Assembly (NCBI RefSeq): GCF_050920415.1
Contig: NZ_CP169309.1
Source: Escherichia coli
Lineage (GTDB): Bacteria > Pseudomonadota > Gammaproteobacteria > Enterobacterales > Enterobacteriaceae
Strand: one strand, 5' to 3'
Length of the DNA: 64,000 bases
Part shown: piece after piece, positions 1 through 64,000 of the stretch
How the letters are laid out: every line of letters begins with the position of its first letter
Numbering within the stretch: position 1 is the first letter of the stretch
Notes under the pieces: generated by a model
Database searches by the model: none
What the model was told of the DNA's origin: nothing
The model's input: the letters and a program-made list of their open reading frames with translations, nothing else
Position numbers and translations under genes: made by a program

Positions 1-91
1 CCATCATATGATGGCCAACCATGTCGAAACCGACAGCCCTTCGCCATTCCTGTAGAGGGAAGCGGCGAGGGCTATTTCTTATTACAAGTAT
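1..91 (-). ncRNA. sdhX: 3' UTR downstream of sucD; probable SdhX (RybD) sRNA region, its terminator palindrome (ggccatcatatgatggcc) cut by the window edge
   Basis: Position directly 3' of the sucD stop on the minus strand; palindrome at 1-18; sRNA identity is from recalled knowledge of the sucD 3' UTR, not sequence-verified. Confidence 0.35.
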
Positions 92-961
92 TTATTTCAG
101 AACAGTTTTCAGAGCTTCACCGATGTCAGCCAGGCTGCGAACGGTTTTCACGCCTGCGGCTTCCAGAGCAGCGAATTTCTCATCCGCAGTCCCTTTCCCA
201 CCGGCAATGATGGCACCCGCGTGGCCCATACGTTTGCCTTTCGGCGCAGTTACACCAGCGATGTAACCTACAACTGGCTTGGTAACGTGCTCTTTGATGT
301 ACGCAGCCGCTTCTTCTTCAGCGCTACCGCCGATCTCACCGATCATCACGATCGCTTCGGTCTGCGGATCTTTTTCGAACATTTCGAGGATGTCGATAAA
401 GTTAGAACCAGGGATCGGGTCGCCGCCGATACCGACACAGGTCGACTGACCGAAACCGTAATCCGTGGTCTGTTTAACCGCTTCATAGGTCAGTGTACCG
501 GAACGGGAAACGATACCCACTTTACCCGGTTTGTGAATGTGACCAGGCTGGATGCCGATTTTACATTCACCCGGAGTGATAACGCCCGGGCAGTTCGGGC
601 CGATCATGCGTACGCCAGCTTCGTCCAGTTTCACTTTCACCGTCAGCATATCCAGCGTCGGGATGCCTTCAGTGATGGTGATAATCAGTTTGATACCTGC
701 GTCGATGGCTTCCAGAATGGAGTCTTTGCAGAACGGAGCCGGTACGTAGATAACAGAAGCGGTAGCGCCAGTGGCAGCAACGGCTTCACGCACGGTGTTG
801 AACACCGGCAGACCAAGGTGGGTAGTACCGCCTTTACCTGGGGTTACGCCGCCAACCATTTTAGTGCCGTATGCAATGGCCTGTTCAGAGTGGAAAGTCC
901 CCTGGCTACCAGTAAAGCCCTGGCAGATAACCTTGGTGTTTTTATCAATTAAAATGGACAT
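92..961 (-). CDS. sucD: Succinyl-CoA synthetase alpha subunit
   Basis: 289 aa ORF, CoA-binding and ligase motifs, 1-bp overlap with sucC. Confidence 0.97.
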
Positions 962-2127
962 TATTTCCCCTCCACTGCGGCAACAACCTGCTGAGCTGCA
1001 TCCGTCAGACCTTTTGCTGCAATAATATTCAGGCCGCTGTCAGCCAGTTTCTTCGCGCCGAGTTCGGCGTTGTTACCTTCCAGACGTACCACGACCGGTA
1101 CGTTAACACCCACTTCCGCTACCGCGCCGATGATACCGTCAGCGATCAGGTCGCAACGAACGATACCGCCGAAGATGTTAACCAGAACGGCTTTCACTTT
1201 GTCGTCAGAGAGGATGATTTTGAATGCTTCGGTTACACGTTCTTTGGTTGCGCCACCGCCAACGTCCAGGAAGTTAGCCGGTTCGCCGCCGTGCAGTTTA
1301 ACGATGTCCATGGTGCCCATCGCCAGACCTGCGCCGTTAACCATACAACCGATGTTACCGTCCAGCGCAACGTAGTTCAGTTCCCACTGTGCAGCCTGTG
1401 CTTCACGTGGATCTTCCTGCGACTGGTCGCGCATTTCGCGCAGATCAGGCTGGCGGAACAGTGCGTTGCCGTCAGCGCCCAGTTTGCCGTCGAGGCAAAT
1501 CAGATCGCCCTGTTTGGTGATGACCAGCGGGTTGATTTCGATCAACGCCAGGTCGCGCTCCAGGAAAATGGTCGCCAGGCCCATGAAGATTTTGGTGAAC
1601 TGCTGAACCAGTTTACCTTCCAGACCCAGTTTGAACGCCAGCTCGCGTCCCTGATACGGCATCGGGCCAGTCAGCGGATCAAGCGCAACTTTGTGGATCA
1701 GGTGCGGAGTTTCTTCCGCCACTTTTTCGATTTCCACGCCGCCTTCGGTGGAGGCCATAAAGACCACGCGACGGGAACTACGGTCTACAACGGCACCAAG
1801 ATACAGCTCTTTAGCGATATCGGTCGCTGCTTCAACCAGAATCTGGTTAACCGGTTGACCATTGGCATCTGTTTGATACGTTACCAGACGCTTGCCCAGC
1901 CAGTTTTCTGCAAAAGCACGGATGTCTTCTTTGCTGTTTACAACTTTCACACCGCCCGCTTTACCGCGGCCACCAGCGTGAACCTGACATTTCACTACCC
2001 ACGGACCGGCACCGATTTTTGAAGCGGCTTCTTCTGCTTCGCGCGGAGTAGTACAGGCATAACCCACCGGTGCTGGTAAGCCATAGCGGGCAAACAGTTG
2101 TTTTGCCTGATATTCATGTAAGTTCAT
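961..2127 (-). CDS. sucC: Succinyl-CoA synthetase beta subunit
   Basis: 388 aa ORF starting [12 protein letters not shown] (ATP-grasp). Confidence 0.97.
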
Positions 2128-2209
2128 GTGTTCTGTCCATCCTTCAGTAATCGTTATCTTTTAAACCGTAGACCGAATATTTCGTATCGCTTCCGGGTAT
2201 TGTCGGTCA

Positions 2210-2340
2210 CCCGTAGGCCTGATAAGACGCGCAAGCGTCGCATCAGGCATCGCGTGTCGGATGCGGCGCGAGCGCCTTATCCGACCTACATCGGTGCTTC
2301 CCGTAGGCCTGATAAGACGCGTTAAGCGTCGCATCAGGCT
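2210..2340. repeat. REP/BIME cluster (three REP units in alternating orientation)
   Basis: Repeated gtaggcctgataagacgcg...gcgtcgcatcaggc palindromic units between sucC and sucB. Confidence 0.8.
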
Positions 2341-2402
2341 TCAATTGCCGGAGAAAGCGATAATGCCTCATCCGGTCTACAGTGCAGGTGAAACTTAAAC
2401 TA

Positions 2403-3620
2403 CTACACGTCCAGCAGCAGACGCGTCGGATCTTCCAGCAACTCTTTGATCGTTACCAGGAAGCCCACGGACTCGCGACCATCGATCAGACGGTGATCGT
2501 AGGACAGCGCCAGGTACATCATCGGCAGGATCTCAACCTGACCATTCACTGCCATCGGACGATCTTTGATAGCGTGCATACCCAGAATTGCGCTCTGCGG
2601 CGGGTTGATGATAGGCGTAGACATCAGGGAACCGAACACACCACCGTTGGTGATGGTAAAGTTACCACCGGTCAGATCTTCAACCGTCAGCTTGCCGTCA
2701 CGGCCTTTAACTGCCAGCTCTTTAATTTTCTTCTCGATGTCTGCCATGCCGAGGGTATCGACATCACGCAGAACCGGCGTCACCAGGCCGCGCGGCGTAG
2801 ATACCGCCATGCTGACGTCGAAATAGTTGTGGTAAACCACATCATCGCCGTCGATAGAAGCATTCACTTCCGGATAACGTTTCAGGGCTTCAACCACTGC
2901 TTTAACGTAGAAGGACATAAAGCCCAGACGGATGCCGTGACGTTTTTCAAACGCTTCACCATACTGCTTACGCAGATCCATAATCGGCTTCATGTTGACT
3001 TCGTTGAACGTGGTCAGCATGGCAGTAGAGTTTTTCGCTTCCAGCAGACGCTCTGCCACACGCTTACGCAGGCGAGTCATCGGAACACGTTTTTCGCTAC
3101 GTGCAGCCAGAGCCGGTTGCGCCGCCGTAGTAGCTGCTGCTGGTGCAGACTCTTTCGCCGGGGCTTTCGCCAGATGTTTTTCCACATCTTCACGGGTCAG
3201 ACGACCACCTACACCGGTGCCTTTAATGGCGCTGGCATCAAGATTGTGTTCAGCCAAAAGGCGACGGATCGCCGGGCTTAAGGCATCGTTGTTTTGCTCT
3301 TCCAGAGACGCCTGTTGGCGTTGTGCCGGAGTTGACGCTTTCTCTTCAGATTTGGCGCTGGTTTCTTTACCGGCGCTGTTGCCTTCACGCAGGCGACCAA
3401 GGATCTGACGAGACGTTACGGTTGTACCTTCATCTTCCAGAACCGCATCCAGAATGCCGTCTGCTGATGCCGGTACTTCCAGTACCACTTTGTCAGTTTC
3501 GATTTCTACCAGCACTTCATCACGTACGACTGCGTCGCCGGGTTTTTTATGCCAGGTTGCGACGGTGGCATCGGCTACGGATTCAGGCAGGTCAGGGACC
3601 AGAATATCTACGCTACTCAT
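2403..3620 (-). CDS. sucB: 2-oxoglutarate dehydrogenase E2 (dihydrolipoyllysine succinyltransferase)
   Basis: 405 aa ORF, lipoyl domain ([10 protein letters not shown]) plus catalytic domain. Confidence 0.97.
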
Positions 3621-3634
3621 TGTGTATCCTTTAT

Positions 3635-6436
3635 TTATTCGACGTTCAGCGCGTCATTAACCAGATCTTGTTGCTGTTTCTGGTGAACGGACATATACCC
3701 TACCGCCGGAGAGGCGGAGGCCGGGCGGCCTGCATAACGCAGAGAAGCCCCAAACGGAATCACTTCACGGAAATGATGCTGGCTACAGTACCATGCGCCC
3801 TGGTTGAGCGGCTCTTCCTGGCACCAGACAAAATCCTTGACGTGAGCAAACTGCTGCAACACTTCCTGCATCGCTTTATGCGGGAACGGGTAGAGTTGCT
3901 CGATACGCACGATGGCGACATCGTGTTGATTGTTCTTACGACGTTGTTCCAGCAGGTCGTAATAAACCTTACCAGAACACATCACTACGCGCTTCACGCC
4001 CTTCGGATCAAGCTCGTCGATTTCACCAATGGCAGGCAGGAAGGTGCCGTTCGCCAGTTCTTCGAGGCTGGAAACCGCCAGCGGATGACGCAGCAGGGAT
4101 TTCGGCGACATCACCACCAGCGGACGACGCATCCCGCGCAGCGCCTGACGACGCAGCATATGGTAAACCTGTGCCGGGGTAGACGGTACGCACACCTGCA
4201 TGTTTTGTTCAGCACAAAGTTGCAGATAACGTTCCAGACGCGCGGAGGAGTGCTCCGGCCCTTGCCCTTCATACCCGTGCGGCAGCAGCATTACCAGACC
4301 ACACATCCGGCCCCATTTCTGTTCGCCAGAGGAGATGAACTGGTCGATAACCACCTGCGCACCGTTAGCGAAGTCACCAAACTGCGCTTCCCAGATGGTC
4401 AGCGTGCGCGGCTCTGCGGTGGCATAACCGTATTCAAACGCCAGCACTGCTTCTTCAGACAGTACGGAGTCCCAGACGCGGAACGCGCCCTGACCATTAT
4501 GGATATGTTGCAGCGGCGTGTAAGTGGAACCGTTGGACTGATTGTGGATCACCGCATGACGATGGAAGAAGGTACCGCGACCGGAGTCTTCACCCGACAG
4601 GCGGACCGGAATGCCTTCATCAACCAGCGTGGCGTAAGCGAGGTTTTCCGCGCCGCCCCAGTCGAACAGTTTCTCACCGGCAGCCATTGCCTGGCGATCG
4701 CCATAAATCTTGGCAACGCGAGACTGCATTTCAACCGCTTCCGGCACCGTACTGATACGTTTAGCCAGTTCCTGCAGGCGCTTCATCTCAACTTTGTTCG
4801 GGTACTCTTCGTCCCATTCGTGGTTGAGGTACGGCGACCAGGTGAAAGAGTGCATGTTCATCGGACGCCACTCTGCTACCACGCAATCGCCAGCATCCAG
4901 CGCATCACGGTACAGGTTAACCATCTCGGTGGCATCTTCCAGCGTCGCGACTTTTTCCTGCTCCAGCTTGTCAGCGTAGATTTTGCGCGGCGTCGGATGT
5001 TTTTTGATTTTCTGATACATCAGCGGCTGAGTTGCACTCGGCTCGTCGGCTTCGTTGTGGCCGTGACGGCGGTAGCACACCAGGTCGATGAAGACATCAC
5101 GTTTAAAGGTGTTACGGAAATCGAGCGCCAGACGGGTCACAAAGGCAACGGCTTCCGGATCATCCGCATTAACGTGGAAAATCGGTGCCTGTACCATCTT
5201 GCCGATATCAGTACAGTACGGCGTAGAACGGGCATCCAGCGGGTTAGAGGTAGTGAAACCGACCTGGTTGTTGATAACGATACGTACCGTACCGCCAACT
5301 TCATAACCACGCGCTTTCGACATGTTCAGGGTTTCCTGAACCACGCCCTGCCCGGTCACTGCGGCGTCACCGTGGATGGTGATTGGCAGCACTTTGTTGC
5401 TGCTCGGCTCATCGAGTCTGTCCAGACGGGCGCGAACAGAACCGATAACTACCGGGCTTACAATCTCAAGGTGAGACGGGTTAAACGCCAGCGCCAGGTG
5501 AACCAGGCCGCCGTCGGTCTGGAAGTCAGACGAGAAGCCCATGTGGTATTTCACGTCGCCCGTGCCGAGGTGTTCTTTATGTTTACCGGCAAACTCGTCG
5601 AACAAGTCTTGCGGTTTTTTACCCAGCACGTTAACCAGCACGTTCAGACGACCACGGTGCGCCATCCCGAGAACCACTTCACGGGTGCCGCTATTGCCAG
5701 CATGGCGGATAATCTCTTTAAGCATCGGGATTAACGCGTCACCGCCTTCCAGCGAGAAGCGTTTTGCGCCAGGGAATTTTGCGCCGAGGTAACGTTCAAG
5801 GCCTTCAGCGGCGGTCAGTTCGCTTAAGAAGCGTTTTTTCTCTTCGCTATTGAAAGTCGCGCGACCAGACTCGATACGCTGTTGGATCCAGCGTTTTTCT
5901 TCGGTGCTGGTAATGTGCATGTACTCGGCACCAATCGGGCCGCAGTAGGTTTGCTTGAGGGCTTCCAGCAGCTCGCCGAGTTTCATGGTTTCTTTGCCGC
6001 TGGCAAATGAACCGACGTTGAAGGTCTCCTGGAAGTCTGCTTCGGTCAGATCGTGGAAAGACGGATCCAGATCGGCCACTTTATCTTGCTGCCACAGTCC
6101 CAGCGGATCGAGATTCGCATGCTGGTGACCGCGGAAGCGGTATGCGTTAATGAGCTGCAGGACTTTAACCTGCTTCACATTGGTGTCAGGGTCGGAGATC
6201 GTTGAAGAGTAACGTGAAGCGTCTTTCGCCAGGCGGCGGAAATATTCACGCGTTTGAGAGTGGAATTGATCCGGTTTGACTCCCGTACCAGGTAACTGCT
6301 GGAACGTCGAACGCCAGTTAGCGTCAACCGAGTCAGGATCGGTTAAGAAGTCTTCATAGAGCTGTTCTATCCAGCTCTGGTTTGCGCCAGAGAGGTAAGA
6401 AGAGTCCAACCAGGCTTTCAAAGCGCTGTTCTGCAT
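3635..6436 (-). CDS. sucA: 2-oxoglutarate dehydrogenase E1 component
   Basis: 933 aa ORF starting [31 protein letters not shown]. Confidence 0.97.
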
Positions 6437-6609
6437 CGTGATCCCTTAAGCATCTTTTTTATGCTTACTTCGCCGTGGATACTACCACGCACAGTGATGT
6501 GCGTGCCGGGGTTCACTTGCGAGCTCTTGTCTACGTAGTGGCTCGCGAAGGAACCTTTAAAAACTGTCTTAGTGTCAGGGGCAGTTTTTAAAGATTTCCT
6601 GCATTTCTT

Positions 6610-6690
6610 TTGTAGGCCGGATAACGCATTCACGCCGCATCCGGCACTGGTTGCCTGATGCGACGCTTGTGCGTCTTATCAGGCCTGGGT
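6610..6690. repeat. REP elements in sdhB-sucA intergenic region
   Basis: tgtaggccggataa...gcatccggca and gcctgatgcgacgc...gcgtcttatcaggcc palindromic units. Confidence 0.75.
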
Positions 6691-7407
6691 TTACGCATTA
6701 CGCTGCAACAACATCGACTTGATATGGCCGATGGCGCGCGTCGGGTTCAGCCCCTTCGGACATACACTGACGCAGTTCATGATGCTGTGACAGCGGAATA
6801 CACTGAATGCATCGCTCAAACCGTCGAGGCGGCTGTCAGTCTCGGTATCACGGCTATCGATCAGGAAACGATATGCCGCTAACAAGCCTGCCGGGCCGAT
6901 AAACTTATCGGGATTCCACCAGAAAGACGGACAAGAGGTTGAACAACATGCGCAGAGAATACATTCATACAGCCCGTCGAGTTTTTCGCGCTGCTCTGGC
7001 ATCTGTAAATGCTCGCGAGCTGGCGGATTTTGTCCATTATTCAACAGGTAAGGCTTAATTTTCTCATATTGCGCATAGAATTGTCCCATGTCTACCACCA
7101 AATCGCGGATCACCGGTAAACCTGGCAGCGGGCGAATCACAATCTTCTTGCCCGGCTGGTTGAGTGCCGAAATCGGGGTAATACAGGCCAGACCATTCTT
7201 ACCGTTCATGTTCAGACCGTCGGAACCGCACACACCTTCACGGCAGGAACGACGGAACGACAGGCTGGGATCTTTCTCTTTCAACTGGATAAGCGCATCC
7301 AGCAGCATCATGTCGCGACCTTCTTCCGCTTCCAGGGTGTAATCCTGCATACGCGGAGCATCATCAACATCCGGGTTATAGCGATAAATTGAAAACTCGA
7401 GTCTCAT
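6691..7407 (-). CDS. sdhB: Succinate dehydrogenase iron-sulfur subunit
   Basis: 238 aa ORF with Fe-S cysteine clusters. Confidence 0.97.
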   Translation of the reverse strand: MRLEFSIYRYNPDVDDAPRMQDYTLEAEEGRDMMLLDALIQLKEKDPSLSFRRSCREGVCGSDGLNMNGKNGLACITPISALNQPGKKIVIRPLPGLPVIRDLVVDMGQFYAQYEKIKPYLLNNGQNPPAREHLQMPEQREKLDGLYECILCACCSTSCPSFWWNPDKFIGPAGLLAAYRFLIDSRDTETDSRLDGLSDAFSVFRCHSIMNCVSVCPKGLNPTRAIGHIKSMLLQRNA

Positions 7408-7422
7408 TTTCCTGTCTCCGCA

Positions 7423-9189
7423 TTAGTAAGTACGAATCTTCGGCGGGAATGCCGGGCGCAGTTTCGGTTCCATGTTGACGCTTCGGCGCGTCATGGATTC
7501 CGACTCTGGCAGATACAGGGAGTGGCACAGCCAGTTTTCATCATCACGATCTGGGAAGTCGAAGCGGCTATGCGCGCCACGGCTTTCGGTACGGAAGTTG
7601 GCAGAAACAGCCGTTGCATACGCCGTTTCCATCAGGTTATCCAGTTCCAGGCATTCAACGCGCTGGGTGTTGAACTCGCTGGAAGTGTCATCCAGACGGG
7701 CATTTTTCAAACGCTCGCGGATCACTTTCAACTGCTCAAGCCCTTTTGCCATCGCATCACCTTCACGGAAGACCGAGAAGTTATGCTGCATACATTCTTG
7801 CAGTGCTTTACGAATCGCCACTGGATCTTCACCATTACGGTTGTTGTTCCAGCGATTCAGACGCTCCAGAGACGCTTCAACATCAGACTCGCTGGCATCG
7901 CGCAGTGCGCCCTGCTCGGCAATAGACTCTTGCAGATGCAGGCCCGCTGCGCGACCAAAGACCACCAGGTCCAGCAGCGAGTTGCCGCCAAGACGGTTAG
8001 CGCCGTGTACCGATACACAAGCGATTTCACCTACCGCGAACAGCCCCGGAACAACCACATCTTCGCCTTTCTCGTTCACCGTCAGCGCCTGACCGGTCAC
8101 TTTGGTCGGAATACCGCCCATCATGTAGTGACAGGTTGGGATAACCGGAATCGGCTCTTTCACCGGATCGACGTGTGCGAAGGTACGGGAGAGTTCAAGG
8201 ATACCCGGCAGACGGGATTCGAGAACTTCTTTACCCAGGTGGTCGAGTTTCAGTTTTGCATGTGGCCCCCATGGACCATCACAGCCGCGACCTTCACGGA
8301 TTTCGATCATGATGGAACGCGCCACCACGTCACGGCCCGCCAGATCTTTGGCGTTCGGCGCATAACGCTCCATAAAGCGTTCGCCATGTTTGTTCAGCAG
8401 ATAACCGCCTTCACCACGGCAACCTTCGGTGACCAGTACGCCCGCACCTGCTATACCGGTCGGGTGGAACTGCCACATTTCCATATCCTGCACAGGTACA
8501 CCTGCACGGATAGCCATGCCGACGCCATCGCCGGTGTTAATGTGCGCGTTGGTGGTGGACTGATAAATACGCCCTGCCCCGCCGGTTGCCAGCACAGTCG
8601 CACGGGCTTTGAAGTAAACCACTTCACCGGTTTCGATGCACAGTGCGGTACAACCAACTACCGCGCCATCCTGGTTCTTCACCAGATCCAGCGCATACCA
8701 CTCGGAGAAAATGGTGGTGTGGTTTTTCAGGTTCTGCTGATAAAGCGTGTGCAACAGTGCGTGACCGGTACGGTCAGCTGCCGCCGCAGTACGTGCCGCT
8801 TGCTCGCCACCGAAGTTTTTCGACTGGCCGCCAAACGGACGTTGATAGATACGACCATCATCAAGACGCGAGAACGGTAGCCCCATGTGTTCCAGTTCCA
8901 GAATCGCTTCCGGCCCGGTTTTACACATATATTCAATCGCGTCCTGGTCACCGATATAGTCCGACCCTTTTACGGTGTCGTACATATGCCATTCCCAGTT
9001 ATCTTCATGGGTATTACCCAGCGCAACGGTAATGCCGCCTTGCGCAGAAACGGTATGGGAACGGGTCGGGAAGACTTTGGAGAGCAGCGCACAGGTTTGG
9101 CCGCTCTGGGAAATTTGCAGCGCCGCGCGCATACCTGCGCCACCGGCACCAATCACAACTGCATCAAATTCTCTGACTGGCAATTTCAT
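7423..9189 (-). CDS. sdhA: Succinate dehydrogenase flavoprotein subunit
   Basis: FAD-binding N-terminus [19 protein letters not shown]; start trimmed to internal ATG that overlaps the sdhD stop. Confidence 0.95.
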
Positions 9190-9536
9190 CACACACCCCA
9201 CACCACAACGAATCCATAAATCACGTAAACCACCAGTGCAACGACAATCACCAGTTGCAGCATCAGGCGCAAAGCCAGTGGTTTAACGTAGTCGGTCAAC
9301 ACCTGCCACATGCCGATCCAGGCATGGATCAAGATAGAAAACAGCGCCAGCAGGGTGAACACTTTGGTGAACGCAGAGGCGAAGAAACCAATCCAGACTT
9401 CATATGTCAGCTCGCCACTGGTAGCGAAAAAACCGACCATATAAATGATGTAGAGCGTCAGGACGATAGCGGTAGCGCGAACGAGGATAAAATCATGTAC
9501 GCCATTGCGTCCTAATGCGGAGGCGTTGCTTACCAT
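9189..9536 (-). CDS. sdhD: Succinate dehydrogenase membrane anchor subunit
   Basis: 115 aa hydrophobic ORF. Confidence 0.95.
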
Positions 9537-9919
9537 ACGAGGACTCCTGCGAGAAGTGAAAGCACGACAGTAATAACAAAGGAGATTTTGGCGGAGCGTT
9601 TACCCGCTTCGAATGTTTCTTCCAGATAGCCAAAATCCATCATCATGTGGCGAATACCTACGACGACGTGATACGCCAGAGCGGTAAGGATGCCCCACAT
9701 GATAAATTTGACGAAGAAGCTGCCCATAATCGCGGAAGCTTGCTCGAAACCTTCAGGGGAAGAGAGGCTGGTACCCAGAAGCCACAGCAGGATGCCCACT
9801 GCAACAAAGGTGATCACACCGGAAACGCGATGGAGAATGGACGCTATCGCCGTGACGGGGAACCGGATGGTCTGTAGGTCCAGATTAACAGGTCTTTGTT
9901 TTTTCACATTTCTTATCAT
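9530..9919 (-). CDS. sdhC: Succinate dehydrogenase cytochrome b556 subunit
   Basis: Start set at [15 protein letters not shown] (129 aa); the ORF-track start lies 5 codons upstream. Confidence 0.93.
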
Positions 9920-10627
9920 GAATAACGCCCACATGCTGTTCTTATTATTCCCTGGGGACTACGGGCACAGAGGTTAACTTTCTGTTACCTGGAGACGTCG
10001 GGATTTCCTTCCTCCGGTCTGCTTGCGGGTCAGACAGCGTCCTTTCTATAACTGCGCGTCATGCAAAACACTGCTTCCAGATGCGAAAACGACACGTTAC
10101 AACGCTGGGTGGCTCGGGATTGCAGGGTGTTCCGGAGACCTGGCGGCAGTATAGGCCGTTCACAAAATCATTACAATTAACCTACATATAGTTTGTCGGG
10201 TTTTATCCCGAACAGTGATCTGGGTCACGATAACAACATTTATTTAATTTTTAATCATCTAATTTGACAATCATTCAACAAAGTTGTTACAAACATCACT
10301 AGGAAAAGCATATAATGCGTAAAAGTTATGAAGTCAGTATTTCACCTAAGATTAACTTATGTAACAGTGTGGAAGTATTGACCAATTCATTCGGGACAGT
10401 TATTAGTGGTAGACAAGTTTAATAATTCGGATTGCTAAGTACTTGATTCGCCATTTATTCGTCATCAATGGATCCTTTACCTGCAAGCGCCCAGAGCTCT
10501 GTACCCAGGTTTTCCCCTCTTTCACAGAGCGGCGAGCCAAATAACAAACGGGTAAAGCCAGGTTGATGTGCGAAGGCAAATTTAAGTTCCGGCAGTCTTA
10601 CGCAATAAGGCGCTAAGGAGACCTTAA
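9920..10627. promoter_or_regulatory. Divergent sdhC / gltA promoter-regulatory region
   Basis: ~700 bp AT-rich non-coding spacer between divergent sdhC and gltA; individual binding sites not resolved. Confidence 0.55.
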
Positions 10628-11911
10628 ATGGCTGATACAAAAGCAAAACTCACCCTCAACGGGGACACAGCTGTTGAACTGGATGTGCTGAAAGGCACGC
10701 TGGGTCAAGATGTTATTGATATCCGTACTCTCGGTTCAAAAGGTGTGTTCACCTTTGACCCAGGCTTCACTTCAACCGCATCCTGCGAATCTAAAATTAC
10801 TTTTATTGATGGTGATGAAGGTATTTTGCTGCACCGCGGTTTCCCGATCGATCAGCTGGCGACCGATTCTAACTACCTGGAAGTTTGTTACATCCTGCTG
10901 AATGGTGAAAAACCAACTCAGGAACAGTATGACGAATTTAAAACTACGGTGACCCGTCATACCATGATCCACGAGCAGATTACCCGTCTGTTCCATGCTT
11001 TCCGTCGCGACTCGCATCCAATGGCAGTTATGTGTGGTATTACCGGCGCGCTGGCGGCGTTCTATCACGACTCGCTGGATGTTAACAATCCTCGTCATCG
11101 TGAAATTGCCGCGTTCCGCCTGCTGTCAAAAATGCCGACCATGGCCGCGATGTGTTACAAGTATTCCATTGGTCAGCCATTCGTTTACCCGCGCAACGAT
11201 CTCTCCTATGCCGGTAACTTCCTGAATATGATGTTCTCCACGCCGTGCGAACCGTATGAAGTTAATCCGATTCTGGAACGTGCTATGGACCGTATTCTGA
11301 TCCTGCACGCTGACCATGAACAGAACGCCTCTACCTCCACCGTGCGTACCGCTGGCTCTTCGGGGGCGAACCCGTTTGCCTGTATCGCAGCAGGTATTGC
11401 TTCGTTGTGGGGACCAGCGCACGGTGGTGCTAACGAAGCGGCTCTGAAAATGCTGGAAGAAATCAGCTCCGTTAAACACATTCCGGAATTTGTTCGTCGT
11501 GCGAAAGACAAGAATGACTCTTTCCGCCTGATGGGCTTCGGTCACCGCGTGTACAAAAACTACGACCCGCGCGCCACCGTCATGCGTGAAACCTGCCACG
11601 AAGTCCTGAAAGAGCTGGGCACGAAGGATGACCTGCTGGAAGTAGCTATGGAGCTGGAAAATATCGCGCTGAACGACCCGTACTTTATTGAGAAAAAACT
11701 GTACCCTAACGTCGATTTCTACTCTGGTATCATCCTGAAAGCGATGGGTATTCCGTCTTCCATGTTCACCGTCATATTCGCTATGGCACGTACAGTTGGC
11801 TGGATCGCCCACTGGAGCGAAATGCACAGTGATGGCATGAAGATTGCCCGTCCACGTCAGCTGTATACCGGCTATGAAAAACGCGATTTTAAAAGCGACA
11901 TCAAACGTTAA
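10628..11911 (+). CDS. gltA: Citrate synthase
   Basis: 427 aa ORF starting [36 protein letters not shown]. Confidence 0.97.
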
Positions 11912-11940
11912 CTGCTGATTCCTAAGCTGTAAATTCTGTT

Positions 11941-11971
11941 AACCCGCCTTTAAAAGGCGGGTTAATTTTTA
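11941..11971. terminator. Rho-independent terminator after gltA
   Basis: aacccgcctttaaaaggcgggtt stem-loop followed by a T-run. Confidence 0.8.
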
Positions 11972-12302
11972 TCTACCTGAACACAAAAAATGTAAAAATA
12001 AAATTAATTAACCGGCTGACATTAATATTGAAAAATAATAGAATTGTTCATTTTATCGGCAAAATAATAAATTTTAATTAAGGTATCTGCTTTTAGTTAC
12101 ATTTATAACCTCATGAAAATGAGGTATATCTCTCTCATTCCCCCCGATAACATTCATTAAATTATTAATTCATCACATCAATTAGTTAACCTTGCATTTA
12201 ATATAATTAATAATATTTTTAAGTAAAACTAAAAACATTCGACAATCAAATAAGATATTCTGATATCGCTATACTTTTTCTATTTCTGTAAAGGACTCAG
12301 TT

Positions 12303-12869
12303 ATGTTTAAAGGACAAAAAACATTGGCCGCATTGGCCGTATCTCTGTTATTCACTGCACCGGTTTATGCAGCTGATGAAGGTTCTGGTGAAATTCACTT
12401 TAAAGGTGAGGTTATAGAAGCACCATGTGAAATACATCATGATGATATTGATAAAGAAATTGAGCTAGGTCAGGTGACCACCAGCCACATTAATCAGTCT
12501 CATCACAGCGATGCGGTTGCTGTCGACCTGCGTTTAATCAACTGCGACCTGGAAAACTCTAATAACGGTTCCGGTGGCAAGATTTCTAAAGTCGCGGTCA
12601 CCTTCGATAGCTCAGCGAAAACCACTGGCGCAGATCCGATACTCAACAATACCAGCACTGGCGAAGCCACCGGTGTCGGCGTGCGTTTAATGAATAAGGA
12701 TCAAAGCAATATCATTTTAGGCACTGCTTCTCCGGATATCGACCTCGCACCAACGTCCAGTGAACAAACACTGAACTTCTTTGCCTGGATGGAACAAATT
12801 GATCAAGCGACACCAGTAACGGCAGGGGCTGTTACAGCGAATGCAACCTACGTACTGGATTATAAATAA
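12303..12869 (+). CDS. ybgD: Fimbrial subunit (chaperone-usher family)
   Basis: 188 aa ORF with signal peptide and fimbrial-subunit-like C-terminus; preceded by a very AT-rich leader. Confidence 0.9.
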   Translation: MFKGQKTLAALAVSLLFTAPVYAADEGSGEIHFKGEVIEAPCEIHHDDIDKEIELGQVTTSHINQSHHSDAVAVDLRLINCDLENSNNGSGGKISKVAVTFDSSAKTTGADPILNNTSTGEATGVGVRLMNKDQSNIILGTASPDIDLAPTSSEQTLNFFAWMEQIDQATPVTAGAVTANATYVLDYK

Positions 12870-12918
12870 GCGTTATTGGGCGGCATCACTGCCGCCTTTC
12901 TTAAAATATTTATCTGGT

Positions 12919-13431
12919 ATGGACACCGTGAATATTTATCGACTCTCTTTTGTATCCTGCCTGGTCATGGCGATGCCTTCCGCCATGGCGGTTGAATTCA
13001 ACCTGAATGTCCTCGACAAATCGATGCGTGAGCGCATTGATATTTCATTATTAAAGGAAAAAGGTGTCATTGCTCCCGGTGAATATTTTGTCAGCATTGC
13101 AGTAAATAATAACCAAATCAGTAATGGGCAAAAAATTAACTGGCAAAAAAAGGGTGACAATACCATTCCGTGCATCAATGATTTATTGGTCGATAAATTT
13201 GGCTTAAAACCTGAAGTCCGTCAGTCGTTACCCCTGATTAATCAGTGCGTCGATTTTAGCACCCGACCAGAAATGCTCTTCAATTTTGATCAGGCCAGTC
13301 AGCAACTGAATATCACCATCCCACAGGCCTGGCTGGCGTGGCACTCAGATAACTGGACTCCACCCTCCACATGGAAAGAAGGTGTCCCCGGTGTCCTGAT
13401 GGATTACAACTTGTTTGCCAGCAGCTACCGC
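12919..13431 (+). pseudogene. ybgQ: Fimbrial usher, N-terminal fragment (gene split by IS21-like insertion)
   Basis: Usher N-terminal domain reads up to ...DYNLFASSYR, then runs into the IS left end and a stop. Confidence 0.85.
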
Positions 13432-13532
13432 TGTCAGCGCCAATGATATAAGACAGTAATTCACCATTTGGATTGTCCGCTCCACCCAACATGTTGTTTC
13501 CTTAAGGTTCCTACACCACAAAGGGAACACTC

Positions 13533-14703
13533 ATGCTGAGCAGAGAGGACTTTTACATGATAAAGCAAATGCGCCAGCAAGGTGCGTATATTGTTGATAT
13601 TGCCACTCAGGTTGGTTGCTCTGAGCGGACTGTCAGACGGTACCTGAAATACCCGGAACCTCCGGCCAGAAAAACACGCCACAAAATGGCCAAACTCAAG
13701 CCGTTCATGGACTATATCGACATGCGTCTGGCTGAGAATGTCTGGAACGGCGAGGTCATCCTGGCGGAAATCAAAGCGATGGGTTATACCGGTGGCCGTT
13801 CCATGTTGCGTTACTACATCCAGCCCAAACGTAAGATGCGGCCATCGAAGAAAACGGTTCGCTTCGAAACTCAGCCCGGTTACCAGCTACAGCATGACTG
13901 GGGAGAAGTTGAGGCTGAGGTTGCCGGGCAACGATGCAGGGTTAACTTCGCGGTTAATACGCTGGGGTTCTCACGTCGCTTCCATGTCTTCGCGGCACCA
14001 AAGCAGGATGCTGAACATACCTATGAGTCACTGGTCCGCGCCTTTCGCTACTTCGGCGGCAGCGTGAAAACCGTGCTGGTCGATAACCAGAAAGCCGCAG
14101 TGCTGAAAAATAACAACGGGAAGGTGGTGTTCAACTCCGGGTTCCTGCTGCTGGCCGATCACTATGGCTTCCTGCCACGGGCCTGCCGTCCACGAAGGGC
14201 CAGAACCAAAGGTAAGGTGGAACGGATGGTGAAATACCTCAAGGAAAACTTCTTCGTCCGGTACCGCCGGTTCGACAGCTTCGCCCATGTTAATCAGCTA
14301 CTGGAGCAGTGGATGGCTGACGTTGCCGACAGGCGGGAACTTCGCCAGTTCAGGCAGACACCGGAACAGCGCTTCACGCAGGAACAGGTGCATCTGCAGG
14401 CGCTGCCAGGTACGGACTTCGATACCAGCTACTTCGATATCCGTCATGTCTCCTGGGATGGCTATATCGAGGTTGGCGGGAACCGTTACAGCGTGCCGGA
14501 AAGCCTGTGTGGCCAGCCGGTATCAATACGGATCTCGCTGGATGATGAACTGCGATTTACAGTAATGAGCAACAGGTAGCATCGCACCGTCTCTGTTCGG
14601 CTGTATACGGCTGGCAGACCGTGCCGGAGCATCACGCCCCACTCTGGCAGCAGGTCAGTCAGGTGGAACACAGGCCGTTGAGTGCCTATGAGGAGCTGTT
14701 GTG

Positions 14704-14704
<1 letters not shown>
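13533..14704 (+). pseudogene. istA: IS21-family transposase IstA, apparent -1 frameshift near 14550-14580
   Basis: 348 aa ORF (HTH + DDE) stops at 14579; the last ~40 codons continue in another frame and end with TGA overlapping the istB ATG. Confidence 0.7.
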
Positions 14705-15499
<795 letters not shown>

Positions 15500-15556
15500 T
15501 GACCAATAGCGGACATTAAAAATGGCGAAAAACGGCCAATAATCTTGGCGTTGACA

Positions 15557-17508
15557 ACCGCCCACAGGATGGCAGCAGCAGCACTAATCTTAACGCCTAC
15601 GGAACAGCCGGAATTAACGCGGGGGCATGGCGCTTACGCAGTGACTATCAGTTGAATCAAAATGATGGCAATGATAACCATGAACAGTCAGGCGAAATAT
15701 CACGTACCTATCTTTTTCGCCCGCTACCGCAATTAGGTTCAAAATTAACCCTCGGCGAAACGGATTTTAGTTCCAATATTTTCGACGGTTTTTCTTATAC
15801 CGGCGCGGCACTGGCGAGTGACGACCGGATGTTACCGTGGGAACTGCGCGGCTACGCTCCACAAATTAGCGGTATTGCACAAACCAATGCCACGGTGACG
15901 ATCAGTCAATCAGGCCGCGTCATCTACCAGAAAAAAGTCCCGCCAGGTCCGTTTATCATTGATGACCTTAATCAGTCCGTCCAGGGTACGTTGGATGTCA
16001 AAGTGACGGAAGAAGATGGTCGGGTGAACAATTTCCAGGTTTCGGCAGCATCGACGCCTTTCCTTACGCGCCAGGGGCAGGTTCGCTATAAACTTGCTGC
16101 CGGTCAGCCGCGAACATCTATGTCTCATCAAACTGAAAATGAAACCTTTTTTAGCAATGAAGTTTCCTGGGGGATGCTGTCAAATACCTCGCTGTACGGC
16201 GGCCTGCTGATTTCGGGTGACGACTACCATTCTGCCGCAATGGGTATCGGGCAAAATATGCTCTGGCTTGGCGCGCTATCGTTTGATGTCACCTGGGCCA
16301 GTAGTCAGTTTGATACTCAGCAGGACGAGCGGGGCTTAAGTTACCGCTTTAATTACAGCAAACAAGTGGATGCCACTAACAGCACGATTTCGCTCGCCGC
16401 TTATCGCTTCTCAGATCGTCATTTTCACAGCTACGCCAACTATCTGGATCACAAATACAACGACAACGATGCGCAGGACGAAAAACAGACGATCAGCTTA
16501 TCCGTGGGGCAACCGATTACCCCACTGAACCTCAATCTGTACGCCAACCTGCTGCATCAAACCTGGTGGAATGCAGACGCCTCCACGACCGCCAACATCA
16601 CGGCGGGTTTTAATGTTGATATTGGTAACTGGAGAGATATCTCTATTTCGACGTCATTCAATACAACCCATTACGAAGATAAAGATCGCGACAACCAGAT
16701 TTACCTGTCGATTTCGCTTCCCTTCGGTAACGGTGGTCGGGTCGGTTATGACATGCAAAACAGTAGCCACAGCACCACACACCGCATGTCGTGGAACGAT
16801 ACGCTGGATGAACGAAATAGCTGGGGGATGTCTGCTGGACTACAATCCGACCGTCCGGACAATGGAGCCCAGGTGAGCGGTAACTATCAGCACCTGAGTT
16901 CAGCGGGTGAGTGGGATCTTTCTGGTACTTATGCTGCCAATGACTACAGTTCTGTTAGCAGCAGCTGGAGTGGTTCTTTCACGGCGACGCAATATGGTGC
17001 AGCCTTCCATCGCCGCAGCTCCACCAATGAACCACGCCTGATGGTCAGCACCGATGGCGTGGCAGATATTCCGGTTCAGGGCAATCTCGACTACACCAAC
17101 CATTTTGGCATTGCAGTGGTACCGCTGGTTTCCAGTTATCAACCTTCCACCGTGGCCGTGAACATGAACGACTTACCCGACGGCGTGACGGTGACAGAAA
17201 ACGTCATCAAAGAAACGTGGATTGAAGGCGCAATAGGTTACAAATCACTGGCATCCCGTTCCGGTAAAGACATTAACGTCATCATTCGCAACGCCAGCGG
17301 TCAGTTCCCTCCCCTCGGTGCGGATATCCGTCAGGATGGCAGCAGCATTAGCGTGGGGATGGTTGGCGAGGAAGGACACGCCTGGTTAAGCGGAGTCGCT
17401 GAAAATCAAAAGTTTACCGTGGTCTGGGGTGATAGTCAGCGTTGCTCGATCCATCTTCCTGAACATATGGAAGACACCGCAAATCGCCTGATTTTACCTT
17501 GTCATTAA
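15557..17508 (+). pseudogene. ybgQ: Fimbrial usher, C-terminal fragment
   Basis: Frame continues RPQDGSSSTNLNAYGTAGINAGAWRLRSDYQ... (usher barrel and C-terminal domains); in frame with the N-fragment once the IS and one TSD copy are removed. Confidence 0.85.
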
Positions 17509-17522
17509 TTAAGGAAATGAAA

Positions 17523-18254
17523 ATGACATTTATGAAAGGACTTCCCCTTTTGTTGTTGGTTACCAGTCTGTGTAGCCACGCTGCACTACAACCCGACCGC
17601 ACTCGCATTGTGTTTAACGCTAATGATAAAGCTACCAGTCTGCGAGTAGATAATCGTAGCGATAAACTCCCCTACCTCGCTTATTCCTGGCTCGAAAATG
17701 AAAAAGGGGAGAAAAGCGACGATCTTCTGGTCGCCCTGCCACCGATACAACGTCTGGAACCGAAAGCAACAACGCAGGTGCGGATAGTCAAGCAAGCCTC
17801 GACCGCGAAATTACCGGGCGATCGCGAAACGCTATTTTTCTACAATATGCGTGAAATTCCTCCCGCCCCGGAAAAAAACAGCGACCATGCCGTTCTGCAA
17901 GTCGCCATCCAGAGCCGTATCAAGGTGTTCTGGCGACCGTCTGCATTACGCAAGAAAGCAGGAGAAAAGGTCGAACTGCAGTTACAGGTCAGCCAGCAGG
18001 GCAATCAGCTTAGCTTAAAAAACCCTACTGGCTATTATCTGACCATCGCGTATCTTGGGCGAAATGAGCAAAGCGTTCTCCCGGGCTTCAAAACTGTGAT
18101 GATTGCGCCTTTTAGTACAGTAAGTACAACCACTGGAAATTATAGTGGCAGCCAGTTTTATCTCGGTTATATGGATGATTATGGCGCATTACGCATGACA
18201 ACGCTCAACTGTAACGGGCAATGCCGTTTACAGGCTGTGGAGGCGAAGAAATGA
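17523..18254 (+). CDS. ybgP: Fimbrial periplasmic chaperone
   Basis: PapD-like ORF; start chosen at ATG 7 nt after an AGGA RBS. Confidence 0.9.
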
Positions 18255-19312
18255 GTGCTGGCAAGGGATTGTTGCTCATCATCTGTCTGTTATTTCTACC
18301 GTTAAAATCTGCGCTTGCCCTGAACTGTTACTTTGGTTCATCCGGTGGTTCGGTAGAAAAATCGGAATCTATTCAACCATTTGCTGTGCCAGGGAATGCC
18401 AAACCCGGCGATAAGATCTGGGAGTCTGACGATATTAAAATTCCCGTCTATTGTGACAACAATACTAACGGCAACTTTGAGAGCGAGCATGTCTACGCCT
18501 GGGTAAACCCGTACCCGGGAATTCAGGATCGCTATTATCAACTCGGCGTAACTTACAATGGTGTTGATTATGATGCTAACCAGGGAAAAAGCCGCATCGA
18601 CACTAACCAGTGCATCGACAGCAAAAACATTAATATTTATACCCCTGAGCAGATCATCGCGATGGGATGGCAGAACAAAATTTGCTCTGGTGATCCCAAT
18701 AATATTCATATGTCGCGTACGTTTCTCGCTCGCATGCGGTTATACGTCAAGATACGAGAGATACCGCCGCATGATTATCAAAGTACGCTCAGCGATTACA
18801 TTGTGGTGCAATTTGATGGCGAAGGAAGCATTAATGAGGACCCAACCGCCCAAAACCTGAAATATCATATTACCGGTCTGGAAAACATTCGGGTATTGGA
18901 TTGCAGCGTCAATTTTTCTATTACCCCAGCCAACCAGGTCATTGATTTTGGTAAATTTAATGTACTGGATATCCGGCGACACAACATGACAAAAACATTC
19001 GGTATTAAAACGACAAAATCACAAAACGATCAATGTACCGACGGATTCAAAGTCAGCTCCTCGTTTTATACCGAAGAAACGTTGGTTGAAGAAGATAAAG
19101 CATTGCTGATTGGTAATGGTCTGAAACTACGTTTACTGGATGAAAACGCTTCGCCCTATACCTTCAACAAATACAGCGAATATGCCGACTTCACCAGTGA
19201 CATGCTGATCTACGAAAAAACCTATACGGCTGAACTTTCGTCTATTCCCGGCACTCCCATTGAGGCTGGCTCCTTCGATACCGTGGTGCTTTTTAAGATT
19301 AACTATAACTAA
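18251..19312 (+). CDS. ybgO: Fimbrial adhesin-like protein
   Basis: 353 aa from [15 protein letters not shown]... with signal peptide; ATGA overlap with ybgP. Confidence 0.88.
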
Positions 19313-19320
19313 TTTCCCAT

Positions 19321-19353
19321 GATGCCCTTTGCAACCGAAAGGGCATCTCTTTC
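19321..19353. terminator. Rho-independent terminator after ybgO
   Basis: gatgcccttt...aaagggcatc hairpin followed by tctttc. Confidence 0.7.
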
Positions 19354-19462
19354 AGAAAATTGCTGATTTTCCCCTTTTCCTTGATTGCTGTTATTTTTTC
19401 CTGGCCCGGCTTTCTTTATGCTGTATCGATACACCAAAGAGAAAATAATGAGGAAGCGAAGG

Positions 19463-20509
19463 ATGCCAGTTTTGCAGTGGGGAATGTTATGTGTGCTTTC
19501 ACTTCTCCTTTCTATTGGCTTCCTCGCGGTACATCTTCCGGCGGCACTATTACTTGGGCCAATGATCGCCGGAATCATCTTTAGTATGCGCGGAATTACT
19601 CTGCAACTTCCCCGATCCGCTTTTCTCGCCGCCCAAGCCATTCTTGGCTGCATGATTGCACAAAACCTAACCGGTTCGATTCTCACCACGCTAGCGGTGA
19701 ACTGGCCGATTGTGTTAGCTATTTTACTGGTGACGTTACTTTCCAGCGCCATCGTGGGTTGGTTATTGGTGCGCTATAGCTCACTGCCTGGAAATACCGG
19801 TGCCTGGGGTTCTTCTCCTGGCGGCGCGGCGGCAATGGTCGCTATGGCGCAAGATTACGGCGCAGATATTCGCCTGGTGGCATTTATGCAATATCTGCGA
19901 GTGCTGTTCGTCGCGGGGGCCGCTGTTCTGGTCACCCGCATGATGCTGGGCGATAACGCTGAAGCGGTTAACCAGCAGATCGTCTGGTTCCCGCCAGTGA
20001 GCATTAATCTCCTGCTTACAATTTTGCTCGCGGTCGCTGCCGGTACGGCGGGATGCTTGCTACGTCTTCCTTCCGGCACGATGCTCATCCCGATGCTGGC
20101 AGGCGCGCTGCTCCAGTCTGGTGAGTACATAACCATCGAACTACCGGAATGGCTTCTGGCGATAGCCTATATGGCAATTGGCTGGCGGATTGGTCTTGGT
20201 TTCGATAAACAAATATTACTGCGAGCATTGCGCCCGCTACCGCAAATCTTGCTGTCGATTTTTGCTCTGCTGGCTATTTGTGCAGGTATGGCGTGGGGAC
20301 TGACCCGGTTTATGCATATTGATTTTATGACTGCCTACCTCGCCACCAGTCCCGGCGGGCTTGATACCGTGGCGGTCATCGCCGCAGGGAGCAATGCCGA
20401 TATGGCGCTTATTATGGCGATGCAAACCCTACGCCTGTTCAGTATTTTGCTGACGGGGCCAGCCATTGCGCGGTTTATTTCAACCTATGCGCCGAAGCGG
20501 TCGGCCTAG
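19463..20509 (+). CDS. abrB: AbrB-family membrane protein (putative regulator/transporter)
   Basis: 348 aa polytopic membrane ORF from [12 protein letters not shown]...; convergent 4-bp overlap with nei. Confidence 0.9.
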
Positions 20510-21297
20510 TGCTGGCAGCCTGGACACCAGTAAAACGGGCGCGAGGACAACGTGGTTTTCTCAATGATGCTGCCACAACGTTCGCACGGTTCGCCATCAC
20601 GATGAAAAACCTTAAAGCGAAACAGCGCCCCATGATGTTTATTCTCATCCACCTGCCCCCGCGTAGCGTAAGAAAGTCGAGGAATCTCCAGTAACGCGTG
20701 TGCGAGTGCATCCAGTTGCGCCGCATTGAGATCTTTCGCTTTATGATTGCCGGTTAACCCCACCTGCCAGAGGATCTCCACCCGCAAATAATTGCCAAGC
20801 CCAGCCAGAAACGCCTGATCGAGTAGTAATCCAGCAAACTGACGGTTACGAAAGCGCGGCGACAATAACCGTTCTTTCGCCGCCTCCGGCGTCAGTTTCG
20901 GATCCAGCACATCGGGGCCAACGCGTTGTAAAAACGGATGCGTGGTCAGTTGTTCCGGGGTCAACATCTCAATATCCGAGGCGCTATAAAGCAGAATGGT
21001 TTTGTCAGCCGTTTGCAGTTTTACCCGCAATACTCGCGTGGTCTGCGGCTCTTCGCCGGTATCAACCACGCGCCAGACGCCGTAAAGCTGATTATGGCTG
21101 TAGAGCGTTAACCCGTTGGAAAAATGAGTTAACAACGCCTTACCTCGCGTTTCCACATGGGTAACGTGTTGACCGATAAGTTGTGATTGATAAGGTTTTA
21201 ACTGCGGGAAGGCAAACCAGACATCAGTTAGAGGTTTGCCTTTGATCGCCGCCTCCAGGTTATCCGCTGCACGGCGGATCTCCGGGCCTTCAGGCAT
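20506..21297 (-). CDS. nei: Endonuclease VIII (DNA glycosylase/AP lyase)
   Basis: 263 aa, N-terminal [10 protein letters not shown]-terminal zinc finger CERCG...CPGCQ. Confidence 0.96.
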
Positions 21298-21332
21298 GGT
21301 GATATCCTTTTTTCATTCTTTATTAAGCGGGG

Positions 21333-22067
21333 TTATGCTGCGACAACAATCCCCTTTTCGGCAAATGTAGAGCGTAGTCGGCGGGCGAACGCCAGTGCGT
21401 GTTCTCCATCGCCATGCAGGCAGACCGTTTGCGCCGTGACCGTTGCCCATTCGCCGTTGATACTTTTGACTCTGCCGTGTTGCACCATCTCCAACGTTTG
21501 CGCCAGCGCCTGTTCTTCGTTTTCAATCAACGCGCCTGGCTGGCTTCGCGGCACCAGCGAGCCGTCAGCCTGATAACCGCGATCGGCAAACACTTCCTCG
21601 CGCGTTGTCAGGCCATATTGCTTGCCTGCACGAATCAGCTCGCTTCCCGCCAGCCCGACGAGAATCAATGCCGGATCGCAAGCGTAAACCGCTCTGGCGA
21701 TGGCGTCTGCCAGTTGTGCCTCTTTCGCCGCCTGGTTGTATAACATGCCGTGCGGTTTGACATGACGCATTACGCCGCCTTGCGCACGGGCAATCGCTGC
21801 CAGCGCGCCAATTTGATACAGCGTCTGGGCATAAACGGTTTCTGGCGGCAGCTGCATAGCGCTGCGACCAAAATTTTCCCTGTCGGGAAAACTCGGATGA
21901 GCGCCAATCGCGACACCATTTTTTATTGCTTCACGCACGCAAGCGTGCATGATTTGCGCATCGCCAGCATGAAATCCACAGGCAATATTGGCAGAGGAAA
22001 CCAGCGTTAATAGCTCTGCGTCGCTGACACAGCCTTCGCCCAGATCGGCGTTCAGGTCAATTTTCAT
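21333..22067 (-). CDS. pxpA: 5-oxoprolinase subunit A (LamB/YcsF family)
   Basis: 244 aa ORF starting [12 protein letters not shown]. Confidence 0.93.
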
Positions 22068-22989
22068 TGTGCAGCCGCCACGCTAATTGTTCGAAATAAC
22101 GTTGCTGATCTTGCCGTGCTTTCAGTGCCTCTTCCAGTGAACACTGGACAAAATGAATCGGCTGACCGAGCGGAATTTGCGCCAGATGGTACATATCAGC
22201 CTCAATGATACAGGCAATACGCGGATAACCACCGGTGGTCTGTGCGTCGTTCATCAATACAATCGGCTGGCCGTTATGCGGCACCTGCACCACGCCCGGC
22301 AACAAACCATGAGATAACAGTTCGCGATCGGTGGTGCGTTTTAAAATTTGCCCCTGTAAGCGATAACCCATACGGTTACTTTGCGGACTAAGCTGCCACG
22401 GCGAACGCCAGAATGCATCCTGCGAGGCGCGATCGAACTCATGATATTCCGGCCCCGGCAAGGCGCGAATGCGGTTGCCCCACAGCAGCTGTTTAACGCC
22501 CTGCGCTTCCATAAAATCACGCTTCGATTTGCCCATCGGGAGTCGGTCACCATCCTTCAGTAAACGGCCTTCCAGCCCACCAATCCCCACTTTAAGATCG
22601 GTACTGCATGACCCCATTACCGGCGGAACATCAATACCACCCGCGACCGCCAGATAACTGCGCATCCCGTGCTGCGGGCGTTTAAGCGTTAAACGCTGGC
22701 CTGCTTTCATCGGCAATCGCCAGCCAGTCCAGACGGCATTATCATCCAGCCGCGCTTCGCAACCTGCCCCCGTCAGGGCAAACCAACCATCAGTTTCGAA
22801 CTCTACCGTTAACTGACCGAGCGTTATCTCCAGCGCGGGGGCATTGGCGTCATTACCCACCAGCAGGTTAGCAATGCGTAACGCAGGCATATCCAGTGCG
22901 CCGCAGTGGCTGATACCAGACTGGCGAAAACCGTGACGACCGCCATCCTGCACAGTGGTATACATGCCCGCACGAATAATCTTCAGCAT
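22057..22989 (-). CDS. pxpC: 5-oxoprolinase subunit C
   Basis: 310 aa ORF in operon with pxpA and pxpB. Confidence 0.92.
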
Positions 22990-23639
22990 ACTCCCTCCTT
23001 CTGCGGTACAAAGCGCACGCTGTCTCCCGGACGTAATAAGATGGGTTCGTCACGCGCCGGATCAAACAGGCTGAGTGAGGTATGACCAATCAACTGCCAG
23101 CCGCCCGGCGTTGCCAGCGGATAAACACCGGTCTGCGGCCCGCCGATCCCGACAGAACCTGCCGGAACGAGCAAGCGCGGTTCAGCGCGCCGTGGCGTGT
23201 GTAGTTGTTCCGGCAAACTCCCGAGATACGGGAAGCCCGGTTGAAAACCTAAAAACCAGACCACGTATTCCACAGAGGAGTGCAATTCAACAACCTGTTT
23301 TTCGCTCAATCCACAATGCGCCGCGACCACCGCCAAATCCGGTCCGCCTGCGCCACCGTAAACCACCGGAATTTCAATAAAACGAGACTCCGGCTCCAGC
23401 GCCTCACTCTCCTCCCACCAGCGTTGCAAACGCTCTATGGCATCCAGCGCCAGCGACTCAGGATTACGTAAAATCACCGTGATATTGTTCATGCCGGGAA
23501 TGGCTTCAACCACATTCGGCATATCCACCAGACGCTGCGCCAGTCGCCAGATCCGTTTCTGGCTAGCCAGCGTCACCGGCGGTTCCAGCTCCAGCACTAC
23601 CGCCGTTTCACCTATCAGATAACAACGCGCTCGTTGCAC
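22983..23639 (-). CDS. pxpB: 5-oxoprolinase subunit B
   Basis: 218 aa ORF. Confidence 0.92.
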
Positions 23640-23661
23640 TTTCGATCCCTCTGATTATTCG

Positions 23662-24405
23662 TTATGCAGGATTAGGAATATCAATAAAGGTCACATCAAG
23701 ATCGGTATTTTCATTCAGCCACTCACTCAATGCGCGAATACCACCGCGTTCAGTGGCATGGTGACCCGCAGCATAAAAATGCAATCCCTGCTCGCGGGCT
23801 GAATGAATGGTCTGTTCAGAAACTTCGCCAGTAATAAAAGCATCCACGCCAAAACGCGCGGCGCTATCGATAAAACTTTGCCCGCCGCCCGTGCACCAGG
23901 CAACGCGCTGAATCACCTCAGGTCCGGTATCGCCACACCATAACGGCTTACGTCCCAGACGCGCTTCAATCCAGGAAGCCAATTCCAGTCCCGGCACAGG
24001 CATAGTCAGTTCGCCCCACGGCACTAACGGCTCAATTTCACCCAAGACCGTAATCCCAAGTAACGCCGCCAGCTGTGCGTTATTGCCCAGCTCCGGATGC
24101 GCGTCCAACGGCAGATGCCAGCCATACAGGTTGATATCATTCGCCAACAATGTTTTTAAGCGGTTACGCTTCATACCGCGAATTACTGGCGATTCCCCTT
24201 TCCAGAAATAACCATGATGCACAATGACCGCATCCGCGCCCAGACGCACCGCTTCATCGAGCAAAGCCTGGCTGGCGGTGACACCGGTAACAATTTTTTG
24301 CACCGTCTCTTTGCCTTCCACCTGCAAACCATTCGGCGCGTAATCACTAATCGCCGCGCTGTTCAGTTTTTCGTTAATCAGTTGTTCCAGTTCGGTGTTT
24401 TTCAT
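23662..24405 (-). CDS. ybgI: Nif3-family metal-binding protein (GTP cyclohydrolase 1 type 2 homolog)
   Basis: 247 aa ORF. Confidence 0.92.
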   Translation of the reverse strand: MKNTELEQLINEKLNSAAISDYAPNGLQVEGKETVQKIVTGVTASQALLDEAVRLGADAVIVHHGYFWKGESPVIRGMKRNRLKTLLANDINLYGWHLPLDAHPELGNNAQLAALLGITVLGEIEPLVPWGELTMPVPGLELASWIEARLGRKPLWCGDTGPEVIQRVAWCTGGGQSFIDSAARFGVDAFITGEVSEQTIHSAREQGLHFYAAGHHATERGGIRALSEWLNENTDLDVTFIDIPNPA

Positions 24406-24492
24406 CTTCGCGCCTTCCGTATTCTGATAGCTACACCGTTAACATAGCGTTACCTCGCCTGTTCGTCGATAGCCAATCTTTTGACATATTAA

Positions 24493-26157
<1,665 letters not shown>

Positions 26158-26164
26158 CAGGCCA

Positions 26165-26295
26165 GCACCGATGCCTGATAAGACGCTTAATGCGTCTTAT
26201 CAGGTCTGGATGTCCCTGCAATATATTGAATTTGCACTATTTGCCAGGCCGGAGAAGGCGTTCACGCAGTATCCGGCATCCGGGCAAGATTGCCT
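26165..26295. repeat. REP/BIME elements between dtpD and phr
   Basis: gcctgataagacgc...gcgtcttatcaggtc and ccggcatccggg units. Confidence 0.75.
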
Positions 26296-26305
26296 GACGC
26301 GTCTG

Positions 26306-27724
26306 TTATTTCCCCTTCCTCGCCGCCTCATACGCTGCTAACGTTCGTACTCTCGCTTCTTTGTGATCGACTATCGGTTGCGGATAATCCAGCGTCACAC
26401 CTGCTTTCTGCGCCCACTTCCACGGTTCATGCACCGCTTTCCCTGGTACATCACGCAACTCTGGTAACCACTGGCGGATAAACTCACCTTCGTGGTCAAA
26501 TTTCTCGCCCTGAGTTGTCGGGTTGAAAATACGGAAATACGGTGCAGCATCAGTTCCAGTAGAAGCCGCCCATTGCCAGCCACCGTTATTGGCTGCCAAA
26601 TCACCATCAATCAGTTGCGACATGAAATATCGCTCGCCTTCCCGCCAGTCGATCAGCAAATCTTTCACCAGAAAACTGGCAGTAATCATCCGCAGGCGAT
26701 TATGCATCCAGCCAGTGCTGTTAAGCTGACGCATGGCCGCATCAACAATCGGGTATCCCGTTTTGCCTTCCTGCCAGGCCTTTAAATGGGCGGGATTGCT
26801 TTGCCATTGCACGCGGTCGGTCCAGGCAATAAACGGTCGATGTTTACACAACGAGGGGTAATACGTCATCAGATGACGGTAGAACTCGCGCCAGATCAAC
26901 TCATTAAGCCAGACGCTACCGGCCCCACCGTCCAGCGCCTGCGGCTGTTCCGCCAACAGGCGATGCAGACACTGGCGAGGCGATAACCCGCCCGTTGCCA
27001 GGCTGGCGGACAAACGGCTGGTGCCTTCCACTGCAGGAAAATCTCGTTGTTGCTCGTACTCCCCTGCTCCGCTCTGGCAAAACTGGCGTAATTGCGCAAT
27101 CGCCGCTTTCTCTTCCACCGGGAAATGCGCAGTATCGAAAGGCTGACGAGGATAATTCAGCGTAATGGATGGCGCGGCTTCTATCATTACGCTACTACGT
27201 ACTTTTGGCGCAGCGACGCACTCCGGCACCCCTTCTCGCAGCCGTTTCAGCCAGGCGTTTTTAAATGGAGTAAAGACTTTGTACATCTCATGATTACCAG
27301 TCATCACCGCCCCCGGCGGCAGGATCACGCTGTCATCAAATCCTTCACACACCACGTTACGCAGCGTTCTCTCAACCTGCACATCCCGCGCCCGCTCATT
27401 CACCTCATACTGATAGTTATAAAACAGATGAGTAACACGATTTTCCGCGCACACCTGTTTAACTATTTCGACGCTGGCGGCAAAGTCATCCACTTCATGA
27501 AACAGCAAAGGAATGCCTTTTTCCGCCAGCGCGATTTGTAGCCCGTTCAGTTGTGCATTGATAAATTCAGCCTGACGCGGCGACACATTATGCGCCGCCC
27601 ACTGGCGTGGTGTAGCGATATACAACGCCAGCACGCGTGCAGACGAATTGCGGCAGGCGGCAGCAAGCGCGAGATTGTCGTGCAGACGTAAATCCTGGCG
27701 AAACCAGACCAGATGGGTAGTCAT
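26306..27724 (-). CDS. phr: Deoxyribodipyrimidine photolyase
   Basis: 472 aa ORF starting MTTHLVWFRQDLRLHDN. Confidence 0.96.
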   Translation of the reverse strand: MTTHLVWFRQDLRLHDNLALAAACRNSSARVLALYIATPRQWAAHNVSPRQAEFINAQLNGLQIALAEKGIPLLFHEVDDFAASVEIVKQVCAENRVTHLFYNYQYEVNERARDVQVERTLRNVVCEGFDDSVILPPGAVMTGNHEMYKVFTPFKNAWLKRLREGVPECVAAPKVRSSVMIEAAPSITLNYPRQPFDTAHFPVEEKAAIAQLRQFCQSGAGEYEQQRDFPAVEGTSRLSASLATGGLSPRQCLHRLLAEQPQALDGGAGSVWLNELIWREFYRHLMTYYPSLCKHRPFIAWTDRVQWQSNPAHLKAWQEGKTGYPIVDAAMRQLNSTGWMHNRLRMITASFLVKDLLIDWREGERYFMSQLIDGDLAANNGGWQWAASTGTDAAPYFRIFNPTTQGEKFDHEGEFIRQWLPELRDVPGKAVHEPWKWAQKAGVTLDYPQPIVDHKEARVRTLAAYEAARKGK

Positions 27725-28230
27725 AAAACTCCTGCATGGCGCAAGTTAATCACCCGCGGCCAAAGTTCGAAATAACGCTGCTCTGAAAGCCAGGCGTCAG
27801 GATAAAGCGCCATATAGTGTTTGATACGCATCAGCGGCGCAAGAAGCGGTTGCTCGCCACGGCGATAACTGTCGATAAGCGCCGCCAGTTGTAGACGTGC
27901 TGCGGAGTCAAGGTGTGGGCGAAAATAACCCTGAACGTGCATCAAAACGTTTGTATGATCGCGCCGATTGGCGGGATGAGAAAGCAAAACAATGACGCGT
28001 TGGCGGTACTGGTTGTAATAATCATCCAGATTTTGCCACTGGTGAATATCTGCCACAAACGGGCCAAGTTTGCGGTATTCCGGCTGGGAATGGGCCAGAA
28101 AGACGAGTTTATAGCGGCTGTGATAATCGAGAAGCGCCCCGCGCGTTAAGCCGTGTGATTTCAGTCGATGTAACTCATGAAGGGCGAAGATACGGATTAG
28201 AGTGCTGTCATCAAATCGTTGCTGATTCAT
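27721..28230 (-). CDS. ybgA: DUF1722 protein co-transcribed with phr
   Basis: 169 aa ORF, ATGA overlap with phr. Confidence 0.92.
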   Translation of the reverse strand: MNQQRFDDSTLIRIFALHELHRLKSHGLTRGALLDYHSRYKLVFLAHSQPEYRKLGPFVADIHQWQNLDDYYNQYRQRVIVLLSHPANRRDHTNVLMHVQGYFRPHLDSAARLQLAALIDSYRRGEQPLLAPLMRIKHYMALYPDAWLSEQRYFELWPRVINLRHAGVL

Positions 28231-28347
28231 TACTGCTCCTGAACGGTTTACAGGAGTAAGTGTAGACGTTGGGAAATGATATTTGTGAAGTTAATCCTGT
28301 TGTAGCAGGGCAAGATTACGAAAGCCCGCTCCCCGCAAGGACTGACG

Positions 28348-28893
28348 TCAGCTAGTTTCTGTCCATAGCTGCCCTTTCCATTCAAACGTGAAATCAATAA
28401 GTTCATCAGGGACATCGCAAACAATGTGAAGACGGATTTCTTCTCTGCCGTGACTCTTTTCACTAATTGCGTAACTGTCATGCTCTGGATTATTTAATTC
28501 TTTCAGCGGAAATTTTTCCTCGAAGGCTTTATTTAGCCGCCCCTGGTTTCCTTTTACAGCGAATAAATAATCACCTCCCTGTTTTTGTATCTTCTCTGCA
28601 ATATCTTTCTGGCAACCCATCGCATCAGTTGTGATGATTTTTCCTTTAATATCCAGCATGTTAAGAAGTTCCGGGGTAGCTGTAATCTCAATACCATTTT
28701 CAAAATCACCATATTGCTTCAAAAAATCGAGATGTGTTTCCCCAAAATCCTCTATATCTTCCCAACCTTCCGCACCCGAAATAACGGCGCAAATAGTCAA
28801 CAGTAGAATATCCGATAATTTATGCTCCACTTTCCAGGCTTGTCTGTAATCGGGGATAATAGAAATATGTTCCATCAATTTTTTAAGTTCCAT
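28348..28893 (-). pseudogene. ybfD: H-repeat-associated (ISAs1-family) transposase remnant, internally deleted and C-terminally truncated
   Basis: N-terminus [18 protein letters not shown]... typical of H-rpt proteins; only 181 aa where full length is about 378 aa; central region appears missing (recalled comparison). Confidence 0.7.
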
Positions 28894-29062
28894 TTTGTTC
28901 TCCTTAATTATGTAAGGAGTATTTGATCATGTATAAGCAATAAAAAACAGCTTCAGGTAATGAGGAATATCTCAATTTTTAAACATAAAATGCGAATTAT
29001 TTAGTACAAAAAAGCAGCGTTAAGTGAGTAGGCCACCGGAACCTCCCCGACAGCCTCTCGCA

Positions 29063-29096
29063 GAACCGTACGTGAAACTCTCGCTTCATACGGCTC
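29063..29096 (-). ncRNA. Group II intron ribozyme domain V
   Basis: Minus-strand GAGCCGTATGAAGCGAGAGTTTCACGTACGGTTC, 34 nt, with AGC triad and CGAGAG-type loop. Confidence 0.85.
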
Positions 29097-29099
29097 CCG

Positions 29100-30353
29100 T
29101 CAGGCAAACGCGCTTCCTGGTCCTGCTTTCCAGTGGGCAAACAACTCCGGCTTCTCTTTTGACAGCCTTTCCATTAGCTGACACGCCTTCGTCTTTCTAT
29201 ACCGCAGGGTTTTATATTTCTTTCTCGCCCACGCAATCAGCGTCAGATTAATATATCTGCATACTTTCTTCATCGCTGATTTGTGGTATCTCGCGTAATA
29301 ATTCAGCCACCCCGATATTATCGGATTCAGCCACTTCGCAATATCTTCGAGACTCATCTCCACCCTGCGTCTGATCCACAGTTTCCTGAGTTTTCCAATC
29401 ATGCCTTTCTGCGCACGGTTACTCGCCGCCGGGCTGAAACTCGTAAAGAGGTTTCCCCGCCGGTGGTTACGTGCTCTTCGCGCTCTGAACGTATACCCCA
29501 GAAAATCAAACTGCACTGTTTCATGGTTCGCCTGTCGTTCGCTGTCTTTGCAGTAAACTACTTTCGTTTTCTCCGGATGTAATTCCAGTCCACATTCCTG
29601 AAAACGTTTTGCCAGCTTATTCAGTAATTCCTCTGCCTGTTGTTTACTGCCACAATGAATTAATCCATCATCTGCATAACGGCACCAGGGAATTTCCGGA
29701 TAATGTAACGTCAGCCATTTATCAAACACATAGTGCAGAAATAAATTCGCCAGTACCGGGCTGATGACTCCACCCTGTGGCGTACCTTTATTTCTTTCCT
29801 TCAGTGTTCCATCCGGCATCTGCACCGGCGCTGTCAGCCACCGGCGAATAGACAGTCTTACCCATTTATCCGCACAATGTTTATCTACTGCCCTGAGTAA
29901 TAAATCGTGGGAGATATTATCGAATAACCCTTTAATATCAAACTCAAGACACCAGTCGTATTGCCAGCAACGTTTTCTGGTGACTGCTATTGCATCCAGC
30001 GCTGATTTTCCATGCCGGTATCCGTATGAATCATTCAGGAAATAACGCTCCACTAATGGTTCAAACGTTACCAGCACCGTCATCTGCGCTATTCGATCGC
30101 TTACTGTCGGTATTCCTAAAAGTCTTTTGCTGCCATCCTTCTTCGGAATTTCCACCGCACGCACTGGCGGCGGCATCCAGCTTCCCGACGATAACCTGTT
30201 CCAGATTTTGTACAGATTTCCTTTCAGATCCCGCTCAAAATCTTTCAGCGTCTGGTTATCCACTCCGGCAGCTCCGGCATTCGCCTTTATCCGCCGGTAC
30301 GCTTCCACCACATGCAATTTACTGACCTGAAACGGTTTTGTCTGTTCACACAC
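29100..30353 (-). CDS. Group II intron-encoded reverse transcriptase/maturase (no endonuclease domain)
   Basis: 417 aa; RT motifs LLGIPTVSDRIAQ and YADDGLI; C-terminal maturase X-like region; no HNH. Confidence 0.9.
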   Translation of the reverse strand: MCEQTKPFQVSKLHVVEAYRRIKANAGAAGVDNQTLKDFERDLKGNLYKIWNRLSSGSWMPPPVRAVEIPKKDGSKRLLGIPTVSDRIAQMTVLVTFEPLVERYFLNDSYGYRHGKSALDAIAVTRKRCWQYDWCLEFDIKGLFDNISHDLLLRAVDKHCADKWVRLSIRRWLTAPVQMPDGTLKERNKGTPQGGVISPVLANLFLHYVFDKWLTLHYPEIPWCRYADDGLIHCGSKQQAEELLNKLAKRFQECGLELHPEKTKVVYCKDSERQANHETVQFDFLGYTFRARRARNHRRGNLFTSFSPAASNRAQKGMIGKLRKLWIRRRVEMSLEDIAKWLNPIISGWLNYYARYHKSAMKKVCRYINLTLIAWARKKYKTLRYRKTKACQLMERLSKEKPELFAHWKAGPGSAFA

Positions 30354-30481
30354 AGCCTCCTCCTGCCTACAGTTGGGCTGTGATGCAGACTAGACTGGCC
30401 CCCTGAATCTCCAGACAACCAGTATCACTTAAATAAGTGATAGTCTTAATACTAGTTTTTAGACTAGTCATTGGAGAACAG

Positions 30482-30847
30482 ATGATTGATGTCTTAGGGC
30501 CGGAGAAACGCAGACGGCGTACCACACAGGAAAAGATCGCAATTGTTCAGCAGAGCTTTGAACCGGGGATGACGGTCTCCCTCGTTGCCCGGCAACATGG
30601 TGTAGCAGCCAGCCAGTTATTTCTCTGGCGTAAGCAATACCAGGAAGGAAGTCTTACTGCTGTCGCCGCCGGAGAACAGGTTGTTCCTGCCTCTGAACTT
30701 GCTGCCGCCATGAAGCAGATTAAAGAACTCCAGCGCCTGCTCGGCAAGAAAACGATGGAAAATGAACTCCTCAAAGAAGCCGTTGAATATGGACGGGCAA
30801 AAAAGTGGATAGCGCACGCGCCCTTATTGCCCGGGGATGGGGAGTAA
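30482..30847 (+). CDS. insC: IS2 OrfA (InsC)
   Basis: [30 protein letters not shown]... 121 aa. Confidence 0.93.
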
Positions 30848-31710
30848 GCTTAGTCAGCCGTTGTCTCCGGGTGTCGCGTGCGCAGTTGCACGTCATTCTC
30901 AGACGAACCGATGACTGGATGGATGGCCGCCGCAGTCGTCACACTGATGATACGGATGTGCTTCTCCGTATACACCATGTTATCGGAGAGCTGCCCACGT
31001 ATGGTTATCGTCGGGTATGGGCGCTGCTTCGCAGACAGGCAGAACTTGATGGTATGCCTGCAATCAATGCCAAACGTGTTTACCGGATCATGCGCCAGAA
31101 TGCGCTGTTGCTTGAGCGAAAACCTGCTGTACCGCCATCGAAACGGGCACATACAGGCAGAGTGGCCGTGAAAGAAAGCAATCAGCGATGGTGCTCTGAC
31201 GGGTTCGAGTTCTGCTGTGATAACGGAGAGAGACTGCGTGTCACGTTCGCGCTGGACTGCTGTGATCGTGAGGCACTGCACTGGGCGGTGACTACTGGCG
31301 GCTTCAACAGTGAAACAGTACAGGACGTCATGCTGGGAGCGGTGGAACGCCGCTTCGGCAACGATCTTCCGTCGTCTCCAGTGGAGTGGCTGACGGATAA
31401 TGGTTCATGCTACCGGGCTAATGAAACACGCCAGTTCGCCCGGATGTTGGGACTTGAACCGAAGAACACGGCGGTGCGGAGTCCGGAGAGTAACGGAATA
31501 GCAGAGAGCTTCGTGAAAACGATAAAGCGTGACTACATCAGTATCATGCCCAAACCAGACGGGTTAACGGCAGCAAAGAACCTTGCAGAGGCGTTCGAGC
31601 ATTATAACGAATGGCATCCGCATAGTGCGCTGGGTTATCGCTCGCCACGGGAATATCTGCGGCAGCGGGCTTGTAATGGGTTAAGTGATAACAGATGTCT
31701 GGAAATATAG
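30805..31710 (+). CDS. insD: IS2 OrfB transposase (InsD, DDE)
   Basis: 301 aa ORF overlapping insC in the -1 frame. Confidence 0.93.
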
Positions 31711-32342
31711 GGGCAAATCCACAGACTGCCCGACGCTGTCCCTTCGCTCCACGTTCATTACAAACGCTTCCTCACTACTACGAACAGCTCTGCCCCGGTT
31801 TCGCACATCGATACTCTCATACTCATAATTTCGGTTATTTGTATTTCTCTCTTGAAATTGCGACGACCGGTTCCCGTAGTTCCTGCAAAGAGCCTGATAC
31901 AGCGTCATGCCTGCTATACACCGGACACCATTCACGCAGCATTCGGAATTCACCCGTAAATTAATCCCGGCGGTATCACGAAACCTCCGGTTTTGATGTC
32001 ACTTAGGACTAACGACGTTTCAACACAGGTTCGGGTTTACTCATCTCACTGTATCTCACATAGGATCAGATCTCGTCTGATCGTTCCCCCTGCGCTCACT
32101 ACCATGGCTCTTTACCACAGCAGCCGGGGTTGTTTGGGACCGACTTCCGACAGCAGATCCCGGTGGGCCTGCCACCATCTCTTCACAAGCTTATGCTTAT
32201 TACATGCAAAACGTCCCGTTTTGCATCTTTGTGCCTACGGCACACGATGATCTTTCCCTGTACCACCTCCTCAGGAAGTGGTTTAAGGTTAATAACAAAA
32301 ATACCAATCATTTTAATAAAATATGACGAGTATTTATTTTCA

Positions 32343-32615
32343 TTATATTTTAAAGCATCCTAGCCCCTGCGATGCTCGCCATCGTTTTAACTCATCAACA
32401 ATCCCTTGGGGACTATCTTCTCTATCTTCAGATGGATAGAATATCAAATCACTACCATCTGGGTGCTGAGTGATTCTAATAAAATGACTTACAAGATCAT
32501 CAATAAACTTCGACAATTTATCGCCATGCAATTCCTCAGGTGGTTCAAAAAAATTATTTAGAAGTTCGATAAATTCATCTTCCGTATAATCTTCTAGATT
32601 ATTTTTAAACTCCAT
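32343..32615 (-). CDS. Colicin/pyocin DNase immunity protein (Im9-like)
   Basis: 90 aa; aligns with recalled Im9: DYTE.EF, HP(D/S)GSDLI(F/Y)YP, (D/E)DSP.GIV, (K/Q)WRA; starts 14 nt after the vgrG stop. Confidence 0.88.
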   Translation of the reverse strand: MEFKNNLEDYTEDEFIELLNNFFEPPEELHGDKLSKFIDDLVSHFIRITQHPDGSDLIFYPSEDREDSPQGIVDELKRWRASQGLGCFKI

Positions 32616-32629
32616 TACTACCTCCTTTT

Positions 32630-35600
32630 TTATTTATGCAATCGTATGTGGTTTTTAGGTGTGTTTACTCTAAGATTATCAATATCATAGACTTCTCCCC
32701 CATATTGGATTTCGTCAATATGATGAATTTCAAATGTACCTCGCCCCCCAACTCTTTGTCTTGATATAGTATAAGGTGCGCGTCCACGCTTTATCAACGT
32801 TTGGTTAGCTTTATTAAATTGGCTCAATAGTTCTGGACATTCACCTACAGCAGTCCAGAAAGCTGCCCTGAATTCATCAAAATTGTTAAATGACTTACTC
32901 CGAAGTTTATTTGCGACCTGTTGTGGAATTGGCACTCCTAAGCTTTTCCCCGCCTGCGACAGCCATCTTCCTGTACCTGCTAACACCTCCCCCTTACCTG
33001 TTACTGTTCCCGCTTCATCCCTTGCAGTTTTCAGATACACATATATTGGTGTTAATTCCGCACCGTCAGGAAAGACAAGTATCCAGTCATTAAAATTTCG
33101 CTCCTCCGGCATTGGAGAAGGCGGCGTGGTGATATCTGTTTTTTCATCGGGTATCGGATTAACATAAATATCAGGTAGATCAACTGGTTCGACAGGAGTT
33201 CCGGTGTGTATGGGCTGCTCTGAACCTTCTGGCTTTGCAGGCGTCCAAAATATTTTTGGTCCCGAATCAGACACAGGTGAAAATTCATAACGGGAAAATT
33301 CCTTATTCCACTCCATCAATGCTACCCGAACACCTTCAAGTTCCGAACCTGCGGGTGTGTGGTATCCGTATGTTCTCAATTCACCAGCAGTATTCCGCTG
33401 AAAGAGAAAGCGCGCCCGCGTAGCTGCCGTCTCTCCAGATTGCGCTTTACGACGTAGCTCATTTTCGAGCCACTGTTCATCCCGTCCAGGAACTTTATCA
33501 CTACCTTCACCGGCAGGTATTGGATATAGTGCTGATACTAGAACACCAAGGGCTGGCACCGTTTTTGATACACTTAAAAAACCTTCTCCACCCCATGCCC
33601 CTAATGTTCCCCATACGCGAGTTAAAACTCCCGCAGACTGTTCCGCCGCTAGTGGAACCGCAACACCCGCTGACGCAACTGTCATTTCCCCCGTCAGTGA
33701 GTTCGCTCCTGAAGTTTTTTTTGCTGACTGCGCAAGTTGCTCCACTTCATCGTCATGATAGTGTGTACCATAGCCGCAACAGTCATCCTCCACTGGCTGG
33801 GCAAATAGAGCCATATCACCAAAATGTTTCGATGGCTCCATGGTCGTACCAGCATCAGTGCAGCCTTTCTCCTTCAGACAAGATTTTGCGTATACAGGAA
33901 TTACCAGTTCATCTGAATCGTCCTTGTCTTCTTCTCCACCTTCTGATTCATCCTCATCACTAGGCTCTCCGTCATTCCCGCCGCCAGCATTCCCTCTGTC
34001 ATACTGCTCGTCAGCCAGAGCGTCCATAACTGCCGGTTGTAGTGTATTTATCGGCGTCCCCGGACTGCCCCCGCCATTCAGATTTATTTTCGGTCCGACA
34101 ATATCCACACCACCAGAATGAACGACCACAAACGAGCCCCCCACCTTCAGGCTTATCCGGCTGCTGCTCTCCAGCACGATATCCCCGTCCACCTTGATCC
34201 CCAGCGCGCCACTCACCTTCTCCGCCAGGTCGCCCTTCACCTCCAGACTGTGCGTTCCCTCCACCAGACTGATATGGTTCCCCGTCGTCTTATGCTCCTG
34301 CTTCCCTTCCACCGTCACTTTACGGTCGTTTCTGACATACAGGCCGTCATCGTGACTCACGCTCACCGTCCGGTCATTCGTCACCTTCAGCGTCTGGTCA
34401 TTACGTACCGTTATGCGCCGGTCGTTCGCCACCGTGATACTCTGGTCGTGACCCCCTTCTTTTCTGGTGCCGACCTCAACCGTCTGCCCCTTCACCACCC
34501 TTATCTTCTGGTCGTTACCGATGGTCTCCGTATGGTCATGCTTCACGTCCGTCCGCCGGTCGTTAAGCACCTCCGTGTCCATGTTCTTCTGCGCGTGGAT
34601 ATACACCTGCTCACTGTCCGTCGCATCCTCGAAACGCAGTTCATTAAAGCCGCTTCCTTTATAGGTCTTCGAGCGGATGGTCATCTGCGTCCGCGTGCCC
34701 GGTAAATCCCCCGGTGAACGGTTGTCCTCATGGTATGTCCGCCCCGTCACAATGGGCTGGTCCGGGTCGCCGTTCAGAAAGTCCACTATCACTTCCTGAC
34801 CCACACGCGGTATCGCCAGATTGCCGAACCCCGGTCCCGCCCATGCCTGCGACACCCGTATCCAGCATGAACTCTCCTCCGTCATCCCGTGATAACGGTC
34901 CCAGTGAAACTTCACCCGTACCCGGCCATGTTCGTCGCAGAATATCTCCTCGCCCTTCGGCCCGGTCACAATGGCACTCTGCGGGCCGTCCACCTTCGGC
35001 TTCGGCAGCGGCGCGTGACGCCACGTCCTGTCTGCCGGTATCACCTCAAACTGATTGCTCAGTGTCGTCCCTTCACCGTGACTCCCGTGCAGCGCCTGCG
35101 GCTGTTCTCCCCGCAGTGTGCTTCCCACAACCTGCCATTCCCGGTTCAGCGTCCCTGACGGATGGCCCGTCAGCCGGAACCGCGTTCCCGGCCACAGTCG
35201 CGCCGTGTTACACACCCCGCTCGCCGTCTCCGCCCCGTTCCGCCACCCTTCCGTCTGGTAACGCGCAAAATCCTGGCCATGCTGCTCATCCTTGAAACGC
35301 CCCGGATAATCAAATATCTCGTACTGCGTTCCCTGCCCGTTCAGGCTCTCCCCGTCATGGCTGTAGTACCCCGGCCACCCCGGCGTTTTGAACGTATAAT
35401 CCTGCGTCTCCACCGACGCCACGCTTATCTGCGCACGGTAACGGAAGTCGCTGATGTACTCTGTCGTGCCTCCGGTCGTGGTATTCGGGTTAAACGCCAG
35501 CGCCCCCATTCCCGTCAGCCCCGCCACGTCATCACACACCGCCAGCTTCTGTTCCGGCCCGTCCTGACTGCAGCGTTCATAAAAGAAGATACCTTCCTCC

Positions 35601-36085
35601 GCCCACAGCCGGGTCAGGAATGTCAGGTCGCTCTCCCCGTACTGCACGCAGAACTCCCGCGCCGGGTGCGCCTCATAGAACAGCGGCATCCACGCCGTCA
35701 CCCCGTTCTCTCTCAGAAGCTGTGCTGATATCGTCCCTATGTCCTGCTGCTGGAAGATACGGAAGTTCTGCCGTAACCCTGCCCGCCACAGCGGCGGGCT
35801 GATGCTCAGGGAATAACGCATCTGCCAGTCGTTGTTCTCACCGAGCTGCACCTCCGTCACGATACCGCTGACGTAACGCTGCGGGATATCACCCTGCCAG
35901 ACCGTCAGCACCGCGCTCTTCTCCAGAAAATCCTCCGCCGTCAGGTCAGACAGCCCGCTGGCGATATCCACATCCAGGATGAACGGCGTGCAGTGGTGCT
36001 GGTACAGACGGAAGCTCACCACCGCCGTCGCCATCTCCACGATACCGGCCACCGACAGCGTGAAACGTAATCCTTCTGAGGACAT
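32630..36085 (-). CDS. vgrG: Specialized VgrG spike protein fused to a C-terminal S-type-pyocin-like region and colicin E9-type HNH DNase
   Basis: N-terminal VgrG core (MSSEGLRFTL..., gp5-like VTVANDRRITVRNDQTLKVTNDRTVSVSHDD repeats); acidic linker; C-terminus GGRGTFEIHHIDEIQYGGEVYDIDNLRVNTPKNHIRLHK. Start taken at internal MSSEGLRF; the track ORF extends to 36118. Confidence 0.9.
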   Translation of the reverse strand: MSSEGLRFTLSVAGIVEMATAVVSFRLYQHHCTPFILDVDIASGLSDLTAEDFLEKSAVLTVWQGDIPQRYVSGIVTEVQLGENNDWQMRYSLSISPPLWRAGLRQNFRIFQQQDIGTISAQLLRENGVTAWMPLFYEAHPAREFCVQYGESDLTFLTRLWAEEGIFFYERCSQDGPEQKLAVCDDVAGLTGMGALAFNPNTTTGGTTEYISDFRYRAQISVASVETQDYTFKTPGWPGYYSHDGESLNGQGTQYEIFDYPGRFKDEQHGQDFARYQTEGWRNGAETASGVCNTARLWPGTRFRLTGHPSGTLNREWQVVGSTLRGEQPQALHGSHGEGTTLSNQFEVIPADRTWRHAPLPKPKVDGPQSAIVTGPKGEEIFCDEHGRVRVKFHWDRYHGMTEESSCWIRVSQAWAGPGFGNLAIPRVGQEVIVDFLNGDPDQPIVTGRTYHEDNRSPGDLPGTRTQMTIRSKTYKGSGFNELRFEDATDSEQVYIHAQKNMDTEVLNDRRTDVKHDHTETIGNDQKIRVVKGQTVEVGTRKEGGHDQSITVANDRRITVRNDQTLKVTNDRTVSVSHDDGLYVRNDRKVTVEGKQEHKTTGNHISLVEGTHSLEVKGDLAEKVSGALGIKVDGDIVLESSSRISLKVGGSFVVVHSGGVDIVGPKINLNGGGSPGTPINTLQPAVMDALADEQYDRGNAGGGNDGEPSDEDESEGGEEDKDDSDELVIPVYAKSCLKEKGCTDAGTTMEPSKHFGDMALFAQPVEDDCCGYGTHYHDDEVEQLAQSAKKTSGANSLTGEMTVASAGVAVPLAAEQSAGVLTRVWGTLGAWGGEGFLSVSKTVPALGVLVSALYPIPAGEGSDKVPGRDEQWLENELRRKAQSGETAATRARFLFQRNTAGELRTYGYHTPAGSELEGVRVALMEWNKEFSRYEFSPVSDSGPKIFWTPAKPEGSEQPIHTGTPVEPVDLPDIYVNPIPDEKTDITTPPSPMPEERNFNDWILVFPDGAELTPIYVYLKTARDEAGTVTGKGEVLAGTGRWLSQAGKSLGVPIPQQVANKLRSKSFNNFDEFRAAFWTAVGECPELLSQFNKANQTLIKRGRAPYTISRQRVGGRGTFEIHHIDEIQYGGEVYDIDNLRVNTPKNHIRLHK

Positions 36086-36258
36086 ATAAACCCCATAGCT
36101 ACCGCACTCATGGTGCAAACCATACGGGCTTATAAGAAAGGCTTAAGTGAGATATCTGCCAGATAGCAACTATTAGGAAAATATTTATATATATTTCATG
36201 AATATATATTTCGGTTGGTATAACGGTGTCTAAATATTCCTCTGAACATCTTCCTGAT

Positions 36259-36296
36259 ACAAAAAAACCGCCAGCGTTTCCGCTGGCGGTTTTCTT
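36259..36296. terminator. Rho-independent terminator downstream of ybfA
   Basis: aaaaaaccgccagcg-tttcc-gctggcggttttcttt hairpin with flanking A/T runs. Confidence 0.8.
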
Positions 36297-36315
36297 TGAA
36301 CGTAATATTTAGCAA

Positions 36316-36522
36316 TCAGTAAAAATCACCGGTTGCCTTTTCGGCCTGATCCATCCACACCGGTTTATCGCTGGTTTTCGACCAGACGCGGTGCAGGTAG
36401 CTGTAAAAGCGGGCGCGGTCTTTCCAGAAAAGCATGAAAGGCAGCGCCAAAACGCCCGCTGCAACCGCATAAGTACGGCGTAAAAAGATAAGCCATGCAG
36501 GATATTCTCTGTAGAGTTCCAT
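36316..36522 (-). CDS. ybfA: Small DUF2517 membrane protein
   Basis: 68 aa [36 protein letters not shown]. Confidence 0.88.
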
Positions 36523-36729
36523 ACTTTTCTCCCCCTTTTGTATCTACCCGGTGAATGGCACCGGAAAAATGAATTTGTTTATCTGATGAAAATAGTACCG
36601 CCTTTTGTGTAATTTTACTACTCATCCGACCACTTATTTTTGCTTATTGATGGTTTATTTACATTCACCCCGTAATTAAGTTACATAAAAGTTAAATTAA
36701 TACTAAACATTAGTTAAATCATGGCTTTT

Positions 36730-36760
36730 GCCATTTTTATACTTTTTTTACACCCCGTCC
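36730..36760 (+). promoter_or_regulatory. Candidate KdpE operator / kdpFABC promoter
   Basis: catttttatactttttttacacc T-rich direct repeat about 80 bp upstream of kdpF; assignment from recalled KdpE site. Confidence 0.4.
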
Positions 36761-36834
36761 GCAGATTTTTGCGAAATCTTTGCAGCCAGAATTCTACCCT
36801 TCCGGTATCACTTTTAGGCCACTGGAGGTGCACT

Positions 36835-36924
36835 GTGAGTGCAGGCGTGATAACCGGCGTATTGCTGGTGTTTTTATTACTGGGTTATCTGGTTTATGCC
36901 CTGATCAATGCGGAGGCGTTCTGA
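36835..36924 (+). CDS. kdpF: K+-transporting ATPase small subunit KdpF
   Basis: 29 aa [32 protein letters not shown] start, stop overlaps kdpA ATG. Confidence 0.85.
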
Positions 36925-38597
36925 TGGCTGCGCAAGGGTTCTTACTGATTGCCACGTTTTTACTGGTGTTAATGGTGCTGGCGCGCCCTTTGGGCAGTGG
37001 GCTGGCGCGGCTGATTAATGATATTCCTCTTCCTGGTACGACGGGCGTTGAGCGCGTACTCTTTCGTGTACTCGGCGTCTCTGGCCTTGAGATGAACTGG
37101 AAGCAGTATCTCTCTGCCATTCTCGGCCTGAACATGCTGGGGCTGGCGGTGCTGTTTTTTATGTTGCTCGGTCAGCACTATCTACCGCTTAACCCGCAGC
37201 AGTTACCGGGGCTGTCGTGGGATCTGGCGCTGAATACTGCCGTCAGCTTTGTCACTAATACCAACTGGCAATCTTATAGCGGTGAAACCACATTAAGCTA
37301 TTTCAGCCAGATGGTGGGCTTAACGGTACAAAACTTTCTTTCTGCCGCCAGCGGGATTGCGGTGATTTTTGCCCTCATTCGTGCATTTACCCGCCAGAGC
37401 ATGAGCACACTCGGCAATGCCTGGGTCGATCTGCTACGCATCACGTTATGGGTGTTAGCCCCGGTGGCGTTGTTGATCGCGCTGTTTTTTATTCAACAAG
37501 GTGCGTTGCAAAACTTTCTTCCCTATCAGTCGGTTACGACTGTTGAAGGGGCGCAACAGCTGTTACCAATGGGTCCGGTGGCTTCTCAGGAAGCGATCAA
37601 GATGCTCGGCACTAATGGCGGCGGTTTCTTTAATGCCAACTCATCGCATCCGTTTGAAAACCCGACCGCACTGACCAACTTCGTGCAGATGCTGGCGATC
37701 TTCTTGATCCCAACAGCGCTGTGCTTTGCCTTTGGTGAAGTGGCAGGCGATCGCCGCCAGGGGCGCATGTTGCTGTGGGCGATGTCAGTGATTTTTGTCA
37801 TCTGCGTAGGCGTGGTGATGTGGGCAGAAGTTCAGGGTAATCCTCATCTGCTGGCGCTGGGTGCGGACAGCAGCATCAATATGGAAGGTAAAGAGAGCCG
37901 TTTCGGCGTGCTGGTCAGTAGCCTGTTTGCGGTCGTGACTACGGCGGCTTCCTGTGGCGCGGTGATTGCGATGCATGATTCGTTTACCGCTCTCGGTGGC
38001 ATGGTGCCGATGTGGCTGATGCAAATTGGTGAAGTGGTATTCGGCGGTGTCGGTTCTGGTCTTTACGGCATGATGCTGTTCGTTCTGCTGGCGGTGTTTA
38101 TTGCCGGGCTGATGATTGGTCGTACACCGGAATATCTGGGTAAAAAAATCGACGTACGTGAGATGAAACTGACTGCACTGGCGATTCTGGTCACCCCGAC
38201 GCTGGTGCTGATGGGCGCGGCGCTGGCAATGATGACCGACGCCGGACGTAGCGCCATGCTCAACCCTGGCCCGCATGGTTTTAGCGAAGTGCTGTACGCC
38301 GTGTCATCCGCCGCTAACAACAACGGCAGCGCCTTTGCCGGCTTAAGCGCCAACTCTCCGTTCTGGAACTGTTTACTGGCGTTCTGCATGTTTGTCGGTC
38401 GCTTCGGGGTGATTATCCCGGTGATGGCGATTGCCGGTTCGCTGGTGAGTAAAAAGAGCCAGCCCGCCAGCTCCGGCACGCTACCAACGCACGGCCCGCT
38501 GTTTGTTGGTCTGTTGATCGGCACCGTGTTGCTGGTTGGCGCACTGACCTTTATCCCTGCCCTGGCGCTTGGTCCGGTGGCGGAATATCTCTCCTGA
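36924..38597 (+). CDS. kdpA: K+-transporting ATPase subunit A
   Basis: 557 aa from [16 protein letters not shown]. Confidence 0.96.
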
Positions 38598-38619
38598 TGA
38601 TATTGAGTGAGCACTGAAT

Positions 38620-40668
38620 ATGAGTCGTAAACAACTGGCGCTATTCGAACCAACACTTGTCGTTCAGGCGCTGAAAGAAGCGGTGAAAAAATTAAACCCG
38701 CAGGCGCAATGGCGTAATCCAGTGATGTTTATCGTCTGGATCGGCAGTCTGCTGACCACCTGTATTAGCATCGCGATGGCAAGCGGCGCGATGCCTGGCA
38801 ATGCGCTGTTTAGCGCGGCAATTAGCGGCTGGCTGTGGGTCACCGTACTGTTCGCTAATTTCGCCGAGGCGCTGGCAGAAGGCCGCAGTAAAGCGCAGGC
38901 CAACAGTCTGAAAGGGGTGAAAAAAACTGCCTTTGCCCGCAAGCTGCGTGAGCCGAAATATGGCGCTGTGGCAGACAAAGTTCCTGCCGATCAACTGCGT
39001 AAAGGCGATATCGTACTAGTAGAAGCTGGCGATATTATCCCCTGCGATGGTGAAGTCATTGAAGGGGGTGCATCGGTCGATGAAAGCGCCATCACTGGGG
39101 AATCGGCACCGGTGATCCGTGAATCCGGTGGCGATTTTGCCTCCGTCACTGGCGGCACGCGTATTCTTTCTGACTGGCTGGTGATTGAGTGCAGCGTTAA
39201 CCCCGGTGAGACATTTCTGGATCGGATGATCGCGATGGTGGAAGGCGCGCAGCGACGTAAAACGCCGAACGAGATTGCCCTGACCATTCTGCTGATTGCC
39301 CTGACTATCGTCTTTTTACTGGCAACCGCCACGCTGTGGCCGTTTTCCGCGTGGGGCGGTAATGCAGTCAGCGTAACGGTACTGGTGGCGCTGTTGGTCT
39401 GTCTGATCCCAACCACTATTGGCGGCCTGTTGTCAGCGATCGGCGTCGCCGGAATGAGTCGGATGCTGGGCGCGAATGTGATTGCCACCAGCGGACGTGC
39501 AGTTGAAGCGGCGGGCGACGTGGACGTCCTGCTGCTGGATAAAACCGGTACCATCACCCTCGGTAACCGTCAGGCATCAGAGTTTATCCCCGCGCAGGGC
39601 GTAGAGGAAAAAACGCTGGCCGACGCAGCACAACTGGCTTCGCTGGCCGACGAAACGCCGGAAGGCCGCAGTATTGTGATCCTCGCCAAGCAGCGTTTTA
39701 ACCTGCGCGAGCGCGATGTGCAGTCGCTTCACGCCACTTTTGTACCGTTTACTGCGCAAAGTCGAATGAGCGGGATCAATATCGACAACCGTATGATCCG
39801 TAAAGGTTCTGTCGATGCCATTCGCCGCCATGTTGAGGCTAACGGTGGTCACTTCCCTGCCGATGTTGATCAAAAAGTCGATCAGGTTGCGCGTCAGGGG
39901 GCCACGCCGTTGGTGGTGGTGGAAGGTTCCCGTGTGCTGGGCGTTATTGCGCTGAAAGATATCGTCAAAGGCGGTATTAAAGAGCGCTTCGCCCAGCTGC
40001 GCCAAATGGGCATAAAAACGGTGATGATTACTGGCGATAACCGTCTGACTGCCGCCGCCATTGCTGCGGAAGCGGGCGTCGATGATTTTCTCGCTGAAGC
40101 GACACCGGAGGCCAAGCTGGCATTGATCCGTCAGTATCAGGCGGAAGGCCGTTTGGTGGCGATGACCGGCGACGGCACCAACGATGCTCCGGCGCTGGCG
40201 CAGGCAGATGTCGCGGTGGCGATGAACTCAGGTACTCAGGCGGCGAAAGAAGCGGGCAATATGGTGGATCTCGACTCTAACCCGACCAAGTTGATCGAGG
40301 TGGTGCATATTGGCAAACAGATGCTGATGACCCGTGGCTCGCTGACCACCTTCAGCATTGCCAACGATGTGGCGAAATACTTCGCCATTATTCCGGCGGC
40401 GTTCGCGGCAACGTATCCGCAGTTAAATGCGCTGAACATCATGCGCCTGCATTCGCCCGACTCCGCCATTCTCAGTGCGGTCATTTTCAACGCCTTGATT
40501 ATCGTCTTTTTGATTCCCCTGGCGTTAAAAGGCGTGAGTTATAAACCGCTTACCGCTTCTGCCATGTTGCGCCGTAACTTATGGATTTACGGTCTGGGTG
40601 GGCTGCTGGTGCCGTTTATTGGTATCAAAGTCATTGATTTACTGCTGACCGTTTGCGGTCTGGTGTGA
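38620..40668 (+). CDS. kdpB: K+-transporting P-type ATPase subunit B
   Basis: 682 aa, DKTGTIT phosphorylation motif, [11 protein letters not shown]. Confidence 0.97.
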
Positions 40669-40676
40669 GGTTTACC

Positions 40677-41249
40677 ATGCGTGGATTACGTCCGGCATTA
40701 TCAACATTTCTCTTTTTGTTACTGATTACTGGCGGTGTTTACCCGCTGCTGACCACCGCGCTGGGGCAATGGTGGTTTCCCTGGCAGGCCAATGGTTCGT
40801 TGATTCGCGAAGGTGATACGGTGCGCGGCTCGGCATTAATCGGGCAGAATTTTACCGGCAACGGCTATTTTCATGGTCGCCCGTCGGCAACGGCAGAAAT
40901 GCCCTATAATCCACAGGCTTCTGGCGGGAGCAATCTGGCGGTTAGTAACCCGGAGCTGGATAAACAAATCGCTGCACGCGTTGCCGCATTACGGGCCGCT
41001 AACCCGGACGCCAGCACGAGCGTTCCGGTTGAACTGGTGACGGCGTCAGCAAGCGGGCTGGACAATAACATTACCCCGCAAGCGGCGGTCTGGCAGATCC
41101 CACGCGTGGCGAAAGCGCGTAATCTCAGCGTTGAACAGCTCACGCAACTGGTCGCAAAATACAGCCAACAACCGCTGGTGAAATATATCGGCCAGCCGGT
41201 CGTCAATATTGTCGAACTCAATCTGGCGCTGGATAAGCTTGATGAATAA
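40677..41249 (+). CDS. kdpC: K+-transporting ATPase subunit C
   Basis: 190 aa from [20 protein letters not shown]. Confidence 0.95.
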
Positions 41250-43926
41250 CGAACCCTTACGTCCCGACCCCGATCGTCTGCTGGAACAAACTGCCGCGCC
41301 GCATCGGGGGAAGCTGAAAGTTTTTTTCGGTGCCTGTGCAGGCGTCGGGAAGACCTGGGCGATGCTGGCAGAAGCCCAGCGACTGCGGGCGCAAGGGCTG
41401 GATATTGTGGTTGGCGTGGTTGAAACTCACGGACGGAAAGATACCGCCGCAATGCTGGAAGGGCTGGCTGTTCTGCCGCTAAAACGCCAGGCGTACCGTG
41501 GGCGGCATATCAGCGAGTTTGATCTCGATGCCGCCCTCGCCCGCCGTCCGGCGCTGATCTTAATGGACGAACTGGCGCACAGTAATGCGCCAGGTTCTCG
41601 TCATCCTAAACGCTGGCAGGACATCGAAGAGCTGCTGGAAGCGGGCATTGATGTTTTCACGACCGTCAACGTTCAGCATCTGGAAAGCCTGAATGATGTG
41701 GTCAGTGGCGTCACCGGAATTCAGGTGCGGGAAACCGTGCCCGATCCCTTTTTTGATGCTGCCGACGACGTAGTGCTGGTGGACTTGCCCCCGGACGATC
41801 TGCGTCAACGGCTGAAAGAAGGCAAAGTCTATATTGCCGGGCAGGCGGAGCGCGCCATTGAACATTTTTTCCGCAAAGGCAATCTGATCGCTCTGCGAGA
41901 ACTGGCACTGCGCCGTACTGCCGATCGCGTAGATGAACAAATGCGCGCCTGGCGGGGGCATCCTGGCGAAGAGAAAGTCTGGCACACGCGCGACGCGATT
42001 CTTTTATGTATTGGGCATAACACCGGCAGTGAGAAACTGGTCCGCGCGGCGGCGCGGCTGGCATCGCGCCTTGGGAGCGTCTGGCACGCGGTGTATGTTG
42101 AAACCCCTGCCCTGAATCGCTTACCGGAGAAAAAACGTCGGGCAATTCTCAGCGCCTTACGTCTGGCGCAGGAGCTGGGCGCGGAGACGGCAACACTTTC
42201 TGATCCGACGAAAGAGAAAGCCGTAGTGCGTTATGCCCGTGAACATAATCTCGGCAAGATTATTCTCGGTCGCCCGGCCTCGCGCCGCTGGTGGCATCGG
42301 GAAACGTTTGCTGACCGACTGGCGCGCATCGCCCCCGATCTCGATCAGGTGCTGGTCGCGCTTGATGAACCACCCGCCCGCCCGCTTAATAACGCGCCGG
42401 ATAGCCGCTCTTTTAAAGACAAGTGGCGGGTACAGATTCAGGGGTGCGTGGTTGCCGCCGCGTTATGTGCCGTTATCACCTTAATTGCCATGCAGTGGCT
42501 GATGGCGTTTGATGCCGCCAACCTGGTGATGCTGTATCTGCTTGGCGTGGTGGTGGTGGCGCTATTTTATGGACGCTGGCCTTCGGTGCTTGCTACCGTC
42601 ATTAATGTGGTGAGTTTCGATCTCTTTTTTATCGCCCCACGCGGCACGCTCGCCGTCTCTGATGTGCAATATCTGCTGACCTTCGCGGTGATGTTAACCG
42701 TCGGGCTGGTGATCGGGAACCTTACTGCTGGCGTGCGTTATCAGGCGCGGGTAGCCCGTTACCGCGAACAACGCACACGGCACTTATATGAAATGTCGAA
42801 AGCTCTGGCTGTGGGCCGCAGTCCGCAGGACATCGCCGCCACCAGCGAACAATTTATTGCTTCCACGTTTCATGCCCGCAGCCAGGTGTTGTTGCCCGAT
42901 GACAACGGTAAATTGCAGCCGTTGACACATCCGCAAGGAATGACGCCGTGGGAAGATGCCATCGCGCAGTGGAGTTTTGATAAAGGCCTGCCTGCGGGCG
43001 CGGGCACCGATACGTTACCCGGTGTGCCATACCAGATTTTGCCGTTAAAAAGCGGCGAGAAAACCTACGGACTGGTGATGGTGGAACCGGGGAATCTGCG
43101 CCAGTTGATGATCCCGGAACAGCAACGCCTGCTGGAGACGTTCACGCTGTTAGTTGCCAATGCCCTGGAACGCCTGGCGCTGACCGCCAGCGAAGAACAG
43201 GCGCGGATGGCAAGCGAACGAGAACAGATCCGCAACGCCCTGCTGGCGGCGCTTTCGCATGATTTACGCACGCCGCTTACGGTGCTGTTCGGTCAGGCAG
43301 AAATCTTAACGCTCGATCTGGCAAGCGAAGGATCGCCTCACGCCCGCCAGGCCAGCGAGATTCGTCAGCATGTGCTGAACACGACCCGACTGGTGAATAA
43401 TCTACTGGATATGGCGCGAATTCAGTCCGGCGGCTTTAATTTGAAGAAAGAGTGGTTAACGCTGGAAGAAGTGGTCGGTAGCGCGCTACAAATGCTGGAA
43501 CCGGGATTATCATCGCCCATCAACCTGTCTTTGCCAGAACCGCTGACCTTAATCCACGTTGATGGGCCACTCTTTGAACGGGTGCTGATTAATCTGCTGG
43601 AGAACGCGGTGAAATACGCGGGTGCGCAGGCCGAAATTGGTATCGATGCCCACGTTGAGGGCGAAAATCTACAACTGGATGTCTGGGATAACGGCCCCGG
43701 TCTTCCACAAGGCCTGGAGCAGACGATATTCGATAAGTTTGCTCGTGGAAATAAAGAGTCGGCAGTGCCGGGCGTCGGGCTTGGGCTGGCAATTTGTCGG
43801 GCGATTGTGGATGTACACAGCGGCACCATTACCGCGTTCAACCGACCGCAAGGTGGTGCCTGTTTTCGTGTTACACTTCCCCAGCAAACAGCCCCTGAAC
43901 TTGAAGAATTTCATGAGGATATGTGA
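41242..43926 (+). CDS. kdpD: Sensor histidine kinase KdpD
   Basis: 894 aa from [15 protein letters not shown]-box [13 protein letters not shown]. Confidence 0.96.
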
Positions 43927-44600
43927 CAAACGTTCTGATTGTTGAAGATGAACAGGCTATTCGTCGCTTTCTGCGCACAGCGCTGGAGGGCGATGGGATG
44001 CGCGTTTTTGAAGCCGAAACGCTGCAACGGGGGCTGCTGGAAGCGGCGACTCGTAAGCCAGATTTGATTATTCTCGATCTCGGCCTGCCAGACGGTGATG
44101 GGATTGAGTTTATCCGCGACCTGCGCCAGTGGAGCTCGGTGCCAGTAATTGTGCTTTCCGCCCGCAGCGAAGAGAGCGACAAAATCGCCGCGCTGGATGC
44201 CGGAGCGGATGATTACCTGAGTAAGCCATTTGGTATTGGCGAATTACAGGCCCGTCTGCGCGTTGCTTTACGTCGCCACTCCGCCACCACCGCGCCCGAG
44301 CCGCTGGTGAAATTTTCTGATGTTACCGTCGATTTAGCCGCCCGCGTGATTCACCGCGGTGAGGAAGAGGTGCATCTCACCCCGATTGAATTCCGCCTGC
44401 TGGCGGTGCTGCTCAACAATGCCGGAAAAGTGCTCACCCAGCGCCAGCTTCTCAACCAGGTGTGGGGACCAAACGCGGTCGAACACAGCCACTATTTGCG
44501 TATTTATATGGGACATCTGCGACAAAAACTGGAGCAAGATCCCGCCCGCCCTCGCCATTTTATTACTGAAACCGGTATTGGGTATCGGTTTATGCCATGA
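43923..44600 (+). CDS. kdpE: Response regulator KdpE
   Basis: 225 aa OmpR-family; ATGA overlap with kdpD. Confidence 0.96.
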   Translation: MTNVLIVEDEQAIRRFLRTALEGDGMRVFEAETLQRGLLEAATRKPDLIILDLGLPDGDGIEFIRDLRQWSSVPVIVLSARSEESDKIAALDAGADDYLSKPFGIGELQARLRVALRRHSATTAPEPLVKFSDVTVDLAARVIHRGEEEVHLTPIEFRLLAVLLNNAGKVLTQRQLLNQVWGPNAVEHSHYLRIYMGHLRQKLEQDPARPRHFITETGIGYRFMP

Positions 44601-44645
44601 ATTATTATTCAATAAATACGCTTAACTAATTATTAATTCATTATT

Positions 44646-44686
44646 AAACCTGCCCCGAAAATTATTATTTGGCAGGTTTAATTTCT
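44646..44686. terminator. Rho-independent terminator after kdpE
   Basis: aaacctgcc...ggcaggttt hairpin followed by aatttctt. Confidence 0.75.
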
Positions 44687-44874
44687 TAATGAAAATATAA
44701 CCTACGAAATTACAACATTTAAACAACAAAACAGCATCTAATATGGCGCCACTCTTAATTAACGATTTATTATTTTGGGCGTGATCGTTTTTTGTTGATC
44801 TTCTTCACAGTTTATAGCCTTTTCATGGATAGAATAACTCTACCTTCAACTGACACAGCAAAAGGTAAAGGTAA

Positions 44875-44979
44875 ATGGAAAATAATAACCGCTTAATGCC
44901 TCATATAAGGCGGACAACCCATATCATGAAGTTTGCCCATCGTAATAGTTTTGACTTTCATTTCTTTAATGCCCGTTAG
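44875..44979 (+). CDS. speFL: speF leader arrest peptide
   Basis: 34 aa MENNNRLMPHIRRTTHIMKFAHRNSFDFHFFNAR, about 300 nt upstream of speF. Confidence 0.8.
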   Translation: MENNNRLMPHIRRTTHIMKFAHRNSFDFHFFNAR

Positions 44980-45289
44980 TCTTCTGACTAAAGGGCACCC
45001 CAGCGTACAGGTCTCCCTGACTTTAAGCATTACAGGTTAATACCTGTATCCCTCGGTGCTCATATACTGCTAACCCTTTTAAACTCTAAATAATTCAAGT
45101 CGCAGCACTAGCAACTTGAAGTATGACGAGTATAGCCAGTTACCGGGCTGGTCTGGGTTATTGCATCTGCAAAAAGCAAACTACTGATTTATTTATCAGC
45201 GGTGGAGTTTTGCTTTTTTTCCGGCGTGATCGATTTCTCCTTTGAGAAATTGAGGACCTGCTATTACCTGAAATAAAGAGATGAACAAA

Positions 45290-47488
45290 ATGTCAGAATT
45301 AAAAATTGCCGTTAGTCGTTCTTGCCCGGATTGTTTTTCCACTCATCGTGCATGCGTGAATATTGACGAAAGTAATTATATTGACGTTGCCGCCATTATT
45401 TTGTCGGTCAATGATGTTGAACGTGGAAAACTCGATGAAATAGACGCTACTGGCTATGGCATTCCTATTTTTATTGCAACGGAAAATGAAGAACGTGTAC
45501 CAGCAGAATATCTGCCACGTATTACTGGTGTCTTCGAGCATTGCGAATCACGGAAAGAATTTTACGGACGTCAGTTAGAAACCGCCGCCAGCCATTATGA
45601 AACGCAGCTGCGCCCGCCCTTCTTCCGCGCACTGGTCGATTATGTCAATCAGGGCAATAGCGCTTTTGACTGCCCGGGTCATCAGGGGGGTGAGTTTTTC
45701 CGTCGCCATCCGGCAGGCAATCAGTTCGTGGAATATTTTGGCGAAATGCTCTTCCGCTCCGACTTGTGTAATGCCGACGTAGCAATGGGCGATCTACTGA
45801 TTCATGAAGGTGCGCCATGCATTGCACAGCAACATGCAGCTAAAGTGTTTAATGCCGATAAAACGTACTTTGTTTTAAACGGCACCTCCTCTTCCAACAA
45901 AGTGGTTTTAAACGCCCTGCTAACACCGGGTGATCTGGTGCTGTTTGACCGCAATAACCATAAGTCTAACCACCACGGGGCCTTGCTACAGGCTGGTGCA
46001 ACACCGGTTTATCTGGAAACAGCACGTAACCCGTATGGTTTTATCGGTGGTATTGATGCGCACTGCTTCGAAGAAAGTTATCTGCGTGAACTGATTAAAG
46101 AAGTTGCACCGCAACGGGCAAAAGAGGCGCGTCCGTTCCGCCTCGCTGTGATTCAGTTAGGCACCTACGACGGTACTATTTATAACGCCCGCCAGGTGGT
46201 GGATAAAATCGGTCATCTGTGTGACTACATCCTGTTTGACTCAGCATGGGTCGGCTATGAACAGTTTATTCCGATGATGGCGGACTGTTCGCCGCTGCTA
46301 CTGGAGCTTAATGAGAACGATCCGGGTATTCTGGTTACGCAATCTGTACATAAGCAGCAGGCTGGTTTTTCCCAGACTTCACAAATTCATAAAAAAGACA
46401 GCCATATCAAAGGGCAACAGCGTTATGTCCCGCACAAACGCATGAACAACGCCTTTATGATGCACGCCTCCACCAGCCCGTTCTATCCGCTGTTTGCCGC
46501 ACTGGATATTAACGCCAAAATGCATGAAGGTGTCAGCGGTCGTAATATGTGGATGGATTGTGTGGTTAACGGTATTAATGCCCGCAAATTGATCCTCGAT
46601 AACTGTCAGCACATTCGTCCGTTCGTTCCTGAACTGGTGGATGGTAAACCCTGGCAATCGTATGAAACAGCGCAAATTGCGGTTGATCTGCGCTTCTTTA
46701 AATTTGTACCCGGTGAGCACTGGCATTCTTTTGAAGGTTACGCAGAGAATCAATACTTTGTCGATCCGTGCAAACTGTTGCTGACAACTCCTGGCATTGA
46801 TGCACGTAACGGCGAATATGAAGCATTCGGTGTACCCGCGACGATTCTTGCTAACTTCCTGCGCGAAAATGGCGTAGTGCCGGAAAAATGCGATCTTAAC
46901 TCCATCCTCTTCCTGCTGACTCCGGCAGAAGATATGGCCAAACTGCAGCAACTTGTTGCCCTGCTGGTACGCTTCGAAAAACTACTGGAAGCTGATGCGC
47001 CTCTGGCGGAAGTATTGCCTTCCATCTACAAACAGCATGAAGAGCGCTACGCCGGTTATACCCTGCGTCAGTTGTGCCAGGAAATGCATGATTTGTATGC
47101 CCGTCACAACGTGAAACAACTGCAAAAAGAGATGTTCCGTAAGGAACACTTCCCACGCGTCAGCATGAATCCACAGGAAGCCAACTATGCCTACTTACGC
47201 GGTGAAGTGGAACTGGTTCGTCTGCCGGATGCAGAAGGCCGTATCGCAGCCGAAGGTGCGCTTCCTTATCCTCCGGGTGTGCTGTGTGTTGTTCCGGGTG
47301 AAATCTGGGGTGGTGCTGTTCTGCGTTACTTCAGCGCTCTGGAAGAAGGGATCAACCTGCTGCCAGGTTTTGCACCGGAGCTGCAGGGTGTCTATATCGA
47401 AGAACATGATGGTCGTAAGCAAGTTTGGTGCTATGTCATCAAGCCTCGTGATGCGCAAAGCACCCTGTTGAAAGGGGAAAAATTATGA
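45290..47488 (+). CDS. speF: Inducible ornithine decarboxylase
   Basis: 732 aa from MSELKIAVSRSCPDCF. Confidence 0.96.
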   Translation: MSELKIAVSRSCPDCFSTHRACVNIDESNYIDVAAIILSVNDVERGKLDEIDATGYGIPIFIATENEERVPAEYLPRITGVFEHCESRKEFYGRQLETAASHYETQLRPPFFRALVDYVNQGNSAFDCPGHQGGEFFRRHPAGNQFVEYFGEMLFRSDLCNADVAMGDLLIHEGAPCIAQQHAAKVFNADKTYFVLNGTSSSNKVVLNALLTPGDLVLFDRNNHKSNHHGALLQAGATPVYLETARNPYGFIGGIDAHCFEESYLRELIKEVAPQRAKEARPFRLAVIQLGTYDGTIYNARQVVDKIGHLCDYILFDSAWVGYEQFIPMMADCSPLLLELNENDPGILVTQSVHKQQAGFSQTSQIHKKDSHIKGQQRYVPHKRMNNAFMMHASTSPFYPLFAALDINAKMHEGVSGRNMWMDCVVNGINARKLILDNCQHIRPFVPELVDGKPWQSYETAQIAVDLRFFKFVPGEHWHSFEGYAENQYFVDPCKLLLTTPGIDARNGEYEAFGVPATILANFLRENGVVPEKCDLNSILFLLTPAEDMAKLQQLVALLVRFEKLLEADAPLAEVLPSIYKQHEERYAGYTLRQLCQEMHDLYARHNVKQLQKEMFRKEHFPRVSMNPQEANYAYLRGEVELVRLPDAEGRIAAEGALPYPPGVLCVVPGEIWGGAVLRYFSALEEGINLLPGFAPELQGVYIEEHDGRKQVWCYVIKPRDAQSTLLKGEKL

Positions 47489-48804
47489 GTCAGGCTAAAT
47501 CGAACAAAATGGGCGTCGTTCAGTTAACCATACTGACGATGGTCAACATGATGGGCTCCGGCATCATCATGCTGCCGACAAAGCTTGCCGAAGTTGGGAC
47601 AATCTCAATAATCTCCTGGTTGGTGACAGCCGTAGGCTCAATGGCGCTGGCATGGGCATTCGCAAAATGCGGTATGTTCAGCCGTAAATCAGGCGGTATG
47701 GGCGGTTATGCCGAGTATGCTTTCGGTAAATCCGGTAACTTTATGGCGAACTATACCTACGGCGTCTCGCTGCTGATTGCTAACGTGGCGATTGCTATTT
47801 CGGCAGTTGGTTACGGCACCGAACTGCTCGGCGCGAGTTTGTCACCAGTGCAGATTGGTCTGGCAACCATCGGAGTGCTGTGGATTTGTACCGTGGCTAA
47901 CTTTGGTGGTGCGCGCATTACCGGGCAAATCAGTAGCATTACCGTGTGGGGGGTCATTATTCCGGTGGTAGGCCTGTGCGTTATCGGCTGGTTCTGGTTT
48001 AGCCCGACACTTTACGTTGATTCCTGGAATCCGCATCATGCACCGTTCTTCAGTGCGGTAGGTTCTTCCATCGCCATGACGCTGTGGGCTTTTCTTGGTC
48101 TGGAGTCTGCGTGTGCGAATACTGATGTAGTGGAAAACCCGGAACGTAATGTGCCAATCGCGGTACTCGGCGGTACGTTAGGTGCGGCGGTGATTTATAT
48201 CGTCTCCACCAACGTGATTGCCGGGATTGTGCCCAATATGGAGCTGGCAAATTCAACGGCACCATTTGGTCTGGCCTTCGCGCAAATGTTCACACCGGAA
48301 GTGGGTAAAGTCATTATGGCGCTGATGGTGATGTCCTGCTGCGGTTCGCTACTTGGCTGGCAGTTCACCATTGCCCAGGTGTTTAAATCTTCATCTGATG
48401 AAGGCTACTTCCCTAAAATTTTCTCCCGTGTAACCAAAGTGGATGCACCGGTTCAGGGGATGTTGACCATTGTGATTATTCAGAGTGGATTGGCACTGAT
48501 GACCATTAGCCCGTCACTGAACAGCCAGTTCAACGTGCTGGTTAACCTGGCCGTGGTGACCAATATCATCCCATATATTCTGTCGATGGCGGCATTAGTC
48601 ATTATTCAGAAGGTCGCCAATGTGCCACCATCAAAAGCGAAAGTAGCAAACTTTGTTGCCTTTGTTGGTGCGATGTACAGTTTCTATGCGCTGTACTCAT
48701 CCGGGGAAGAAGCCATGCTGTACGGTTCCATCGTGACCTTCCTTGGTTGGACACTGTATGGTCTGGTATCACCACGCTTTGAACTGAAAAACAAACACGG
48801 TTAA
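47485..48804 (+). CDS. potE: Putrescine-ornithine antiporter
   Basis: 439 aa APC-family ORF, ATGA overlap with speF. Confidence 0.96.
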   Translation: MSQAKSNKMGVVQLTILTMVNMMGSGIIMLPTKLAEVGTISIISWLVTAVGSMALAWAFAKCGMFSRKSGGMGGYAEYAFGKSGNFMANYTYGVSLLIANVAIAISAVGYGTELLGASLSPVQIGLATIGVLWICTVANFGGARITGQISSITVWGVIIPVVGLCVIGWFWFSPTLYVDSWNPHHAPFFSAVGSSIAMTLWAFLGLESACANTDVVENPERNVPIAVLGGTLGAAVIYIVSTNVIAGIVPNMELANSTAPFGLAFAQMFTPEVGKVIMALMVMSCCGSLLGWQFTIAQVFKSSSDEGYFPKIFSRVTKVDAPVQGMLTIVIIQSGLALMTISPSLNSQFNVLVNLAVVTNIIPYILSMAALVIIQKVANVPPSKAKVANFVAFVGAMYSFYALYSSGEEAMLYGSIVTFLGWTLYGLVSPRFELKNKHG

Positions 48805-48817
48805 AAAAGCGAAATAA

Positions 48818-48848
48818 AAAAGGGCGATCTTCCGACCGCCCTTTTTCT
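48818..48848. terminator. Bidirectional rho-independent terminator between potE and pgm
   Basis: aaaaaagggcgatcttccgaccgccctttttc. Confidence 0.8.
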
Positions 48849-48860
48849 TATTTAATGTGT

Positions 48861-50501
48861 TTACGCGTTTTTCAGAACTTCGCTAACAATCTCAACCGCT
48901 TCTTTCTCGATCTGCTTGCGATGTTCTTCACCGAGGAAGCTTTCGCAGTAGATTTTGTATGCGTCTTCCGTGCCTGACGGACGCGCGGCGAACCAGCCGT
49001 TGTCAGTCATCACTTTCAGACCGCCAATAGAAGCACCGTTGCCCGGAGCAGCAGTCAGGCGCGCGGTGATCGGGTCGCCTGCCAGGGTGCTGGCGCTCAC
49101 CATTTCCGGAGACAGCTTAGACAGCGCCGCTTTTTGTGCGGAAGTCGCAGCTGCCTGCAAACGGTTGTAGCTCGGCGCACCAAAGCGTTTTGCCAGTTCG
49201 TTGTAGTGTTCCTGCGGGTTCTTACCGGTAACAGCAGTGATTTCCGCCGCCAGCAGACACATAATGATACCGTCTTTATCGGTGGACCACGGCGTGCCGT
49301 CGAAACGCAGGAAGGAAGCCCCTGCGCTCTCTTCGCCGCCAAAGCCGAAACTGCCGTCGAACAGACCATCAACAAACCATTTGAAGCCTACCGGGACTTC
49401 TACCAGCTTACGGCCCAAATCATTGACCACACGGTCGATCATCGCAGATGAAACCAGCGTTTTACCGACAGCAACATCTTTGCCCCACTGCGGACGATGC
49501 TGGAACAGGTAGTTGATCGCCACCGCCAGGTAGTGGTTCGGATTCATCAAACCTGCCGGAGTGACGATACCGTGACGGTCATAATCCGGGTCGTTAGCAA
49601 ACGCCAGATCGAACTTATCACGCAGTGCCAGCAGACCCGCCATCGCACACTCGGAGGAGCAGTCCATACGGATCGCGCCGTCTTTATCGAGGTGCATAAA
49701 GCGGAAGGTTTGATCGACCTGATCGTTAACGATGGTCAGGTTAAGGTTGTAATACTCGCCAATACGCTTCCAGTATTCGATACCGGAACCGCCCAGCGGA
49801 TCAACGCCCAGCGTCAGGCCCGCTTTCTGAATCGCCGCCATATCAACGATATCGGCCAGACCTTCCACAAACGGCTGCACCAGATCCTGCTCTTTCACAT
49901 GACCGGATGCCATCGCTTCGTCAAGGGAGATACGCTTCACGCCTTTCAGGCCATCGGCCAGCAGTGCGTTGGCCCTGTCTTCCACCACTTTGGTGACGTT
50001 AGTATCAGCCGGGCCACCATTTGGCGGATTGTACTTGATACCACCATCTTCCGGCGGGTTATGGGACGGTGTAATCACGATACCGTCTGCCAGCGGGCCA
50101 CCTTTTTTATTGTGAACCAGGATGGCATTGGAAACGGCAGGCGTCGGAGTGAAGCCATTGTTTTCCTGCACAATAACATCTACGCCGTTCGCTGCCAGCA
50201 CTTCCAGTACGGAAATGAACGCAGGCTCGGACAGGGCGTGAGTATCTTTACCCACATAGCAAGGGCCAGTGATGCCGTTTTTCGCACGTTCTTCAGCAAT
50301 TGCCTGAGCGATCGCCAGAATGTGCGGCTCGTTAAAGCTGTGGCGCGCTGCACTGCCACGGTGACCGGAAGTACCGAATTTCACCGCGTGCTCCGCATTC
50401 CCTGCTTCTGGTTTCAGTACATAATATTGCGCCGTCAGTTGGGCGACGTTAATCAAATCACTCTGTTGTGCAGGTTGGCCTGCACGATTGTGGATTGCCA
50501 T
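48861..50501 (-). CDS. pgm: Phosphoglucomutase
   Basis: 546 aa from [16 protein letters not shown]; active-site TSGHRG. Confidence 0.96.
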
Positions 50502-50526
50502 TGCTTTGTCCTTTGTCTGCAACGTT

Positions 50527-51072
50527 TTAGATAGTTCCGCAAACCTTCTCAATCAATTCCGCCGGGAATTGCATCGACTGCATGATGTGTTCGATCATGC
50601 TGCATTTACGGCCGGTGTTGGTGTTGGTGATCACCCAATACGGCGTGCCTGGCACATGTTTCGGCTTGGTCTGATTACCATTTTTCAGCAGCGTTTGTTC
50701 ATCTGCCGCAAAGTAAACGCGTGTACGACCGTGCAACGATTCCGTGGCCTCGGCAAACGCCTGGGCGTCAAGAGAATATAGTGTAGACAACAGCAGCATG
50801 AAGCGATTGACCGCTCGCTTTTGCTCTGCGTATTCGTCTGAAAGCAAAAGTTCACGCATTGCGCGAACCTTGTCTTTAATCGTTTTGACCGGCTTCGCTT
50901 CGACGATAGCAGGTGACGCAACGCGAACCTCTTTCGTCACCGGAGCAGCAGGCTGTGATGCGGCGGAAAATTTCAACATACGCCGTAAAATGTCGGATGC
51001 GCTCTCGCCGATATGCTTAGTGTGGCTGGCAATATAGCTGTAGAGTTCATCATCAACTTCAATCGTTTTCAT
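50527..51072 (-). CDS. seqA: Replication initiation negative regulator SeqA
   Basis: 181 aa from [35 protein letters not shown]. Confidence 0.96.
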
Positions 51073-51256
51073 CTTAATCCAGTGCAGTGTCTTAGCTGAA
51101 TACAAGTCGCCAGGAGTATATGAATAAATCCCGGCAGCGGATAGCGTCAAGCCTGGCTTGCAGAAAAACTCGGATTAAACCTTATTTGTTGCAGCCCTGT
51201 GGCACAATGGTCAACATAATACCCTAACCCGACAACGCGAAAAAAAGAACTTTGCC

Positions 51257-52021
51257 ATGAAATTGAATATCCGCGCGCAAACTGCACAAAACCAGCACAA
51301 TAATTCTCCCATCGTTCTTGTCCATGGTCTGTTTGGCAGCCTCGACAACCTTGGCGTACTGGCTCGCGATCTGGTAAACGATCACAATATCATCCAGGTT
51401 GATATGCGTAACCACGGTCTTTCCCCGAGAGATCCGGTGATGAGTTACCCGGCGATGGCCCAGGATCTTGTTGACACTCTGGATGCACAGCAGATCGATA
51501 AGGCAACATTTATTGGACACTCAATGGGCGGTAAAGCGGTGATGGCACTGACTGCACTGGCCCCCGATCGCATCGATAAACTGGTGGCGATTGATATCGC
51601 GCCGGTCGACTATCACGTACGCCGTCATGATGAAATTTTCGCGGCTATCAACGCAGTCAGTGAATCCGACGCGCAAACTCGCCAGCAAGCAGCGGCAGTA
51701 ATGCGCCAGCATCTTAATGAAGAAGGGGTGATTCAGTTTCTGTTGAAATCTTTTGTTGACGGGGAGTGGCGCTTTAACGTGCCGGTATTGTGGGATCAGT
51801 ATCCGCATATTGTGGGTTGGGAGAAAATCCCGGCATGGGATCACCCTGCCCTGTTTATCCCAGGCGGCAATTCTCCGTATGTTAGCGAGCAGTATCGTGA
51901 TGATTTACTGACACAATTTCCACAGGCACGAGCGCATGTGATTGCTGGCGCGGGTCACTGGGTCCATGCTGAAAAACCGGATGCGGTATTACGCGCTATC
52001 CGTCGCTATCTCAATGATTAA
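51257..52021 (+). CDS. ybfF: Alpha/beta-hydrolase esterase
   Basis: 254 aa with GHSMGG nucleophile elbow. Confidence 0.93.
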   Translation: MKLNIRAQTAQNQHNNSPIVLVHGLFGSLDNLGVLARDLVNDHNIIQVDMRNHGLSPRDPVMSYPAMAQDLVDTLDAQQIDKATFIGHSMGGKAVMALTALAPDRIDKLVAIDIAPVDYHVRRHDEIFAAINAVSESDAQTRQQAAAVMRQHLNEEGVIQFLLKSFVDGEWRFNVPVLWDQYPHIVGWEKIPAWDHPALFIPGGNSPYVSEQYRDDLLTQFPQARAHVIAGAGHWVHAEKPDAVLRAIRRYLND

Positions 52022-52160
52022 CGTAACTGATTAAAAACCCAGCGTCCGCGTCGCTTTCCGCGCGTGGGCGTTGGCGTGACTCATCGCGCTGATGTATTAT
52101 GGCGCGCTATCCATCCGGGCAGGCGCCTGGCTGATTGTTTCCCCCGAAGTCACCAAGATC

Positions 52161-52454
52161 ATGGCCAAAGAACAAACGGACCGTACGACATTAGATCTGT
52201 TCGCGCACGAGCGTCGACCGGGACGACCGAAAACTAATCCGCTTTCGCGCGATGAACAGCTGCGTATTAATAAACGCAACCAGCTAAAACGCGACAAAGT
52301 ACGTGGCCTTAAGCGTGTCGAACTGAAGCTAAACGCGGAAGCTGTCGAGGCGCTGAACGAGCTGGCGGAATCGCGCAATATGAGCCGTAGCGAACTGATC
52401 GAAGAGATGTTAATGCAGCAACTGGCGGCGCTGCGTAGTCAGGGCATCGTTTAA
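52161..52454 (+). CDS. ybfE: Small conserved protein YbfE (CopG-like)
   Basis: 97 aa from [33 protein letters not shown]. Confidence 0.85.
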
Positions 52455-52593
52455 ATTTCCACTTTCATGTAGCACAGTGTGCAGTCCTGCTCGTTTGCTG
52501 ATTCCGCAAGACTGCCTGTTCTGCTATGATTGCCTTTATCCGTGGGCAATTTTCCACCCCCATTTCAATAAGTTTCAAGAGGTTATTTCACTC

Positions 52594-53124
52594 ATGGCTA
52601 TCACTGGCATCTTTTTCGGCAGCGACACCGGTAATACCGAAAATATCGCAAAAATGATTCAAAAACAGCTTGGTAAAGACGTTGCCGATGTCCATGACAT
52701 TGCAAAAAGCAGCAAAGAAGATCTGGAAGCATATGACATTCTGCTGCTGGGCATCCCAACCTGGTATTACGGCGAAGCGCAGTGTGACTGGGATGACTTC
52801 TTCCCGACTCTCGAAGAGATTGATTTCAATGGCAAACTGGTTGCGCTGTTTGGTTGTGGCGACCAGGAAGATTACGCTGAATACTTCTGTGACGCATTGG
52901 GCACCATCCGCGACATCATTGAACCGCGCGGTGCAACCATCGTTGGTCACTGGCCAACTGCGGGCTACCATTTCGAAGCATCAAAAGGTCTGGCAGATGA
53001 CGACCACTTTGTCGGTCTGGCTATCGACGAAGACCGTCAGCCGGAACTGACCGCTGAACGTGTAGAAAAATGGGTTAAACAGATTTCTGAAGAATTGCAT
53101 CTCGACGAAATTCTCAATGCCTGA
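52594..53124 (+). CDS. fldA: Flavodoxin 1
   Basis: 176 aa from [23 protein letters not shown]. Confidence 0.96.
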
Positions 53125-53128
53125 TGTG

Positions 53129-53160
53129 ATGCGGCGTAGACTCATGTCTACGCCGTATTA
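53129..53160. terminator. Rho-independent terminator after fldA
   Basis: gcggcgtagac-tcat-gtctacgccg followed by tatta. Confidence 0.7.
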
Positions 53161-53333
53161 ATAGATAATGCCAATCAAAATAATTGCTACAAATTTGTAA
53201 CTTTTGCTGTTGTACCTGTACAATGTCCCGGTGTTCAAGTGGCCTTGCCGTTGTAAATGTAAGCTGTGCCACGTTTTTATTAACAATATTTGCCAGGGAC
53301 TTGTGGTTTTCATTTAGGCGTGGCAATTCTATA

Positions 53334-53420
53334 ATGATACGCATTATCTCAAGAGCAAATTCTGTCACTTCTCCTAATGAAGTGAACCGCTTAGTAACAG
53401 GACAGATTCCGCATGACTGA
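53334..53420 (+). CDS. uof: fur upstream leader ORF
   Basis: 28 aa MIRIISRANSVTSPNEVNRLVTGQIPHD ending 8 nt into fur. Confidence 0.75.
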   Translation: MIRIISRANSVTSPNEVNRLVTGQIPHD

Positions 53421-53859
53421 TAACAATACCGCCCTAAAGAAAGCTGGCCTGAAAGTAACGCTTCCTCGTTTAAAAATCCTGGAAGTTCTTCAGGAGCCGG
53501 ACAACCATCACGTCAGTGCGGAAGATTTATACAAACGTCTGATCGATATGGGTGAAGAAATTGGTCTGGCTACGGTATATCGCGTACTGAACCAGTTCGA
53601 CGACGCTGGTATCGTCACCCGCCACAATTTTGAAGGCGGTAAATCCGTATTTGAACTGACACAGCAACATCACCACGATCACCTGATCTGCCTCGACTGC
53701 GGCAAGGTTATCGAATTTAGTGATGATTCCATCGAAGCGCGTCAGCGTGAAATTGCCGCAAAACATGGCATTCGCCTGACTAACCACAGTCTCTATCTTT
53801 ACGGTCACTGTGCCGAAGGCGATTGCCGCGAAGATGAGCACGCGCACGAAGGCGAATAA
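53413..53859 (+). CDS. fur: Ferric uptake regulator
   Basis: 148 aa MTDNNTALKKAGLKVTLPRLKILEVL... Confidence 0.97.
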   Translation: MTDNNTALKKAGLKVTLPRLKILEVLQEPDNHHVSAEDLYKRLIDMGEEIGLATVYRVLNQFDDAGIVTRHNFEGGKSVFELTQQHHHDHLICLDCGKVIEFSDDSIEARQREIAAKHGIRLTNHSLYLYGHCAEGDCREDEHAHEGE

Positions 53860-53885
53860 GCCAGTCTGAACGAGAAAAGCCAACC

Positions 53886-53912
53886 TGCGGGTTGGCTTTT
53901 TTATACAAGGGA
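53886..53912. terminator. Rho-independent terminator after fur
   Basis: aaaagccaacctgcgggttggctttttt. Confidence 0.8.
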
Positions 53913-53942
53913 CATAAGAAAAGCGAGAGTTACAGCTCTCAC

Positions 53943-54269
53943 TTATTTGTTATTGCTGCGAATTTCCTGCCAGACCTTATCACAATCGGTTTTCACTGCC
54001 TGGTCATTACCGGTTTGCGTTGCCTGAATGCACTGCTGATAATCCAGCACACGGACACTTTCCTGCTCGGCAAATTGCTGATGTTGTTTCTCTTTCTTCA
54101 GCACGTTTAACACGCTCTGACAGGCTTCAATTTTTTCCGGCGAACCTTGCGCGGTGTTGATACAGGCGCTGTAAGCTTCTTTCAGATGGCTGTCTTCCTG
54201 TGGCGCGGTGGATTGTGCACAAGCCACCAGCCCCGATGCCATCATGGCGATGAGAATCAGTTTTTTCAT
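53943..54269 (-). CDS. chiQ: Lipoprotein co-transcribed with chiP
   Basis: 108 aa with lipobox LVAC. Confidence 0.88.
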   Translation of the reverse strand: MKKLILIAMMASGLVACAQSTAPQEDSHLKEAYSACINTAQGSPEKIEACQSVLNVLKKEKQHQQFAEQESVRVLDYQQCIQATQTGNDQAVKTDCDKVWQEIRSNNK

Positions 54270-54318
54270 TGCAAATTCCTCAAACGTGCGGCAGGCACAA
54301 AACCTGCCGCGTCGGGCA

Positions 54319-55725
54319 TCAGAAGATGGTGAATGGTGCGATTACCATAAATTTCACGTCACGCTCATCCTGGAAGATGTTGCCGTAACCACCGCCCCAG
54401 CTTGGGATGTCGGAGTGGTTGTCGTATTCGGTAAAGTGCAGTTTGAACATCGTGCCTTTGGCGCGACCGTCCTGAATGGTGTAGACCGCATCCAGGCTGT
54501 ATGCAGACTCTTCAATAGTCCGGTTTTTGTCGTAGTACGCATCCGGATTGCTCTGCCAGGTAGCGGGTTTAGCATCCCATGCGTAAACGTAGGAAGCGCC
54601 GATGGCGAAGCCTGGAAGATTCCAGTTTTTCAGGTCATACATCGCACCGAAGAAGACCGCTTTTTCGCCGTTGGCGTTGAAGTCAGAACGGTTATCCCAC
54701 CAGATATCCAGGCGACCGTTCGAGGAAGCGTAGGTTGGAGTCATACGTTGCAGGAAGTATCCCTGCTGGCCGTCGGCTTTAACCCAGGTGCCTTCCAGAC
54801 GCAAATCCACTACGTCAGCCGCCCGGTAACCAAAGGTCAACGCTTGCAGCCAGGCGGTGCCGTCATAAAGATCGTTGACGCTGCGATCGTCAACTTTATC
54901 GCGCGTACCGTAGAACTGGTAGCTGGTGGTTAACGGGCTACCGGCGATATCAAATTTGTAGCTGGCTTTGGCAAAATATTGATCGATATACCCTTCTGCC
55001 TGACCAAATGCCGCTTCCAGTACGAAGTTATTTTTGAAGTCGTACTTCGCCCCAAGGGAGTGTAGATAATCAACTTTGGTGGTTTTATCGTTCTGATAAA
55101 ACTCATCCATTTCCAGATGCCACGGCGCTTTATATTCGTTGGTCCACATGTAGGAGAAACTCAACGCACCAGCATCGCCGTAATCAAAATTCGCCCCCGC
55201 TTCCGCCCCCTGATAAGTACCCGGCATAAAGCTCCAGTGCGGCGCTAACAGCGTCTGACCGGTTGGCTGAATATAACCTGCCCGCGCCCACACCGGACCG
55301 TATTTAAATTTGGCCGCTGCTTTATACAGGCTTATACCGCTTTTATCGCCGGACCAGTCTTCGTCATAGGCTTTATTGCTTTTTGAAAACGCGATTTCGT
55401 TCGGGTGAGAACTGTCGCCGTTTTCCGCCATTTCAATCGCCGTAAACGCCGCAATATCAAGGCCGAACATATCAGCAGCATAACCAGACTGAAAATCGAG
55501 GTTGGCATTCCAGGTGGAGTGAGAAAGGTTGGTTTTGTATTTATCGCCGTCGGTAACGTCTTTACGGTCGCGTTCACGCTGCCAGTAATAGATACCGCCG
55601 GTTAAGGTTGAATCGTCGATGAATCCTTCGGCGCGAGCCTCCGGCATTGCCATAAAGCCCGACATTGCTGTAACACTGGCGATAGCCAGCGCCAGCGTAC
55701 TACGTTTGCCACTAAACGTACGCAT
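54319..55725 (-). CDS. chiP: Chitoporin (outer-membrane chito-oligosaccharide porin)
   Basis: 468 aa beta-barrel-like ORF with signal peptide, ends in F. Confidence 0.93.
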
Positions 55726-56104
55726 GGGTTAATCCTCTTTGACGTATAAATTGCTGCACCAAAGGTGAACAGCGAAAAAAATAAAAATTAAAAAAGTAGC
55801 GTTGAGAAAAGTCTCGCTGACTACAGGAACAGACTATTTTTCGCGACGCGAATTATCAATCTCTTTCTGTAACCAGAATGTAAGAACATGAGCAACCGCA
55901 CATATTTTGATGATTTTTGTTACAAGGCTTAAGTTTGCAGTTGAAAGGCTTGCAGAAGAATAAAAGCGTGAATTTCCAGCAAGATGAAAACGGTTACATT
56001 TTATTTAATTATGGTTTGTGATTTTAAATTTGTTTTATGGATAAATTGCGAAGCGGAATTAATTCGCGAAGAAAAGCAAAAAAAACGCCGCAGAGCGCGG
56101 CGTT

Positions 56105-56300
56105 TGGGTTTGTTTGCTATTTCTTGCCGGATGCGGCGTGAACGCCTTATCCGGCCTACAAAAGCACGCAAATTCAATATATGGCAGAGATCATGTAGGC
56201 CTGATAAGCGTAGCGCATCAGGCAATTTAGCGTTTGAAACTGTTTCTATGTTTCTTGCCGGATGCGGCGTAAACGCCTCACCCGGCCTGGTAGAACTTAA
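56105..56300. repeat. REP/BIME cluster between glnS and chiP
   Basis: Repeated gccggatgcggcg...gccttatccggcctac units. Confidence 0.8.
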
Positions 56301-56302
56301 AA

Positions 56303-57967
56303 TTACTCGCCTACTTTCGCCCAGGTATCACGCAGCCCAACGGTGCGGTTAAATACCGGTTTTTCCGCCGTAGAATGGCGGCTGTCGAGGCAGAAATAAC
56401 CTTCACGCTCAAACTGGAATGCTTTACCCGCTACCGCATCTTTCAGCGAAGGTTCAGCAAAGCCCTGTTTGATCACCAACGATTCCGGGTTAATCACCGA
56501 CAGGAAATCATCCGCAGCACCTGGGTTCGGCACGCTGAACAGACGATCGTACAGGCGGATTTCAACCGGCAGCGCATGTGCCGCGCTCACCCAGTGAATA
56601 ACGCCTTTCACTTTACGACCATCTGCCGGATCTTTGCTTAAGGTGTCGGCGTCATAAGTACAGAAGATGGTGGTGATATTGCCTTCGGCATCTTTCTCCA
56701 CGCGTTCTGCCTTAATAACGTAAGCATTACGCAGACGCACTTCTTTACCCAGCACCAGACGTTTGTACTGCTTGTTAGCTTCTTCGCGGAAATCGGCGCG
56801 ATCGATCCAAATCTCACCGCTAAACGGCACCTGACGGCTACCCATTTCCGGTTTGTTTGGATGGTTCGGCATGGTAACCATTTCGCCTTCGCCCTGGTAG
56901 TTTTCGATAACCAGTTTCACCGGATCGATAACCGCCATTGCGCGCGGGGCGTTTTCGTTGAGATCTTCACGAATGCAGGATTCCAGCGACGCCATCTCAA
57001 TGGTGTTGTCCTGCTTGGTCACGCCAATGCGTTTGCAGAACTCACGAATAGAAGCCGCCGTGTAACCACGACGACGCAGACCGGAAATAGTCGGCATACG
57101 CGGATCATCCCAGCCTTCAACGTGCTTGTCGGTCACCAGCAGGTTCAGCTTACGCTTGGACATCACGGTGTATTCCAGATTCAGGCGCGAGAATTCGTAC
57201 TGGCGCGGATGAACAGGAATGGTGATGTTGTCCAGTACCCAGTCATACAGACGACGGTTATCCTGGAACTCCAGCGTACACAGAGAGTGTGTAATACCTT
57301 CCAGCGCATCGCTGATGCAGTGGGTGAAGTCGTACATCGGGTAGATGCACCACTTGTTACCGGTCTGGTGGTGTTCAGCAAACTTAATGCGGTACAGCAC
57401 CGGATCGCGCATCACGATAAACGGCGAAGCCATGTCGATTTTCGCGCGCAGGCAGGCTTTACCTTCTTCAAAACCACCGGTACGCATTTTTTCGAACAGC
57501 GCCAGGTTCTCTTCAACGCTACGGTCGCGGTACGGGCTGTTTTTACCCGGCTGAGTCAGGGTGCCACGATATTCGCGGATCTGTTCCGGTGTCAGTTCAT
57601 CAACATACGCCAGGCCTTTATTGATCAGTTCGATCGCATAGGCGTGGAGCTGATCAAAATAATCGGAGGAGTAACGGACGTTACCAGACCAGTGAAAACC
57701 TAACCACTCTACGTCGTTTTTGATCGAATCGACATACTCGATATCTTCTTTTACCGGGTTAGTGTCGTCGAAACGCAGGTTGCACTGGCCTTTATAGTCC
57801 TGGGCGATCCCGAAGTTCAGGCAGATAGATTTCGCATGGCCAATATGCAGATAGCCATTCGGCTCCGGCGGGAAACGGGTGTGTACTGTGGTGTGCTTAC
57901 CACTGGCCAGATCTTCATCGATGATCTGACGGATAAAGTTAGTCGGGCGGGCTTCTGCCTCACTCAT
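56303..57967 (-). CDS. glnS: Glutaminyl-tRNA synthetase
   Basis: 554 aa; class I HIGH motif ([14 protein letters not shown]) and VMSKR. Confidence 0.97.
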
Positions 57968-58134
57968 CGTGGATTCCTCAAAGCGTAAACAACGTATAAC
58001 GGCGTATGATCTTATAAGCGGGACAGGCTGACAACTGTTAGTTAGTGAAAATCGAAAATCTCACTGAGATTATGGGGATGATTGATGAAAAAAAAAGCGG
58101 CAGAGAAGATCTCCACCGCTTTTGCCAGTCCTGC

Positions 58135-58232
58135 GTCATTGTTGGATGCGACGCTTAAGCGTCTTATCCAACCTGGACTGAGATTTTGTAGGCCTGATAA
58201 GACGCGTCATGCGTCGCATCAGGCATGAAGCA
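58135..58232. repeat. REP elements between nagE and glnS
   Basis: gatgcgacgcttaagcgtcttatcc and gtaggcctgataagacgcg...gcatcaggc. Confidence 0.75.
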
Positions 58233-58234
58233 GA

Positions 58235-60181
58235 TTACTTTTTGATTTCATACAGCGGCGTTTGACCCGCCACAACATGACCTTGAGCTTTAATGATAAG
58301 GCCGCTGAAATCGTCGATATTGCTGCAAACCACCGGGCTAATCATCGAACGGGCGTTAGCGTTCAGGTAATCCAGATCCATTTCCAGAATCGGTTGCCCT
58401 GCGCTTACTTGCGCCCCCTCTTCCACCAGACGTTTAAAGCCTTTGCCTTCCAGCGCTACGGTGTCGATACCCATATGGACGACAATCTCAGCGCCTTTTT
58501 CGGTTTCCAGGCAGAACGCGTGATTGGTGTTGAAGATTTTCACGATTGTCCCTGCGGCTGGCGATACGACGATTTTATCCGTCGGTTTCACCGCCACACC
58601 GTCACCCACCGCTTTGCTGGCAAATGCTTCGTCAGGAACCTGATCCAGCGCCACAACATCACCGGTAATCGGCGATACCAGCTCCGCGACAGACACCGCG
58701 TTTGGTACGGCCTGCGGTTTTGCTACAGGCACGGTAGTTGCAGGCGCAGTTTCAGCAGAGGCGGCTGCTACCGGACCACGGGCAACGACTTTCTTCATTG
58801 CATCGCCAATGGATTCCGCTTTCGCGCCAACAATCACCTGAATAGTCTGTTTGTTCAGTTTTACCACCCCAGAAGCACCCAGACGTTTACACATCGCATC
58901 GTTGACGCGAGCTGAGTCAGCCACCGTCAGGCGCAGACGAGTAATACAGGCGTCAATGGCTTTCAGGTTGTCAGTGCCGCCAACCGCAGCAATATAGTTG
59001 GTCGCCAGTTGATTGAGACCTTCTTCAGTGTTGCTGTTGGCTTCTTCAGTAACGATCTCGTCTTCTTTATCTTCGCGACCCGGCGTTTTCAGATTGAACA
59101 TGCGGATAACCACACTGAACACCACGAAGTAGATAGCGAAGAACACAACCCCCATCACCAGCAGCATCCAGACGTTCTGGCTGGCGGCCGGCAGGTTATA
59201 CATCAACGCGTAGTCGATAGCCCCCGCAGAGAAGGAGAAGCCAGCATGGATACCCAGCAGCGTTGCCACAAACAGGCTGATACCCGTCAGCAGTGCGTGC
59301 AGGAGGTACAGCAGCGGCGCAAGGAACATGAACAGGAATTCCAGCGGCTCAGTCACACCGGTCAGGAACGCAGTAACAGCAACAGAAAGCAGCATACCGC
59401 CAACCATCGGACGACGCTCTTTCGGTGCTGCGAAGTACATCGCCAGCGCCGCACCCGGCAGACCGAACATCATAATCGGGAAGAAGCCGGACATGAACAT
59501 CCCCGCGGTGCCGTCACCGGCATAGAAGCGGTTAATGTCGCCGTGGAAAACCGTACCCGCCGCGTTGGTGAATTCACCAATCTGGAACCAGGCGATGGTG
59601 TTCAGTACCTGATGCAGACCGGTTGGGATCAGCAGACGGTTGATGAAACCAAAGATACCGGAACCCAGCGCGCCCGCAGAAACGATCCATTCGCCGCCTG
59701 CATGGATAGCGTGCTGTACCGGTGGCCAGACGTAACCAAAAATGGCCGCCAGCACCAGGCAGAAGAAGCCGGTGGCGATCGGCACAAAACGTTTGCCGCC
59801 AAAGAAGCTCAGGAAATCCGGCAGTTTAATATCGGACCAACGGTTATAGACTGCGCCACCCACCAGACCGGTAATGATACCCGCCAGTACACCCATGTTA
59901 ATTTCTGGGTTGATGGTCACCATCGCTTTGGTTAATACAAAGTAACCTACCGCACCCGCCAGGGCCGCCGCACCTGCGCTGTCTTTCGACCAGCTGGATG
60001 CCACACCGATGGCGAAGATTAATGCGAGGTTATCAAAAATCGCACCGCCCGCCTGGGCAATAAACGCAACGTTAAGTAAATCTGGCTGACCGAATCGCAG
60101 CAACAGTGCCGCCACCGGCAGCACCGCGATAGGGAGCTGTAACGCCCTACCGAGTCGCTGGAAAAAACCTAAAATATTCAT
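58235..60181 (-). CDS. nagE: PTS N-acetylglucosamine-specific EIICBA
   Basis: 648 aa from MNILGFFQRLGRALQLPIAVLP. Confidence 0.97.
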   Translation of the reverse strand: MNILGFFQRLGRALQLPIAVLPVAALLLRFGQPDLLNVAFIAQAGGAIFDNLALIFAIGVASSWSKDSAGAAALAGAVGYFVLTKAMVTINPEINMGVLAGIITGLVGGAVYNRWSDIKLPDFLSFFGGKRFVPIATGFFCLVLAAIFGYVWPPVQHAIHAGGEWIVSAGALGSGIFGFINRLLIPTGLHQVLNTIAWFQIGEFTNAAGTVFHGDINRFYAGDGTAGMFMSGFFPIMMFGLPGAALAMYFAAPKERRPMVGGMLLSVAVTAFLTGVTEPLEFLFMFLAPLLYLLHALLTGISLFVATLLGIHAGFSFSAGAIDYALMYNLPAASQNVWMLLVMGVVFFAIYFVVFSVVIRMFNLKTPGREDKEDEIVTEEANSNTEEGLNQLATNYIAAVGGTDNLKAIDACITRLRLTVADSARVNDAMCKRLGASGVVKLNKQTIQVIVGAKAESIGDAMKKVVARGPVAAASAETAPATTVPVAKPQAVPNAVSVAELVSPITGDVVALDQVPDEAFASKAVGDGVAVKPTDKIVVSPAAGTIVKIFNTNHAFCLETEKGAEIVVHMGIDTVALEGKGFKRLVEEGAQVSAGQPILEMDLDYLNANARSMISPVVCSNIDDFSGLIIKAQGHVVAGQTPLYEIKK

Positions 60182-60514
60182 CTTATTCCCCCTACGAGAA
60201 CCCTATTTGGCTCGTTTAAAGCCGTATTTTTATTTTGCTGCAAATTGTACTGCCGATGTTCTGTAATCAGATTGTTAGATCATCTGCTACAGAGTGTGTG
60301 AAAATTTAATTCGTATCGCAAATTAAACGCGTGTCTTTTGTGAGTTTTGTCACCAAATATCGTTATCATCACTCCCTTTTACTGGCTAAACCAGAAAACT
60401 TATTTTATCATTCAAAAAATCAGGTCGGATTGACGCCTGTCTGCGCAAATCCAGGTTACGCTTAAAGATGCCTAATCCGCCAACGGCTTACTTTTTACTT
60501 ACTTGAGGTGAATA
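60182..60514. promoter_or_regulatory. Divergent nagE / nagBACD promoter region
   Basis: AT-rich 330-bp spacer between divergent nagE and nagB; individual NagC/CRP sites not resolved. Confidence 0.5.
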
Positions 60515-62523
<2,009 letters not shown>

Positions 62524-62531
62524 GAGAAAGT

Positions 62532-63752
62532 ATGACACCAGGCGGACAAGCTCAGATAGGTAATGTTGATCTCGTAAAACAGCTTAACAGCGCGGCGGTT
62601 TATCGCCTGATTGACCAGTATGGGCCAATCTCGCGGATTCAGATTGCCGAGCAAAGCCAGCTTGCCCCCGCCAGCGTAACCAAGATTACGCGTCAGCTTA
62701 TCGAACGCGGGCTGATCAAAGAAGTTGATCAGCAGGCCTCCACCGGGGGCCGCCGCGCTATCTCCATTGTCACCGAAACCCGCAATTTCCACGCAATCGG
62801 CGTACGGCTTGGTCGTCATGACGCCACCATCACCCTGTTTGATCTCAGCAGCAAAGTGCTGGCAGAGGAACATTACCCGTTGCCTGAACGCACTCAGCAA
62901 ACGCTGGAACATGCACTGCTGAATGCCATTGCTCAGTTTATTGATAGCTACCAGCGCAAACTGCGCGAGCTGATCGCCATTTCCGTGATCCTGCCAGGGC
63001 TTGTTGACCCGGACAGTGGCAAAATTCATTACATGCCGCATATTCAGGTAGAAAACTGGGGACTGGTAGAAGCACTGGAAGAACGTTTTAAAGTGACCTG
63101 TTTTGTCGGCCACGATATCCGCAGTCTGGCACTGGCAGAGCACTACTTCGGTGCAAGCCAGGATTGCGAAGACTCCATTCTGGTGCGTGTGCATCGCGGA
63201 ACCGGGGCAGGGATTATCTCTAACGGGCGCATTTTTATCGGGCGCAACGGCAACGTCGGTGAAATTGGCCATATTCAGGTCGAACCGCTGGGTGAACGCT
63301 GCCACTGCGGCAACTTTGGCTGCCTGGAAACTATCGCCGCCAACGCTGCCATTGAACAACGGGTGTTGAATCTGTTAAAGCAGGGCTACCAGAGCCGTGT
63401 GCCACTGGACGACTGCACCATCAAAACTATCTGCAAAGCCGCGAACAAAGGCGATAGCCTGGCGTCGGAAGTGATTGAGTATGTCGGTCGTCATCTGGGC
63501 AAAACCATCGCCATTGCTATCAACTTATTTAATCCGCAAAAAATTGTTATTGCCGGTGAAATCACCGAAGCCGATAAAGTGCTGCTCCCTGCTATTGAAA
63601 GCTGCATTAATACCCAGGCGCTGAAGGCGTTTCGTACTAATCTGCCGGTGGTACGTTCTGAGCTGGATCACCGCTCGGCAATCGGCGCTTTTGCGCTGGT
63701 AAAACGCGCCATGCTCAACGGTATTTTGCTCCAGCATTTGCTGGAAAATTAA
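62532..63752 (+). CDS. nagC: ROK-family transcriptional regulator NagC
   Basis: 406 aa ORF. Confidence 0.97.
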   Translation: MTPGGQAQIGNVDLVKQLNSAAVYRLIDQYGPISRIQIAEQSQLAPASVTKITRQLIERGLIKEVDQQASTGGRRAISIVTETRNFHAIGVRLGRHDATITLFDLSSKVLAEEHYPLPERTQQTLEHALLNAIAQFIDSYQRKLRELIAISVILPGLVDPDSGKIHYMPHIQVENWGLVEALEERFKVTCFVGHDIRSLALAEHYFGASQDCEDSILVRVHRGTGAGIISNGRIFIGRNGNVGEIGHIQVEPLGERCHCGNFGCLETIAANAAIEQRVLNLLKQGYQSRVPLDDCTIKTICKAANKGDSLASEVIEYVGRHLGKTIAIAINLFNPQKIVIAGEITEADKVLLPAIESCINTQALKAFRTNLPVVRSELDHRSAIGAFALVKRAMLNGILLQHLLEN

Positions 63753-63799
63753 TGTGCTTTTATAGTGGCGCTTATTGTTGTCAATATTCTGGGTAGTCC

Positions 63800-64000
63800 A
63801 TGACCATTAAAAATGTAATTTGCGATATCGACGGCGTGCTGATGCACGATAACGTCGCCGTACCGGGTGCAGCGGAATTTTTGCACGGGATTATGGATAA
63901 AGGCCTGCCGCTGGTGTTGCTGACCAACTATCCTTCGCAGACCGGGCAGGATCTGGCGAACCGCTTTGCCACTGCGGGTGTAGATGTGCCGGACAGCGTG
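63800..64000 (+). CDS. nagD: HAD-family ribonucleotide phosphatase NagD, 5' partial (runs off window)
   Basis: MTIKNVICDIDGVLMHDNVAVPGAAEFLHG... HAD motif I DxDG. Confidence 0.9.
   Translation, partial: MTIKNVICDIDGVLMHDNVAVPGAAEFLHGIMDKGLPLVLLTNYPSQTGQDLANRFATAGVDVPDSV

Follow-up and report, generated by a model that had tools for sequence, protein, structure and literature searches.

A near-identical allele of the small RNA gene sdhX, cut 10 nt before its 3' end, in the sucD 3' untranslated region of an Escherichia coli strain

The stretch of DNA analysed here (the window) comprises 64,000 nt of E. coli contig NZ_CP169309.1 and begins on the 3' side of sucD, the last gene of the sdhCDAB-sucABCD operon. 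The only long open reading frame ending near the window edge was that of sucD on the minus strand (Table 1), which was annotated at matching coordinates as WP_000025458.1 in NZ_CP169399.1, and exactly 91 nt were found between its stop codon and the edge. Upstream of sucD on the minus strand, ORFs were present at 961..2127, 2403..3620 and 3635..6436, and the operon order sucDCBA-sdhBADC was confirmed by the ORF list together with the NZ_CP169399.1 annotation (sucC, odhB/sucB, sucA and sdhBADC). Of the 5,426 complete E. coli genomes to which window positions 1-1200 were compared by megablast, 5,425 gave a match, and one genome, NZ_CP169399.1 (strain MFDS1022581), was 100% identical over this region. 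REP/BIME-type repeats were also present in the operon at 2216-2377 and 6615-6685, in the spacers between sucB and sucC and between sdhB and sucA (Rfam naRNA4, RF02564, 76.5 and 73 bits), along with weaker copies.

The reverse complement of window positions 1-91 was aligned to the K-12 sdhX ncRNA gene (b4764, NC_000913.3 765050..765150), which is 101 nt long, starts at the first base past the sucD stop codon and ends 2 nt short of the convergent gene mngR. The alignment to nt 1-91 of SdhX was gapless and 88 of the 91 positions were identical. SdhX numbering is counted from the first base 3' of the sucD stop codon, such that nt n corresponds to window position 92-n. The part of SdhX that lies beyond the window edge amounts to 10 nt (nt 92-101), namely CC followed by UUUUUU and AU. 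The earlier note had counted 91 nt between the sucD stop and the window edge and had suggested that they may hold most of the body of SdhX, described there as a regulator derived from a 3' UTR; it did not state the strand. The count was exact, the region was found to contain 91 of the 101 nt on the minus strand, the alignment to annotated sdhX succeeded, and the description of SdhX agrees with the literature (PMC6393394, PMC9438474). We therefore read window positions 1-91 on the minus strand as the sucD 3' UTR and as the sdhX gene, which encodes an Hfq-dependent sRNA (SdhX, formerly RybD) and is cut 10 nt before its 3' end, with a probability of about 0.95.

Table 1. Features of the sucD-sdhX region at the start of the window
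Feature	Window position	Strand	Basis or remark
sucD (succinyl-CoA synthetase alpha subunit)	92..961	-	ORF list, 289 aa; stop codon TAA 92-94
SdhX (RybD) sRNA, nt 1-91 of 101	1..91	-	gapless alignment to K-12 sdhX b4764
A/U-rich 5' leader, SdhX nt 1-18, AUACUUGUAAUAAGAAAU	74..91	-	alignment; carries the nt 4 and nt 5 polymorphisms
Stem-loop 1, SdhX nt 19-57, Escherichia-specific body	35..73	-	MFE and consensus structure
katG-pairing stretch GCUUCCCUCUACAG, SdhX nt 29-42, including C34 (window 58)	50..63	-	duplex prediction; PMC6393394
Small hairpin GUCG-GUUU-CGAC, SdhX nt 58-69	23..34	-	MFE and consensus structure
Conserved seed UUCGACAUGGU, SdhX nt 64-74	18..28	-	same sequence as the seed in PMC6393394
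Rho-independent terminator hairpin, 16 of 18 nt, SdhX nt 76-91	1..16	-	repeat search, terminator scan, covariation

Three differences from K-12 were found in the window, at nt 4 (U to C, window 88), nt 5 (C to U, window 87) and nt 83 (G to A, window 9), and a fourth, at nt 100 (G to A), lies beyond the edge and was read from NZ_CP169399.1. The first two lie in the 5' leader, which is variable, and the third lies in the loop of the terminator; the fourth is outside the window. Among the matches listed, all four pyrimidine combinations (UC, CU, CC and UU) occurred at nt 4-5 across Escherichia, and nt 83 was G, A or U; these three sites look neutral. The published functional elements (the seed, G62, the UUU site and the katG-pairing stretch with C34) all lie within the window and were unchanged. 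Locus and strand, directly after the sucD stop, were the same as in K-12, and no differences from K-12 were present in stem-loop 1, its katG-pairing loop or the stem of the terminator.

The complete 101-nt RNA, obtained by extending the window allele with the sequence of NZ_CP169399.1 (L001), gave a minimum free energy of -41.3 kcal/mol compared to -24.0 +/- 3.1 kcal/mol for shuffled sequences (z = -5.7). In the predicted fold, the loop of the small hairpin carries G62 (window 30) and the UUU RNase E site (window 27-29), which is the putative position of cleavage in the window sequence, and the seed ends in a single-stranded stretch between the small hairpin and the terminator hairpin (nt 76-93). 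The same structure was obtained from a consensus fold of six Escherichia-type sequences, and in E. albertii pair 28-47 of stem-loop 1 was kept through a compensatory change from C-G to U-A.

The terminator hairpin is the feature at which the window opens. Window positions 1-16 read ccatcatatgatggcc, and a repeat search found arms of 7 nt each (1-7 and 8-14) that were 100% complementary with no spacer. In NZ_CP169399.1 the plus strand carries gg immediately before window position 1 and aaaaaa before that, which completes the palindrome to ggccatcatatgatggcc; the last two stem bases and the U-tract were thus seen in a genome other than the source. On the minus strand of that genome the sequence reads GGCCAUCAUAUGAUGGCC-UUUUUU, with a 7-bp stem, a 4-nt loop and a tract of six U. 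The proposal that the window starts inside the sucD 3' UTR terminator was therefore upheld by extension upstream, 16 of the 18 hairpin nucleotides being present and the palindrome cut at position 1. A terminator scan of the window by itself did not detect the hairpin because the window edge cuts it, and the same scan on NZ_CP169399.1 reported it on the minus strand only (L001 1516-1499, 7 pairs, loop of 4). The palindrome by itself was unremarkable, as five perfect palindromes of at least 14 nt were found in the window compared to 3.3 +/- 1.8 in shuffled sequences; its significance stems from position and homology. Across 29 distinct hairpins collected with a cross-species search pattern that left the terminator stem unconstrained, the stem covaried at position 5 (A-U/G-C), position 6 (U-A/C-G) and position 7 (C-G/U-A), and at each of the seven stem positions 27-29 of 28-29 hairpins were paired.

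The terminator may vary elsewhere in the species. In NZ_CP065613.1 (E. coli FDAARGOS_944) the sdhX match ends at nt 73, at the end of the seed, and the terminator appears to have been replaced or disrupted; seven records match sdhX at only 80-90% identity. These are possible natural variants of the SdhX terminator.

Beyond the 3' end of sdhX the gene content changes. Homology to K-12 ends approximately 5 nt past sdhX, and a convergent CDS of the RtcB family follows in NZ_CP169399.1. In K-12 the convergent neighbour is mngR-mngAB; in contrast, the lineage of the window carries the RtcB-family gene and a methylaspartate-pathway island, and behind RtcB the sucD-cydA interval, directly before window position 1 (L003, NZ_CP169399.1 3440000-3456200), contains genes for LysR, cobO, class I fumarase, a symporter, methylaspartate ammonia-lyase and glutamate mutase (glmS/L/E). 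The RtcB-type junction was present in 156 of 5426 E. coli genomes, others had the island without RtcB, and the majority had mngR. The sdhX terminator is thus the exact and fixed edge of a region of variable gene content in E. coli. The RtcB/methylaspartate junction, which lies beyond the window edge, is the sole mildly unusual aspect of the context.

The convergent arrangement raises the question of transcription from the other side. Besides ending SdhX, the hairpin might serve as a bidirectional terminator for the convergent gene (RtcB family here, mngR in K-12): it is a perfect palindrome and so would form on both transcripts, the RtcB CDS ends at L001 1494 with a TAA that overlaps the complement of SdhX nt 98-100 in NZ_CP169399.1, and K-12 mngR ends 2 nt past sdhX. 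We consider this additional role unlikely, since on the plus strand the hairpin is followed by AACCATGT, with no U-tract, and the terminator scan match was confined to the minus strand. Because the RtcB stop overlaps the complement of the SdhX U-tract and there is no U-tract in the rtcB direction, transcription could also read through from rtcB. The resulting RNA would be antisense to the SdhX seed, with AUGUCGAAAC mimicking the ackA site, and could act as a lineage-specific sponge or through transcriptional interference. What speaks for this proposal is the geometry of the locus, and we regard it as highly improbable. If true, the regulation of the TCA cycle and acetate would be tied to an RNA-repair gene and to the methylaspartate-pathway island.

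The plus strand of this region also contains an ORF at 21..266 (81 aa, ATG at 21), which was entered in the mechanical ORF list and begins with ATGTCG, as would a small gene antisense to sucD. However, ATGTCGAA is complementary to the SdhX seed, a sequence that has evolved for pairing with start regions of the AUG-UCG type, and the frame lies antisense to the coding sequence of sucD, which is highly conserved. No gene was annotated there in any of the four annotated records inspected (4/4), and no promoter-like site was found in window positions 1-500. This ORF was rejected as an artefact of the seed's complementarity to AUG-UCG, and a real gene at this position is next to inconceivable.

Several mobile or variable elements were noted further into the window. 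The usher gene of the ybg fimbrial cluster (12919-17508) is apparently split by an IS21-like element, annotated in NZ_CP169399.1 as istA/istB of ISEc62 at 13533-15498, and a truncated transposase of the ISAs1 family (H-repeat) is present at 28348-28893. A group II intron was found on the minus strand at 29023-32176 (Rfam domain V/VI at 29023-29098 and D1-D4 at 32059-32176) with an RT/maturase ORF at 29100-30353 (RVT_1 and GIIM). It is interrupted by an ORF on the opposite strand (30805-31710; rve, rve_3 and HTH_21) whose predicted product combines an HTH domain with an integrase catalytic core, as is typical for transposases of IS elements. The intron of NZ_CP169399.1 is approximately 1.3 kb shorter, differing by the IS insertion at approximately 30.8 kb, and the insertion is therefore specific to the strain of the window. 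At 32630-36118 on the minus strand, an intact ORF of 1162 aa combines VgrG (Phage_GPD, Gp5), S-type pyocin and colicin/pyocin DNase domains and resembles a nuclease effector of the T6SS 'evolved VgrG' type. The equivalent region in NZ_CP169399.1 is annotated as a truncated tssI pseudogene and, apart from it, an S-type pyocin protein, with a bacteriocin immunity gene next in order.

The conservation of SdhX was examined within and beyond the species. The 101-nt query matched 5425 of 5426 complete E. coli genomes, nearly all at 95% identity or higher over nt 6-99 or 6-101. A cross-species scan of contigs with the pattern TTTCGACATGGTT-N14-28-TTTTTT, in which the seed and the T-run are invariant by construction, returned at least 120 loci, and a locus was counted as SdhX only when the SucD C-terminus was found within 330 nt upstream. 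At least 55 of the loci lie behind sucD, nearly all in organisms named as Enterobacteriaceae genera or close relatives; those listed include Escherichia, Citrobacter, Salmonella, Klebsiella, Raoultella, Enterobacter, Kluyvera, Lelliottia, Pluralibacter, Kosakonia, Mangrovibacter, Siccibacter and Atlantibacter. In these loci the seed starts 25-80 nt past the sucD stop codon, and the 13-nt seed block is similarly placed while the remaining UTR diverges freely. Among the matches listed, the Escherichia-type body was confined to E. coli, E. albertii, Escherichia sp. and a single MAG that carries the label Citrobacter. The other 65 loci had no SucD C-terminus upstream and were not counted; they are mostly chance matches in unrelated taxa or phyla, and at least two of them (L022 and L109) are enterobacterial loci too short to check. 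At the level of sequence, the scan reproduces the published picture of a conserved module of seed plus terminator behind a freely evolving 5' part.

Many of the homologues outside Escherichia (within L009-L122), including those of Enterobacter, Lelliottia, Pluralibacter, Kluyvera, Raoultella and others, start right past the stop codon with the motif CCUCUCUGCUCC, which is similar to an anti-Shine-Dalgarno sequence and forms the 5' arm of a stem-loop. Its resemblance to the katG-pairing CUUCCCUCU loop suggests a second seed directed at Shine-Dalgarno sequences, which may be more widespread than the one specific to E. coli.

Annotation of this gene is sparse. Rfam 15 holds no SdhX family, and window positions 1-3000 and the K-12 sdhX locus gave chance hits only (tmRNA, E = 1.1; isrD, E = 0.45, on the terminator alone). 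This negative result is uninformative because annotated K-12 sdhX itself gets no hit. Among the 101-nt matches listed, no sdhX annotation by RefSeq/PGAP was found, and an overlapping RtcB CDS was annotated in two; the curated K-12 record was the only RefSeq annotation with sdhX among those inspected. The gene probably goes unannotated in most genomes because there is no Rfam model.

Base pairing of the window allele with known targets was recomputed against K-12 mRNAs. According to the published work, the seed lies immediately 5' of the terminator and ackA is the conserved target; in E. coli, G62 pairs with C-13 of fdoG, as proven with the compensatory changes G62C and C-13G, and the Shine-Dalgarno sequence of katG is paired by the variable region through C34, as proven by compensatory mutagenesis of C34G (PMC6393394). 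The repression is specific to ackA and does not extend to pta, as De Mets et al. 2019 are summarised in PMC9438474. Duplexes of the full-length 101-nt RNA with 90-nt targets (RNAduplex) were long, spurious and no better than with shuffled targets, and for this reason predictions were restricted to regions. Within the seed, the block UUCGACAUGG (nt 64-73) is complementary to K-12 ackA from -2 to +8, the AUG included, and the duplex of nt 60-74 with ackA reached -16.4 kcal/mol, with none of 500 shuffled targets as good. For fdoG, nt 62-71 with G62 opposite C-13 gave -15.9 kcal/mol, and 4% of shuffles were as good. For katG, nt 29-42 with the SD region (-20 to -7) gave 14 bp including one G-U and -28.2 kcal/mol, with 0 of 500 shuffles as good. 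Both E. coli-type features, G62 for fdoG and the CUUCCCUCU loop for katG, are thus present in the window allele, and the three predicted duplexes match the published, validated pairings.

The same region could be taken for a passive 3' UTR of the suc operon with an intrinsic terminator, having no trans-acting RNA function in the window strain. The terminator is real, and RefSeq/PGAP annotates no RNA under the matches listed, although the absent Rfam model explains the missing annotation. Against such passivity, the seed, G62 and the katG stretch are base for base as in K-12, where the pairings were validated by compensatory mutations, and the 13-nt seed block was kept behind sucD in at least 55 genomes, even though identity of the seed was the criterion of the search. 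A purely passive UTR is therefore very hard to credit, and the reading of window positions 1-91 as sdhX is retained.

Comparison with other systems places the window allele with the E. coli form of SdhX. In Salmonella Typhimurium, SdhX (SdhX1 of 87 nt and SdhX2 of 38 nt; Miyakoshi et al. 2019, PMC6393394) occupies the same position behind sucD and shares the seed, the logic of terminator and RNase E processing, and the target ackA. In contrast to E. coli and the window, it carries U in place of G62 and does not regulate fdoG, it is without the katG-pairing region, and its 5' body is shorter and unrelated (PMC6393394; L088). The cross-species scan also picked up a locus from Salmonella enterica subsp. 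arizonae (L088). CpxQ, SroC, NarS and MalH likewise have a seed directly upstream of the intrinsic terminator of the parental transcript, are released by RNase E, depend on Hfq and have no promoter of their own (PMC9438474). Their sequences, parental operons and targets are unrelated to those of SdhX, however, and the likeness is one of kind and not of homology.

SdhX of K-12 and Salmonella has been shown to bind Hfq and to repress its targets in vivo (PMC6393394, PMC9438474). It is produced by RNase E processing of the approximately 10-kb sdhCDAB-sucABCD mRNA, has neither a TSS nor a promoter of its own (PMC6393394), and occurs in forms of approximately 101 nt and 38 nt (PMC9438474). The UUU motif is the cleavage site that gives the functional 38-nt SdhX2, and a UUU to CCC mutation of this processing site was made on SdhX1 (PMC6393394). 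No sigma-70-like promoter was found on either strand in window positions 1-500, which is consistent with biogenesis of SdhX by processing. The position, identity, structure, conservation and terminator of the window allele and its complementarity to three K-12 targets were observed here; RNase E processing, Hfq binding and target repression in the window strain we infer from the literature on near-identical alleles.

On this basis, SdhX in the window strain would be transcribed as the tail of the sdhCDAB-sucABCD mRNA, with no promoter of its own, and the transcript would end at the intrinsic terminator, the hairpin of which is interrupted by the window edge at position 1. As in the literature, RNase E would release the forms of approximately 101 and 38 nt, the second cut, in the GG-UUU loop, freeing the seed from the small hairpin, and Hfq would be bound through the U-tract of the terminator. 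The single-stranded seed would then pair with the start-codon region of ackA mRNA and acetate kinase would be repressed, by which expression of the TCA-cycle operon would be coupled to the metabolism of acetate and acetyl-phosphate. As in other E. coli, fdoG would be added to the targets through G62, and the Shine-Dalgarno sequence of katG would be paired by the loop of stem-loop 1. Translation initiation of all three mRNAs would be blocked.

The finding is an already known sRNA gene in the form of a near-identical allele, and its discovery value is small. Automated scans will keep flagging sdhX as unannotated conserved sequence. SdhX is a textbook sRNA derived from a 3' UTR that links the TCA-cycle operon to acetate metabolism.

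Follow-up and report, generated by a model that had tools for sequence, protein, structure and literature searches.

The AT-rich interval between gltA and ybgD in the Escherichia coli chromosome analysed here (positions 11967 to 12302) very probably serves the cryptic Ybg chaperone–usher fimbrial operon as promoter region and regulatory spacer, and we infer that the promoter used by the operon lies within it. Very likely, H-NS binds this spacer and is the main reason why the ybg operon is cryptic; its binding to the allele present here is suggested by the base composition and by analogy with the orthologous spacer of strain K-12. All coordinates refer to the window, i.e., the whole stretch of DNA that was analysed (64 kb).

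The ybg locus and its split usher gene

The window is a piece of E. coli chromosome in which the local gene order is sdhCDAB (minus strand), gltA, spacer, ybgD, split ybgQ, ybgP, ybgO, abrB and nei. The genes in the gltA–abrB interval constitute the Ybg chaperone–usher fimbrial operon (ybgD-ybgQ-ybgP-ybgO), syntenic with that of K-12. The upstream neighbour, gltA (10628-11911, plus strand), delimited as an open reading frame and by the RefSeq annotation of the near-identical genome of strain MFDS1022581, encodes a citrate synthase identical to K-12 GltA (WP_000785834.1). The end of gltA and the start of ybgD bound a spacer of 391 bp (11912-12302). At its downstream edge, the Shine–Dalgarno sequence AAAGGA and the ATG of ybgD (12290-12305, plus strand) are near-invariant in the alignments of all four alleles compared (see below), with one variable base at 12299. 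The only small open reading frame on the plus strand of the spacer is a 24-aa frame that overlaps the end of gltA; on the minus strand, there are two (27-28 aa), both unsupported.

All genes of the operon are on the plus strand. The first, ybgD (12303-12869), specifies a fimbrial major subunit of 188 amino acids (Pfam Fimbrial, PF00419, E = 2.4e-29; RefSeq “fimbrial protein” WP_000472411.1). The usher gene ybgQ is present as an N-terminal fragment (12919-13433; Pfam PapC_N, E = 2.7e-35), annotated as a pseudogene lacking the C-terminus, and a C-terminal fragment (15557-17508, with an open frame from 15559; Pfam Usher, E = 4e-189, and PapC_C). Downstream, ybgP (17523-18254) encodes the periplasmic chaperone (Pfam PapD_N and PapD_C) and ybgO (18251-19312; RefSeq ybgO) a putative tip/adhesin subunit, with a weak C-terminal Pfam Fimbrial match (E = 2.6e-4) under the curated cut-off. 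The GC content of the ybg operon is 47.7% versus 51.5% for the window, and the GC3 of ybgD is 41% versus 56% for gltA.

The two usher fragments are separated by an IS21-like element of the ISEc62 family (13434-15556, plus strand; 2,123 bp), which was recognised as a gap in the BLAST alignment with K-12, by direct reading of its ends (TGTCAG...GTTGACA), by the istA/istB annotation and by the rve and Mu-transposase C domains. It is flanked by a 5-bp target duplication, ACCGC (13429-13433 and 15557-15561), and the K-12 alignment of the usher breaks at 13431/15557. The element parts the PapC_N domain from the usher barrel; both fragments are otherwise open, the C-terminal one containing no internal stop codons. 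The usher insertion described in the sequence-only reading is thus confirmed by the alignment gap, the ends and target duplication, the IstA and IstB proteins and the split Pfam usher domains alike. As the insertion splits the usher gene, the ybg operon is dead in this strain. The junction between the element and the usher occurs in one out of 5,426 complete E. coli genomes, from which we conclude that the insertion is recent and lineage-specific.

The IS21-like copy differs at four positions from that of the nearest genome, three of them being 1-bp indels; by these differences, istA is truncated in the window (348 aa versus 390 aa). The istB gene, annotated as frameshifted in the nearest genome, differs here by two 1-bp indels. 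The indels reflect either genuine decay of the element or sequencing errors in homopolymers.

Within the 50 kb compared, 12 small changes (SNPs and 1-bp indels) and an additional IS2 copy distinguish the window from strain MFDS1022581. Mobile elements aside, the sole difference in the first 28 kb is a G/A SNP at 12241, in the AT-rich spacer, where the G is shared with allele EC07. The extra IS2 copy (30392-31721; InsC-like 136-aa and InsD-like 301-aa ORFs), absent from MFDS1022581, adjoins an ISAs1 fragment and the frameshifted reverse transcriptase of a group II intron; a truncated vgrG and a pyocin/immunity pair of the S type lie directly beside them.

What follows gltA varies among E. coli strains: it is the ybg operon, or a ybgO remnant alone beside abrB, or, replacing ybg, a set of TRAP transporter genes immediately behind gltA. 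When one genome per species was scanned for exact matches to the ybgD start region, only two contaminant contigs came up, probably because the E. coli representative is devoid of ybg. The two matching contigs, labelled Alkalicoccobacillus porphyridii (309 bp) and Collinsella (a 3.2-kb contig of a metagenome-assembled genome), are almost certainly E. coli contamination.

Composition, promoter-like sites and alleles of the spacer

The sequence-only reading had noticed about 300 bp of more than 75% A+T between the gltA terminator and ybgD. Both the composition and the placement hold: positions 12000-12302 are 75.9% A+T versus 48.5% across the window, which ranks in the top 0.1% among all 303-bp windows, the AT maximum of the window lies here, and the stretch is enclosed by the terminator stem (11938-11966) and the ybgD start (12303). 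The most AT-rich 303-bp stretch of the 64 kb starts at 11962 (77.6% A+T), and the AT-rich sequence sets in at about 11967, directly after the gltA terminator, rather than at 12000. Taken as a whole, the spacer (11912-12302) is 73.7% A+T, against 47-61% in the nearby intergenic regions measured. The frequency of TpA is about threefold that of the window (13.2% versus 4.5%), and the spacer holds three of the six AT-only stretches in the window that measure 16 bp or more; within the spacer, neither count is above that of composition-preserving shuffles.

The next most AT-rich 303-bp windows (68-71% A+T), all well below the ybgD spacer, are found at 10157-10469, 32385-32777 and 44546-44930. The first of these lies in the gltA/sdhC divergent promoter region, also marked as H-NS-bound in K-12 by SELEX; the second spans the pyocin–vgrG region and the third that upstream of speF.

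The AT-rich sequence is bipartite. An upstream block of 79% A+T (11967-12104), including AT-only runs at 11993-12011 (19 bp) and 12061-12081 (21 bp), is separated from a downstream block, also of 79% A+T (12149-12302), by a less AT-rich island of 44 bp (12105-12148; 59% A+T), which carries the hairpin CCTCATgaaaATGAGG (12109-12124) and a run of six Cs. The downstream block harbours the longest AT-only run of the window (27 bp, 12196-12222) and a conserved sequence, AATAATATTTTTAAGnAAAACTAAAAAC (12208-12238).

At the upstream edge of the spacer, the terminator scan and folding identified the gltA intrinsic terminator (11938-11972, plus strand), consisting of a 13-bp stem (11938-11966) with a 3-nt loop, followed by TTTTTAT. 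It has a folding energy of -20.1 kcal/mol (z = -4.74), none of 200 shuffles being equally stable, and in the scan of 4000-23999 it ranks first amongst the terminator-like sites listed, with the longest stem and the most G-C pairs.

Promoter-like sites crowd in the spacer: with a scanner simpler than PlatProm, six of the 20 sites in a 20-kb stretch, including the best match of that stretch, fell within 334 bp of spacer (two on the plus and four on the minus strand), the remaining 14 being spread over ~19.7 kb. This corresponds to ~18 sites per kb in the spacer versus ~0.7 per kb elsewhere. Dense, overlapping promoter-like signals on both strands over at least 300 bp, the density by which “promoter islands” are defined, are thus present in the spacer; the site count within it is not above that of composition-preserving shuffles.

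Three predicted promoters on the plus strand deserve mention. Candidate a (11978-12004), TGAACA-15-TAAAAT, is by alignment the ortholog of the K-12 ybgD promoter assigned by SELEX (see below); it is located in the best-conserved block of the spacer, and its hexamers are spaced by 15 nt here and by 16 nt in K-12. Candidate b (12016-12044), CTGACA-17-TAGAAT, matches the sigma-70 consensus at 10 out of 12 positions and is the best sigma-70 match in the 20 kb scanned; it is specific to this allele, as its hexamers are not preserved in the K-12, EC07 or B alleles. Candidate c (12186-12214), TTAACC-17-AATAAT, with 9 out of 12 matches, is the closest to ybgD and overlaps a conserved block.

The K-12 spacer, located at 752,796-753,184 of U00096.3, is colinear with that of the window (389 versus 391 bp). 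The flanking core genes are 95-100% identical to those of K-12, while identity drops to 68% in 12000-12199 and to 69% in mid-ybgD, the spacer being ~74% identical overall. In the four alleles compared (window, K-12, EC07 and B), the A+T content is held at 69-74% despite 25-30% sequence divergence. The blocks common to the alleles are the terminator stem, retained in all four; AACAyAAAAAATTGTAAAAAT (11980-11999), which holds candidate promoter a; AATAATATTTTTAAGnAAAACTAAAAAC; and GATATTCT. The ribosome-binding site, the start codon and the signal-peptide region of ybgD are also almost invariant between alleles.

The spacer and ybgD together (11969-12869) form a hotspot of divergence, far above the median diversity of ~0.02 reported for H-NS-bound intergenic regions. 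The allele of spacer and ybgD found in the window (at least 99% identity) occurs in 18 of 5,426 complete E. coli genomes, and the next full-length matches among those listed are ~75% identical and of the K-12 type. Seventeen of the same-allele genomes match in one collinear piece; the eighteenth differs solely by an IS1 insertion. In that genome, E200086 (NZ_CM128605.1; a human isolate from Mali), an IS1A resides in the spacer at the equivalent of window positions 12087-12096, ~210 bp upstream of ybgD, and the usher is intact.

Probable H-NS binding and the alternative explanations

Published H-NS ChIP data concern the K-12 ortholog. The K-12 ybgD/gltA spacer is “promoter island” 751980_413, coded “A”, which denotes binding by H-NS in every ChIP-chip study compared (Grainger, Oshima, Kahramanoglou), and the region was flagged as foreign by three of five methods (PMC3661553, Table 1). 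Genomic SELEX placed an H-NS site in the K-12 spacer as well as a site for the RpoD holoenzyme, TAAACA-16-TAAAAT, assigned to ybgD as a “constitutive promoter” (PMC3946193, Table 2). The RpoD holoenzyme binds the K-12 spacer in vitro (PMC3946193). The SELEX-chip promoter is just the best hexamer match inside a low-resolution peak. In a ChAP-seq study of 2016, the transcription unit ybgQPO was flagged as H-NS-bound (PMC4720273, S2 Table, abrB row), and ybgQ has been termed an H-NS-regulated gene (PMC12455589). H-NS-bound regions keep their positions across E. coli phylogroups, and H-NS-bound upstream regions evolve faster (PMC4720273). In A+T content, the allele of the window (73.7%) does not fall short of the K-12 allele (71.0%), for which binding was measured.

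PMC3559732, citing Korea et al. 2010, describes H-NS as a repressor of the cryptic chaperone–usher fimbriae of commensal E. coli; upon artificial expression, the K-12 ybg operon is reported to be functional and to promote adhesion (Korea et al. 2010, as cited in PMC6033998). Our literature search, in sources other than Korea et al. 2010, found no primary measurement of ybgD expression in an hns mutant. The ybg genes are detectably transcribed in some isolates of Shiga toxin-producing E. coli (STEC) (PMC6033998), and ybgD rises upon overproduction of BolA (PMC4337573); the operon is therefore “silent” only conditionally.

The sequence-only reading of the locus as a cryptic fimbrial operon silenced by H-NS, and inactivated by the usher insertion, is supported by H-NS binding to the K-12 ortholog and by the insertion itself; as to horizontal acquisition, three of five methods flag the K-12 region as foreign. 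Ybg is a “core-associated” fimbrial type, often disrupted, at a fixed position in E. coli (PMC3559732), so that “horizontally acquired” must mean an old acquisition.

In the window itself, near-matches to the high-affinity H-NS motif TCGATAAATT are 4-5 times denser in the spacer than across the window; no site in the spacer has one mismatch or less, and the counts at two or three mismatches equal those of shuffles. Beyond base composition, nothing in the sequence points to H-NS.

We propose that silencing would come about as follows. The gltA terminator at the 5′ edge of the spacer would halt read-through from the strongly expressed gltA gene and thereby insulate ybg. The two blocks of 79% A+T, TpA-rich and with long AT-only runs, carry overlapping sigma-70-like hexamer pairs on both strands, in the pattern of a putative “promoter island”, and the same composition would let H-NS (with StpA and Hha) bind them with high affinity. 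Polymerising over the ybgD promoter or promoters, H-NS would then keep the operon silent in ordinary growth. Base composition, rather than a specific phased or curved architecture, would be the property that counts, given that alleles 25-30% apart are all 69-74% A+T. The recent IS21-like insertion, by parting the N-terminal domain of the usher from its barrel, additionally renders the operon genetically dead in this strain.

Judging by its sequence, candidate promoter b, which is near-consensus (10 out of 12 matches) and missing in the three other alleles compared, could allow more leakage from silencing in this allele. Were it partly to escape H-NS, the lineage would have expressed Ybg fimbriae, and the IS events on this rare divergent allele (the IS21-like element in the usher of the window and the IS1A in the spacer of E200086) would be selected changes of expression state, not neutral decay; we hold this extension to be very doubtful.

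An architectural explanation would have the spacer act as intrinsically curved DNA, helically phased A-tracts giving a static bend that nucleates H-NS or serves as an upstream promoter element. The spacer does contain 24 A/T tracts of at least 4 bp, and local bends of ~16 degrees per turn are predicted near 11980 and 12060 (top 0.4% of window positions) and of ~13 degrees near 12210; the bends located ~70 and ~300 bp from the spacer start are also seen in the three other alleles compared, and the one at ~147 bp in two of these. These local bends are what the base composition of the spacer yields by chance. The phased A/T tracts of the sequence-only reading could not be substantiated, as the AA/TT Fourier power at 10-11.5 bp does not exceed that of 2000 dinucleotide-preserving shuffles (p = 0.69) and homopolymer tracts are not significantly enriched (p = 0.09). 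The curvature prediction that it had suggested as a check showed no excess over dinucleotide shuffles either (mean, p = 0.58; maximum, p = 0.49; strongly bent positions, p = 0.49); the wedge parameters, and hence the absolute curvature values, are approximate, a circumstance on which the comparison with shuffles does not depend. A role for curvature is, therefore, unlikely. It is equally unlikely that most of the spacer is transcribed as a 5′ leader of ~250-300 nt, starting at a promoter immediately downstream of the gltA terminator, with a cis-regulatory RNA such as an attenuator, a thermosensor or an sRNA target. The K-12 SELEX promoter is at the far upstream end of the spacer and transcripts from its ortholog (11978-12004), which is part of the best-conserved block, would have a leader of ~290 nt; however, that promoter was called from the best hexamers within a low-resolution peak, and it is the centre of the putative leader that has diverged most (68% identity to K-12). 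Moreover, RNA from 12010-12320 folds no better than shuffles (z = +0.57), and the palindrome of the only local hairpin, CCTCATgaaaATGAGG, is not conserved in the other alleles, for which reason we assign it no function. Rfam gave no credible match in the spacer, only three hits below threshold (E = 0.04-0.7), none of which reaches a third of its gathering score; each of them covers the terminator on the minus strand. The AT-rich stretch is at most a putative leader in the sense of a transcribed 5′ UTR.

Phase variation is common among fimbrial operons, and one might suspect a switch in the spacer, either a fimS-like invertible segment or a pap-like Dam/Lrp methylation switch. An inverted repeat of 18 nt (11993-12010 / 12204-12221; 16 out of 18 complementary) brackets 193 bp, exceeds 100 of 100 dinucleotide shuffles (mean 13.7, maximum 15) and has its arms on the two best-conserved blocks of the spacer. 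However, both arms are AT-only, for which the shuffle null is too lenient (we estimate p ~0.01-0.05 for two such runs), and by inspection the extended repeat is only 11-12/18 in the K-12, EC07 and B alleles. Furthermore, no recombinase gene is adjacent, the flanks being gltA and ybgD, and no inverted form exists among the 18 same-allele genomes. For these reasons, we judge the repeat to be a chance match and reject a fimS-type invertible switch. The pap-type switch, which requires two GATC sites ~100 bp apart within Lrp sites, is excluded as there is no GATC anywhere in 11912-12302. A switch of either kind is, overall, exceedingly improbable. Finally, the AT-richness might be a passive by-product of mutational AT bias and relaxed constraint at a decaying, unexpressed non-coding locus, with no silencing role, crypticity being due to weak promoters or missing activators. 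The extreme divergence of the spacer between alleles, the fact that only its composition is statistically unusual, and the frequent disruption or deletion of the ybg operon in E. coli (PMC3559732) would all fit. Against this speak the maintenance of 69-74% A+T in four of four alleles despite 25-30% divergence, the several conserved blocks, the directly measured binding of H-NS and RNA polymerase to the K-12 spacer (PMC3661553, PMC3946193) and the reported function of the K-12 operon when artificially expressed (Korea et al. 2010, as cited in PMC6033998). We thus regard a purely passive origin with no silencing role as quite unlikely, although H-NS binding is compatible with a composition that arose by passive AT drift. 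Silencing by H-NS, targeted by base composition, is the reading that we retain.

Relation to known systems

As an AT-rich regulatory region before a cryptic fimbrial operon, probably covered by H-NS, the spacer is a textbook example, and the value of its identification lies mainly in correct annotation. Targeting of H-NS would be explained here by base composition, with no need for phasing or curvature, and alleles ~25-30% apart have the same A+T content. The spacer and ybgD are, moreover, a hotspot of allelic divergence and IS insertion, and so provide a convenient natural test set for the sequence change that an H-NS-silenced promoter tolerates.

Listed H-NS-bound promoter islands beside the first fimbrial gene are, as for ybg, found upstream of yadN, sfmA, elfA/ycb, yehD, yfcV, yraH and fimA/fimB/fimE (PMC3661553, Table 1), and other cryptic chaperone–usher operons are, like ybg, poorly expressed in the laboratory and described as H-NS-repressed (PMC3559732). 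The fim operon differs by its invertible switch, which is served by dedicated recombinases; in the ybg spacer, neither such a switch nor GATC sites are seen, and no regulator gene adjoins it.

The H-NS-silenced bgl operon is activated by insertion of IS1 or IS5 in its AT-rich upstream silencer. The ybg locus is alike in being a cryptic operon with an AT-rich, H-NS-bound upstream region, and the ybg spacer of E200086 carries an IS1A with an intact usher. This insertion resembles those that activate bgl, and an activation of ybg by the IS1A would be hypothetical. Unlike in bgl, the IS in the window strain sits in the usher coding region, where it inactivates the operon instead of activating it.

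The closest known counterpart is K-12 promoter island 751980_413 itself, which is the same locus, with colinearity over the whole interval between the gltA terminator and the start of ybgD, the same conserved blocks, similarly dense promoter-like hexamers and an A+T content of 71% (versus 74% here). The window allele differs from it in being only ~74% identical, rare and equipped with a candidate promoter of its own, CTGACA-17-TAGAAT; binding of H-NS and RNA polymerase was measured for the K-12 allele only. Since this counterpart has already been published as an H-NS-bound region, our finding is correct but ordinary. What the window adds to the known AT-rich, H-NS-bound ybgD spacer of K-12 is an allele that is rare, divergent and endowed with a strong promoter-like site of its own; the IS1 that another isolate carries in the spacer comes on top of this.

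Follow-up and report, generated by a model that had tools for sequence, protein, structure and literature searches.

A VgrG spike fused to a colicin-type DNase in an accessory island at the RhsC hotspot of Escherichia coli, probably an orphan effector module of a distant T6SS

The accessory island between ybfA and ybgA in the window (the whole 64-kb stretch of E. coli DNA analysed here) carries a gene in which an acidic linker connects a complete VgrG spike with a C-terminal Pyocin_S domain and HNH colicin-type DNase. Judged from sequence comparison, the island is very probably an auxiliary ('orphan') effector module of a distant T6SS. It belongs to a known bacterial weapon class, of which it is a rare but otherwise ordinary case, and effector-bearing orphan vgrG islands are already familiar from E. 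coli (PMC6730261, PMC13141884, PMC10761095). The island adds an E. coli case of a spike-fused DNase, a type rare in the species, and holds no new biology, as the current understanding of T6SS effector action is unchanged.

The bounds of the island were set against strain MS1718, in which ybfA and ybgA are directly adjacent and the site is empty: homology of this strain to the window stops at 28268 and restarts at 36261. The island is about 8 kb in size, and all of its genes (the vgrG-toxin gene, the immunity gene and the ISAs1 remnant) lie on the minus strand. The window is collinear with the genome of strain MFDS1022581 across all 64 kb at 99.96-99.99% identity. The locus and its flanks comprise the following features.

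27721-28230, minus strand: ybgA, core flanking gene (full-length match to NF007549; annotated in the collinear genome)
28269-36260, no strand: accessory island in the ybgA/ybfA (RhsC) hotspot
36117-36260, minus strand: AT-rich leader of 144 nt upstream of vgrG (GC 0.32; common to the K-12 RhsC element)
36261-36296, minus strand: intrinsic terminator of ybfA, part of the core genome (16-bp hairpin, then a U run)
36316-36522, minus strand: ybfA, core flanking gene (annotated in the collinear genome and in K-12)

A first-pass annotation of this DNA had named ybfA and ybgA as the flanking genes and the site as that of RhsC in K-12, and both statements hold. Homology to K-12 runs on the ybfA side from kdpA through ybfA to window position 36117, and on the ybgA side from dtpD through ybgA into the H-repeat. 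The leader of 144 nt at one island end and the ISAs1 remnant next to ybgA at the other are both common to the K-12 RhsC element, which fits the suggestion that an Rhs-type element has been replaced or remodelled here. The Rhs-element traits present are the distal H-repeat (ISAs1) and the location at a known Rhs site, while no ORF for an Rhs/YD-repeat core protein occurs in the island and none is annotated in the collinear genome. The site is also a hotspot across E. coli strains, as had been proposed, its occupants differing by strain (none, RhsC, another Rhs element or vgrG). Of 5,426 complete genomes, only two have a vgrG gene directly beside ybfA, and only four carry the same toxin-immunity cassette, at three different Rhs loci.

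The vgrG gene, its parts and the adjoining immunity gene are arranged as follows.

32343-32615, minus strand: immunity gene, 90 aa (PF01320, E 1.7e-32; GC 0.35)
32630-36085, minus strand: specialised (evolved) vgrG, 1151 aa (ATG at 36085, stop codon at 32630-32632)
33998-36085, minus strand: VgrG spike core, aa 1-696 (gp27-like, gp5 OB fold, beta-helix; GC 0.60)
33908-33997, minus strand: acidic Gly/Asp/Glu-rich linker, about aa 697-726 (read from the translation)
32633-33907, minus strand: portable toxin module, aa 727-1151 approximately (425 residues), beginning at motif PVYAKSCLKEKGCTDAGT (GC 0.45-0.47)
33035-33454, minus strand: Pyocin_S/IMT domain, aa 878-1017 (PF06958, E 3e-31)
32633-33010, minus strand: HNH colicin-type DNase, aa 1026-1151 (PF21431, E 7e-50)

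The vgrG coding sequence of 3453 nt is uninterrupted and identical in MFDS1022581. It contains the Pfam domains Phage_GPD (aa 33-328), Phage_base_V (aa 385-451) and Gp5_trimer_C (aa 468-622) in the spike, followed by Pyocin_S and Col-Pyo_DNase, and scores 583 bits against NCBIfam TIGR03361 (cutoff 186). Homology to ordinary VgrGs stops at the acidic linker, as read from blastp end points, and the toxin domain follows the spike C-terminally within one polypeptide, which makes the protein an evolved VgrG. NCBI lists the exact 1151-aa protein under the name VgrG, with at least 24 contigs encoding it, and every one of the placements listed is at the same locus. The first-pass annotation is silent on the VgrG-toxin fusion, as on the group II intron and the IS2 copy described below; the toxin is the C-terminal part of the vgrG ORF.

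The toxin module matches the DNases of klebicin G (E 2e-46), colicin E9 (E 4e-38), colicin E7 and pyocins S2 and AP41 in PDB, and the H-N-H metal-finger residues (HH...N...H...H) are kept in the alignment to colicin E9, leaving the catalytic motif intact. The same module is joined elsewhere to Hcp (Usp, 46% identity), to PAAR and to other, unrelated VgrGs. When the C-terminal 532 aa served as the query, no homologue among the 8000 scored candidates exceeded 57% identity; the identical NCBI protein, retrieved by exact look-up, lies beyond those 8000. Pyocin_S is an inner-membrane translocation domain found in 97.6% of the Colicin-DNase T6SS effectors in SecReT6 (PMC9040868). The immunity gene starts 15 nt past the toxin stop codon, and its product aligns with Im7 over its full length (E 4e-25). 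Neither receptor-binding nor outer-membrane translocation domains occur among the Pfam or PDB matches of the fusion, and the island contains no lysis ORF. A Pyocin_S-DNase with an Im protein but with neither a receptor-binding domain nor a lysis gene is thus expected to resemble a nuclease bacteriocin inside the prey, and not to be a diffusible colicin or pyocin.

The leader upstream of vgrG is about 95% identical to the ybfA-rhsC spacer of K-12 and is present in most E. coli genomes, while it is absent from the empty-site strain MS1718. It includes an AT tract of 45 nt (36168-36212, GC 0.13), within which the AT-rich string quoted in the first-pass annotation has its single occurrence, at 36181-36211. 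The AT-rich segment is therefore real, but its reading as an independent vgrG promoter is not supported in that form, as the leader is common to K-12 rhsC and a sigma-70 consensus scan of 35900-36800 returned no site against 1.4 expected. An imported, vgrG-specific promoter is rejected on account of the same occurrence in K-12. The null result of the scan is weak, since the same scan missed the obvious ybfA terminator, which folding confirms (-27.6 kcal/mol; z -6.55 versus shuffles). With no promoter consensus in the leader and a strong ybfA terminator upstream, expression of vgrG is putative; both points count against the effector-module reading, as does the frequent H-NS repression of E. coli T6SSs in vitro (PMC13141884). 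Genomic SELEX in K-12 is reported to place an RpoE holoenzyme site in the ybfA-rhsC spacer (PMC5493296).

Three mobile elements nested in one another occupy the ybgA side of the island.

28303-29023, minus strand: ISAs1 (H-repeat) remnant, main part (NCBIfam transpos_ISAs1; right inverted repeat near 28303-28313)
29024-32245, minus strand: group II intron (1886 nt without IS2), lodged 15 nt inside the ISAs1 left end
29100-31758, minus strand: ltrA, the RT/maturase ORF of the intron, from ATG at 31758 to the stop at 29100 (TIGR04416, 428 bits)
30391-31721, plus strand: IS2, 1331 bp, in ltrA codon 11 (NCBIfam IS2 TnpA and TnpB)
32246-32260, minus strand: 15-nt left terminus of that ISAs1 copy (CAGGGAAAGATCATC), cut off from the remainder by the intron

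The ORF at 28348-28893, previously taken for a vestigial H-repeat transposase, is indeed an ISAs1-family transposase fragment orthologous to K-12 ybfD, and, compared with K-12 ybfD and with strain N96, the remnant has lost 245 bp internally at 28690. The intron-free target is seen in both N96 and K-12. Read against this uninterrupted target, the intron ends are 5' GTGTG and 3' ...CAC, in agreement with bacterial group II introns (5' GUGYG / 3' AY), and Rfam models RF01999 and RF00029 identify D1-D4 at 32176-32059 (93 bits) and D5/D6 at 29098-29023 (63 bits). Together with IS2, the intron fills about 40% of the interval between the flanks. Without IS2 it matches an intact copy, located at the T6SS cluster tail of MFDS1022581, with 100% identity over 1925 nt. 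A frameshifted ltrA was considered and rejected for the window: it is true of MFDS1022581, while the window intron minus IS2 is identical to the intact copy. IS2 is bordered by a 5-bp target duplication (CAGAC, at 30386-30390 and 31722-31726) and is missing from MFDS1022581; it splits ltrA at codon 11, so this intron copy is neither intact nor mobile. A literature search on group II introns in H-rpt elements found no report. The island may have arisen by cassette exchange at the RhsC hotspot between the resident leader and the resident ISAs1 remnant, after which the group II intron would have entered the remnant and IS2 the intron.

T6SS core, Hcp, PAAR and adaptor genes are absent from the 64-kb window, in line with the first-pass annotation, since tblastn of 28 T6SS-cluster proteins (Hcp, two PAAR, TssA-C, TssE-H, TssJ-M, TagH, VasI, the DUF4123 adaptor, VgrGs and effectors) matched only vgrG. 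In MFDS1022581 no T6SS core gene is annotated in the collinear 64 kb or up to 11 kb beyond either edge, and a T6SS cluster just past the window edges is ruled out by the housekeeping genes that alone fill those 11 kb on each side. The same genome has a complete T6SS cluster at 4.105-4.150 Mb, about 615 kb from the island, with tssA, B, C, E, F, G, H, J, K, L and M, hcp, three vgrG and two PAAR genes, none of which is flagged as a pseudogene; the presence of a T6SS is taken from this relative, near-identical over the window. The island spike core is 94% identical over 696 aa to the hcp-adjacent vgrG product of that cluster and 98% identical over 514 aa to a second VgrG paralogue. A PAAR gene accompanies the vgrG cassette in ET350, and the lack of one beside the island vgrG counts against the effector-module reading.

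Two alternatives had been left side by side in the first-pass annotation, dependence on a T6SS encoded elsewhere and a relic kept for its immunity gene. The former is favoured, because the complete MFDS1022581 cluster encodes near-identical VgrGs and at least 24 contigs carry the ORF intact and in identical form. The latter, in which expression or firing of the vgrG-toxin has ceased and the island is retained chiefly for immunity against relatives still firing the same DNase, is improbable. It draws on the lack of local Hcp, PAAR and core genes and of a promoter consensus, on the decay of the adjoining mobile elements (ISAs1 with deletions, an intron killed by IS2), and on damage to the same cassette in two other strains, RMDEC465, where ISAs1 truncates it, and ET350, where its annotation gives a frameshift; these two copies show that the module can decay. 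The uninterrupted coding sequence, the intact catalytic residues and the T6SS of the nearest genome with its 94-98% identical VgrG paralogues nevertheless speak against it, as does the immunity gene itself, of which no orphan copies are seen in complete genomes, each of the four carriers also having the toxin.

It is very unlikely that the locus consists of two genes, a C-terminally truncated vgrG pseudogene and a separate 403-aa S-type pyocin acting as a soluble bacteriocin or as non-covalent cargo. RefSeq/PGAP annotates four E. coli genomes in this way, splitting such fusions into a 'vgrG pseudogene' and an 'S-type pyocin domain-containing protein', and 'standalone' homologues of 405-490 aa exist in databases. 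However, there is no stop codon between the spike and toxin parts, and the PGAP start at Met749 removes about 21 residues of a conserved module whose start, going by the Usp and Siccibacter fusions, lies near aa 727; a separate toxin gene is rejected on these two grounds. The full 1151-aa protein is called in other GenBank records, the receptor-binding domain and the lysis gene of a diffusible bacteriocin are absent, and one 'standalone' Enterobacter homologue is the tail of a continuous 1190-aa VgrG ORF, within which only the pyocin part has been called. The split is an annotation artefact, and a survey built on such annotations would find too few specialised VgrG effectors and too many standalone pyocins. 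Least probable of all is a fused nuclease acting mainly on eukaryotic cells, as proposed for Usp. In its favour, the module shares 46% identity with its counterpart in Usp, and Usp has served as a marker of UPEC virulence (PMC2907695). Against it, the toxin has a closely linked cognate immunity gene of the bacterial type, Pyocin_S is tied to crossing of the bacterial inner membrane (PMC9040868), and the homologous Hcp-ET3/4 and VgrG-NucSe1 are antibacterial (PMC6730261, PMC12992299).

As an auxiliary module of a distant T6SS, the island would encode a VgrG-DNase protein that joins the spike of the apparatus encoded elsewhere in the chromosome and is fired with it into neighbouring Gram-negative cells. 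An adaptor would be unnecessary, as the toxin is covalently attached to its carrier. The Pyocin_S domain may then aid passage of the DNase across the prey inner membrane, after which the HNH DNase is predicted to break down the prey chromosome, while the Im7-like protein would bind the DNase and shield the producer and its kin.

A tentative and rather doubtful extension is that the RhsC hotspot is a fixed 'expression site' with exchangeable cargo between the resident leader and the resident ISAs1 (H-repeat) copy. With rhsC and vgrG alike as cargo, the 144-nt AT-rich leader is preserved up to about 30 nt from the start codon. Whole toxin-immunity cassettes would swap among this site, Rhs loci elsewhere and the tail end of the main T6SS cluster, with portable homology supplied by ISAs1 copies and by the identical group II intron copies lodged inside them. 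If this were true, H-repeats would not be junk but would have a function as boundaries of the cassettes by which T6SS effectors are shuffled. In any case, a single Rhs site can be empty or be occupied by either an Rhs or a VgrG toxin, with the leader and the H-repeat boundary unchanged.

Among known systems, the K-12 RhsC element shares with the island its chromosomal site, its 144-nt upstream leader and its terminal H-repeat beside ybgA, whereas the island lacks the Rhs/YD-repeat protein and PAAR, and its effector is fused to VgrG and is not Rhs cargo. The nuclease colicins and pyocins (ColE2/E7/E9, pyocins S2 and AP41, klebicin G) and their Im proteins have a homologous translocation-plus-DNase region and immunity protein, but delivery from the island would be by T6SS contact and not by diffusion, in keeping with a protein devoid of receptor-binding and outer-membrane translocation domains and of a lysis gene. 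Usp (Hcp-ET3/4) of uropathogenic E. coli, whose DNase toxins are T6SS effectors (PMC6730261), consists of Hcp fused to Pyocin_S and a colicin DNase, followed by immunity genes; its module is the same, being 46% identical over 435 aa and starting with the same motif PVYAKSCLK.KGCTDAGT, while the carrier is the tube protein Hcp and not the spike protein VgrG, and the genomic sites differ. The closest known relative, likened by architecture, is VgrG-NucSe1 (SARI_02603) of Salmonella enterica subsp. arizonae with its immunity protein SARI_02602. This evolved VgrG of 1201 aa (1151 aa here) likewise ends in an S-type pyocin domain and an HNH DNase and is followed by a colicin/pyocin-type immunity gene; its C-terminal region is related to Usp, and it has antibacterial activity and contributes to killing (PMC2907695, PMC12992299). 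VgrG-NucSe1 belongs to a different species and a different T6SS lineage and is encoded inside the SPI-21 T6SS core cluster, whereas the E. coli gene is an orphan at an Rhs hotspot.

The window is part of the E. coli chromosome and aligns end to end with the collinear genome MFDS1022581 (NZ_CP169399.1, 3,455,999-3,518,660) at 99.96-99.99% identity, the sole structural difference being a 1.3-kb insertion at window 30391-31721. As annotated in MFDS1022581, the gene order begins with sucDCBA, sdhBADC, gltA and a fimbrial operon, continues with abrB, nei, pxpACB, ybgI, dtpD, phrB and ybgA up to the island, and resumes after it with ybfA, kdpFABCDE, speF, potE, pgm ... nagD. The first-pass annotation had placed the island at the RhsC site, which is correct, because the K-12 interval between ybfA and ybgA contains rhsC-ybfB-ybfO-ybfC and three H-repeat fragments. 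In strain MS1718, ybfA directly adjoins ybgA, and homology with the window ends at 28268 and picks up again at 36261; this delimits the accessory island as 28269-36260. The ybfA terminator, a 16-bp hairpin with a U run (-27.6 kcal/mol, z -6.55 by folding), has its final base at 36261. Elsewhere in the window, an IS21-family ISEc62 (istA/istB; about 13440-15555, coordinates carried over from the collinear genome) interrupts the fimbrial usher gene of a ybgD-ybgO-like operon, and Rfam naRNA4 (CssrE, REP-derived) has two matches, 2216-2286 (minus strand) and 6615-6685 (plus strand), at 76.5 and 73 bits.

The observation of an orphan vgrG-toxin-immunity island at the RhsC hotspot is confirmed and its main interpretation was largely right; the fusion of VgrG with the toxin, the intron and IS2 had been overlooked. 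The island carries the following features.

36085 to 32630, minus strand: vgrG fusion gene (ATG to stop), a single ORF of 1151 aa
Fusion aa 33-328: Phage_GPD (Pfam)
Fusion aa 385-451: Phage_base_V (Pfam)
Fusion aa 468-622: Gp5_trimer_C (Pfam)
Fusion aa 878-1017: Pyocin_S (Pfam)
Fusion aa 1026-1151: Col-Pyo_DNase (Pfam)
32615 to 32343, minus strand: immunity gene directly after the toxin gene, 90 aa, PF01320
32260 to 28303, minus strand: ISAs1 remnant with terminal repeats CAGGGAAAGAT and CAGGGCAAGAT and internal deletions
32245 to 29024, minus strand: group II intron, 15 nt inside the ISAs1 left end, 5' GTGTG
30391-31721: IS2, interrupting ltrA at codon 11, target duplication CAGAC

The fusion protein matches the NCBIfam VgrG model TIGR03361 at 583 bits and, partially and under the curated cut-off, the VPA1263 T6SS DNase effector profile. 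Its C-terminal 332 residues resemble klebicin G (E 2e-46) and also match the DNase domains of several colicins (E9, E2, E7) and pyocins (S2, S8, AP41), with a conserved HH...N...H...H motif. The whole of the immunity protein aligns with Im7. The spike core has a GC content of 0.60, which drops to 0.45-0.47 in the toxin part and to 0.35 in the immunity gene, a mosaic pattern typical of polymorphic toxins. A conserved Cys-rich stretch, PVYAKSCLKEKGCTDAGT...FAQPVEDDCCGYG (window 33600-33907, fusion aa ~727-830), is followed by a Gly/Ala-rich hydrophobic segment and then by Pyocin_S; the stretch and the hydrophobic segment have no Pfam match (fusion aa ~727-830), and the stretch marks the fusion point in the aligned Hcp and VgrG carriers.

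RefSeq/PGAP annotates the region in four genomes as two genes, a C-terminally incomplete vgrG pseudogene and a separate 'S-type pyocin domain-containing protein'. This split is judged to be an artefact, because no stop codon interrupts the ORF, MFDS1022581 has an identical copy, and other accessions list exactly this 1151-aa protein as VgrG (24 contigs; among the matches listed, all placements are at the ybfA/ybgA locus). Moreover, the PGAP start, Met749, falls inside the conserved toxin module, which begins near aa 727 with the motif PVYAKSCLKEKGCTDAGT common to the island fusion, Usp and a Siccibacter VgrG fusion, and a homologue from Enterobacter hormaechei listed as 'standalone' is in fact the C-terminal end of an uninterrupted 1190-aa VgrG ORF within a T6SS cluster. 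The split pattern occurs at window 32630-36085, in the comparison loci L001 (MFDS1022581), L004, L005 (N96) and L006, and likewise in the E. hormaechei T6SS cluster (L019, 2754-6326).

Of 28 T6SS-cluster proteins searched by tblastn (Hcp, PAAR, TssA-C, TssE-H, TssJ-M, TagH, VasI, DUF4123, VgrGs and effectors), only matches to the island vgrG were found in the window, in agreement with the claim that it lacks T6SS core genes, and the MFDS1022581 annotation has no T6SS gene, hence no full cluster, within 11 kb outside either edge. MFDS1022581 encodes a complete T6SS cluster adjoining yafV (4.105-4.150 Mb), about 615 kb from the island, comprising tssB, C, E, F, G, tagH, tssJ, K, L, H, vasI, tssA, M and a VasL-domain gene, together with hcp, three vgrG and two PAAR genes; the annotation marks none of these genes as a pseudogene. 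Its hcp-adjacent VgrG is 94% identical to the island VgrG over 696 aa, and another is 98% identical over 514 aa. Going by this near-identical relative, the complete cluster and the closely similar VgrGs indicate that the island is an orphan in location only, best interpreted as an auxiliary spike-effector module of a distant MFDS1022581-type T6SS. An M23 DD-metalloendopeptidase effector ORF of this cluster (L009, 19257-20018) shares its first 23 residues (96% identity) with the island VgrG N-terminus, and this 5' segment looks like a recombination scar of a vgrG 5' end.

Compared with K-12 ybfD and N96, the ISAs1 remnant lacks 245 bp internally at window 28690, so that the 181-aa ORF at 28348-28893 combines two transposase segments. 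The intron has Rfam matches to D1-D4 and D5/D6, and its RT/maturase matches TIGR04416 at 428 bits. Without IS2, it matches an intact intron copy at 100% identity over 1925 nt; that copy lies at the tail end of the MFDS1022581 T6SS cluster (L009, 7475-9435) and is likewise associated with ISAs1. The island intron of MFDS1022581 itself (L001) differs from that of the window by three substitutions and a 1-nt deletion frameshifting ltrA. These identities hint that the intron re-homed, or underwent gene conversion, between the island and T6SS-cluster loci.

The hotspot claim also holds, as the occupants between ybfA and ybgA vary by strain.

MS1718: empty
K-12: RhsC element
NZRM4169: Rhs element
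R32_14_1F: different Rhs, intron and ISAs1
Window and MFDS1022581: vgrG-DNase
N96: vgrG-DNase and a second effector module; IS66 within the leader

In only 2 of 5,426 complete genomes does a match link ybfA with vgrG (at least 80% query coverage), and the toxin-immunity cassette occurs in only four, at three Rhs-type loci, with an ISAs1 copy after the immunity gene in all four.

ybfA/ybgA (rhsC site): MFDS1022581, N96
Beside yibH (rhsA site): RMDEC465, vgrG truncated by ISAs1
Beside yncG (rhsE site): ET350, PAAR gene upstream

The AT-rich string for which an independent vgrG promoter had been proposed lies at 36181-36211, but the proposal of a promoter and of its silencing by H-NS is unsupported. 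The surrounding leader (36117-36260; 144 nt, GC 0.32) is missing from the empty site and shares ~95% identity with the ybfA-rhsC spacer of K-12, the similarity ending about 30 nt short of the start codon. It is present in most E. coli genomes and therefore belongs to the resident element of the hotspot and was not brought in with vgrG. A crude consensus scan, which also missed the ybfA terminator, found no sigma-70-type site upstream of vgrG. A promoter within the leader is plausible, since a strong terminator ends ybfA. An RpoE-holoenzyme site has been reported in the ybfA-rhsC spacer by K-12 genomic SELEX (PMC5493296). H-NS silencing may plausibly act here, by analogy with the EHEC T6SS (PMC13141884). 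In N96 (L005), an IS66-family element interrupts the leader, with the AT-rich tract on one side and the start of vgrG on the other (equivalent of window 36150-36158). The homologous blocks flanking it share 9 bp, which fits a target duplication.

By homology and published systems, the fusion protein would join the VgrG trimer of the distant T6SS and be fired into neighbouring cells, where Pyocin_S may help the nuclease reach the prey cytoplasm and the HNH DNase would cleave prey DNA, while the Im protein would shield the producer and its kin. In nuclease bacteriocins, Pyocin_S is the domain for inner-membrane translocation, and it is found in 97.6% of SecReT6 Colicin-DNase T6SS effectors (PMC9040868). 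The island is a rare E. coli instance of an already known type, the specialised VgrG nuclease effector in an orphan island. The same architecture is found in VgrG-NucSe1 of S. arizonae, which contributes to interbacterial killing (PMC2907695, PMC12992299), while Hcp-ET3/4 (Usp) bears the same toxin module on an Hcp carrier (PMC6730261).

Follow-up and report, generated by a model that had tools for sequence, protein, structure and literature searches.

What is the short open reading frame (ORF) flanked by ybgA and a group II intron in this Escherichia coli chromosome, and is it the trace of an Rhs element? The original prediction described it as a degenerate H-repeat (ISAs1-family) transposase marking an Rhs-element remnant. 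We analyzed it within a stretch of 64,000 nucleotides of contig NZ_CP169309.1, referred to here as the window. The coordinates of all features are collected in Table 1.

Results

The ORF next to ybgA is a ybfD pseudogene

The ORF is open from ATG to TGA and encodes 181 aa. It scores 152.7 bits against the NCBIfam model for ISAs1 transposases (NF033564, cut-off 70 bits), which places it in this family; the match consists of two stretches, the best of them covering profile positions 123-229 of 314. The Pfam domain DDE_Tnp_1_assoc was detected at aa 8-68 (E=4.4e-21) and is incomplete, since only profile positions 2-62 of 88 are covered; intact YdcC and K-12 YbfD both match positions 2-88. The catalytic domain DDE_Tnp_1 is incomplete as well: the ORF covers profile positions 58-132 of 200, K-12 YbfD 3-139 and intact YdcC 3-200, showing that positions 3-57 and 133-200 are gone from the ORF. 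Aligned residues are 96-97% identical to K-12 YbfD and to the intact 378-aa ISEc1 protein YdcC. Because of these family matches the ORF is not a chance ORF. An identical ORF in the near-identical complete genome of strain MFDS1022581, located between ybgA and the group II intron gene ltrA, is labelled by PGAP as an "ISAs1 family transposase" pseudogene. The ORF is thus E. coli ybfD, a dead copy of the ISEc1 "H-repeat", and a feature that is already known and already annotated as a pseudogene. The family profiles and the alignments to K-12 ybfD and intact ISEc1 confirmed the proposed degenerate H-repeat transposase, and the alignments revealed no complete short-form protein.

Table 1. Features of the ybgA-linked H-repeat locus in the window, and state of the ybgA-linked copy in other strains.
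Feature	Position	Strand	Basis or state
ybfD ortholog, an ISEc1 (ISAs1-family) transposase pseudogene with two deletions	28348..28893	-	ORF, Pfam, NCBIfam, alignments
ISEc1/H-repeat remnant, main body, 717 bp	28306..29022	-	Intron 3' splice site to outer end of right inverted repeat
Right terminal inverted repeat; inward reading along the + strand gives CAGGGCAAGATTACG	28306..28320	+	Alignment, motif search
Left terminal inverted repeat, outer 15 nt, CAGGGAAAGATCATC, separated by the intron from the rest of the element	32246..32260	-	Alignment, motif search
Junction of 246-bp in-frame deletion (ISEc1 nt 348-593, aa 69-150), 1-nt microhomology	28689..28691	-	Alignments
Junction of 313-bp frameshifting deletion (ISEc1 nt 912-1224), common to K-12 ybfD	28372..28373	-	Alignments
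ybgA (DUF1722), conserved chromosomal neighbour, 75 bp from right end of element	27721..28230	-	ORF, Pfam
Colicin/pyocin-type immunity gene, ends 82 bp upstream of H-repeat left end	32343..32615	-	ORF, Pfam
VgrG fused to S-type pyocin and colicin/pyocin DNase domains, 1162 aa, in K-12 rhsC slot	32630..36118	-	ORF, domains, DNA comparison
Group II intron, E.c.I9-like, 1887 bp without IS2 and one copy of the target-site duplication	29023..32245	-	Rfam, Pfam, alignment
ltrA remnant ORF (RT/maturase; RVT_1, GIIM domains)	29100..30353	-	Pfam
IS2, 1331 bp, 31 nt after ltrA start codon, target-site duplication CAGAC at 30386..30390 and 31722..31726	30391..31721	+	ORFs, DNA comparison
ybgA-linked copy, strain 136	L010 6180..7316 (transposase)		Intact, 1291 bp / 378 aa
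ybgA-linked copy, K-12 and O80 EC-107			313-bp deletion and W232stop
ybgA-linked copy, 93_0495			313-bp deletion and Q18stop
ybgA-linked copy, 2009C-3133			313-bp deletion and two 1-nt insertions
ybgA-linked copy, N96			313-bp deletion and TTDAMG changed to TTGAMG (D-to-G change)
ybgA-linked copy, this window and MFDS1022581			313-bp deletion and 246-bp deletion

Two internal deletions account for the length of the element

The intact ISEc1 at ydcC (1291 bp, inverted repeats CAGGG[A/C]AAGAT[C/T]ACG, 378-aa transposase) and K-12 ybfD served as references for the anatomy of the element. Alignments to both showed that the central block thought to be missing is indeed gone, through a deletion of 246 bp that removes 82 codons and keeps the reading frame. 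The second deletion, of 313 bp, follows codon 232-233; approximately aa 233-360 are gone, the frame is shifted, and a tail of QLWTETS followed by the stop codon replaces the last 146 residues. About 60 bp at the far end of the element survive, the right inverted repeat among them, showing that the C-terminal loss results from an internal deletion that leaves this end in place. The C-terminal catalytic part is therefore missing as predicted, but not through truncation.

Subtraction of both deletions from the full length (1291-246-313) leaves 732 bp, which is exactly the sum of the main body (717 bp) and the separated tip (15 bp) found in the window. A search for the motif CAGGG[A/C]AAGAT[C/T]A returned only two exact matches in the 64-kb window, at 28306..28318 (+) and 32248..32260 (-), so that terminal inverted repeats are present at both ends of the element. 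A target-site duplication was not found at the H-repeat ends, where the flanks GGAGGTGGTA and CTACAACAGG are unrelated, but at the intact ydcC copy a duplication is missing too. In the annotation, the ORF should carry a ybfD-type ISAs1 pseudogene label, and the 15-bp tip should be assigned to the same element.

A group II intron splits the left inverted repeat

Rfam detected group II intron domains on the minus strand (DV/DVI at 29023..29098, D1-D4 at 32059..32176) with scores of 93.1 bits for RF01999 and 62.8 bits for RF00029, and these ribozyme domains are accompanied by an RT/maturase ORF. The intron starts 130 bp upstream of the ATG of the 181-aa ORF. Its insertion point in the left inverted repeat of the H-repeat follows nt 15, and the tip of this repeat now lies 3.2 kb away. 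Its GTGTG start is directly preceded by CAGGGAAAGATCATC (32260..32246), and joining of the exons across the intron restores a left end that is colinear with intact ISEc1. The ORF does lie between ybgA and the intron, as had been stated, but the intron is located inside the element and does not merely adjoin it.

The introns E.c.I2 and E.c.I9 specifically target Rhs-associated insertion sequences (ISEc1-5), and the limits of E.c.I9 used here are those delimited in the same study (Leclercq and Cordaux, 2012; PMC3522654); direct comparison was made with E.c.I9. An intron 3' end at 29024, as suggested by the "AY" rule, was rejected in favor of 29023 on the basis of the published limits and the exact 732-bp arithmetic. 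Of 5,426 complete genomes, 86 contain the junction between intron and H-repeat, and its chromosomal positions are many, as expected of retrohoming. H-repeats and an intron in an H-repeat are reportedly the subjects of papers by Zhao et al. from 1993 and by Knoop and Brennicke from 1994.

Since IS2 lies inside ltrA, the RT/maturase gene is broken. This IS2 is absent from the loci of MFDS1022581, N96 and R32_14_1F and from four other contexts of this allele.

Stubs of the 5' part of E.c.I9 were seen in O157 Sakai (193 nt; L006 2313..2522) and in N96 (~149 nt; L004 11966..12129). Each is preceded by an H-repeat left-end tip and runs straight into the tip of a left inverted repeat that belongs to another H-repeat, which suggests insertion of an H-repeat into the intron or recombination between left ends.

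Orthologous copies carry unrelated lesions

K-12 and most other E. coli have a matching flank from the right inverted repeat to ybgA, and ybgA-linked copies number ~4,400 in complete genomes. In an evenly spaced genome sample, matches that run through the ybgA flank are annotated as ybfD and ybgA; matches to ISEc1 copies elsewhere start exactly at the end of the inverted repeat, at query position 107, which corresponds to position 28306 of the window. The state of the ybgA-linked copy differs between strains (Table 1), and these independent, unrelated lesions argue for the decay of a pseudogene and against a conserved short form. Not all E. coli have the 313-bp deletion, as the intact 378-aa copy in strain 136 shows.

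The 246-bp deletion is rare: among the matches listed, its junction was found in one piece only in MFDS1022581, 1 of the 5,426 complete genomes of E. coli. A large protein collection has the exact 181-aa protein on 11 contigs, including those of E. coli M863 and 1.2741, and the context of all 11 is VgrG-DNase, immunity gene, intron, ORF and ybgA. N96 and R32_14_1F contain the intron and lack this deletion.

The H-repeat part is 97-98% identical to K-12, compared with 93.4% for the adjacent ybgA-phrB DNA; core DNA at the flanks of the island is 93.4% and 95.1% identical (window regions considered, 27000..28690 with part of the H-repeat and 36117..36685). Constraint could explain this excess in similarity, while gene conversion from other ISEc1 copies is the simpler explanation. 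The source strain probably belongs to a divergent Escherichia lineage, in which the IS relic may have been homogenised by gene conversion.

The H-repeat borders a toxin island that contains a VgrG cassette

The gene order in the window is sucABCD ... nei-pxpABC-ybgI-dtpD-phrB-ybgA, followed by the island and by ybfA-kdp; the order in K-12 is reversed. Neither an Rhs sequence nor an rhs core gene was found between 28306 and 36117, as judged by ORFs, domains and DNA comparison with K-12 rhsC. This interval is completely filled by the VgrG-DNase gene, the immunity gene, the intron, IS2 and the H-repeat, and the island thus has no gene for a YD-repeat protein. From 36117 onwards, ~45 bp upstream of where rhsC would start, the DNA is again homologous to K-12, showing that the cassette occupies exactly the rhsC slot. 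In K-12 and other sampled strains the ybfA-ybgA island consists of rhsC, orphan toxin tips and immunity genes, with this H-repeat last. Strain R32_14_1F carries a full rhs gene with orphan toxin tips directly upstream of the intron-bearing H-repeat (98.7-99.4% identical).

The H-repeat of the window shares the ybgA junction and the internal 313-bp deletion with that of RhsC and is orthologous to it, and we infer that an rhs core was probably once present in this lineage. The description as an "Rhs-element remnant" holds for this orthology and for the related strains with rhs, but not for the island of the window itself. Alternatively, the H-repeat might not be an Rhs remnant here but the fixed right-hand border of an island that exchanges toxin cassettes, in which VgrG-DNase may always have been the cargo. 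The fully accounted space without Rhs sequence, the precise fit of the cassette into the rhsC slot and the VgrG-DNase context of all 11 contigs with this allele are in line with such a border. The full rhs gene next to the same intron-bearing H-repeat in R32_14_1F and the presence of rhsC in the island of every other sampled strain speak against it, and we regard this alternative as possible but rather doubtful. The locus shows the ybgA-adjoining H-repeat as a stable border of the toxin island, the cargo of which switches between Rhs and VgrG-DNase cassettes.

In the RefSeq annotation of MFDS1022581 the VgrG-DNase fusion, which is uninterrupted in the window, is split into a "tssI pseudogene" and an "S-type pyocin protein". 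A frameshift between both sequences was ruled out, since the DNA is 100% identical; the split therefore looks like an annotation choice. N96 contains an additional ~3.1 kb (L004 11972..15104) between two directly repeated H-repeat left ends: a second, uninterrupted N-terminal H-repeat fragment follows right after the immunity gene, then a gene of a glycoside hydrolase family and a hypothetical gene, and the intron-bearing copy comes last. With only one left end, the window has the layout of N96 minus these ~3.1 kb, indicating that a deletion or insertion at the 15-bp tip turned one layout into the other.

The 181-aa product has probably lost its catalytic residues

Alignment to the intact protein showed that the AIDGK and HWHVENKLHW blocks are absent from the 181-aa protein. 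By analogy with IS4-like DDE transposases, the first block would contain the first Asp and the second the Glu of the DDE triad, so both residues are probably lost. No PDB chain matched the sequence of intact YdcC even at E values up to 10, and the placement of the catalytic residues is therefore putative. What the protein retains is the DDE_Tnp_1_assoc region at its N terminus and a central portion of the catalytic domain. With the first Asp and the Glu presumably gone, it could not transpose anything, and the remnant DNA would persist as neutral material. Most probably, the ORF is left with no function.

A good Shine-Dalgarno sequence (TAAGGAGAACAAAATG) and weak promoter-like hexamers are retained upstream of the ORF. 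With these, the open frame and the in-frame deletion, the 181-aa product may still be expressed. Truncated transposases of other insertion sequences repress or titrate the transposase, and the ORF could likewise have been kept as a functional short protein, for example as a repressor or titrator of the ISEc1 transposase that only binds DNA. This would agree with the intact first 68 aa, the retained ribosome-binding site and the better conservation of the H-repeat part compared with the core DNA flanking the island. However, orthologs were inactivated by unrelated lesions, one of them a stop at codon 18, and few genomes of a single lineage have the allele. The deletion also cuts the DDE_Tnp_1_assoc domain, at profile position 62 of 88, and the frame of the C-terminal tail is shifted. 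We therefore consider a retained, functional short protein very unlikely; a DNA-binding inhibitor is the only non-trivial alternative to an ORF that has lost its function. Slightly less likely still are a product that acts in trans as an inhibitor or regulator of intact ISEc1 copies through its largely retained, presumably DNA-binding N-terminal region, and a 3.95-kb segment bounded by the inverted repeats (28306..32260, with intron and IS2 inside) that an intact ISEc1 transposase could still mobilise in trans.

An assembly or sequencing artefact as the source of the 246-bp gap can practically be dismissed: ISEc1-like repeats occur ~5 times per genome and repeats are prone to mis-assembly, but the identical junction is present in the independent complete genome MFDS1022581, the same ORF occurs on the 11 contigs from several NCBI assemblies, M863 and 1.2741 among them, and the unique flanks are continuous on both sides.

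Discussion

A layered history of insertions and deletions

Taken together, the ORF is very probably a non-functional relic of one ISEc1 element (H-repeat, ISAs1 family), the ybfD ortholog at the ybgA-proximal edge of the ybfA-ybgA toxin island, which decayed step by step. First, a full 1291-bp ISEc1 would have been located beside ybgA, where strain 136 still has an intact copy. The 313-bp internal deletion, common to K-12, N96 and the window, would then have removed the C-terminal DDE part and shifted the frame. Next, E.c.I9 would have retrohomed into the left inverted repeat, at its usual target behind nt 15, a step common to N96, R32_14_1F and this lineage. The 246-bp in-frame deletion would have followed in this lineage only, and finally IS2 would have landed in the intron and broken ltrA, in this window only. 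We infer that the intron preceded the 246-bp deletion because N96 and R32_14_1F have the one without the other. The successive insertions and deletions that had been proposed for this locus are borne out by the alignments to K-12 ybfD and intact ISEc1. The locus is a case of layered mobile-element decay: an insertion sequence with two deletions, a group II intron in its end, and a second insertion sequence in the intron.

Comparison with ISEc1, K-12 ybfD and E.c.I9

Like the ISEc1 at ydcC, the copy in the window has both terminal inverted repeats as well as the 5' untranslated region and start codon, and the parts kept are 96% identical at the amino acid level. It differs in length (732 versus 1291 bp; 181 versus 378 aa) and in its left inverted repeat, which is split by the intron.

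K-12 ybfD is the third H-repeat of the RhsC element and is annotated as "ISAs1 family transposase", pseudogene. Both copies adjoin ybgA and have the same right inverted repeat and flank, the same 313-bp deletion and 97% identity in aligned residues. In contrast to the copy in the window, K-12 ybfD has neither the 246-bp deletion nor the intron, and it follows two further tandem H-repeats (ybfL, ybfQ) and rhsC, where the window has the VgrG-DNase cassette. K-12 ybfD also carries a TGG-to-TAG stop, given as W232stop and also as codon 254 (253-aa product), which the copy in the window does not have.

The intron aligns with E.c.I9 of ATCC 8739 (NC_010468, 2411599-2413485) over 1887 of 1887 nt without gaps and with 96.3% identity. 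It differs by 69 substitutions and by its ltrA, which is broken by IS2 31 nt into the gene. The first and last 30 nt are identical, and both introns occupy the position behind nt 15 in the left inverted repeat of an H-repeat, so that the intron in the window shares colinear identity and homing site with the E.c.I9 reference copy.

Follow-up and report, generated by a model that had tools for sequence, protein, structure and literature searches.

Sequence comparison identifies an IS2-interrupted group II intron in a decayed ISEc1 element of Escherichia coli as a copy of E.c.I9

Behind a vgrG-DNase/immunity gene pair of Escherichia coli, an open reading frame for a reverse transcriptase borders an IS2 element. 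Its position raises the questions of what kind of element encodes the enzyme, whether that element is new, and whether the copy at this locus is still mobile. We analysed a window of 64,000 nucleotides containing the locus (NCBI RefSeq assembly GCF_050920415.1, contig NZ_CP169309.1). An ISEc1 insertion sequence follows the vgrG-DNase/immunity pair, between ybfA-kdp and ybgA, and mobile elements are nested in one another at the locus in an unremarkable way (Table 1). The reverse transcriptase very probably belongs to a copy of E.c.I9, a mobile class D group II intron, which is located in its homing site in ISEc1 and is nested and degraded.

Table 1. Positions of the intron, its exons and the inserted element in the window
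Feature	Position	Strand	Evidence
5' exon, outer 15 nt CAGGGAAAGATCATC of the ISEc1 left inverted repeat	32246..32260	-	15-mer shared by full-length copies
Predicted IBS1, ATCATC	32251-32246	-	
5' intron section (nt 1-524): GUGUG, domains I-III, start of domain IV	31722..32245	-	
Conserved segment of domain I, RF01999 (group-II-D1D4-2)	32059..32176	-	93.1 bits, E=1.2e-17
Domain I hairpin bearing predicted EBS1	31967..31990	-	
Predicted EBS1, CGUGAU, intron nt 266-271	31980-31975	-	Complementarity to AUCACG
IS2 (1331 bp) in domain IV, antisense to the intron	30391..31721	+	Ends, duplication, two IS2 proteins
RT/maturase ORF, remainder beyond IS2	29100..30385	-	TIGR04416, RVT_1, GIIM
Domain V, 34 nt, GAGCCGTATGAAGCGAGAGTTTCACGTACGGTTC	29063..29096	-	RF00029 and predicted fold
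Domain VI, one bulged branch-point A at 29029	29026..29059	-	RF00029 and predicted fold
3' exon, remainder of decayed H-rpt/ISEc1	28306..29022	-	Alignment to intact ISEc1 of L010

The group II intron extends from position 32245 to 29023 of the minus strand, as proposed in the first-pass annotation of the locus, and has a net length of 1887 nt after IS2 is taken out, which agrees with the expected length of about 1.9 kb. The covariance-model check suggested there gave two Rfam matches above their gathering scores. The match to RF01999 (gathering score 36) spans the full-length model and places domain I structure 5' of the reading frame, and the objection that domains I–IV might be lacking there falls away. 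The match to RF00029 (gathering score 40) covers domains V–VI at 29098–29023 with 62.8 bits and E=5.5e-10. Both matches were reproduced on an IS2-free copy. Domain V contains the conserved AGC and has a 2-nt bulge in the predicted fold, and the bulged adenine of domain VI is at position -7, counted from the final base of the intron (29023). The two domains were found where they had been expected and with the expected folds, and the 5' motif GTGTG is at 32245–32241 of the minus strand. The matches to domain V, domain VI and the 5' motif are not due to chance. The minimum-free-energy fold of the ribozyme without its reading frame formed no recognisable six-domain wheel.

The ends of the intron, which had been put forward as a candidate 5' GUGUG at 32245 and a probable 3' end near 29023, are fixed by three independent comparisons. 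Full-length copies elsewhere have identical terminal bases despite different flanks, and in the empty sites of L017 and L002 the exons are joined with 0 bases gained or lost. The published coordinates of the 1887-bp E.c.I9 have the same ends. The 3' terminus, ...CACU, has C at -2 instead of the usual A and departs from the AY consensus. A cytosine at this position is common to the reference E.c.I9 (CACU) and an E.c.I2-like intron (...CACC). Because relatives share it, the C at -2 is a trait of the lineage, and it is no argument against group II membership.

Without IS2, the window intron is identical at 1887 of 1887 positions to an annotated copy at the yafV locus of E. coli MFDS1022581 (L001), in which positions 6001–6524 correspond, with 100% identity, to intron nucleotides 1–524. 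The alignment to NC_010468 2411599–2413485 (E. coli ATCC 8739), the published reference copy, is gap-free over 1887 nt, with 96.3% identity and identical ends. In Tables S2 and S3 of Leclercq & Cordaux 2012 (PMC3522654) this segment appears under class D as E.c.I9, of full length and "in a Rhs region", and names were given there to introns with >90% nucleotide identity to a reference copy (PMC3522654 Table S2). With an identity above this limit and the same boundaries, the window intron is, by alignment, a copy of the already catalogued E.c.I9 and not a new element. Its assignment to bacterial class D is based on the literature, the absence of an HNH domain and the C-terminal motif of its protein. 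The structural class of E.c.I9 is IIB-like.

The E.c.I9 of ATCC 8739, as named in the Zimmerly database, has the same length, the same first and last bases, the same class and the same kind of site as the window intron, namely the left end of an Rhs-associated ISEc1/H-rpt element. The two differ in locus (kdp-ybgA in the window, pptA/RhsE in ATCC 8739), in 25 of the 440 residues of the reverse transcriptase, in EBS1 (CGUGAU in the window, GAUGAU in ATCC 8739) and in the exon variants, and the window copy carries IS2. A sister intron of class D, E.c.I2-like and with 71% nucleotide identity, is present in E. coli MS1050 (L016). Its 416-aa reverse transcriptase is 61% identical, ungapped, and ends in the class D tail PQLFAHW. 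Domains I and V are conserved between the two introns, with a compensatory pair in domain V. The E.c.I2-like intron also resides in H-rpt elements of the ISAs1 family, but it sits within the transposase reading frame, whereas E.c.I9 occupies the terminal repeat. Furthermore, the leader reading frame of the E.c.I2-like intron is out of frame and overlaps the start of the reverse transcriptase (ATGA), whereas in E.c.I9 it is fused in frame (440 aa).

The left inverted repeat of an H-rpt/ISEc1 element (ISAs1 family) contains the homing site, 15 nt from the outer end of the repeat. The 15-mer CAGGGAAAGATCATC is found upstream of all the full-length intron copies compared, full-length copies at at least five different loci are each preceded by CAGGGAAAGATCAYS, and the intact ISEc1 of L017 starts with CAGGGAAAGATCACG TAACGCTGC. 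The host element in the window has an ISAs1 transposase (NF033564, E=1.3e-44, matched in two stretches) and the CAGGG(A/C)AAGAT.ACG inverted repeats that characterise H-rpt/ISEc1, and is a remnant. Two stretches of its interior, 246 and 316 bp long, are missing by comparison with the intact elements of L010 and L017, its transposase reading frame is truncated to 181 aa (28893–28348), and its right inverted repeat ends at 28306. The intron had initially been placed just downstream of the immunity gene, from the 3' UTR of which it was thought able to splice. ISEc1 does follow the immunity gene, but the real insertion site is the left inverted repeat of ISEc1 and not simply a 3' UTR. Neither the ISEc1 site nor the identity with E.c.I9 had been noticed in the first-pass annotation. 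No terminator was predicted between the stop codon of the immunity gene and the intron, and promoter-like matches occur at background level only.

Small, endonuclease-minus and intergenic introns are also known from bacterial class C (IIC). However, IIC introns insert after terminator hairpins, whereas the window intron is located in a specific end of an insertion sequence, probably read by a 6-nt EBS1, and the literature places E.c.I9 in class D (PMC3522654). The hairpin upstream of the intron, CCACTTCC-TGA-GGAGGTGG, is a feature of the locus and is absent from the shared homing site.

Recognition of the site appears to be mediated by pairing of EBS1 (CGUGAU) with the last six bases of the exon, which are usually AUCACG. 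The hexamer CGUGAU is the sole perfect Watson-Crick complement of AUCACG within the ribozyme, and all six positions are paired in six sampled copies with this exon (L006, L008–L011 and L014). In addition, EBS1 covaries with the exon in the E.c.I2-like intron, the EBS1 loop of which, CGUCCAG, faces its own exon CUGGACG. Recognition probably extends to the invariant upstream bases CAGGGAAAGA. Neither complementarity nor the comparison of E.c.I9 with the E.c.I2-like intron provided a convincing EBS2 or EBS3 partner for exon positions -8 to -15 or +1. In L018, an intron copy occupies the corresponding site of the right inverted repeat and has the reverse orientation. The right end reads ATTACG|A at the insertion point, and the left end ATCACG|T, or ATCATC|T in the window. 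The use of both ends of ISEc1 is comparable to that of RmInt2, which targets the inverted repeats of insertion sequences (PMC4615759). ISEc1 left ends without the intron are present in 5,194 of 5,426 complete E. coli genomes, and full-length intron copies in these genomes number 83.

In the window copy, EBS1 and the exon AUCAUC would form four Watson-Crick pairs and a G.U pair at -2, with a C/C mismatch at -1. The ligated exons ATCATC-TAACGCTG were not found uninterrupted in the 5,426 genomes, and the best full-length match listed has two mismatches. Because of this mismatched exon and the missing uninterrupted site, the copy and its flanks may have come from ISEc1/intron copies at different Rhs/vgrG loci, through gene conversion or homologous recombination, and not by retrohoming on the spot, an origin that we consider possible though somewhat unlikely. 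It would account for the odd exon pair ATCATC/...TAACGCTG shared by the window, the yafV copy and the window's own orthologue L005, and for an intron that is identical to the yafV copy and differs from L005 by three SNPs and a 1-nt deletion. The ATCC 8739 copy has the opposite mismatched combination of exons, which points in the same direction. However, the SNPs in the intron follow a pattern without a crossover, and nucleotides 1–262 of the window intron match the "pure" copies L008–L010. An exchange within the intron, joining the two intron types, is thus unsupported as the origin of the odd exon pair. Moreover, the exon is equally well accounted for by two base changes that followed insertion, and mismatched sites are tolerated by class D relatives such as RmInt2 (PMC4615759).

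The reverse transcriptase/maturase is encoded by a 417-aa reading frame at 30353–29100 of the minus strand, which contains the motifs LLGIPTVSDRIAQ and YADDGLI and starts with GTG at 30353, 5 nt behind AGGAGG. From residue 14 onwards it matches the NCBIfam group II equivalog TIGR04416 with 427.6 bits (cutoff 300 bits). The Pfam search identified the domains RVT_1 (2e-41) and GIIM (2.9e-13) and no HNH domain, which bears out the first description of a reverse transcriptase with a maturase region and without an HNH endonuclease. The extent of the reading frame had been given as 417 aa, and a frame of this length is present, but the one annotated by RefSeq in intact copies has 440 aa and begins with an ATG at window position 31758, on the other side of IS2, by which it is split in the window. 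Its first 12 codons fall within the 31722..32245 segment. In the numbering of the intron, this ATG is at nt 488 and the GTG of the 417-aa frame at nt 557. RefSeq labels the identical copies ltrA. The class D motif LX3AX3PXLF[V/A]HW (PMC4615759) is represented by PELFAHW at residues 425–431 of the 440-aa frame, at the C-terminus, and the upstream L and A positions are occupied by M/L and S. The 417-aa frame is the core of class D length and is distinct from the 440-aa frame of RefSeq.

IS2, of the IS3 family, has a length of 1331 bp, imperfect terminal inverted repeats, a 5-bp target duplication and both of its proteins, TnpA (NF006928, 273.8 bits, cutoff 229) and TnpB (NF006918, 727.6 bits, cutoff 597). 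The duplication, GTCTG on the minus strand, is located at 31726–31722 and 30390–30386 and corresponds to intron nucleotides 520–524. The insertion is 32 nt upstream of the start of the 417-aa frame and inside codon 13 of the 440-aa frame, and IS2 thus interrupts the leader or N-terminal extension of the reverse transcriptase. All the ribozyme domains and the 417-aa frame of class D length are still intact.

The IS2-bearing copy might still work. Its RNA would fold around the 1.3 kb inserted in domain IV and would be spliced by the 417-aa protein or by that of another E.c.I9 copy in the same cell, and the copy could even carry IS2 as cargo. The parts of its ribozyme are base-for-base identical to those of a copy with an intact reading frame, the GTG at 30353, behind AGGAGG, falls in the alignment exactly on the ATG that starts the 416-aa E.c.I2-like protein, and the TIGR04416 match begins within the 417-aa frame. 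The size of this frame is near the 419 aa of the RmInt1-family proteins (PMC4615759), and at least two intron copies are present in related strains. Nevertheless, we regard a working copy as unlikely. The antisense orientation of IS2 implies transcription converging on that of the intron, and the start lacks conservation, as the ATCC 8739 type has GCG in place of the GTG. IS2 also disrupts a stretch that is conserved between E.c.I9 and the E.c.I2-like intron and adjoins the ribosome-binding site and start codon. In Ll.LtrB, the region near the ribosome-binding site and start codon is the main binding site of the intron protein. EBS1 faces a mismatch at exon position -1, and 5,426 complete E. 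coli genomes contain no second example of the IS2-intron junction. With the antisense IS2 in domain IV, the mismatch at -1 and the deletions in ISEc1, the window copy is most likely immobile or strongly impaired. "Impaired" is a judgement: domain IV of other introns tolerates inserts, and the 417-aa frame retains a strong AGGAGG site. That the enzyme is instead a retron or defence-associated reverse transcriptase with a coincidental domain V match, as the first-pass annotation had considered, is exceedingly improbable: the NCBIfam matches to such families (Drt3a 77 of 200 bits, Drt2 60.5 of 390, retron St85 56.7 of 235, others lower; family cutoffs 200–600 bits) are weak, below threshold and expected of any reverse transcriptase domain, whereas the group II equivalog cutoff is passed, the protein contains the maturase-specific GIIM domain, the matches to two independent Rfam intron models have the right order and strand, the ends of the element are precise, and empty sites exist.

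The closest models of mobility are RmInt1 and RmInt2 of Sinorhizobium meliloti (class D, IIB3). Their proteins of ~419 aa have neither a D nor an En domain and contain the class D motif, and both introns, like E.c.I9, home into insertion sequences, a likeness drawn from their described features; they differ from E.c.I9 in host and in family of insertion sequence. Splicing, lagging-strand bias and interaction with DnaN have been established experimentally for RmInt1, whereas the E.c.I9 counterparts are predicted. By analogy, an intact copy of E.c.I9 would be transcribed by read-through from upstream genes and spliced as a lariat with the aid of its own protein. At a replication fork, the resulting RNA-protein particle would reverse splice into target DNA that is single-stranded, and cDNA synthesis would be primed by a nascent lagging strand. 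RmInt1-type introns are described as preferring the lagging-strand template (PMC8914252). The GC skew of the plus strand of the window is mostly negative, which is weak evidence for a minus-strand intron in the lagging-strand template.

Already in 2012 the intron family was catalogued together with its class, Rhs/H-rpt homing site and truncated derivatives, and the correct annotation of the locus is a copy of E.c.I9 interrupted by IS2, with no novel element. The window adds a nest of three levels, with IS2 in the intron and the intron in ISEc1, behind a toxin/immunity pair of a type VI secretion system (T6SS). It provides a natural test of whether domain IV of a class D intron tolerates 1.3 kb of cargo in antisense orientation. 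Both ends of ISEc1 serve as homing sites in related genomes, as reported for RmInt2. Fragments of the 5' part of the intron (stubs) are present in 47% of complete E. coli genomes. It is conceivable, although we think it improbable, that E.c.I9 and ISEc1 are locked in reciprocal nested insertion and that the stubs and mismatched exons are functional. The intron would insert into both ends of ISEc1, and ISEc1 would repeatedly insert into the resident left end or within ~200 nt of the 5' terminus of the intron. Deletions between the insertion sequences would then leave intron stubs of 96–193 nt before the transposase gene. If the stubs, or the mismatched exons of the window and ATCC 8739, are maintained and not merely recent, they could be structured leaders, or handles for recombination by which Rhs/vgrG toxin loci have their distal ends reshuffled.

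The minus strand of the window contains a group II intron, the ribozyme of which is split into two halves by IS2. The RF01999 match 5′ of the open reading frame (ORF) and the RF00029 match both exceed the Rfam gathering scores, and the latter encloses the canonical domain V. Domain VI is predicted to fold with a single bulged A that lies 7 nt from the 3′-terminal base of the intron (29023). At empty sites in BL21, N96, ET350, and SK1144, the exons are joined without gain or loss of bases, which fixes both ends of the intron, including the 5′ GUGUG. After subtracting IS2 and one copy of its duplication, the intron is 1887 nt long; intron positions (nt) below are counted without IS2. The first-pass annotation, which had proposed these domains and ends, a length of about 1.9 kb, and the interruption by IS2, read the element correctly. 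It is an ordinary and already catalogued one, the class D intron E.c.I9.

Coordinates of the intron, its components, and neighbouring features in the window
Feature	Position	Strand	Details
GUGUG, intron 5′ end	32245-32241	minus	
RF01999 (group-II-D1D4-2)	32176-32059	minus	93.1 bits, E=1.2e-17, full model
Domain I hairpin, loop with CGUGAU (nt 266-271)	31990-31967	minus	
IS2	30391-31721	plus	1331 bp, imperfect terminal repeats, 5-bp duplication GTCTG
417-aa ORF	30353-29100	minus	TIGR04416 (group II intron RT/maturase equivalog), 427.6 bits, cutoff 300
RF00029 (domains V-VI)	29098-29023	minus	62.8 bits
Domain V, 34-mer	29096-29063	minus	
Domain VI	29059-29026	minus	bulged A at 29029
Host ISEc1 remnant	28306-32260		two internal deletions; transposase ORF truncated to 181 aa
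Bacteriocin immunity protein (RefSeq), 90 aa	32343-32615	minus	next after VgrG
VgrG, 1162 aa	32630-36118	minus	C-terminal S-type pyocin/HNH DNase domain (NF047924 partial match)

At the yafV locus, E. coli MFDS1022581 has an ltrA-annotated copy that matches the IS2-free intron at 1887 of 1887 positions. A gapless alignment with equal first and last bases gives 96.3% identity to NC_010468 2411599-2413485 of E. coli ATCC 8739, a full-length E.c.I9 copy with a class D ORF "in a Rhs region" (Leclercq & Cordaux 2012, PMC3522654). The exact match is a paralogous copy; the orthologous kdp-ybgA copy of MFDS1022581 (L005) lacks IS2, is 99.8% identical, and differs by three SNPs and a 1-nt deletion at nt 1224 (L005 ~7178-7179) that frameshifts ltrA. 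This pattern hints at conversion between copies or independent decay. Full-length copies occur in 83 of 5,426 complete E. coli genomes, and at least a 5′ fragment in 2,565.

The 417-residue protein is a group II RT/maturase. It passes the group II equivalog model, whereas its scores against retron and DRT models are far under their cutoffs in an NCBIfam profile search, so that a retron or defence-associated RT is rejected. As anticipated, it contains RVT_1 and maturase-specific GIIM domains, and no HNH domain was found with Pfam. The C-terminal PELFAHW is the conserved core of LX3AX3PXLF[V/A]HW, the class D motif of RmInt1-type proteins (PMC4615759). The RefSeq ORF of 440 residues starts with ATG at nt 488 (window 31758), and the shorter one with GTG at nt 557, 5 nt behind AGGAGG. 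In the alignment, this GTG coincides exactly with the start codon (ATG) for the 416-residue protein of an E.c.I2-like intron, and RmInt1-family proteins have 419 residues (PMC4615759); therefore, a protein of class D length is still encoded. Since the GTG is replaced by GCG in the ATCC 8739 type, both starts are retained as candidates. A conserved short leader ORF (window 31722-31758, MNVERRDSVGQS...; E. coli MS1050 locus L016 2937-3013, MEVERRGGIRQS...) sits just upstream of the RT start in both introns. In E.c.I9 this leader is joined in frame to the RT ORF, whereas in the E.c.I2-like intron it is a separate short ORF with an ATGA start overlap. Either a coupled upstream ORF or the RNA structure of domain IV to which the protein binds could account for this conservation.

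All sampled full-length copies have CAGGGAAAGATCAYS on their 5′ side and the remainder of an ISAs1-family H-rpt/ISEc1 element on their 3′ side. An intact unoccupied ISEc1 (L017) starts with CAGGGAAAGATCACG TAACGCTGC... and ends with ...CGTAATCTTGCCCTG; the flanks match this start, so the intron interrupts the left terminal inverted repeat 15 nt from its outer edge, with the transposase start about 130 nt downstream. Within the Rhs-associated IS (ISEc1-5), E.c.I2 and E.c.I9 are known to target separate positions (PMC3522654). E. coli 2013C-4282 carries a full-length E.c.I9-type intron (L018 3016-4902) in the right inverted repeat, at the mirror position, in opposite orientation and antiparallel to the transposase gene (CAGGGAAAGATTACG-intron-AAAGCCCGC), with the IBS1 AUUACG forming G·U at −4. 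Both ends of ISEc1 are thus specific homing sites, as reported for the IS ends used by RmInt2. The intron had been placed downstream of the immunity gene; the vgrG-DNase/immunity pair does precede it, but the ISEc1 host site, which follows this pair between ybfA-kdp and ybgA, had been overlooked. Window DNA 32600-36200 is 100% identical to MFDS1022581, and the split of the gene there into pseudo-tssI and a 403-residue pyocin-domain protein (RefSeq) is therefore one of annotation, not sequence. Rfam naRNA4 matches at 2216-2286 (minus) and 6615-6685 (plus), with 76.5 and 73 bits, are REP/BIME-type repeats unrelated to the intron.

The target is recognized by EBS1-IBS1 pairing. CGUGAU is the sole perfect complement of AUCACG within the ribozyme and pairs 6/6 with the 5′ exon in six sampled copies. 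In the E.c.I2-like intron, which is 71% identical and interrupts an ISAs1 transposase ORF, the homologous loop is CGUCCAG and its own exon CUGGACG; this covariation supports the EBS1 assignment. EBS2 and EBS3 of the window intron were looked for and not identified. The 5′ exon of the window copy and both MFDS1022581 copies is AUCAUC, giving G·U at −2 and C/C at −1. The ligated exons of the window copy were not found uninterrupted in the 5,426 genomes; among the full-length matches listed, the ATCACG form comes closest and differs at two positions. ATCC 8739 has the converse mismatch, EBS1 GAUGAU behind ATCACG; the EBS1 of each intron would match the 5′ exon of the other. Mismatch tolerance, post-insertion mutation, or conversion between IS ends are possible origins; a crossover within the intron does not explain the converse mismatch. 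The exon halves are also mismatched in type, both in the window (32246-32251, 29015-29022; ATCATC and TAACGCTG) and in ATCC 8739 (L004 5462-5476; ATCACG and AGAAGTAC).

Intron 5′ stubs, each directly followed by a complete ISEc1 left end, are present at L002 5001-5159 (159 nt), L003 5001-5193 (193 nt), L006 8945-9103 (about 141-159 nt), and L008/L009 866-976 (about 96-111 nt). The 193-bp and 159-bp E.c.I9 fragments reported in O157:H7 and BL21 (PMC3522654) were recovered here too. In both L006 and L008, the stub and left end lead into a new full-length intron copy. The stubs look as if ISEc1 had inserted into an intron already in place and a deletion between the two IS copies had then occurred. 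Tandem partial left ends, intron-free between, occur at L003 ~4970-5000 (CAGGGAAAGATCA and CAGGGAAAGATCATCG) and L001 ~5965-6000 (CAGGGAAAGGTCAAGTAAT and CAGGGAAAGATCATC), which suggests that ISEc1 tends to insert in or beside the left end of a copy already present.

The window copy is in nested decay. Both IS2 proteins pass IS2-specific NCBIfam models, and IS2 is antisense to the intron because its genes are on the plus strand. The insertion lies inside codon 13 of the 440-residue ORF; whichever start is used, the conserved leader is cut off from the ORF, and domain IV gains 1.3 kb of antisense IS. The IS2-intron junction was found in none of the 5,426 genomes, and the insertion is specific to the source strain. 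No terminator-like site was found between the immunity gene and the intron, and read-through transcription is therefore predicted to be possible. The window copy is, in our judgement, immobile or strongly impaired, and residual activity is unlikely. The GC skew of the plus strand is mostly negative, which agrees weakly with a position of the minus-strand intron in the template for lagging-strand synthesis. By analogy with RmInt1 and RmInt2 (PMC4615759; PMC8914252), an intact intron would undergo protein-assisted lariat splicing, reverse splice into single-stranded DNA at the replication fork, and use the nascent lagging strand as a primer.

Follow-up and report, generated by a model that had tools for sequence, protein, structure and literature searches.

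A recent IS2 insertion in domain IV of group II intron E.c.I9, within an ISEc1 remnant of Escherichia coli, that likely cripples the intron copy

The group II intron E.c.I9 of Escherichia coli belongs to bacterial class D and has been described as full-length in ATCC 8739 (Leclercq & Cordaux 2012, PMC3522654) and as 5' fragments of 193 nt in O157:H7 and others and of 159 nt in BL21/REL606 (Tables S2/S3, PMC3522654). It is about 1.9 kb long, encodes a reverse transcriptase (RT) without an endonuclease domain and homes into an Rhs-associated insertion sequence, ISEc1/H-rpt (PMC3522654). Disruption by an insertion sequence is a recognised decay route of bacterial group II introns, and one mobile element inactivating another is seen both in an RmInt1-type copy that has a 3.8-kb fragment with a transposase inserted at nt 487 (PMC4181065) and in other E.c.I9 copies, which were found broken by IS1 or IS21. 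Foreign DNA has likewise been placed in domain IV of Ll.LtrB targetrons with the catalytic domains left untouched; cargo in domain IV(b) is tolerated there at reduced efficiency and rarely delivered above ~0.6-1 kb, and domain IV is the insertion-tolerant domain of group II introns. We describe here an E.c.I9 copy in a window of 64,000 nt from E. coli (contig NZ_CP169309.1; the window is the whole stretch that was analysed) that differs from the published intron by a complete IS2 inside domain IV. From the other insertion-disrupted introns it differs by the kind of element and its position, here the base of domain IV and the first codons of the RT, and by being a singleton whose empty-site sister allele is known.

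The locus is nested three deep, with an ISEc1 remnant at the vgrG-pyocin-immunity/ybgA locus (rhsC region) holding E.c.I9 at the usual homing site of the intron, and E.c.I9 holding IS2. The outermost element, ISEc1/H-rpt of the ISAs1 family, is present with its left end on the minus strand (32246..32260, CAGGGAAAGATCATC), which forms the 5' exon of the intron and is where homology with other ISEc1 copies begins. Only 15 nt thus separate the intron from the left terminus of ISEc1, and the VgrG-pyocin/immunity island is next to it. On the other side of the intron, also on the minus strand, the remainder (28348..29023) comprises the 3' exon together with a transposase ORF that is truncated (28893..28348, 181 aa, the first 181 codons), followed by ybgA. 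The left end and the N-terminal transposase are therefore those of ISEc1, while the complete transposase of ~378 aa is lacking, and the sister-strain annotation reads 'ISAs1 family transposase, incomplete, missing C-terminus'. This ISEc1 element is an old truncated remnant rather than a functional member. A literature search that paired H-rpt with a group II intron gave no match.

Intron boundaries were set by intron-less ISEc1 copies and by the end of homology with distant relatives, which led to an intron at 29024..32245 on the minus strand with a length of 3222 nt as found, or 1886 nt without IS2 and one copy of the target repeat. It starts with 5' GUGUG at 32245, and its 3' end, CUACUCAC, is kept in all nine relatives. 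A domain I segment (32059..32176, minus strand) matched the Rfam family RF01999 (group-II-D1D4-2) over its full length, 118/118 positions, with 93.1 bits compared with a gathering score of 36, and domains V and VI (29024..29098, minus strand; AGC triad, bulged A, 3' ...CUCAC) were matched by Intron_gpII (RF00029) at 29098..29023 with 62.8 bits. In the alignment of relatives a compensated C-G/G-C pair was seen in domain V. Together with an RT carrying a maturase (X) domain, the ends and domains I, V and VI are those of a mobile group II intron, and the preliminary description, which had recognised an IS2 nested in an intron, agrees with these Rfam domains and with RVT_1/GIIM on the minus strand with IS2 lying inside. 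The 5' remnants in BL21 (159 nt, nt 1-159) and O157:H7 (193 nt, nt 1-193) match the window intron, and from this published fragment pattern, rather than an alignment to a reference sequence, the intron was identified as E.c.I9; the class D label is taken from the table in PMC3522654. E.c.I1 or E.c.I2 had been suspected at first; the related E.c.I2 was rejected, its like copies being only ~71% identical, and the fragment pattern decided for E.c.I9. On inspection by eye, GAUGA near intron nt 205 might base-pair with UCAUC, the five final bases of the exon, and no convincing EBS2 was seen.

The innermost element was confirmed as a complete IS2 of the IS3 family with intact ends, as first described. 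It occupies 30391..31721 on the plus strand, is the only IS2 copy in the window and is transcribed antisense to the intron. Alignment with IS2A of K-12 MG1655 (NC_000913.3 381260-382590) was end-to-end and gapless over 1331 bp with five mismatches (1326/1331 bases, 99.6%), and both termini coincide exactly with the edges of homology to this annotated copy; other E. coli IS2 copies are 99.9% identical to the window element. The left inverted repeat (IRL; 30391..30432, plus strand, 42 bp) starts with TAGACTGG and adjoins the orfA promoter region, and the right one (IRR; 31681..31721, plus strand, 41 bp) contains CAAATCCA and ends with GGGGCAAATCCA, the two being alike at 31 of 42 aligned positions. 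The plus strand also carries orfA (insC; 30482..30847, 121 aa) and an open orfB (insD; 30805..31710, 301 aa), in positions that agree with insC1 and insD1 of K-12, joined by a -1 frameshift at the A6G motif AAAAAAG (30799..30805). The length, the repeats, the two ORFs with their A6G site, the 5-bp target duplication and the near-identity are thus all those of IS2. The window element shares with IS2A its length, termini, orfA/orfB layout, A6G site and the size of the duplication, which is ATTAC for the K-12 copy, and differs only by the five point changes and a new insertion site.

IS2 is flanked by a perfect repeat of CAGAC on the plus strand (30386..30390 and 31722..31726), the right copy of which corresponds to intron nt 520-524 (GUCUG) and the left copy to GTCTG on the intron strand. 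In MFDS1022581, the sister strain, the site is empty within 18.5 kb of 99.94-99.99% identity, and as this allele holds a single GTCTG and no IS2, the two copies in the window are a genuine target duplication rather than a coincidence. IS2 has transposed into the intron by the usual route of the IS3 family, with 5 bp duplicated. MFDS1022581 is also unusually rich in IS2, with 20 places on the chromosome and 11 on plasmids compared with a genome median of 4, which fits such an event. A search of 5,426 complete E. coli genomes did not find the filled allele, and neither it nor the exact right junction was found in metagenome contigs. With IS2 taken out, the intron equals (100.0% identity, 1886 nt) a copy at a Tle1 locus whose ltrA is annotated as intact, and this comparison gave no sign of an intron defect that predates IS2. 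As a near-identical strain has the empty site, the filled site is absent elsewhere and the IS2-free intron equals an intact copy, the insertion is very recent, as had been suspected from the clean duplication.

The position of the insertion within the intron has to be read differently from the preliminary description, which had placed it in the 5' ribozyme region, between the presumed domains I-III and the RT start. Covariation defines a domain III helix (nt 458-464 with 505-511; 31735..31788, minus strand), in which both partners vary at three of seven pairs and paired cells make up 96.8%, followed directly by the 5' strand of the basal helix of domain IV (nt 512-520, 31726..31734, minus strand, GUCGGGCAG). 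Its 3' strand (nt 1803-1811, 29099..29107, minus strand, UUGCCUGAC) holds the RT stop codon. This basal helix is 95% paired, two of its pairs change on both sides, and sliding of the partner columns lowers the pairing to 32-57%. The IS2 target (nt 520-524) begins with the final base of the 5' strand (nt 520), which puts IS2 at the inner edge of the domain IV basal helix and leaves domains I-III and V-VI unbroken. The intron 5' piece upstream of IS2 (nt 1-524, 31722..32245, minus strand) accordingly comprises domains I-III, the 5' strand of the domain IV helix and 12 RT codons.

These codons belong to a reading frame whose start is the conserved AUG of the family (intron nt 488; 31756..31758, minus strand). 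This AUG is part of domain III, within the covarying helix, and opens the RefSeq 440-aa ltrA model (1323 nt, beginning at nt 488). The first eight codons of the RT ORF are in domain III, and the domain IV basal helix surrounds the rest. IS2 was inserted 33 nt 3' of this start codon and 33 nt 5' of an in-frame GTG, and it severs the native 440-aa frame after codon 12. What remains is an ORF of 417 aa (29100..30353, minus strand) that begins with this GTG (nt 557) after AGGAGGAGG, where a strong Shine-Dalgarno motif, AGGAGG, is found at a spacing of 5 nt, and that contains RVT_1 (E=2e-41) and GIIM (E=3e-13) but no endonuclease domain (Pfam). As the conserved start of the family lies upstream of IS2, the RT ORF has not been left intact, contrary to what had been described. 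Five of five sampled relatives with 440 or 441 aa have no in-frame start codon further downstream. In all three sampled relatives with 416 aa the conserved AUG opens an upstream ORF of 25-26 codons that ends on the RT start, and in two of these the overlap is ATGA or GTGA. We therefore claim, on a comparative basis of nine sequences only, that the AUG at nt 488 is the real translation start of the RT. An AUG in domain III, fused to the RT or else coupled with it via a short upstream ORF, would then be a feature of the family, and it bears on the annotation of RT start codons in class D introns.

A broken fold of the catalytic 5' part of the ribozyme with a complete RT gene left stranded, as the preliminary description had it, gains some ground with the GTG at 30353 as the RT start, since IS2 then does lie between this start and domains I-III. 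The good Shine-Dalgarno motif of the GTG and the length of 417 aa, close to that of the 416-aa homologues, speak for such a start. However, this codon is missing even in E. coli-type relatives of 79-97% identity (AGH, AEY, AGG and AAG compared with AVC in the window), which suggests a lineage-specific GTG, and nt 488, which precedes IS2, is the start both in the RefSeq models and in the 440/441-aa relatives. As the covarying domain III helix and the 5' strand of domain IV are also upstream of IS2 and the catalytic domains are whole, covariation already largely refutes this explanation, and we consider it unlikely.

From the exact termini, the empty sister allele, the covarying helices and the position of the conserved start codon, the locus is very likely a recent IS2 insertion in domain IV of an E.c.I9 copy in an ISEc1 remnant that cuts the RT frame and probably cripples this copy. 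Its own normal RT expression would be lost, and the intron RNA would need transcription through 1.3 kb of antisense IS2; for these two reasons the copy is most likely dead or severely crippled for retrohoming. Splicing may be lost, as the preliminary description had expected, and some residual splicing with RT in trans may be possible because the catalytic RNA domains are intact. Such RT could come from other intron copies. A functional RT might also still be made from the remnant ORF, given its strong Shine-Dalgarno motif and its colinearity with natural 416-aa relatives. The host would lose nothing by the insertion, since the 'exons' of this intron are non-coding DNA of a defunct insertion sequence. 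As all three elements are known at at least 99% identity, this is an ordinary case of little importance in itself. Nevertheless, because the filled and empty alleles are otherwise alike in their flanking DNA (99.94-99.99%), the locus offers a clean case, open to dating, of an intron being inactivated in Enterobacteriales, and the insertion may serve as a strain-specific marker for typing the lineage.

The same intact parts would also be expected if the IS2-bearing intron were a working retroelement with IS2 as a domain IV cargo, which splices and perhaps homes. The catalytic domains and both strands of the domain IV basal helix are complete, Ll.LtrB tolerates cargo in this domain at lowered efficiency, three places in the sister strain match the intron (one at 100% identity), and no intrinsic terminator was predicted on either strand within 30200-32400. 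In Ll.LtrB targetrons, however, the cargo is in the distal loop of an intron of a different class and the RT is supplied separately, whereas the window insert comprises 1.3 kb in antisense orientation, exceeding the ~0.6-1 kb above which targetron cargo is rarely delivered, and it cuts the RT translation unit at the base of the helix, beside the conserved CAACUG/AGGAGG region. IS2 insertions are classically polar, and a second composite copy is absent from the 5,426 genomes and the metagenome contigs, which makes a working element quite improbable. Its strongest form, a living E.c.I9 whose 3.2-kb composite splices and retrohomes so that the intron acts as a vehicle for the insertion sequence, would have domain IV close around IS2 and the RNA bound either by the 417-aa remnant RT, made from its own AGGAGG-GTG, or by RT of a sister copy; we regard it as very improbable.

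It had further been proposed that IS2 creates an outward-reading hybrid promoter. The geometry is indeed as stated, with the IRR facing the antisense strand of the intron 5' region, the immunity gene and vgrG, and according to a review (PMC9330008) the IRR of IS2 provides an outward -35. The right end of IS2 alone, on the other hand, has no detectable promoter activity (PMC12095673). Within the IRR a -35-like hexamer, TGGAAA (31700-31705), points outward, and the duplicated CAGAC with the next T gives CAGACT 16 nt after it; this TGGAAA-16-CAGACT was the best junction-spanning pair in a relaxed scan and matches at just 7/12 positions. The hexamers of Pjunc, the IS2 junction promoter on the circularised element, were read by us from the sequence. 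A standard promoter scan detected nothing at either end of IS2 and two sites in the whole region, the number expected by chance, and an outward hybrid promoter was rejected as a supported feature. The allele is, moreover, a singleton among the 5,426 genomes and metagenome contigs without a sign of spread, and the chance that the insertion was selected for regulation, by antisense RNA from such a promoter against the intron 5' region, immunity gene and VgrG-pyocin or by IS2 driving the remnant RT, is very slight indeed.

An assembly artefact, in which a repeat-induced misjoin put an IS2 copy here, is next to negligible: this lineage has many copies of IS2, and misassembly classically arises at repeats of this kind, but both junctions are exact IS2 termini with colinear flanks, and a misjoin would not create the perfect 5-bp target duplication. 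In the neighbouring island, a difference in the VgrG-pyocin ORF between the window and the sister strain was considered and rejected, as the DNA is identical in both and the annotation alone differs.

A complete IS2 of 1331 bp lies at 30391-31721 (+), as the preliminary description had proposed. Alignment to the annotated K-12 IS2A was gapless over the full length with 5 mismatches, similarity ended exactly at both termini, and the element is 99.9% identical to IS2 copies of other strains. Its inverted repeats of 42 bp and 41 bp match at 31 of 42 aligned positions, and orfA (30482-30847, +, 121 aa), orfB (30805-31710, +, 301 aa) and the frameshift site AAAAAAG (30799, +) are intact. Direct repeats of CAGAC at 30386-30390 and 31722-31726 flank the element, and a single GTCTG at this site in the sister strain E. 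coli MFDS1022581, which lacks IS2 here, confirmed the suspected perfect 5-bp duplication. Both loci are 99.94-99.99% identical over 18.5 kb with IS2 plus 5 bp as the sole structural difference. Moreover, a search of 5,426 complete genomes gave no record that covers at least 80% of the IS2-bearing allele, and the exact right IS2 junction was not found in metagenome contigs; empty site and missing filled allele together bear out a recent insertion. The window holds no second IS2. IS2 itself was found in 4,853 of the 5,426 genomes, where the median is 4 places, compared to 20 chromosomal and 11 plasmid places in MFDS1022581 (H1, H2); this lineage thus seems to be undergoing an IS2 expansion.

The host of IS2 is a minus-strand group II intron, recognised by Rfam matches to a domain I segment (group-II-D1D4-2, 32176..32059, 93 bits) and to domains V/VI (Intron_gpII, 29098..29023, 63 bits), with an ORF between them that carries RVT_1 and GIIM domains but lacks an endonuclease domain. 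Intron-less copies of the ISAs1-family element ISEc1/H-rpt and the limits of homology to eight distant relatives set its boundaries at GUGUG (5' end, 32245) and ...CUACUCAC (3' end, 29024), corresponding to a length of 3222 nt in its present state, or 1886 nt without IS2 and one repeat copy. It sits 15 nt inside the left end of ISEc1/H-rpt (CAGGGAAAGATCATC, 32260-32246), whose transposase is cut to 181 codons and directly followed by ybgA. The order of the wider locus is kdp - ybfA - vgrG/S-type-pyocin - immunity - [ISEc1::intron::IS2] - ybgA - phrB, with three elements nested in one another.

Full-length copies of the reconstructed intron are present in only 83 of the 5,426 genomes, and a 5' stump alone, of 193 nt (O157:H7 and other strains) or 159 nt (BL21), occurs in about 2,500. 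E.c.I9 has been published as a class D intron, full-length in ATCC 8739, with fragments of '193 bp' and '159 bp' and homing into Rhs IS (PMC3522654). We identify the intron as E.c.I9 from this exactly equal fragment pattern; the related E.c.I2 is only about 71% identical. Other E.c.I9 copies are interrupted by IS1 (H25, H31-35) or IS21 (H56), and the excess of stumps together with such IS-broken full-length copies fits the published intron extinction in Enterobacteriales. As interruption by transposase-bearing DNA has also been described for an RmInt1-type intron (PMC4181065), the phenomenon is ordinary: all components are known elements, and their arrangement is a routine nested insertion of a kind already known.

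To locate IS2 in the intron RNA, DNA of eight relatives (RT proteins about 60-73% identical) was aligned around the RT start and before domain V. Two covarying helices were obtained. The domain III helix pairs intron nt 458-464 (numbered without IS2) with 505-511, with 96.8% of cells paired and 3 of 7 pairs changed on both sides. The second helix pairs nt 512-520 (GUCGGGCAG) with 1803-1811 (UUGCCUGAC, containing the RT stop codon), with 95.1% of cells paired and two-sided changes in 2 of 9 pairs (C-G to U-A; G-C to A-U). Sliding the 3' partner columns by 1-3 positions led to pairing of 32-57% for both helices together. Since the ORF lies within the second helix, with GG and then domain V coming after it, this helix is assigned as the domain IV basal helix. 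The IS2 target GUCUG corresponds to nt 520-524 and starts on the last base of this helix, which places IS2 at the base of domain IV and not, as in the preliminary description, in the 5' ribozyme region. Domains I-III are intact, as are domains V and VI and both basal-helix strands.

The RT ORF, previously regarded as intact, is most probably not. RefSeq gene models of 1323 nt (440 aa) take as their start the ATG of intron nt 488 (window 31758-31756), and IS2 lies 33 nt downstream, severing the first 12 codons; the severed piece reads MNVERRDSVGQS, continues into IS2 and ends after 25 codons. The 120 homologues comprise proteins of 440/441 aa beginning MNVERRGS...QEE...TKPF and proteins of 416 aa beginning M-x-x-TKPF. 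In the nucleotide alignment both classes share the conserved block GUAGUAGUGAGGAAG..UUGUAAUGAAyGUGGAGCGAAGGG, which contains the AUG. Since conservation extends to third codon positions, this block belongs to ribozyme domain III. As no in-frame ATG, GTG or TTG was found near the short-class start position in five 440/441-aa relatives, the domain III AUG must be used there. In three 416-aa relatives this AUG is the start of an upstream ORF of 25-26 codons, which stops on the RT start codon in two (ATGA, GTGA) and 8 nt into the RT gene in the third, an arrangement suggesting translational coupling. Within these nine sequences only, the conserved domain III AUG of this class D family has two uses, in-frame fusion to the RT or the opening of an upstream ORF. 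The window has an in-frame GTG at 30353 preceded by AGGAGGAGG, not conserved even among relatives 79-97% identical. By comparative inference we place the native start of RT expression at nt 488 and conclude that IS2 cuts it. The 417-aa remnant from the GTG aligns colinearly with those relatives that are short by nature and could possibly be a functional protein.

The intron RNA would now need transcription across 1.3 kb of antisense IS2, where no intrinsic terminator is predicted. For Ll.LtrB, both splicing and retrohoming become less efficient when domain IV carries cargo, with delivery being rare above about 0.6-1 kb. Antisense transcription, cargo cost and the lost native start taken together, this copy is most likely immobile, and splicing, which the preliminary description expected to be abolished, may be lost as well. 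The host would lose nothing, as the 'exons' on either side belong to a truncated IS and are non-coding.

An intron already defective before IS2 arrived, as considered in the preliminary description, is not what we found: with IS2 taken out, all 1886 nt of the intron agree (100.0% identity) with the Tle1-locus copy of MFDS1022581, whose ltrA is annotated as intact (WP_001100279.1), and the reconstructed 440-codon frame is open. RT residue 191 (window 29849-29851) is Ser, with Tyr in 115 of 117 homologues and in E. coli strain N96, and 15 other well-conserved positions also depart from the homologues, among them Ser98 (Gly in 116) and His137 (Pro in 113). Such departures may lower RT activity, IS2 apart, and the protein may not have been fully active before the insertion.

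Comparison of window 28789-31856 (minus IS2) with the same-locus and Tle1-locus copies of MFDS1022581 gave seven differences to the former, all within the intron/ISEc1 tract (31856, 30261, 29686, 29561, 28897, 28825 and 28789), of which the one at 29686 is a 1-bp indel and puts ltrA of the same-locus copy out of frame. The window agrees with the Tle1-locus copy at 7/7 sites, matches the same-locus copy again from 28771 onward and shows zero differences to it in the remaining ~16 kb. The pattern resembles a tract of gene conversion between copies of the intron; if the window copy is the converted one, conversion must predate the IS2 insertion.

Regarding an outward hybrid promoter, the suggested geometry holds, as IRR (31681-31721) points to higher coordinates, antisense to the intron 5' part, the bacteriocin immunity gene (32343-32615, -) and the vgrG-pyocin ORF (32630-36118, -). 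The promoter itself is unsupported. IRR is known to supply a -35, for which the flanking DNA must provide a -10 at the right spacing (PMC9330008), and the right end by itself is promoter-silent (PMC12095673). The best candidate across the junction, TGGAAA-16 nt-CAGACT, reached 7/12 matches, and a standard scan gave nothing at either IS2 end, its 2 sites in the region equalling chance expectation.

The interval from the immunity gene to the left end of ISEc1 contains a stem-loop, CCACTTCC-TGA-GGAGGTGG (32264-32282, -), with no T-run after it. The intron may owe its transcription to read-through of the effector/immunity operon. The vgrG-pyocin ORF is a single frame of 1162 codons, in which a VgrG-like N-terminal part is fused to an S-type pyocin domain, with the immunity gene after it; in MFDS1022581 the DNA is identical, but RefSeq annotates two features there, a 'tssI pseudogene' and, separately, a pyocin-domain protein. 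Unrelated to IS2 and the intron, two REP-derived naRNA4 (CssrE) matches were detected at 2216-2286 (-) and 6615-6685 (+), with 76.5 and 73 bits respectively.

Follow-up and report, generated by a model that had tools for sequence, protein, structure and literature searches.

The region between fldA and fur in the stretch of Escherichia coli DNA analysed here (64,000 nucleotides of contig NZ_CP169309.1, referred to as the window) is very probably the canonical E. coli fldA-uof-fur control region, in which control is layered over transcription, transcript types and translation, and in which the leader contains a conserved hairpin. This identification is contradicted by none of the evidence; the mechanistic steps are less well supported. 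In enterobacteria Fur acts as the master regulator of iron, and the dosage of Fur itself is controlled by a textbook multi-layer circuit that comprises Fur, OxyR, SoxS, CRP, RyhB and MiaB. The original prediction had classed its findings as known biology, and the annotated uof, the published Fur footprint and the literature on coupling bear this out: the leader ORF uof (b4637), the operator at which Fur acts on the fur promoter (Pfur), and control by RyhB and MiaB have all been described before. What is added here is finer anatomy, namely a triple overlap of -10 hexamer, operator and AUG with the two transcript classes that it implies, and some modest comparative notes. The seven nucleotides TATAATG are the -10 element of a promoter, a half-site of the Fur operator and the start codon of an upstream ORF (uORF), and this triple use results in two transcript classes with different translational logic.

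Positions 53100-53900 are 100% identical to an E. coli chromosome (NZ_CP169399.1), in which the annotated gene order is ybfF, ybfE, fldA, uof and fur on the + strand and chiQ and chiP on the - strand. Of 5,426 complete E. coli genomes, 5,424 contain this segment; in the other two, no match to the uof-fur locus was found. One E. coli genome has a further, plasmid-borne copy of the uof-fur segment. The leader ORF had been predicted to be uof, with 28 codons and its end 8 nt inside fur. Both points are correct: the ATG is at 53334-53336, the TGA at 53418-53420 and the fur start at 53413, and RefSeq labels the ORF uof, 'fur leader peptide'. In K-12 MG1655 it is b4637, the 'RyhB-regulated fur leader peptide'.

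53334..53420, + strand: uof, S14P allele, the fur leader ORF of 28 codons plus TGA
53413..53859, + strand: fur, 148 aa, K148E relative to K-12
53413..53420, + strand: uof/fur overlap ATGACTGA, with the fur AUG at 53413-15, the uof UGA at 53418-20 and a second-frame TGA at 53414-16

The translation of uof is MIRIISRANSVTSPNEVNRLVTGQIPHD. Between the fldA stop and fur (300 nt), the window and K-12 differ by a single base, T53373C, which results in uof S14P; uof thus matches its K-12 counterpart in 27 of 28 residues and 86 of 87 nt. The exact 87-nt allele of the window is a minority allele, found in 393 of 5,424 E. coli genomes. The substitution falls in the loop of the leader hairpin described below and takes away one of five U-starting codons; a functional consequence of S14P is not evident from the sequence. 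Fur itself differs from the K-12 protein by K148E at its C-terminus (53854-53856). Downstream of fur, a sub-threshold Rfam match to STnc370, a Salmonella sRNA candidate, lies at 53869-53947 on the - strand (28 bits versus a gathering score of 54). It is located in the convergent terminator region between fur and chiQ and probably represents just the terminator hairpins.

The Fur operator and the promoters of the fur leader

The sequence across the uof start (53328-53350, 23 nucleotides) had been noticed as a palindrome that resembles a Fur box. It contains a perfect 6-bp inverted repeat, ATAATG at 53331-36 and CATTAT at 53342-47, with a gap of 5 nt. The box and the promoter that it overlaps are as follows.

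53330..53348, no strand assigned: Fur box TATAATGATACGCATTATC, 16/19 consensus match; DNase I footprint maps to 53322-53351
53307..53335, + strand: Fur-repressed fur promoter Pfur, with -35 TTTTCA at 53307-12, a 17-bp spacer and -10 TATAAT at 53330-35

When the 64 kb of the window were searched with the 19-bp Fur consensus GATAATGATAATCATTATC, 53330-53348 was the sole match with up to 3 mismatches, and 100 dinucleotide shuffles yielded no such match. For the position weight matrix (PWM) scan, a palindromic 19-bp matrix was built from 11 other footprinted Fur regions of K-12, with coordinates taken from Table 3 of Chen et al. 2007 (PMC2189734). The fur site itself was excluded to avoid circularity. 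With this matrix the box scored 18.96 bits, which is within the range of the training sites (11.5-23.0) and ranks first among 63,982 positions; this score was reached in 3 of 100 surrogates of 64 kb generated with a first-order Markov model. A PWM scan had been named as the check on the Fur box, and the significant score at this site confirms the prediction, with which the consensus and the published footprint also agree. The next-best matches in the window (32329, 11994, 10163 and 36565, with 14.7-15.5 bits) may be AT-rich chance matches.

The footprint comes from the same Table 3 (PMC2189734), which lists a DNase I footprint of Fur in the fur promoter at 709931-709960, taken from de Lorenzo 1988. 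With an offset of +777 between genome versions, it maps to 53322-53351 to within about 1 nt and brackets the box, and it was published on a K-12 sequence that is identical to the operator of the window. A paper on the Fur pan-regulon says nothing about autoregulation of fur. In the collection of 5,426 E. coli genomes, 5,295 have a match to the 48-bp block around the operator (53305-53352), and 5,274 of these share it with 100% identity.

The box opens with TATAAT, and these six bases are at the same time the -10 of the TTTTCA-17-TATAAT promoter, so that half of the match equals the sigma-70 -10 consensus. Moreover, the right arm of the box decays quickly outside the group of Escherichia, Citrobacter and Enterobacter. 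Both observations would suit the idea that the box is no binding site for Fur but only an AT-rich -10 region with a chance likeness to the consensus. However, a matrix trained without this site ranks it first, the consensus match is unique in the window and absent from the shuffles, and the operator block is invariant across E. coli. The footprint published for exactly this sequence already contradicts a chance resemblance, which we regard as extremely improbable. Due to the unique consensus match, the top PWM rank, the mapped footprint and the invariant block, 53330-53348 is a real Fur operator.

With 10 of 12 consensus positions, TTTTCA-17-TATAAT is the best sigma-70 match in the region, and in the alignment its -35 and -10 are invariant across 24 genera. 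The original prediction had left out that the -10 of Pfur doubles as the first six bases of the Fur box. The last two bases of this hexamer are the A and the U of the uof AUG, and the geometry of the promoter places its transcription start site (TSS) at about 53341-53344, inside uof. Since the uof AUG is located within the -10/discriminator, transcripts from Pfur would begin inside uof and lack its start codon, and translational coupling could thus act only on longer transcripts. Sinha et al. 2018 (PMC6191717) and Jaworska et al. (PMC7867234) also report that transcripts from the fur promoter start inside uof, and that a further promoter exists upstream of uof. Candidates for the upstream elements are found between the end of fldA and Pfur.

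53127..53160, + strand: fldA terminator hairpin without U-tract, -27 kcal/mol, z = -5.5
53161..53197, no strand assigned: OxyR-consensus-like site, 14/20 specified positions, joint best in 64 kb
53195..53224, + strand: upstream sigma-70-like promoter, candidate 'Puof', TTGTAA-18-TACAAT, 9/12, from a promoter scan
53255..53276, no strand assigned: CRP-like site AAATGTAAGCTGTGCCACGTTT, 15/22 of the CRP consensus, the window maximum, a value common to 4 sites

The predicted start of the upstream promoter, about 53231, would yield a transcript that carries the complete uof. The OxyR-like site abuts the -35 of this promoter, and regulation of fur by OxyR has been attributed to Zheng 1999 (as cited in PMC12683245); 53195-53224 may thus be an OxyR-activated promoter on which OxyR acts from 53161-53197. 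A weak Fur-PWM match at 53164 (GATAATGCCAATCAAAATA, 12.06 bits, rank 10) overlaps the OxyR-like site. Control of fur by CAP appears in the title of de Lorenzo 1988, as given in the reference list of PMC2189734, and we tentatively assign it to 53255-53276.

Transcripts could also reach uof by read-through from fldA. In the Term-seq data of Adams et al. 2021 (PMC7815308), an RNA 3' end with an intrinsic-terminator score of 19.7 is located at K-12 710897(-), which corresponds to position 53162 of the window. This is 2 nt past the fldA hairpin, which is a working terminator in vivo. In the same data, coverage is higher past the terminator than before it (494 versus 220), which indicates downstream promoters and fits with partial read-through. 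According to Conway et al. 2014 (PMC4161252), three promoters feed ybfE-fldA-uof-fur, and northern blots detect long uof-fur transcripts (PMC6191717).

Taken together, Fe-Fur bound to 53330-53348 would block RNA polymerase in classical autorepression. The binding site itself is established, and occlusion of the polymerase by bound Fur is suggested by the geometry of the overlap. Pfur would give rise to a short mRNA that begins at about 53341-53344 and lacks the uof start. In this scheme the arrangement of promoter and AUG is observed and the TSS is a prediction. Long mRNAs with the whole uORF would come from the upstream promoter at 53195-53224 and from read-through of the fldA terminator. That two transcript classes exist is taken from the literature, and their exact start sites are our estimates.

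The uof reading frame and its coupling to fur

The original prediction had proposed that translation of uof and fur is coupled. The 8-nt overlap on which this was based is present and the literature reports coupling, but the sequence alone does not prove it. Coupling of fur translation to uof is stated in PMC7534054, PMC12683245 and PMC11448259, all of which trace it to Vecerek et al. 2007. From the same source, PMC7534054 and PMC12683245 report that RyhB blocks initiation at uof, and PMC11448259 reports that a UCA codon in uof requires MiaB-modified tRNA-Ser ('iron-responsive decoding'). We treat coupling, RyhB control and MiaB control as claims of the literature, for which the window provides the sequence prerequisites, i.e. 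the overlap, weak Shine-Dalgarno (SD) sequences and UCA at codon 6.

53349..53351, + strand: UCA, uof codon 6 in the codon listing, reported as a codon of MiaB-modified tRNA-Ser (PMC11448259, citing Vecerek 2007)
53399..53402, + strand: weak fur SD AGGA, 10 nt from the AUG, anti-SD duplex -4.0 kcal/mol
53353..53366, + strand: candidate RyhB pairing core, GAGCAA with RyhB 42-47 (including G44 and C45) and UGUC with RyhB 38-41

The uof SD is weak as well (anti-SD duplex -3.6 kcal/mol), and 16-19% of random positions equal or beat the two SDs (16% for that of fur). The sequence ACAGGA at the fur SD is invariant in 24 aligned genera. When the leaders were examined for structure that masks the ribosome binding site of fur, they folded no better than shuffled sequences (z = -0.03 and -0.37). 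A long-range helix of the minimum free energy fold, UCUGU at 53361-65 with ACAGA at 53402-06, was dropped because it is not conserved in the alignment.

On the long mRNAs, ribosomes would translate uof, stop at the UGA at 53418-20, which is 5 nt past the fur AUG, and then reinitiate at this AUG with the help of a weak SD only. Any reduction in uof translation would lower the amount of Fur, be it through RyhB pairing near codons 7-11 or through poor decoding of the UCA at codon 6 when MiaB, an Fe-S enzyme, is not active.

To place the RyhB site, we used a RyhB query sequence that was confirmed with Rfam (83 bits). Downstream of the internal promoter, GAGCAA at 53353-58 with RyhB 42-47 forms the sole perfect 6-bp helix that includes G44 and C45, both of which are genetically required (PMC6191717). 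The local duplex of the candidate core has an energy of -11.9 kcal/mol, a value not distinguishable from background, so its placement is a suggestion. The best duplex of the RyhB seed region in the leader reaches -13.8 kcal/mol and is matched or beaten by 28% of random 40-nt windows. RNAduplex runs with full-length RyhB gave meaningless duplexes with giant loops. The authors of PETcofold (PMC3018821) similarly described the published RyhB-uof model as not predictable. Sinha et al. 2018 (PMC6191717) report that the level of the short mRNA, in which the uof AUG is missing, is reduced by RyhB, and that of the long mRNA is not. A helix at GAGCAA, downstream of the internal promoter, fits this effect, which is hard to reconcile with a mechanism that works purely through a block of uof initiation. 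The RyhB and coupling steps are not recoverable from sequence and should therefore not be assigned to other genera on the basis of homology alone.

For a comparison across species, we used 80 species loci from one Fur scan of the genome collection. The -10 and the half-box are more widely conserved in this set than the uORF. While CTATAATGA-ACGCAT and the -35 are kept in 71 of the 80 species, including Erwinia and Pantoea, an intact uORF that runs from the ATG embedded in the -10 into fur is found in only about half of them. A uORF of 28 or 29 codons occurs in Escherichia, most Citrobacter, Enterobacter, Kosakonia, Phytobacter, Kluyvera, Pluralibacter, Pseudescherichia, Leclercia and Siccibacter. 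It is absent, due to a frame shift or an intervening stop, from the representatives of Salmonella arizonae, Klebsiella, Raoultella, Atlantibacter, part of Buttiauxella, part of Cedecea and Shimwellia, and from most of the Erwiniaceae and Pectobacteriaceae sampled. The uORF is thus restricted to certain lineages, and the promoter/operator and the covarying leader hairpin are distributed more widely.

The beginning of fur is nearly constant: it reads ATGACTGA, with TGA at fur+5, in 78 of the 80 species (comparison loci L011-L090, positions 1201-1208). Thr2 of Fur is always encoded by ACT, and this synonymous T is kept even where there is no uORF. Because ATGACTGA contains stops in both non-fur frames, a uORF can end there in two frames. 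In seven loci (Mangrovibacter, Cedecea neteri, a Buttiauxella and others), the uORF uses the TGA at +1 as its stop, which results in an ATGA overlap. We grouped the loci into 45 genus-by-spacing classes. The uORF is open in 23 of the 30 classes in which its frame ends on the fur start and in 3 of the 15 in which it shares the frame of fur (Fisher p = 4e-4, without correction for phylogeny).

Variability in uof codons 6-19 is 0.65, 0.33 and 0.69 at codon positions 1, 2 and 3, but as a test for selection on the peptide this measure is uninformative, since the hairpin and the Fur box act as confounders. UCA at codon 6 is poorly conserved, with 12 of 39 distinct intact uORFs of other species retaining it. 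The data suggest that, where a uORF exists, selection acts on its termination at the fur start (ATGACTGA, in either of two frames) rather than on the peptide.

These observations also bear on whether uof is incidental, i.e. whether the ATG of TATAATG is kept only as part of the -10 and the Fur box and uof contributes little to Fur. In favour of this, the start of the main Fur-regulated transcript lies past the uof AUG, which transcripts from the internal promoter would therefore not include; uof has a weak SD, and codon-position variability gives no clear sign of peptide selection. The species without a uORF point in the same direction, given that the promoter sequence is so much more widely kept. 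However, published experiments report that fur translation depends on uof (PMC7534054, PMC12683245 and PMC11448259, as traced above), the uORF is open far more often when its frame ends on the fur start, and in-frame variants of 28 and 29 codons exist. The long uof-fur transcripts on northern blots likewise speak for a functional uof. We therefore consider an incidental uof quite improbable and prefer the reading in which uof takes part in the expression of fur.

In this strain the uof frame is open upstream, over 78 codons (53184-53420), and an in-frame ATG at 53223 overlaps another -10 hexamer (TACAATG). The open length upstream varies between strains, with 37-60 codons in two of the comparison loci (L011 and L012), and the extension is thus probably meaningless.

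The leader hairpin and the RNA 3' end at the fur start codon

Within uof, the leader contains a conserved hairpin, and an abundant RNA 3' end has been mapped to the overlap with fur.

53365..53385, + strand: conserved leader hairpin, UCACUUC/GAAGUGA with a 7-nt loop, uof codons 11-18
53414, + strand: abundant in vivo RNA 3' end in K-12 (710645(-)), at the U of the fur AUG, inside the overlap

The hairpin comprises 7-8 bp and is found in the comparison loci L011-L073 at about 1153-1175. In other genera the arms at this place differ in sequence but still complement each other, as in CUUCC/GGAAG, CUUCCC/GGGAAG, GCUCC/GGAGC, CGCUCA/UGAGCG and GCUUCG/CGGAGC. Support was gathered from folds of the individual sequences, RNAalifold, pair counts with controls and a covariance model. 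Pairs were counted in two alignments, a MAFFT alignment of 30 sequences and a structure-aware alignment of 50 distinct sequences; the latter was fitted to the model, so its counts lean towards structure. In the MAFFT and the structure-aware alignment, respectively, 81% and 83% of the cells are paired (30-49% and 31-46% in slid controls). Seven of the 8 pairs show double-sided changes in either alignment, in 22 cells (controls up to 15) and 39 cells (controls up to 20). The covariation scores are 0.322 (controls up to 0.170) and 0.324 (controls up to 0.144), values reached by 0 of 500 shuffles in each alignment. The covariance model matched 61 of 81 sources exactly once, each time at the homologous position, and had no other match in 288 kb. 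Rfam families gave no match over the leader (53125-53868) at E <=1. Genera without the uORF have the hairpin as well, and it can thus be regarded as an RNA-level feature of the fur leader. The fur SD lies outside the hairpin, and no U-tract comes after it.

The 3' end at 53414 was reported by Adams et al. 2021 (PMC7815308), with 137,086 and 180,817 reads in two conditions. At 137,086 reads it compares with 47,785 for the fldA terminator. The same authors list it with a Rho score of 1.10 ('No') and an intrinsic-terminator score of 1.13 and flag it as 'uORF'. Without BCM, coverage is 306 upstream and 327 downstream. As coverage is not reduced past this end, the site is not an efficient attenuator.

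A hairpin that covaries and persists in genera without the uORF, together with such an abundant 3' end at the fur AUG, raises the question of whether the leader is mainly an RNA element instead of a means of uORF coupling. In this case the hairpin, with or without the 3' end, would control stability, processing or premature 3'-end formation. However, the hairpin has no U-tract after it and the 3' end is 29 nt further downstream, and this end scores poorly as a terminator and does not depend on Rho. The undiminished downstream coverage and the lack of an Rfam family over the leader also argue against an RNA element, and we consider this explanation unlikely. Coupling through uof on the long mRNAs remains our preferred reading.

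A more speculative combination, to which we give little credence, is that a discrete stable leader RNA exists, as a RyhB decoy or a regulated 3'-end product, in addition to selection on a uORF that ends at ATGACTGA. The covarying hairpin and a 3' end that is about three times as common as that of the fldA terminator would fit such an RNA. It would be about 73 nt long if made from the internal promoter or about 184 nt if made from the upstream one, and it would carry the RyhB-pairing sequence.

Comparison with known systems

The closest known system is uof of K-12 (b4637; Vecerek, Moll and Blasi 2007, as represented in later papers), which has the same position between fldA and fur, 28 codons, an 8-nt overlap and UCA at codon 6. 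The leader of the window is identical to it except for the one base at T53373C (S14P). The Fur operator of the fur promoter described by de Lorenzo et al. 1988, as tabulated in PMC2189734, is identical in sequence to that of the window.

A leader of the transcription-attenuation type (trpL/thrL) was considered and rejected, because there is no U-tract hairpin between uof and fur, the fold of the leader has a z of about 0, and the 3' end at 53414 has a terminator score of 1.13. Termination-reinitiation of the overlap type (ATGA and similar arrangements) is among the closest known systems. There, as here, the stop overlaps the start region of the next gene, and in some genera the uORF ends on ATGA itself. 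Another likeness is the action of GcvB on thrL and ivbL (PMC7534054), in which, as in the case of RyhB and uof, an sRNA acts through a uORF on the downstream gene.

The fur promoter of Yersinia enterocolitica (PMC7867234) shares the architecture of the promoter: a Fur box (TATAATGAGACGCAATTGA) and the -10 TATAAT overlap, and fldA is located upstream. Unlike in E. coli, the authors report no uof there, which matches our observation that the -10 and the half-box are conserved more widely than the uORF.
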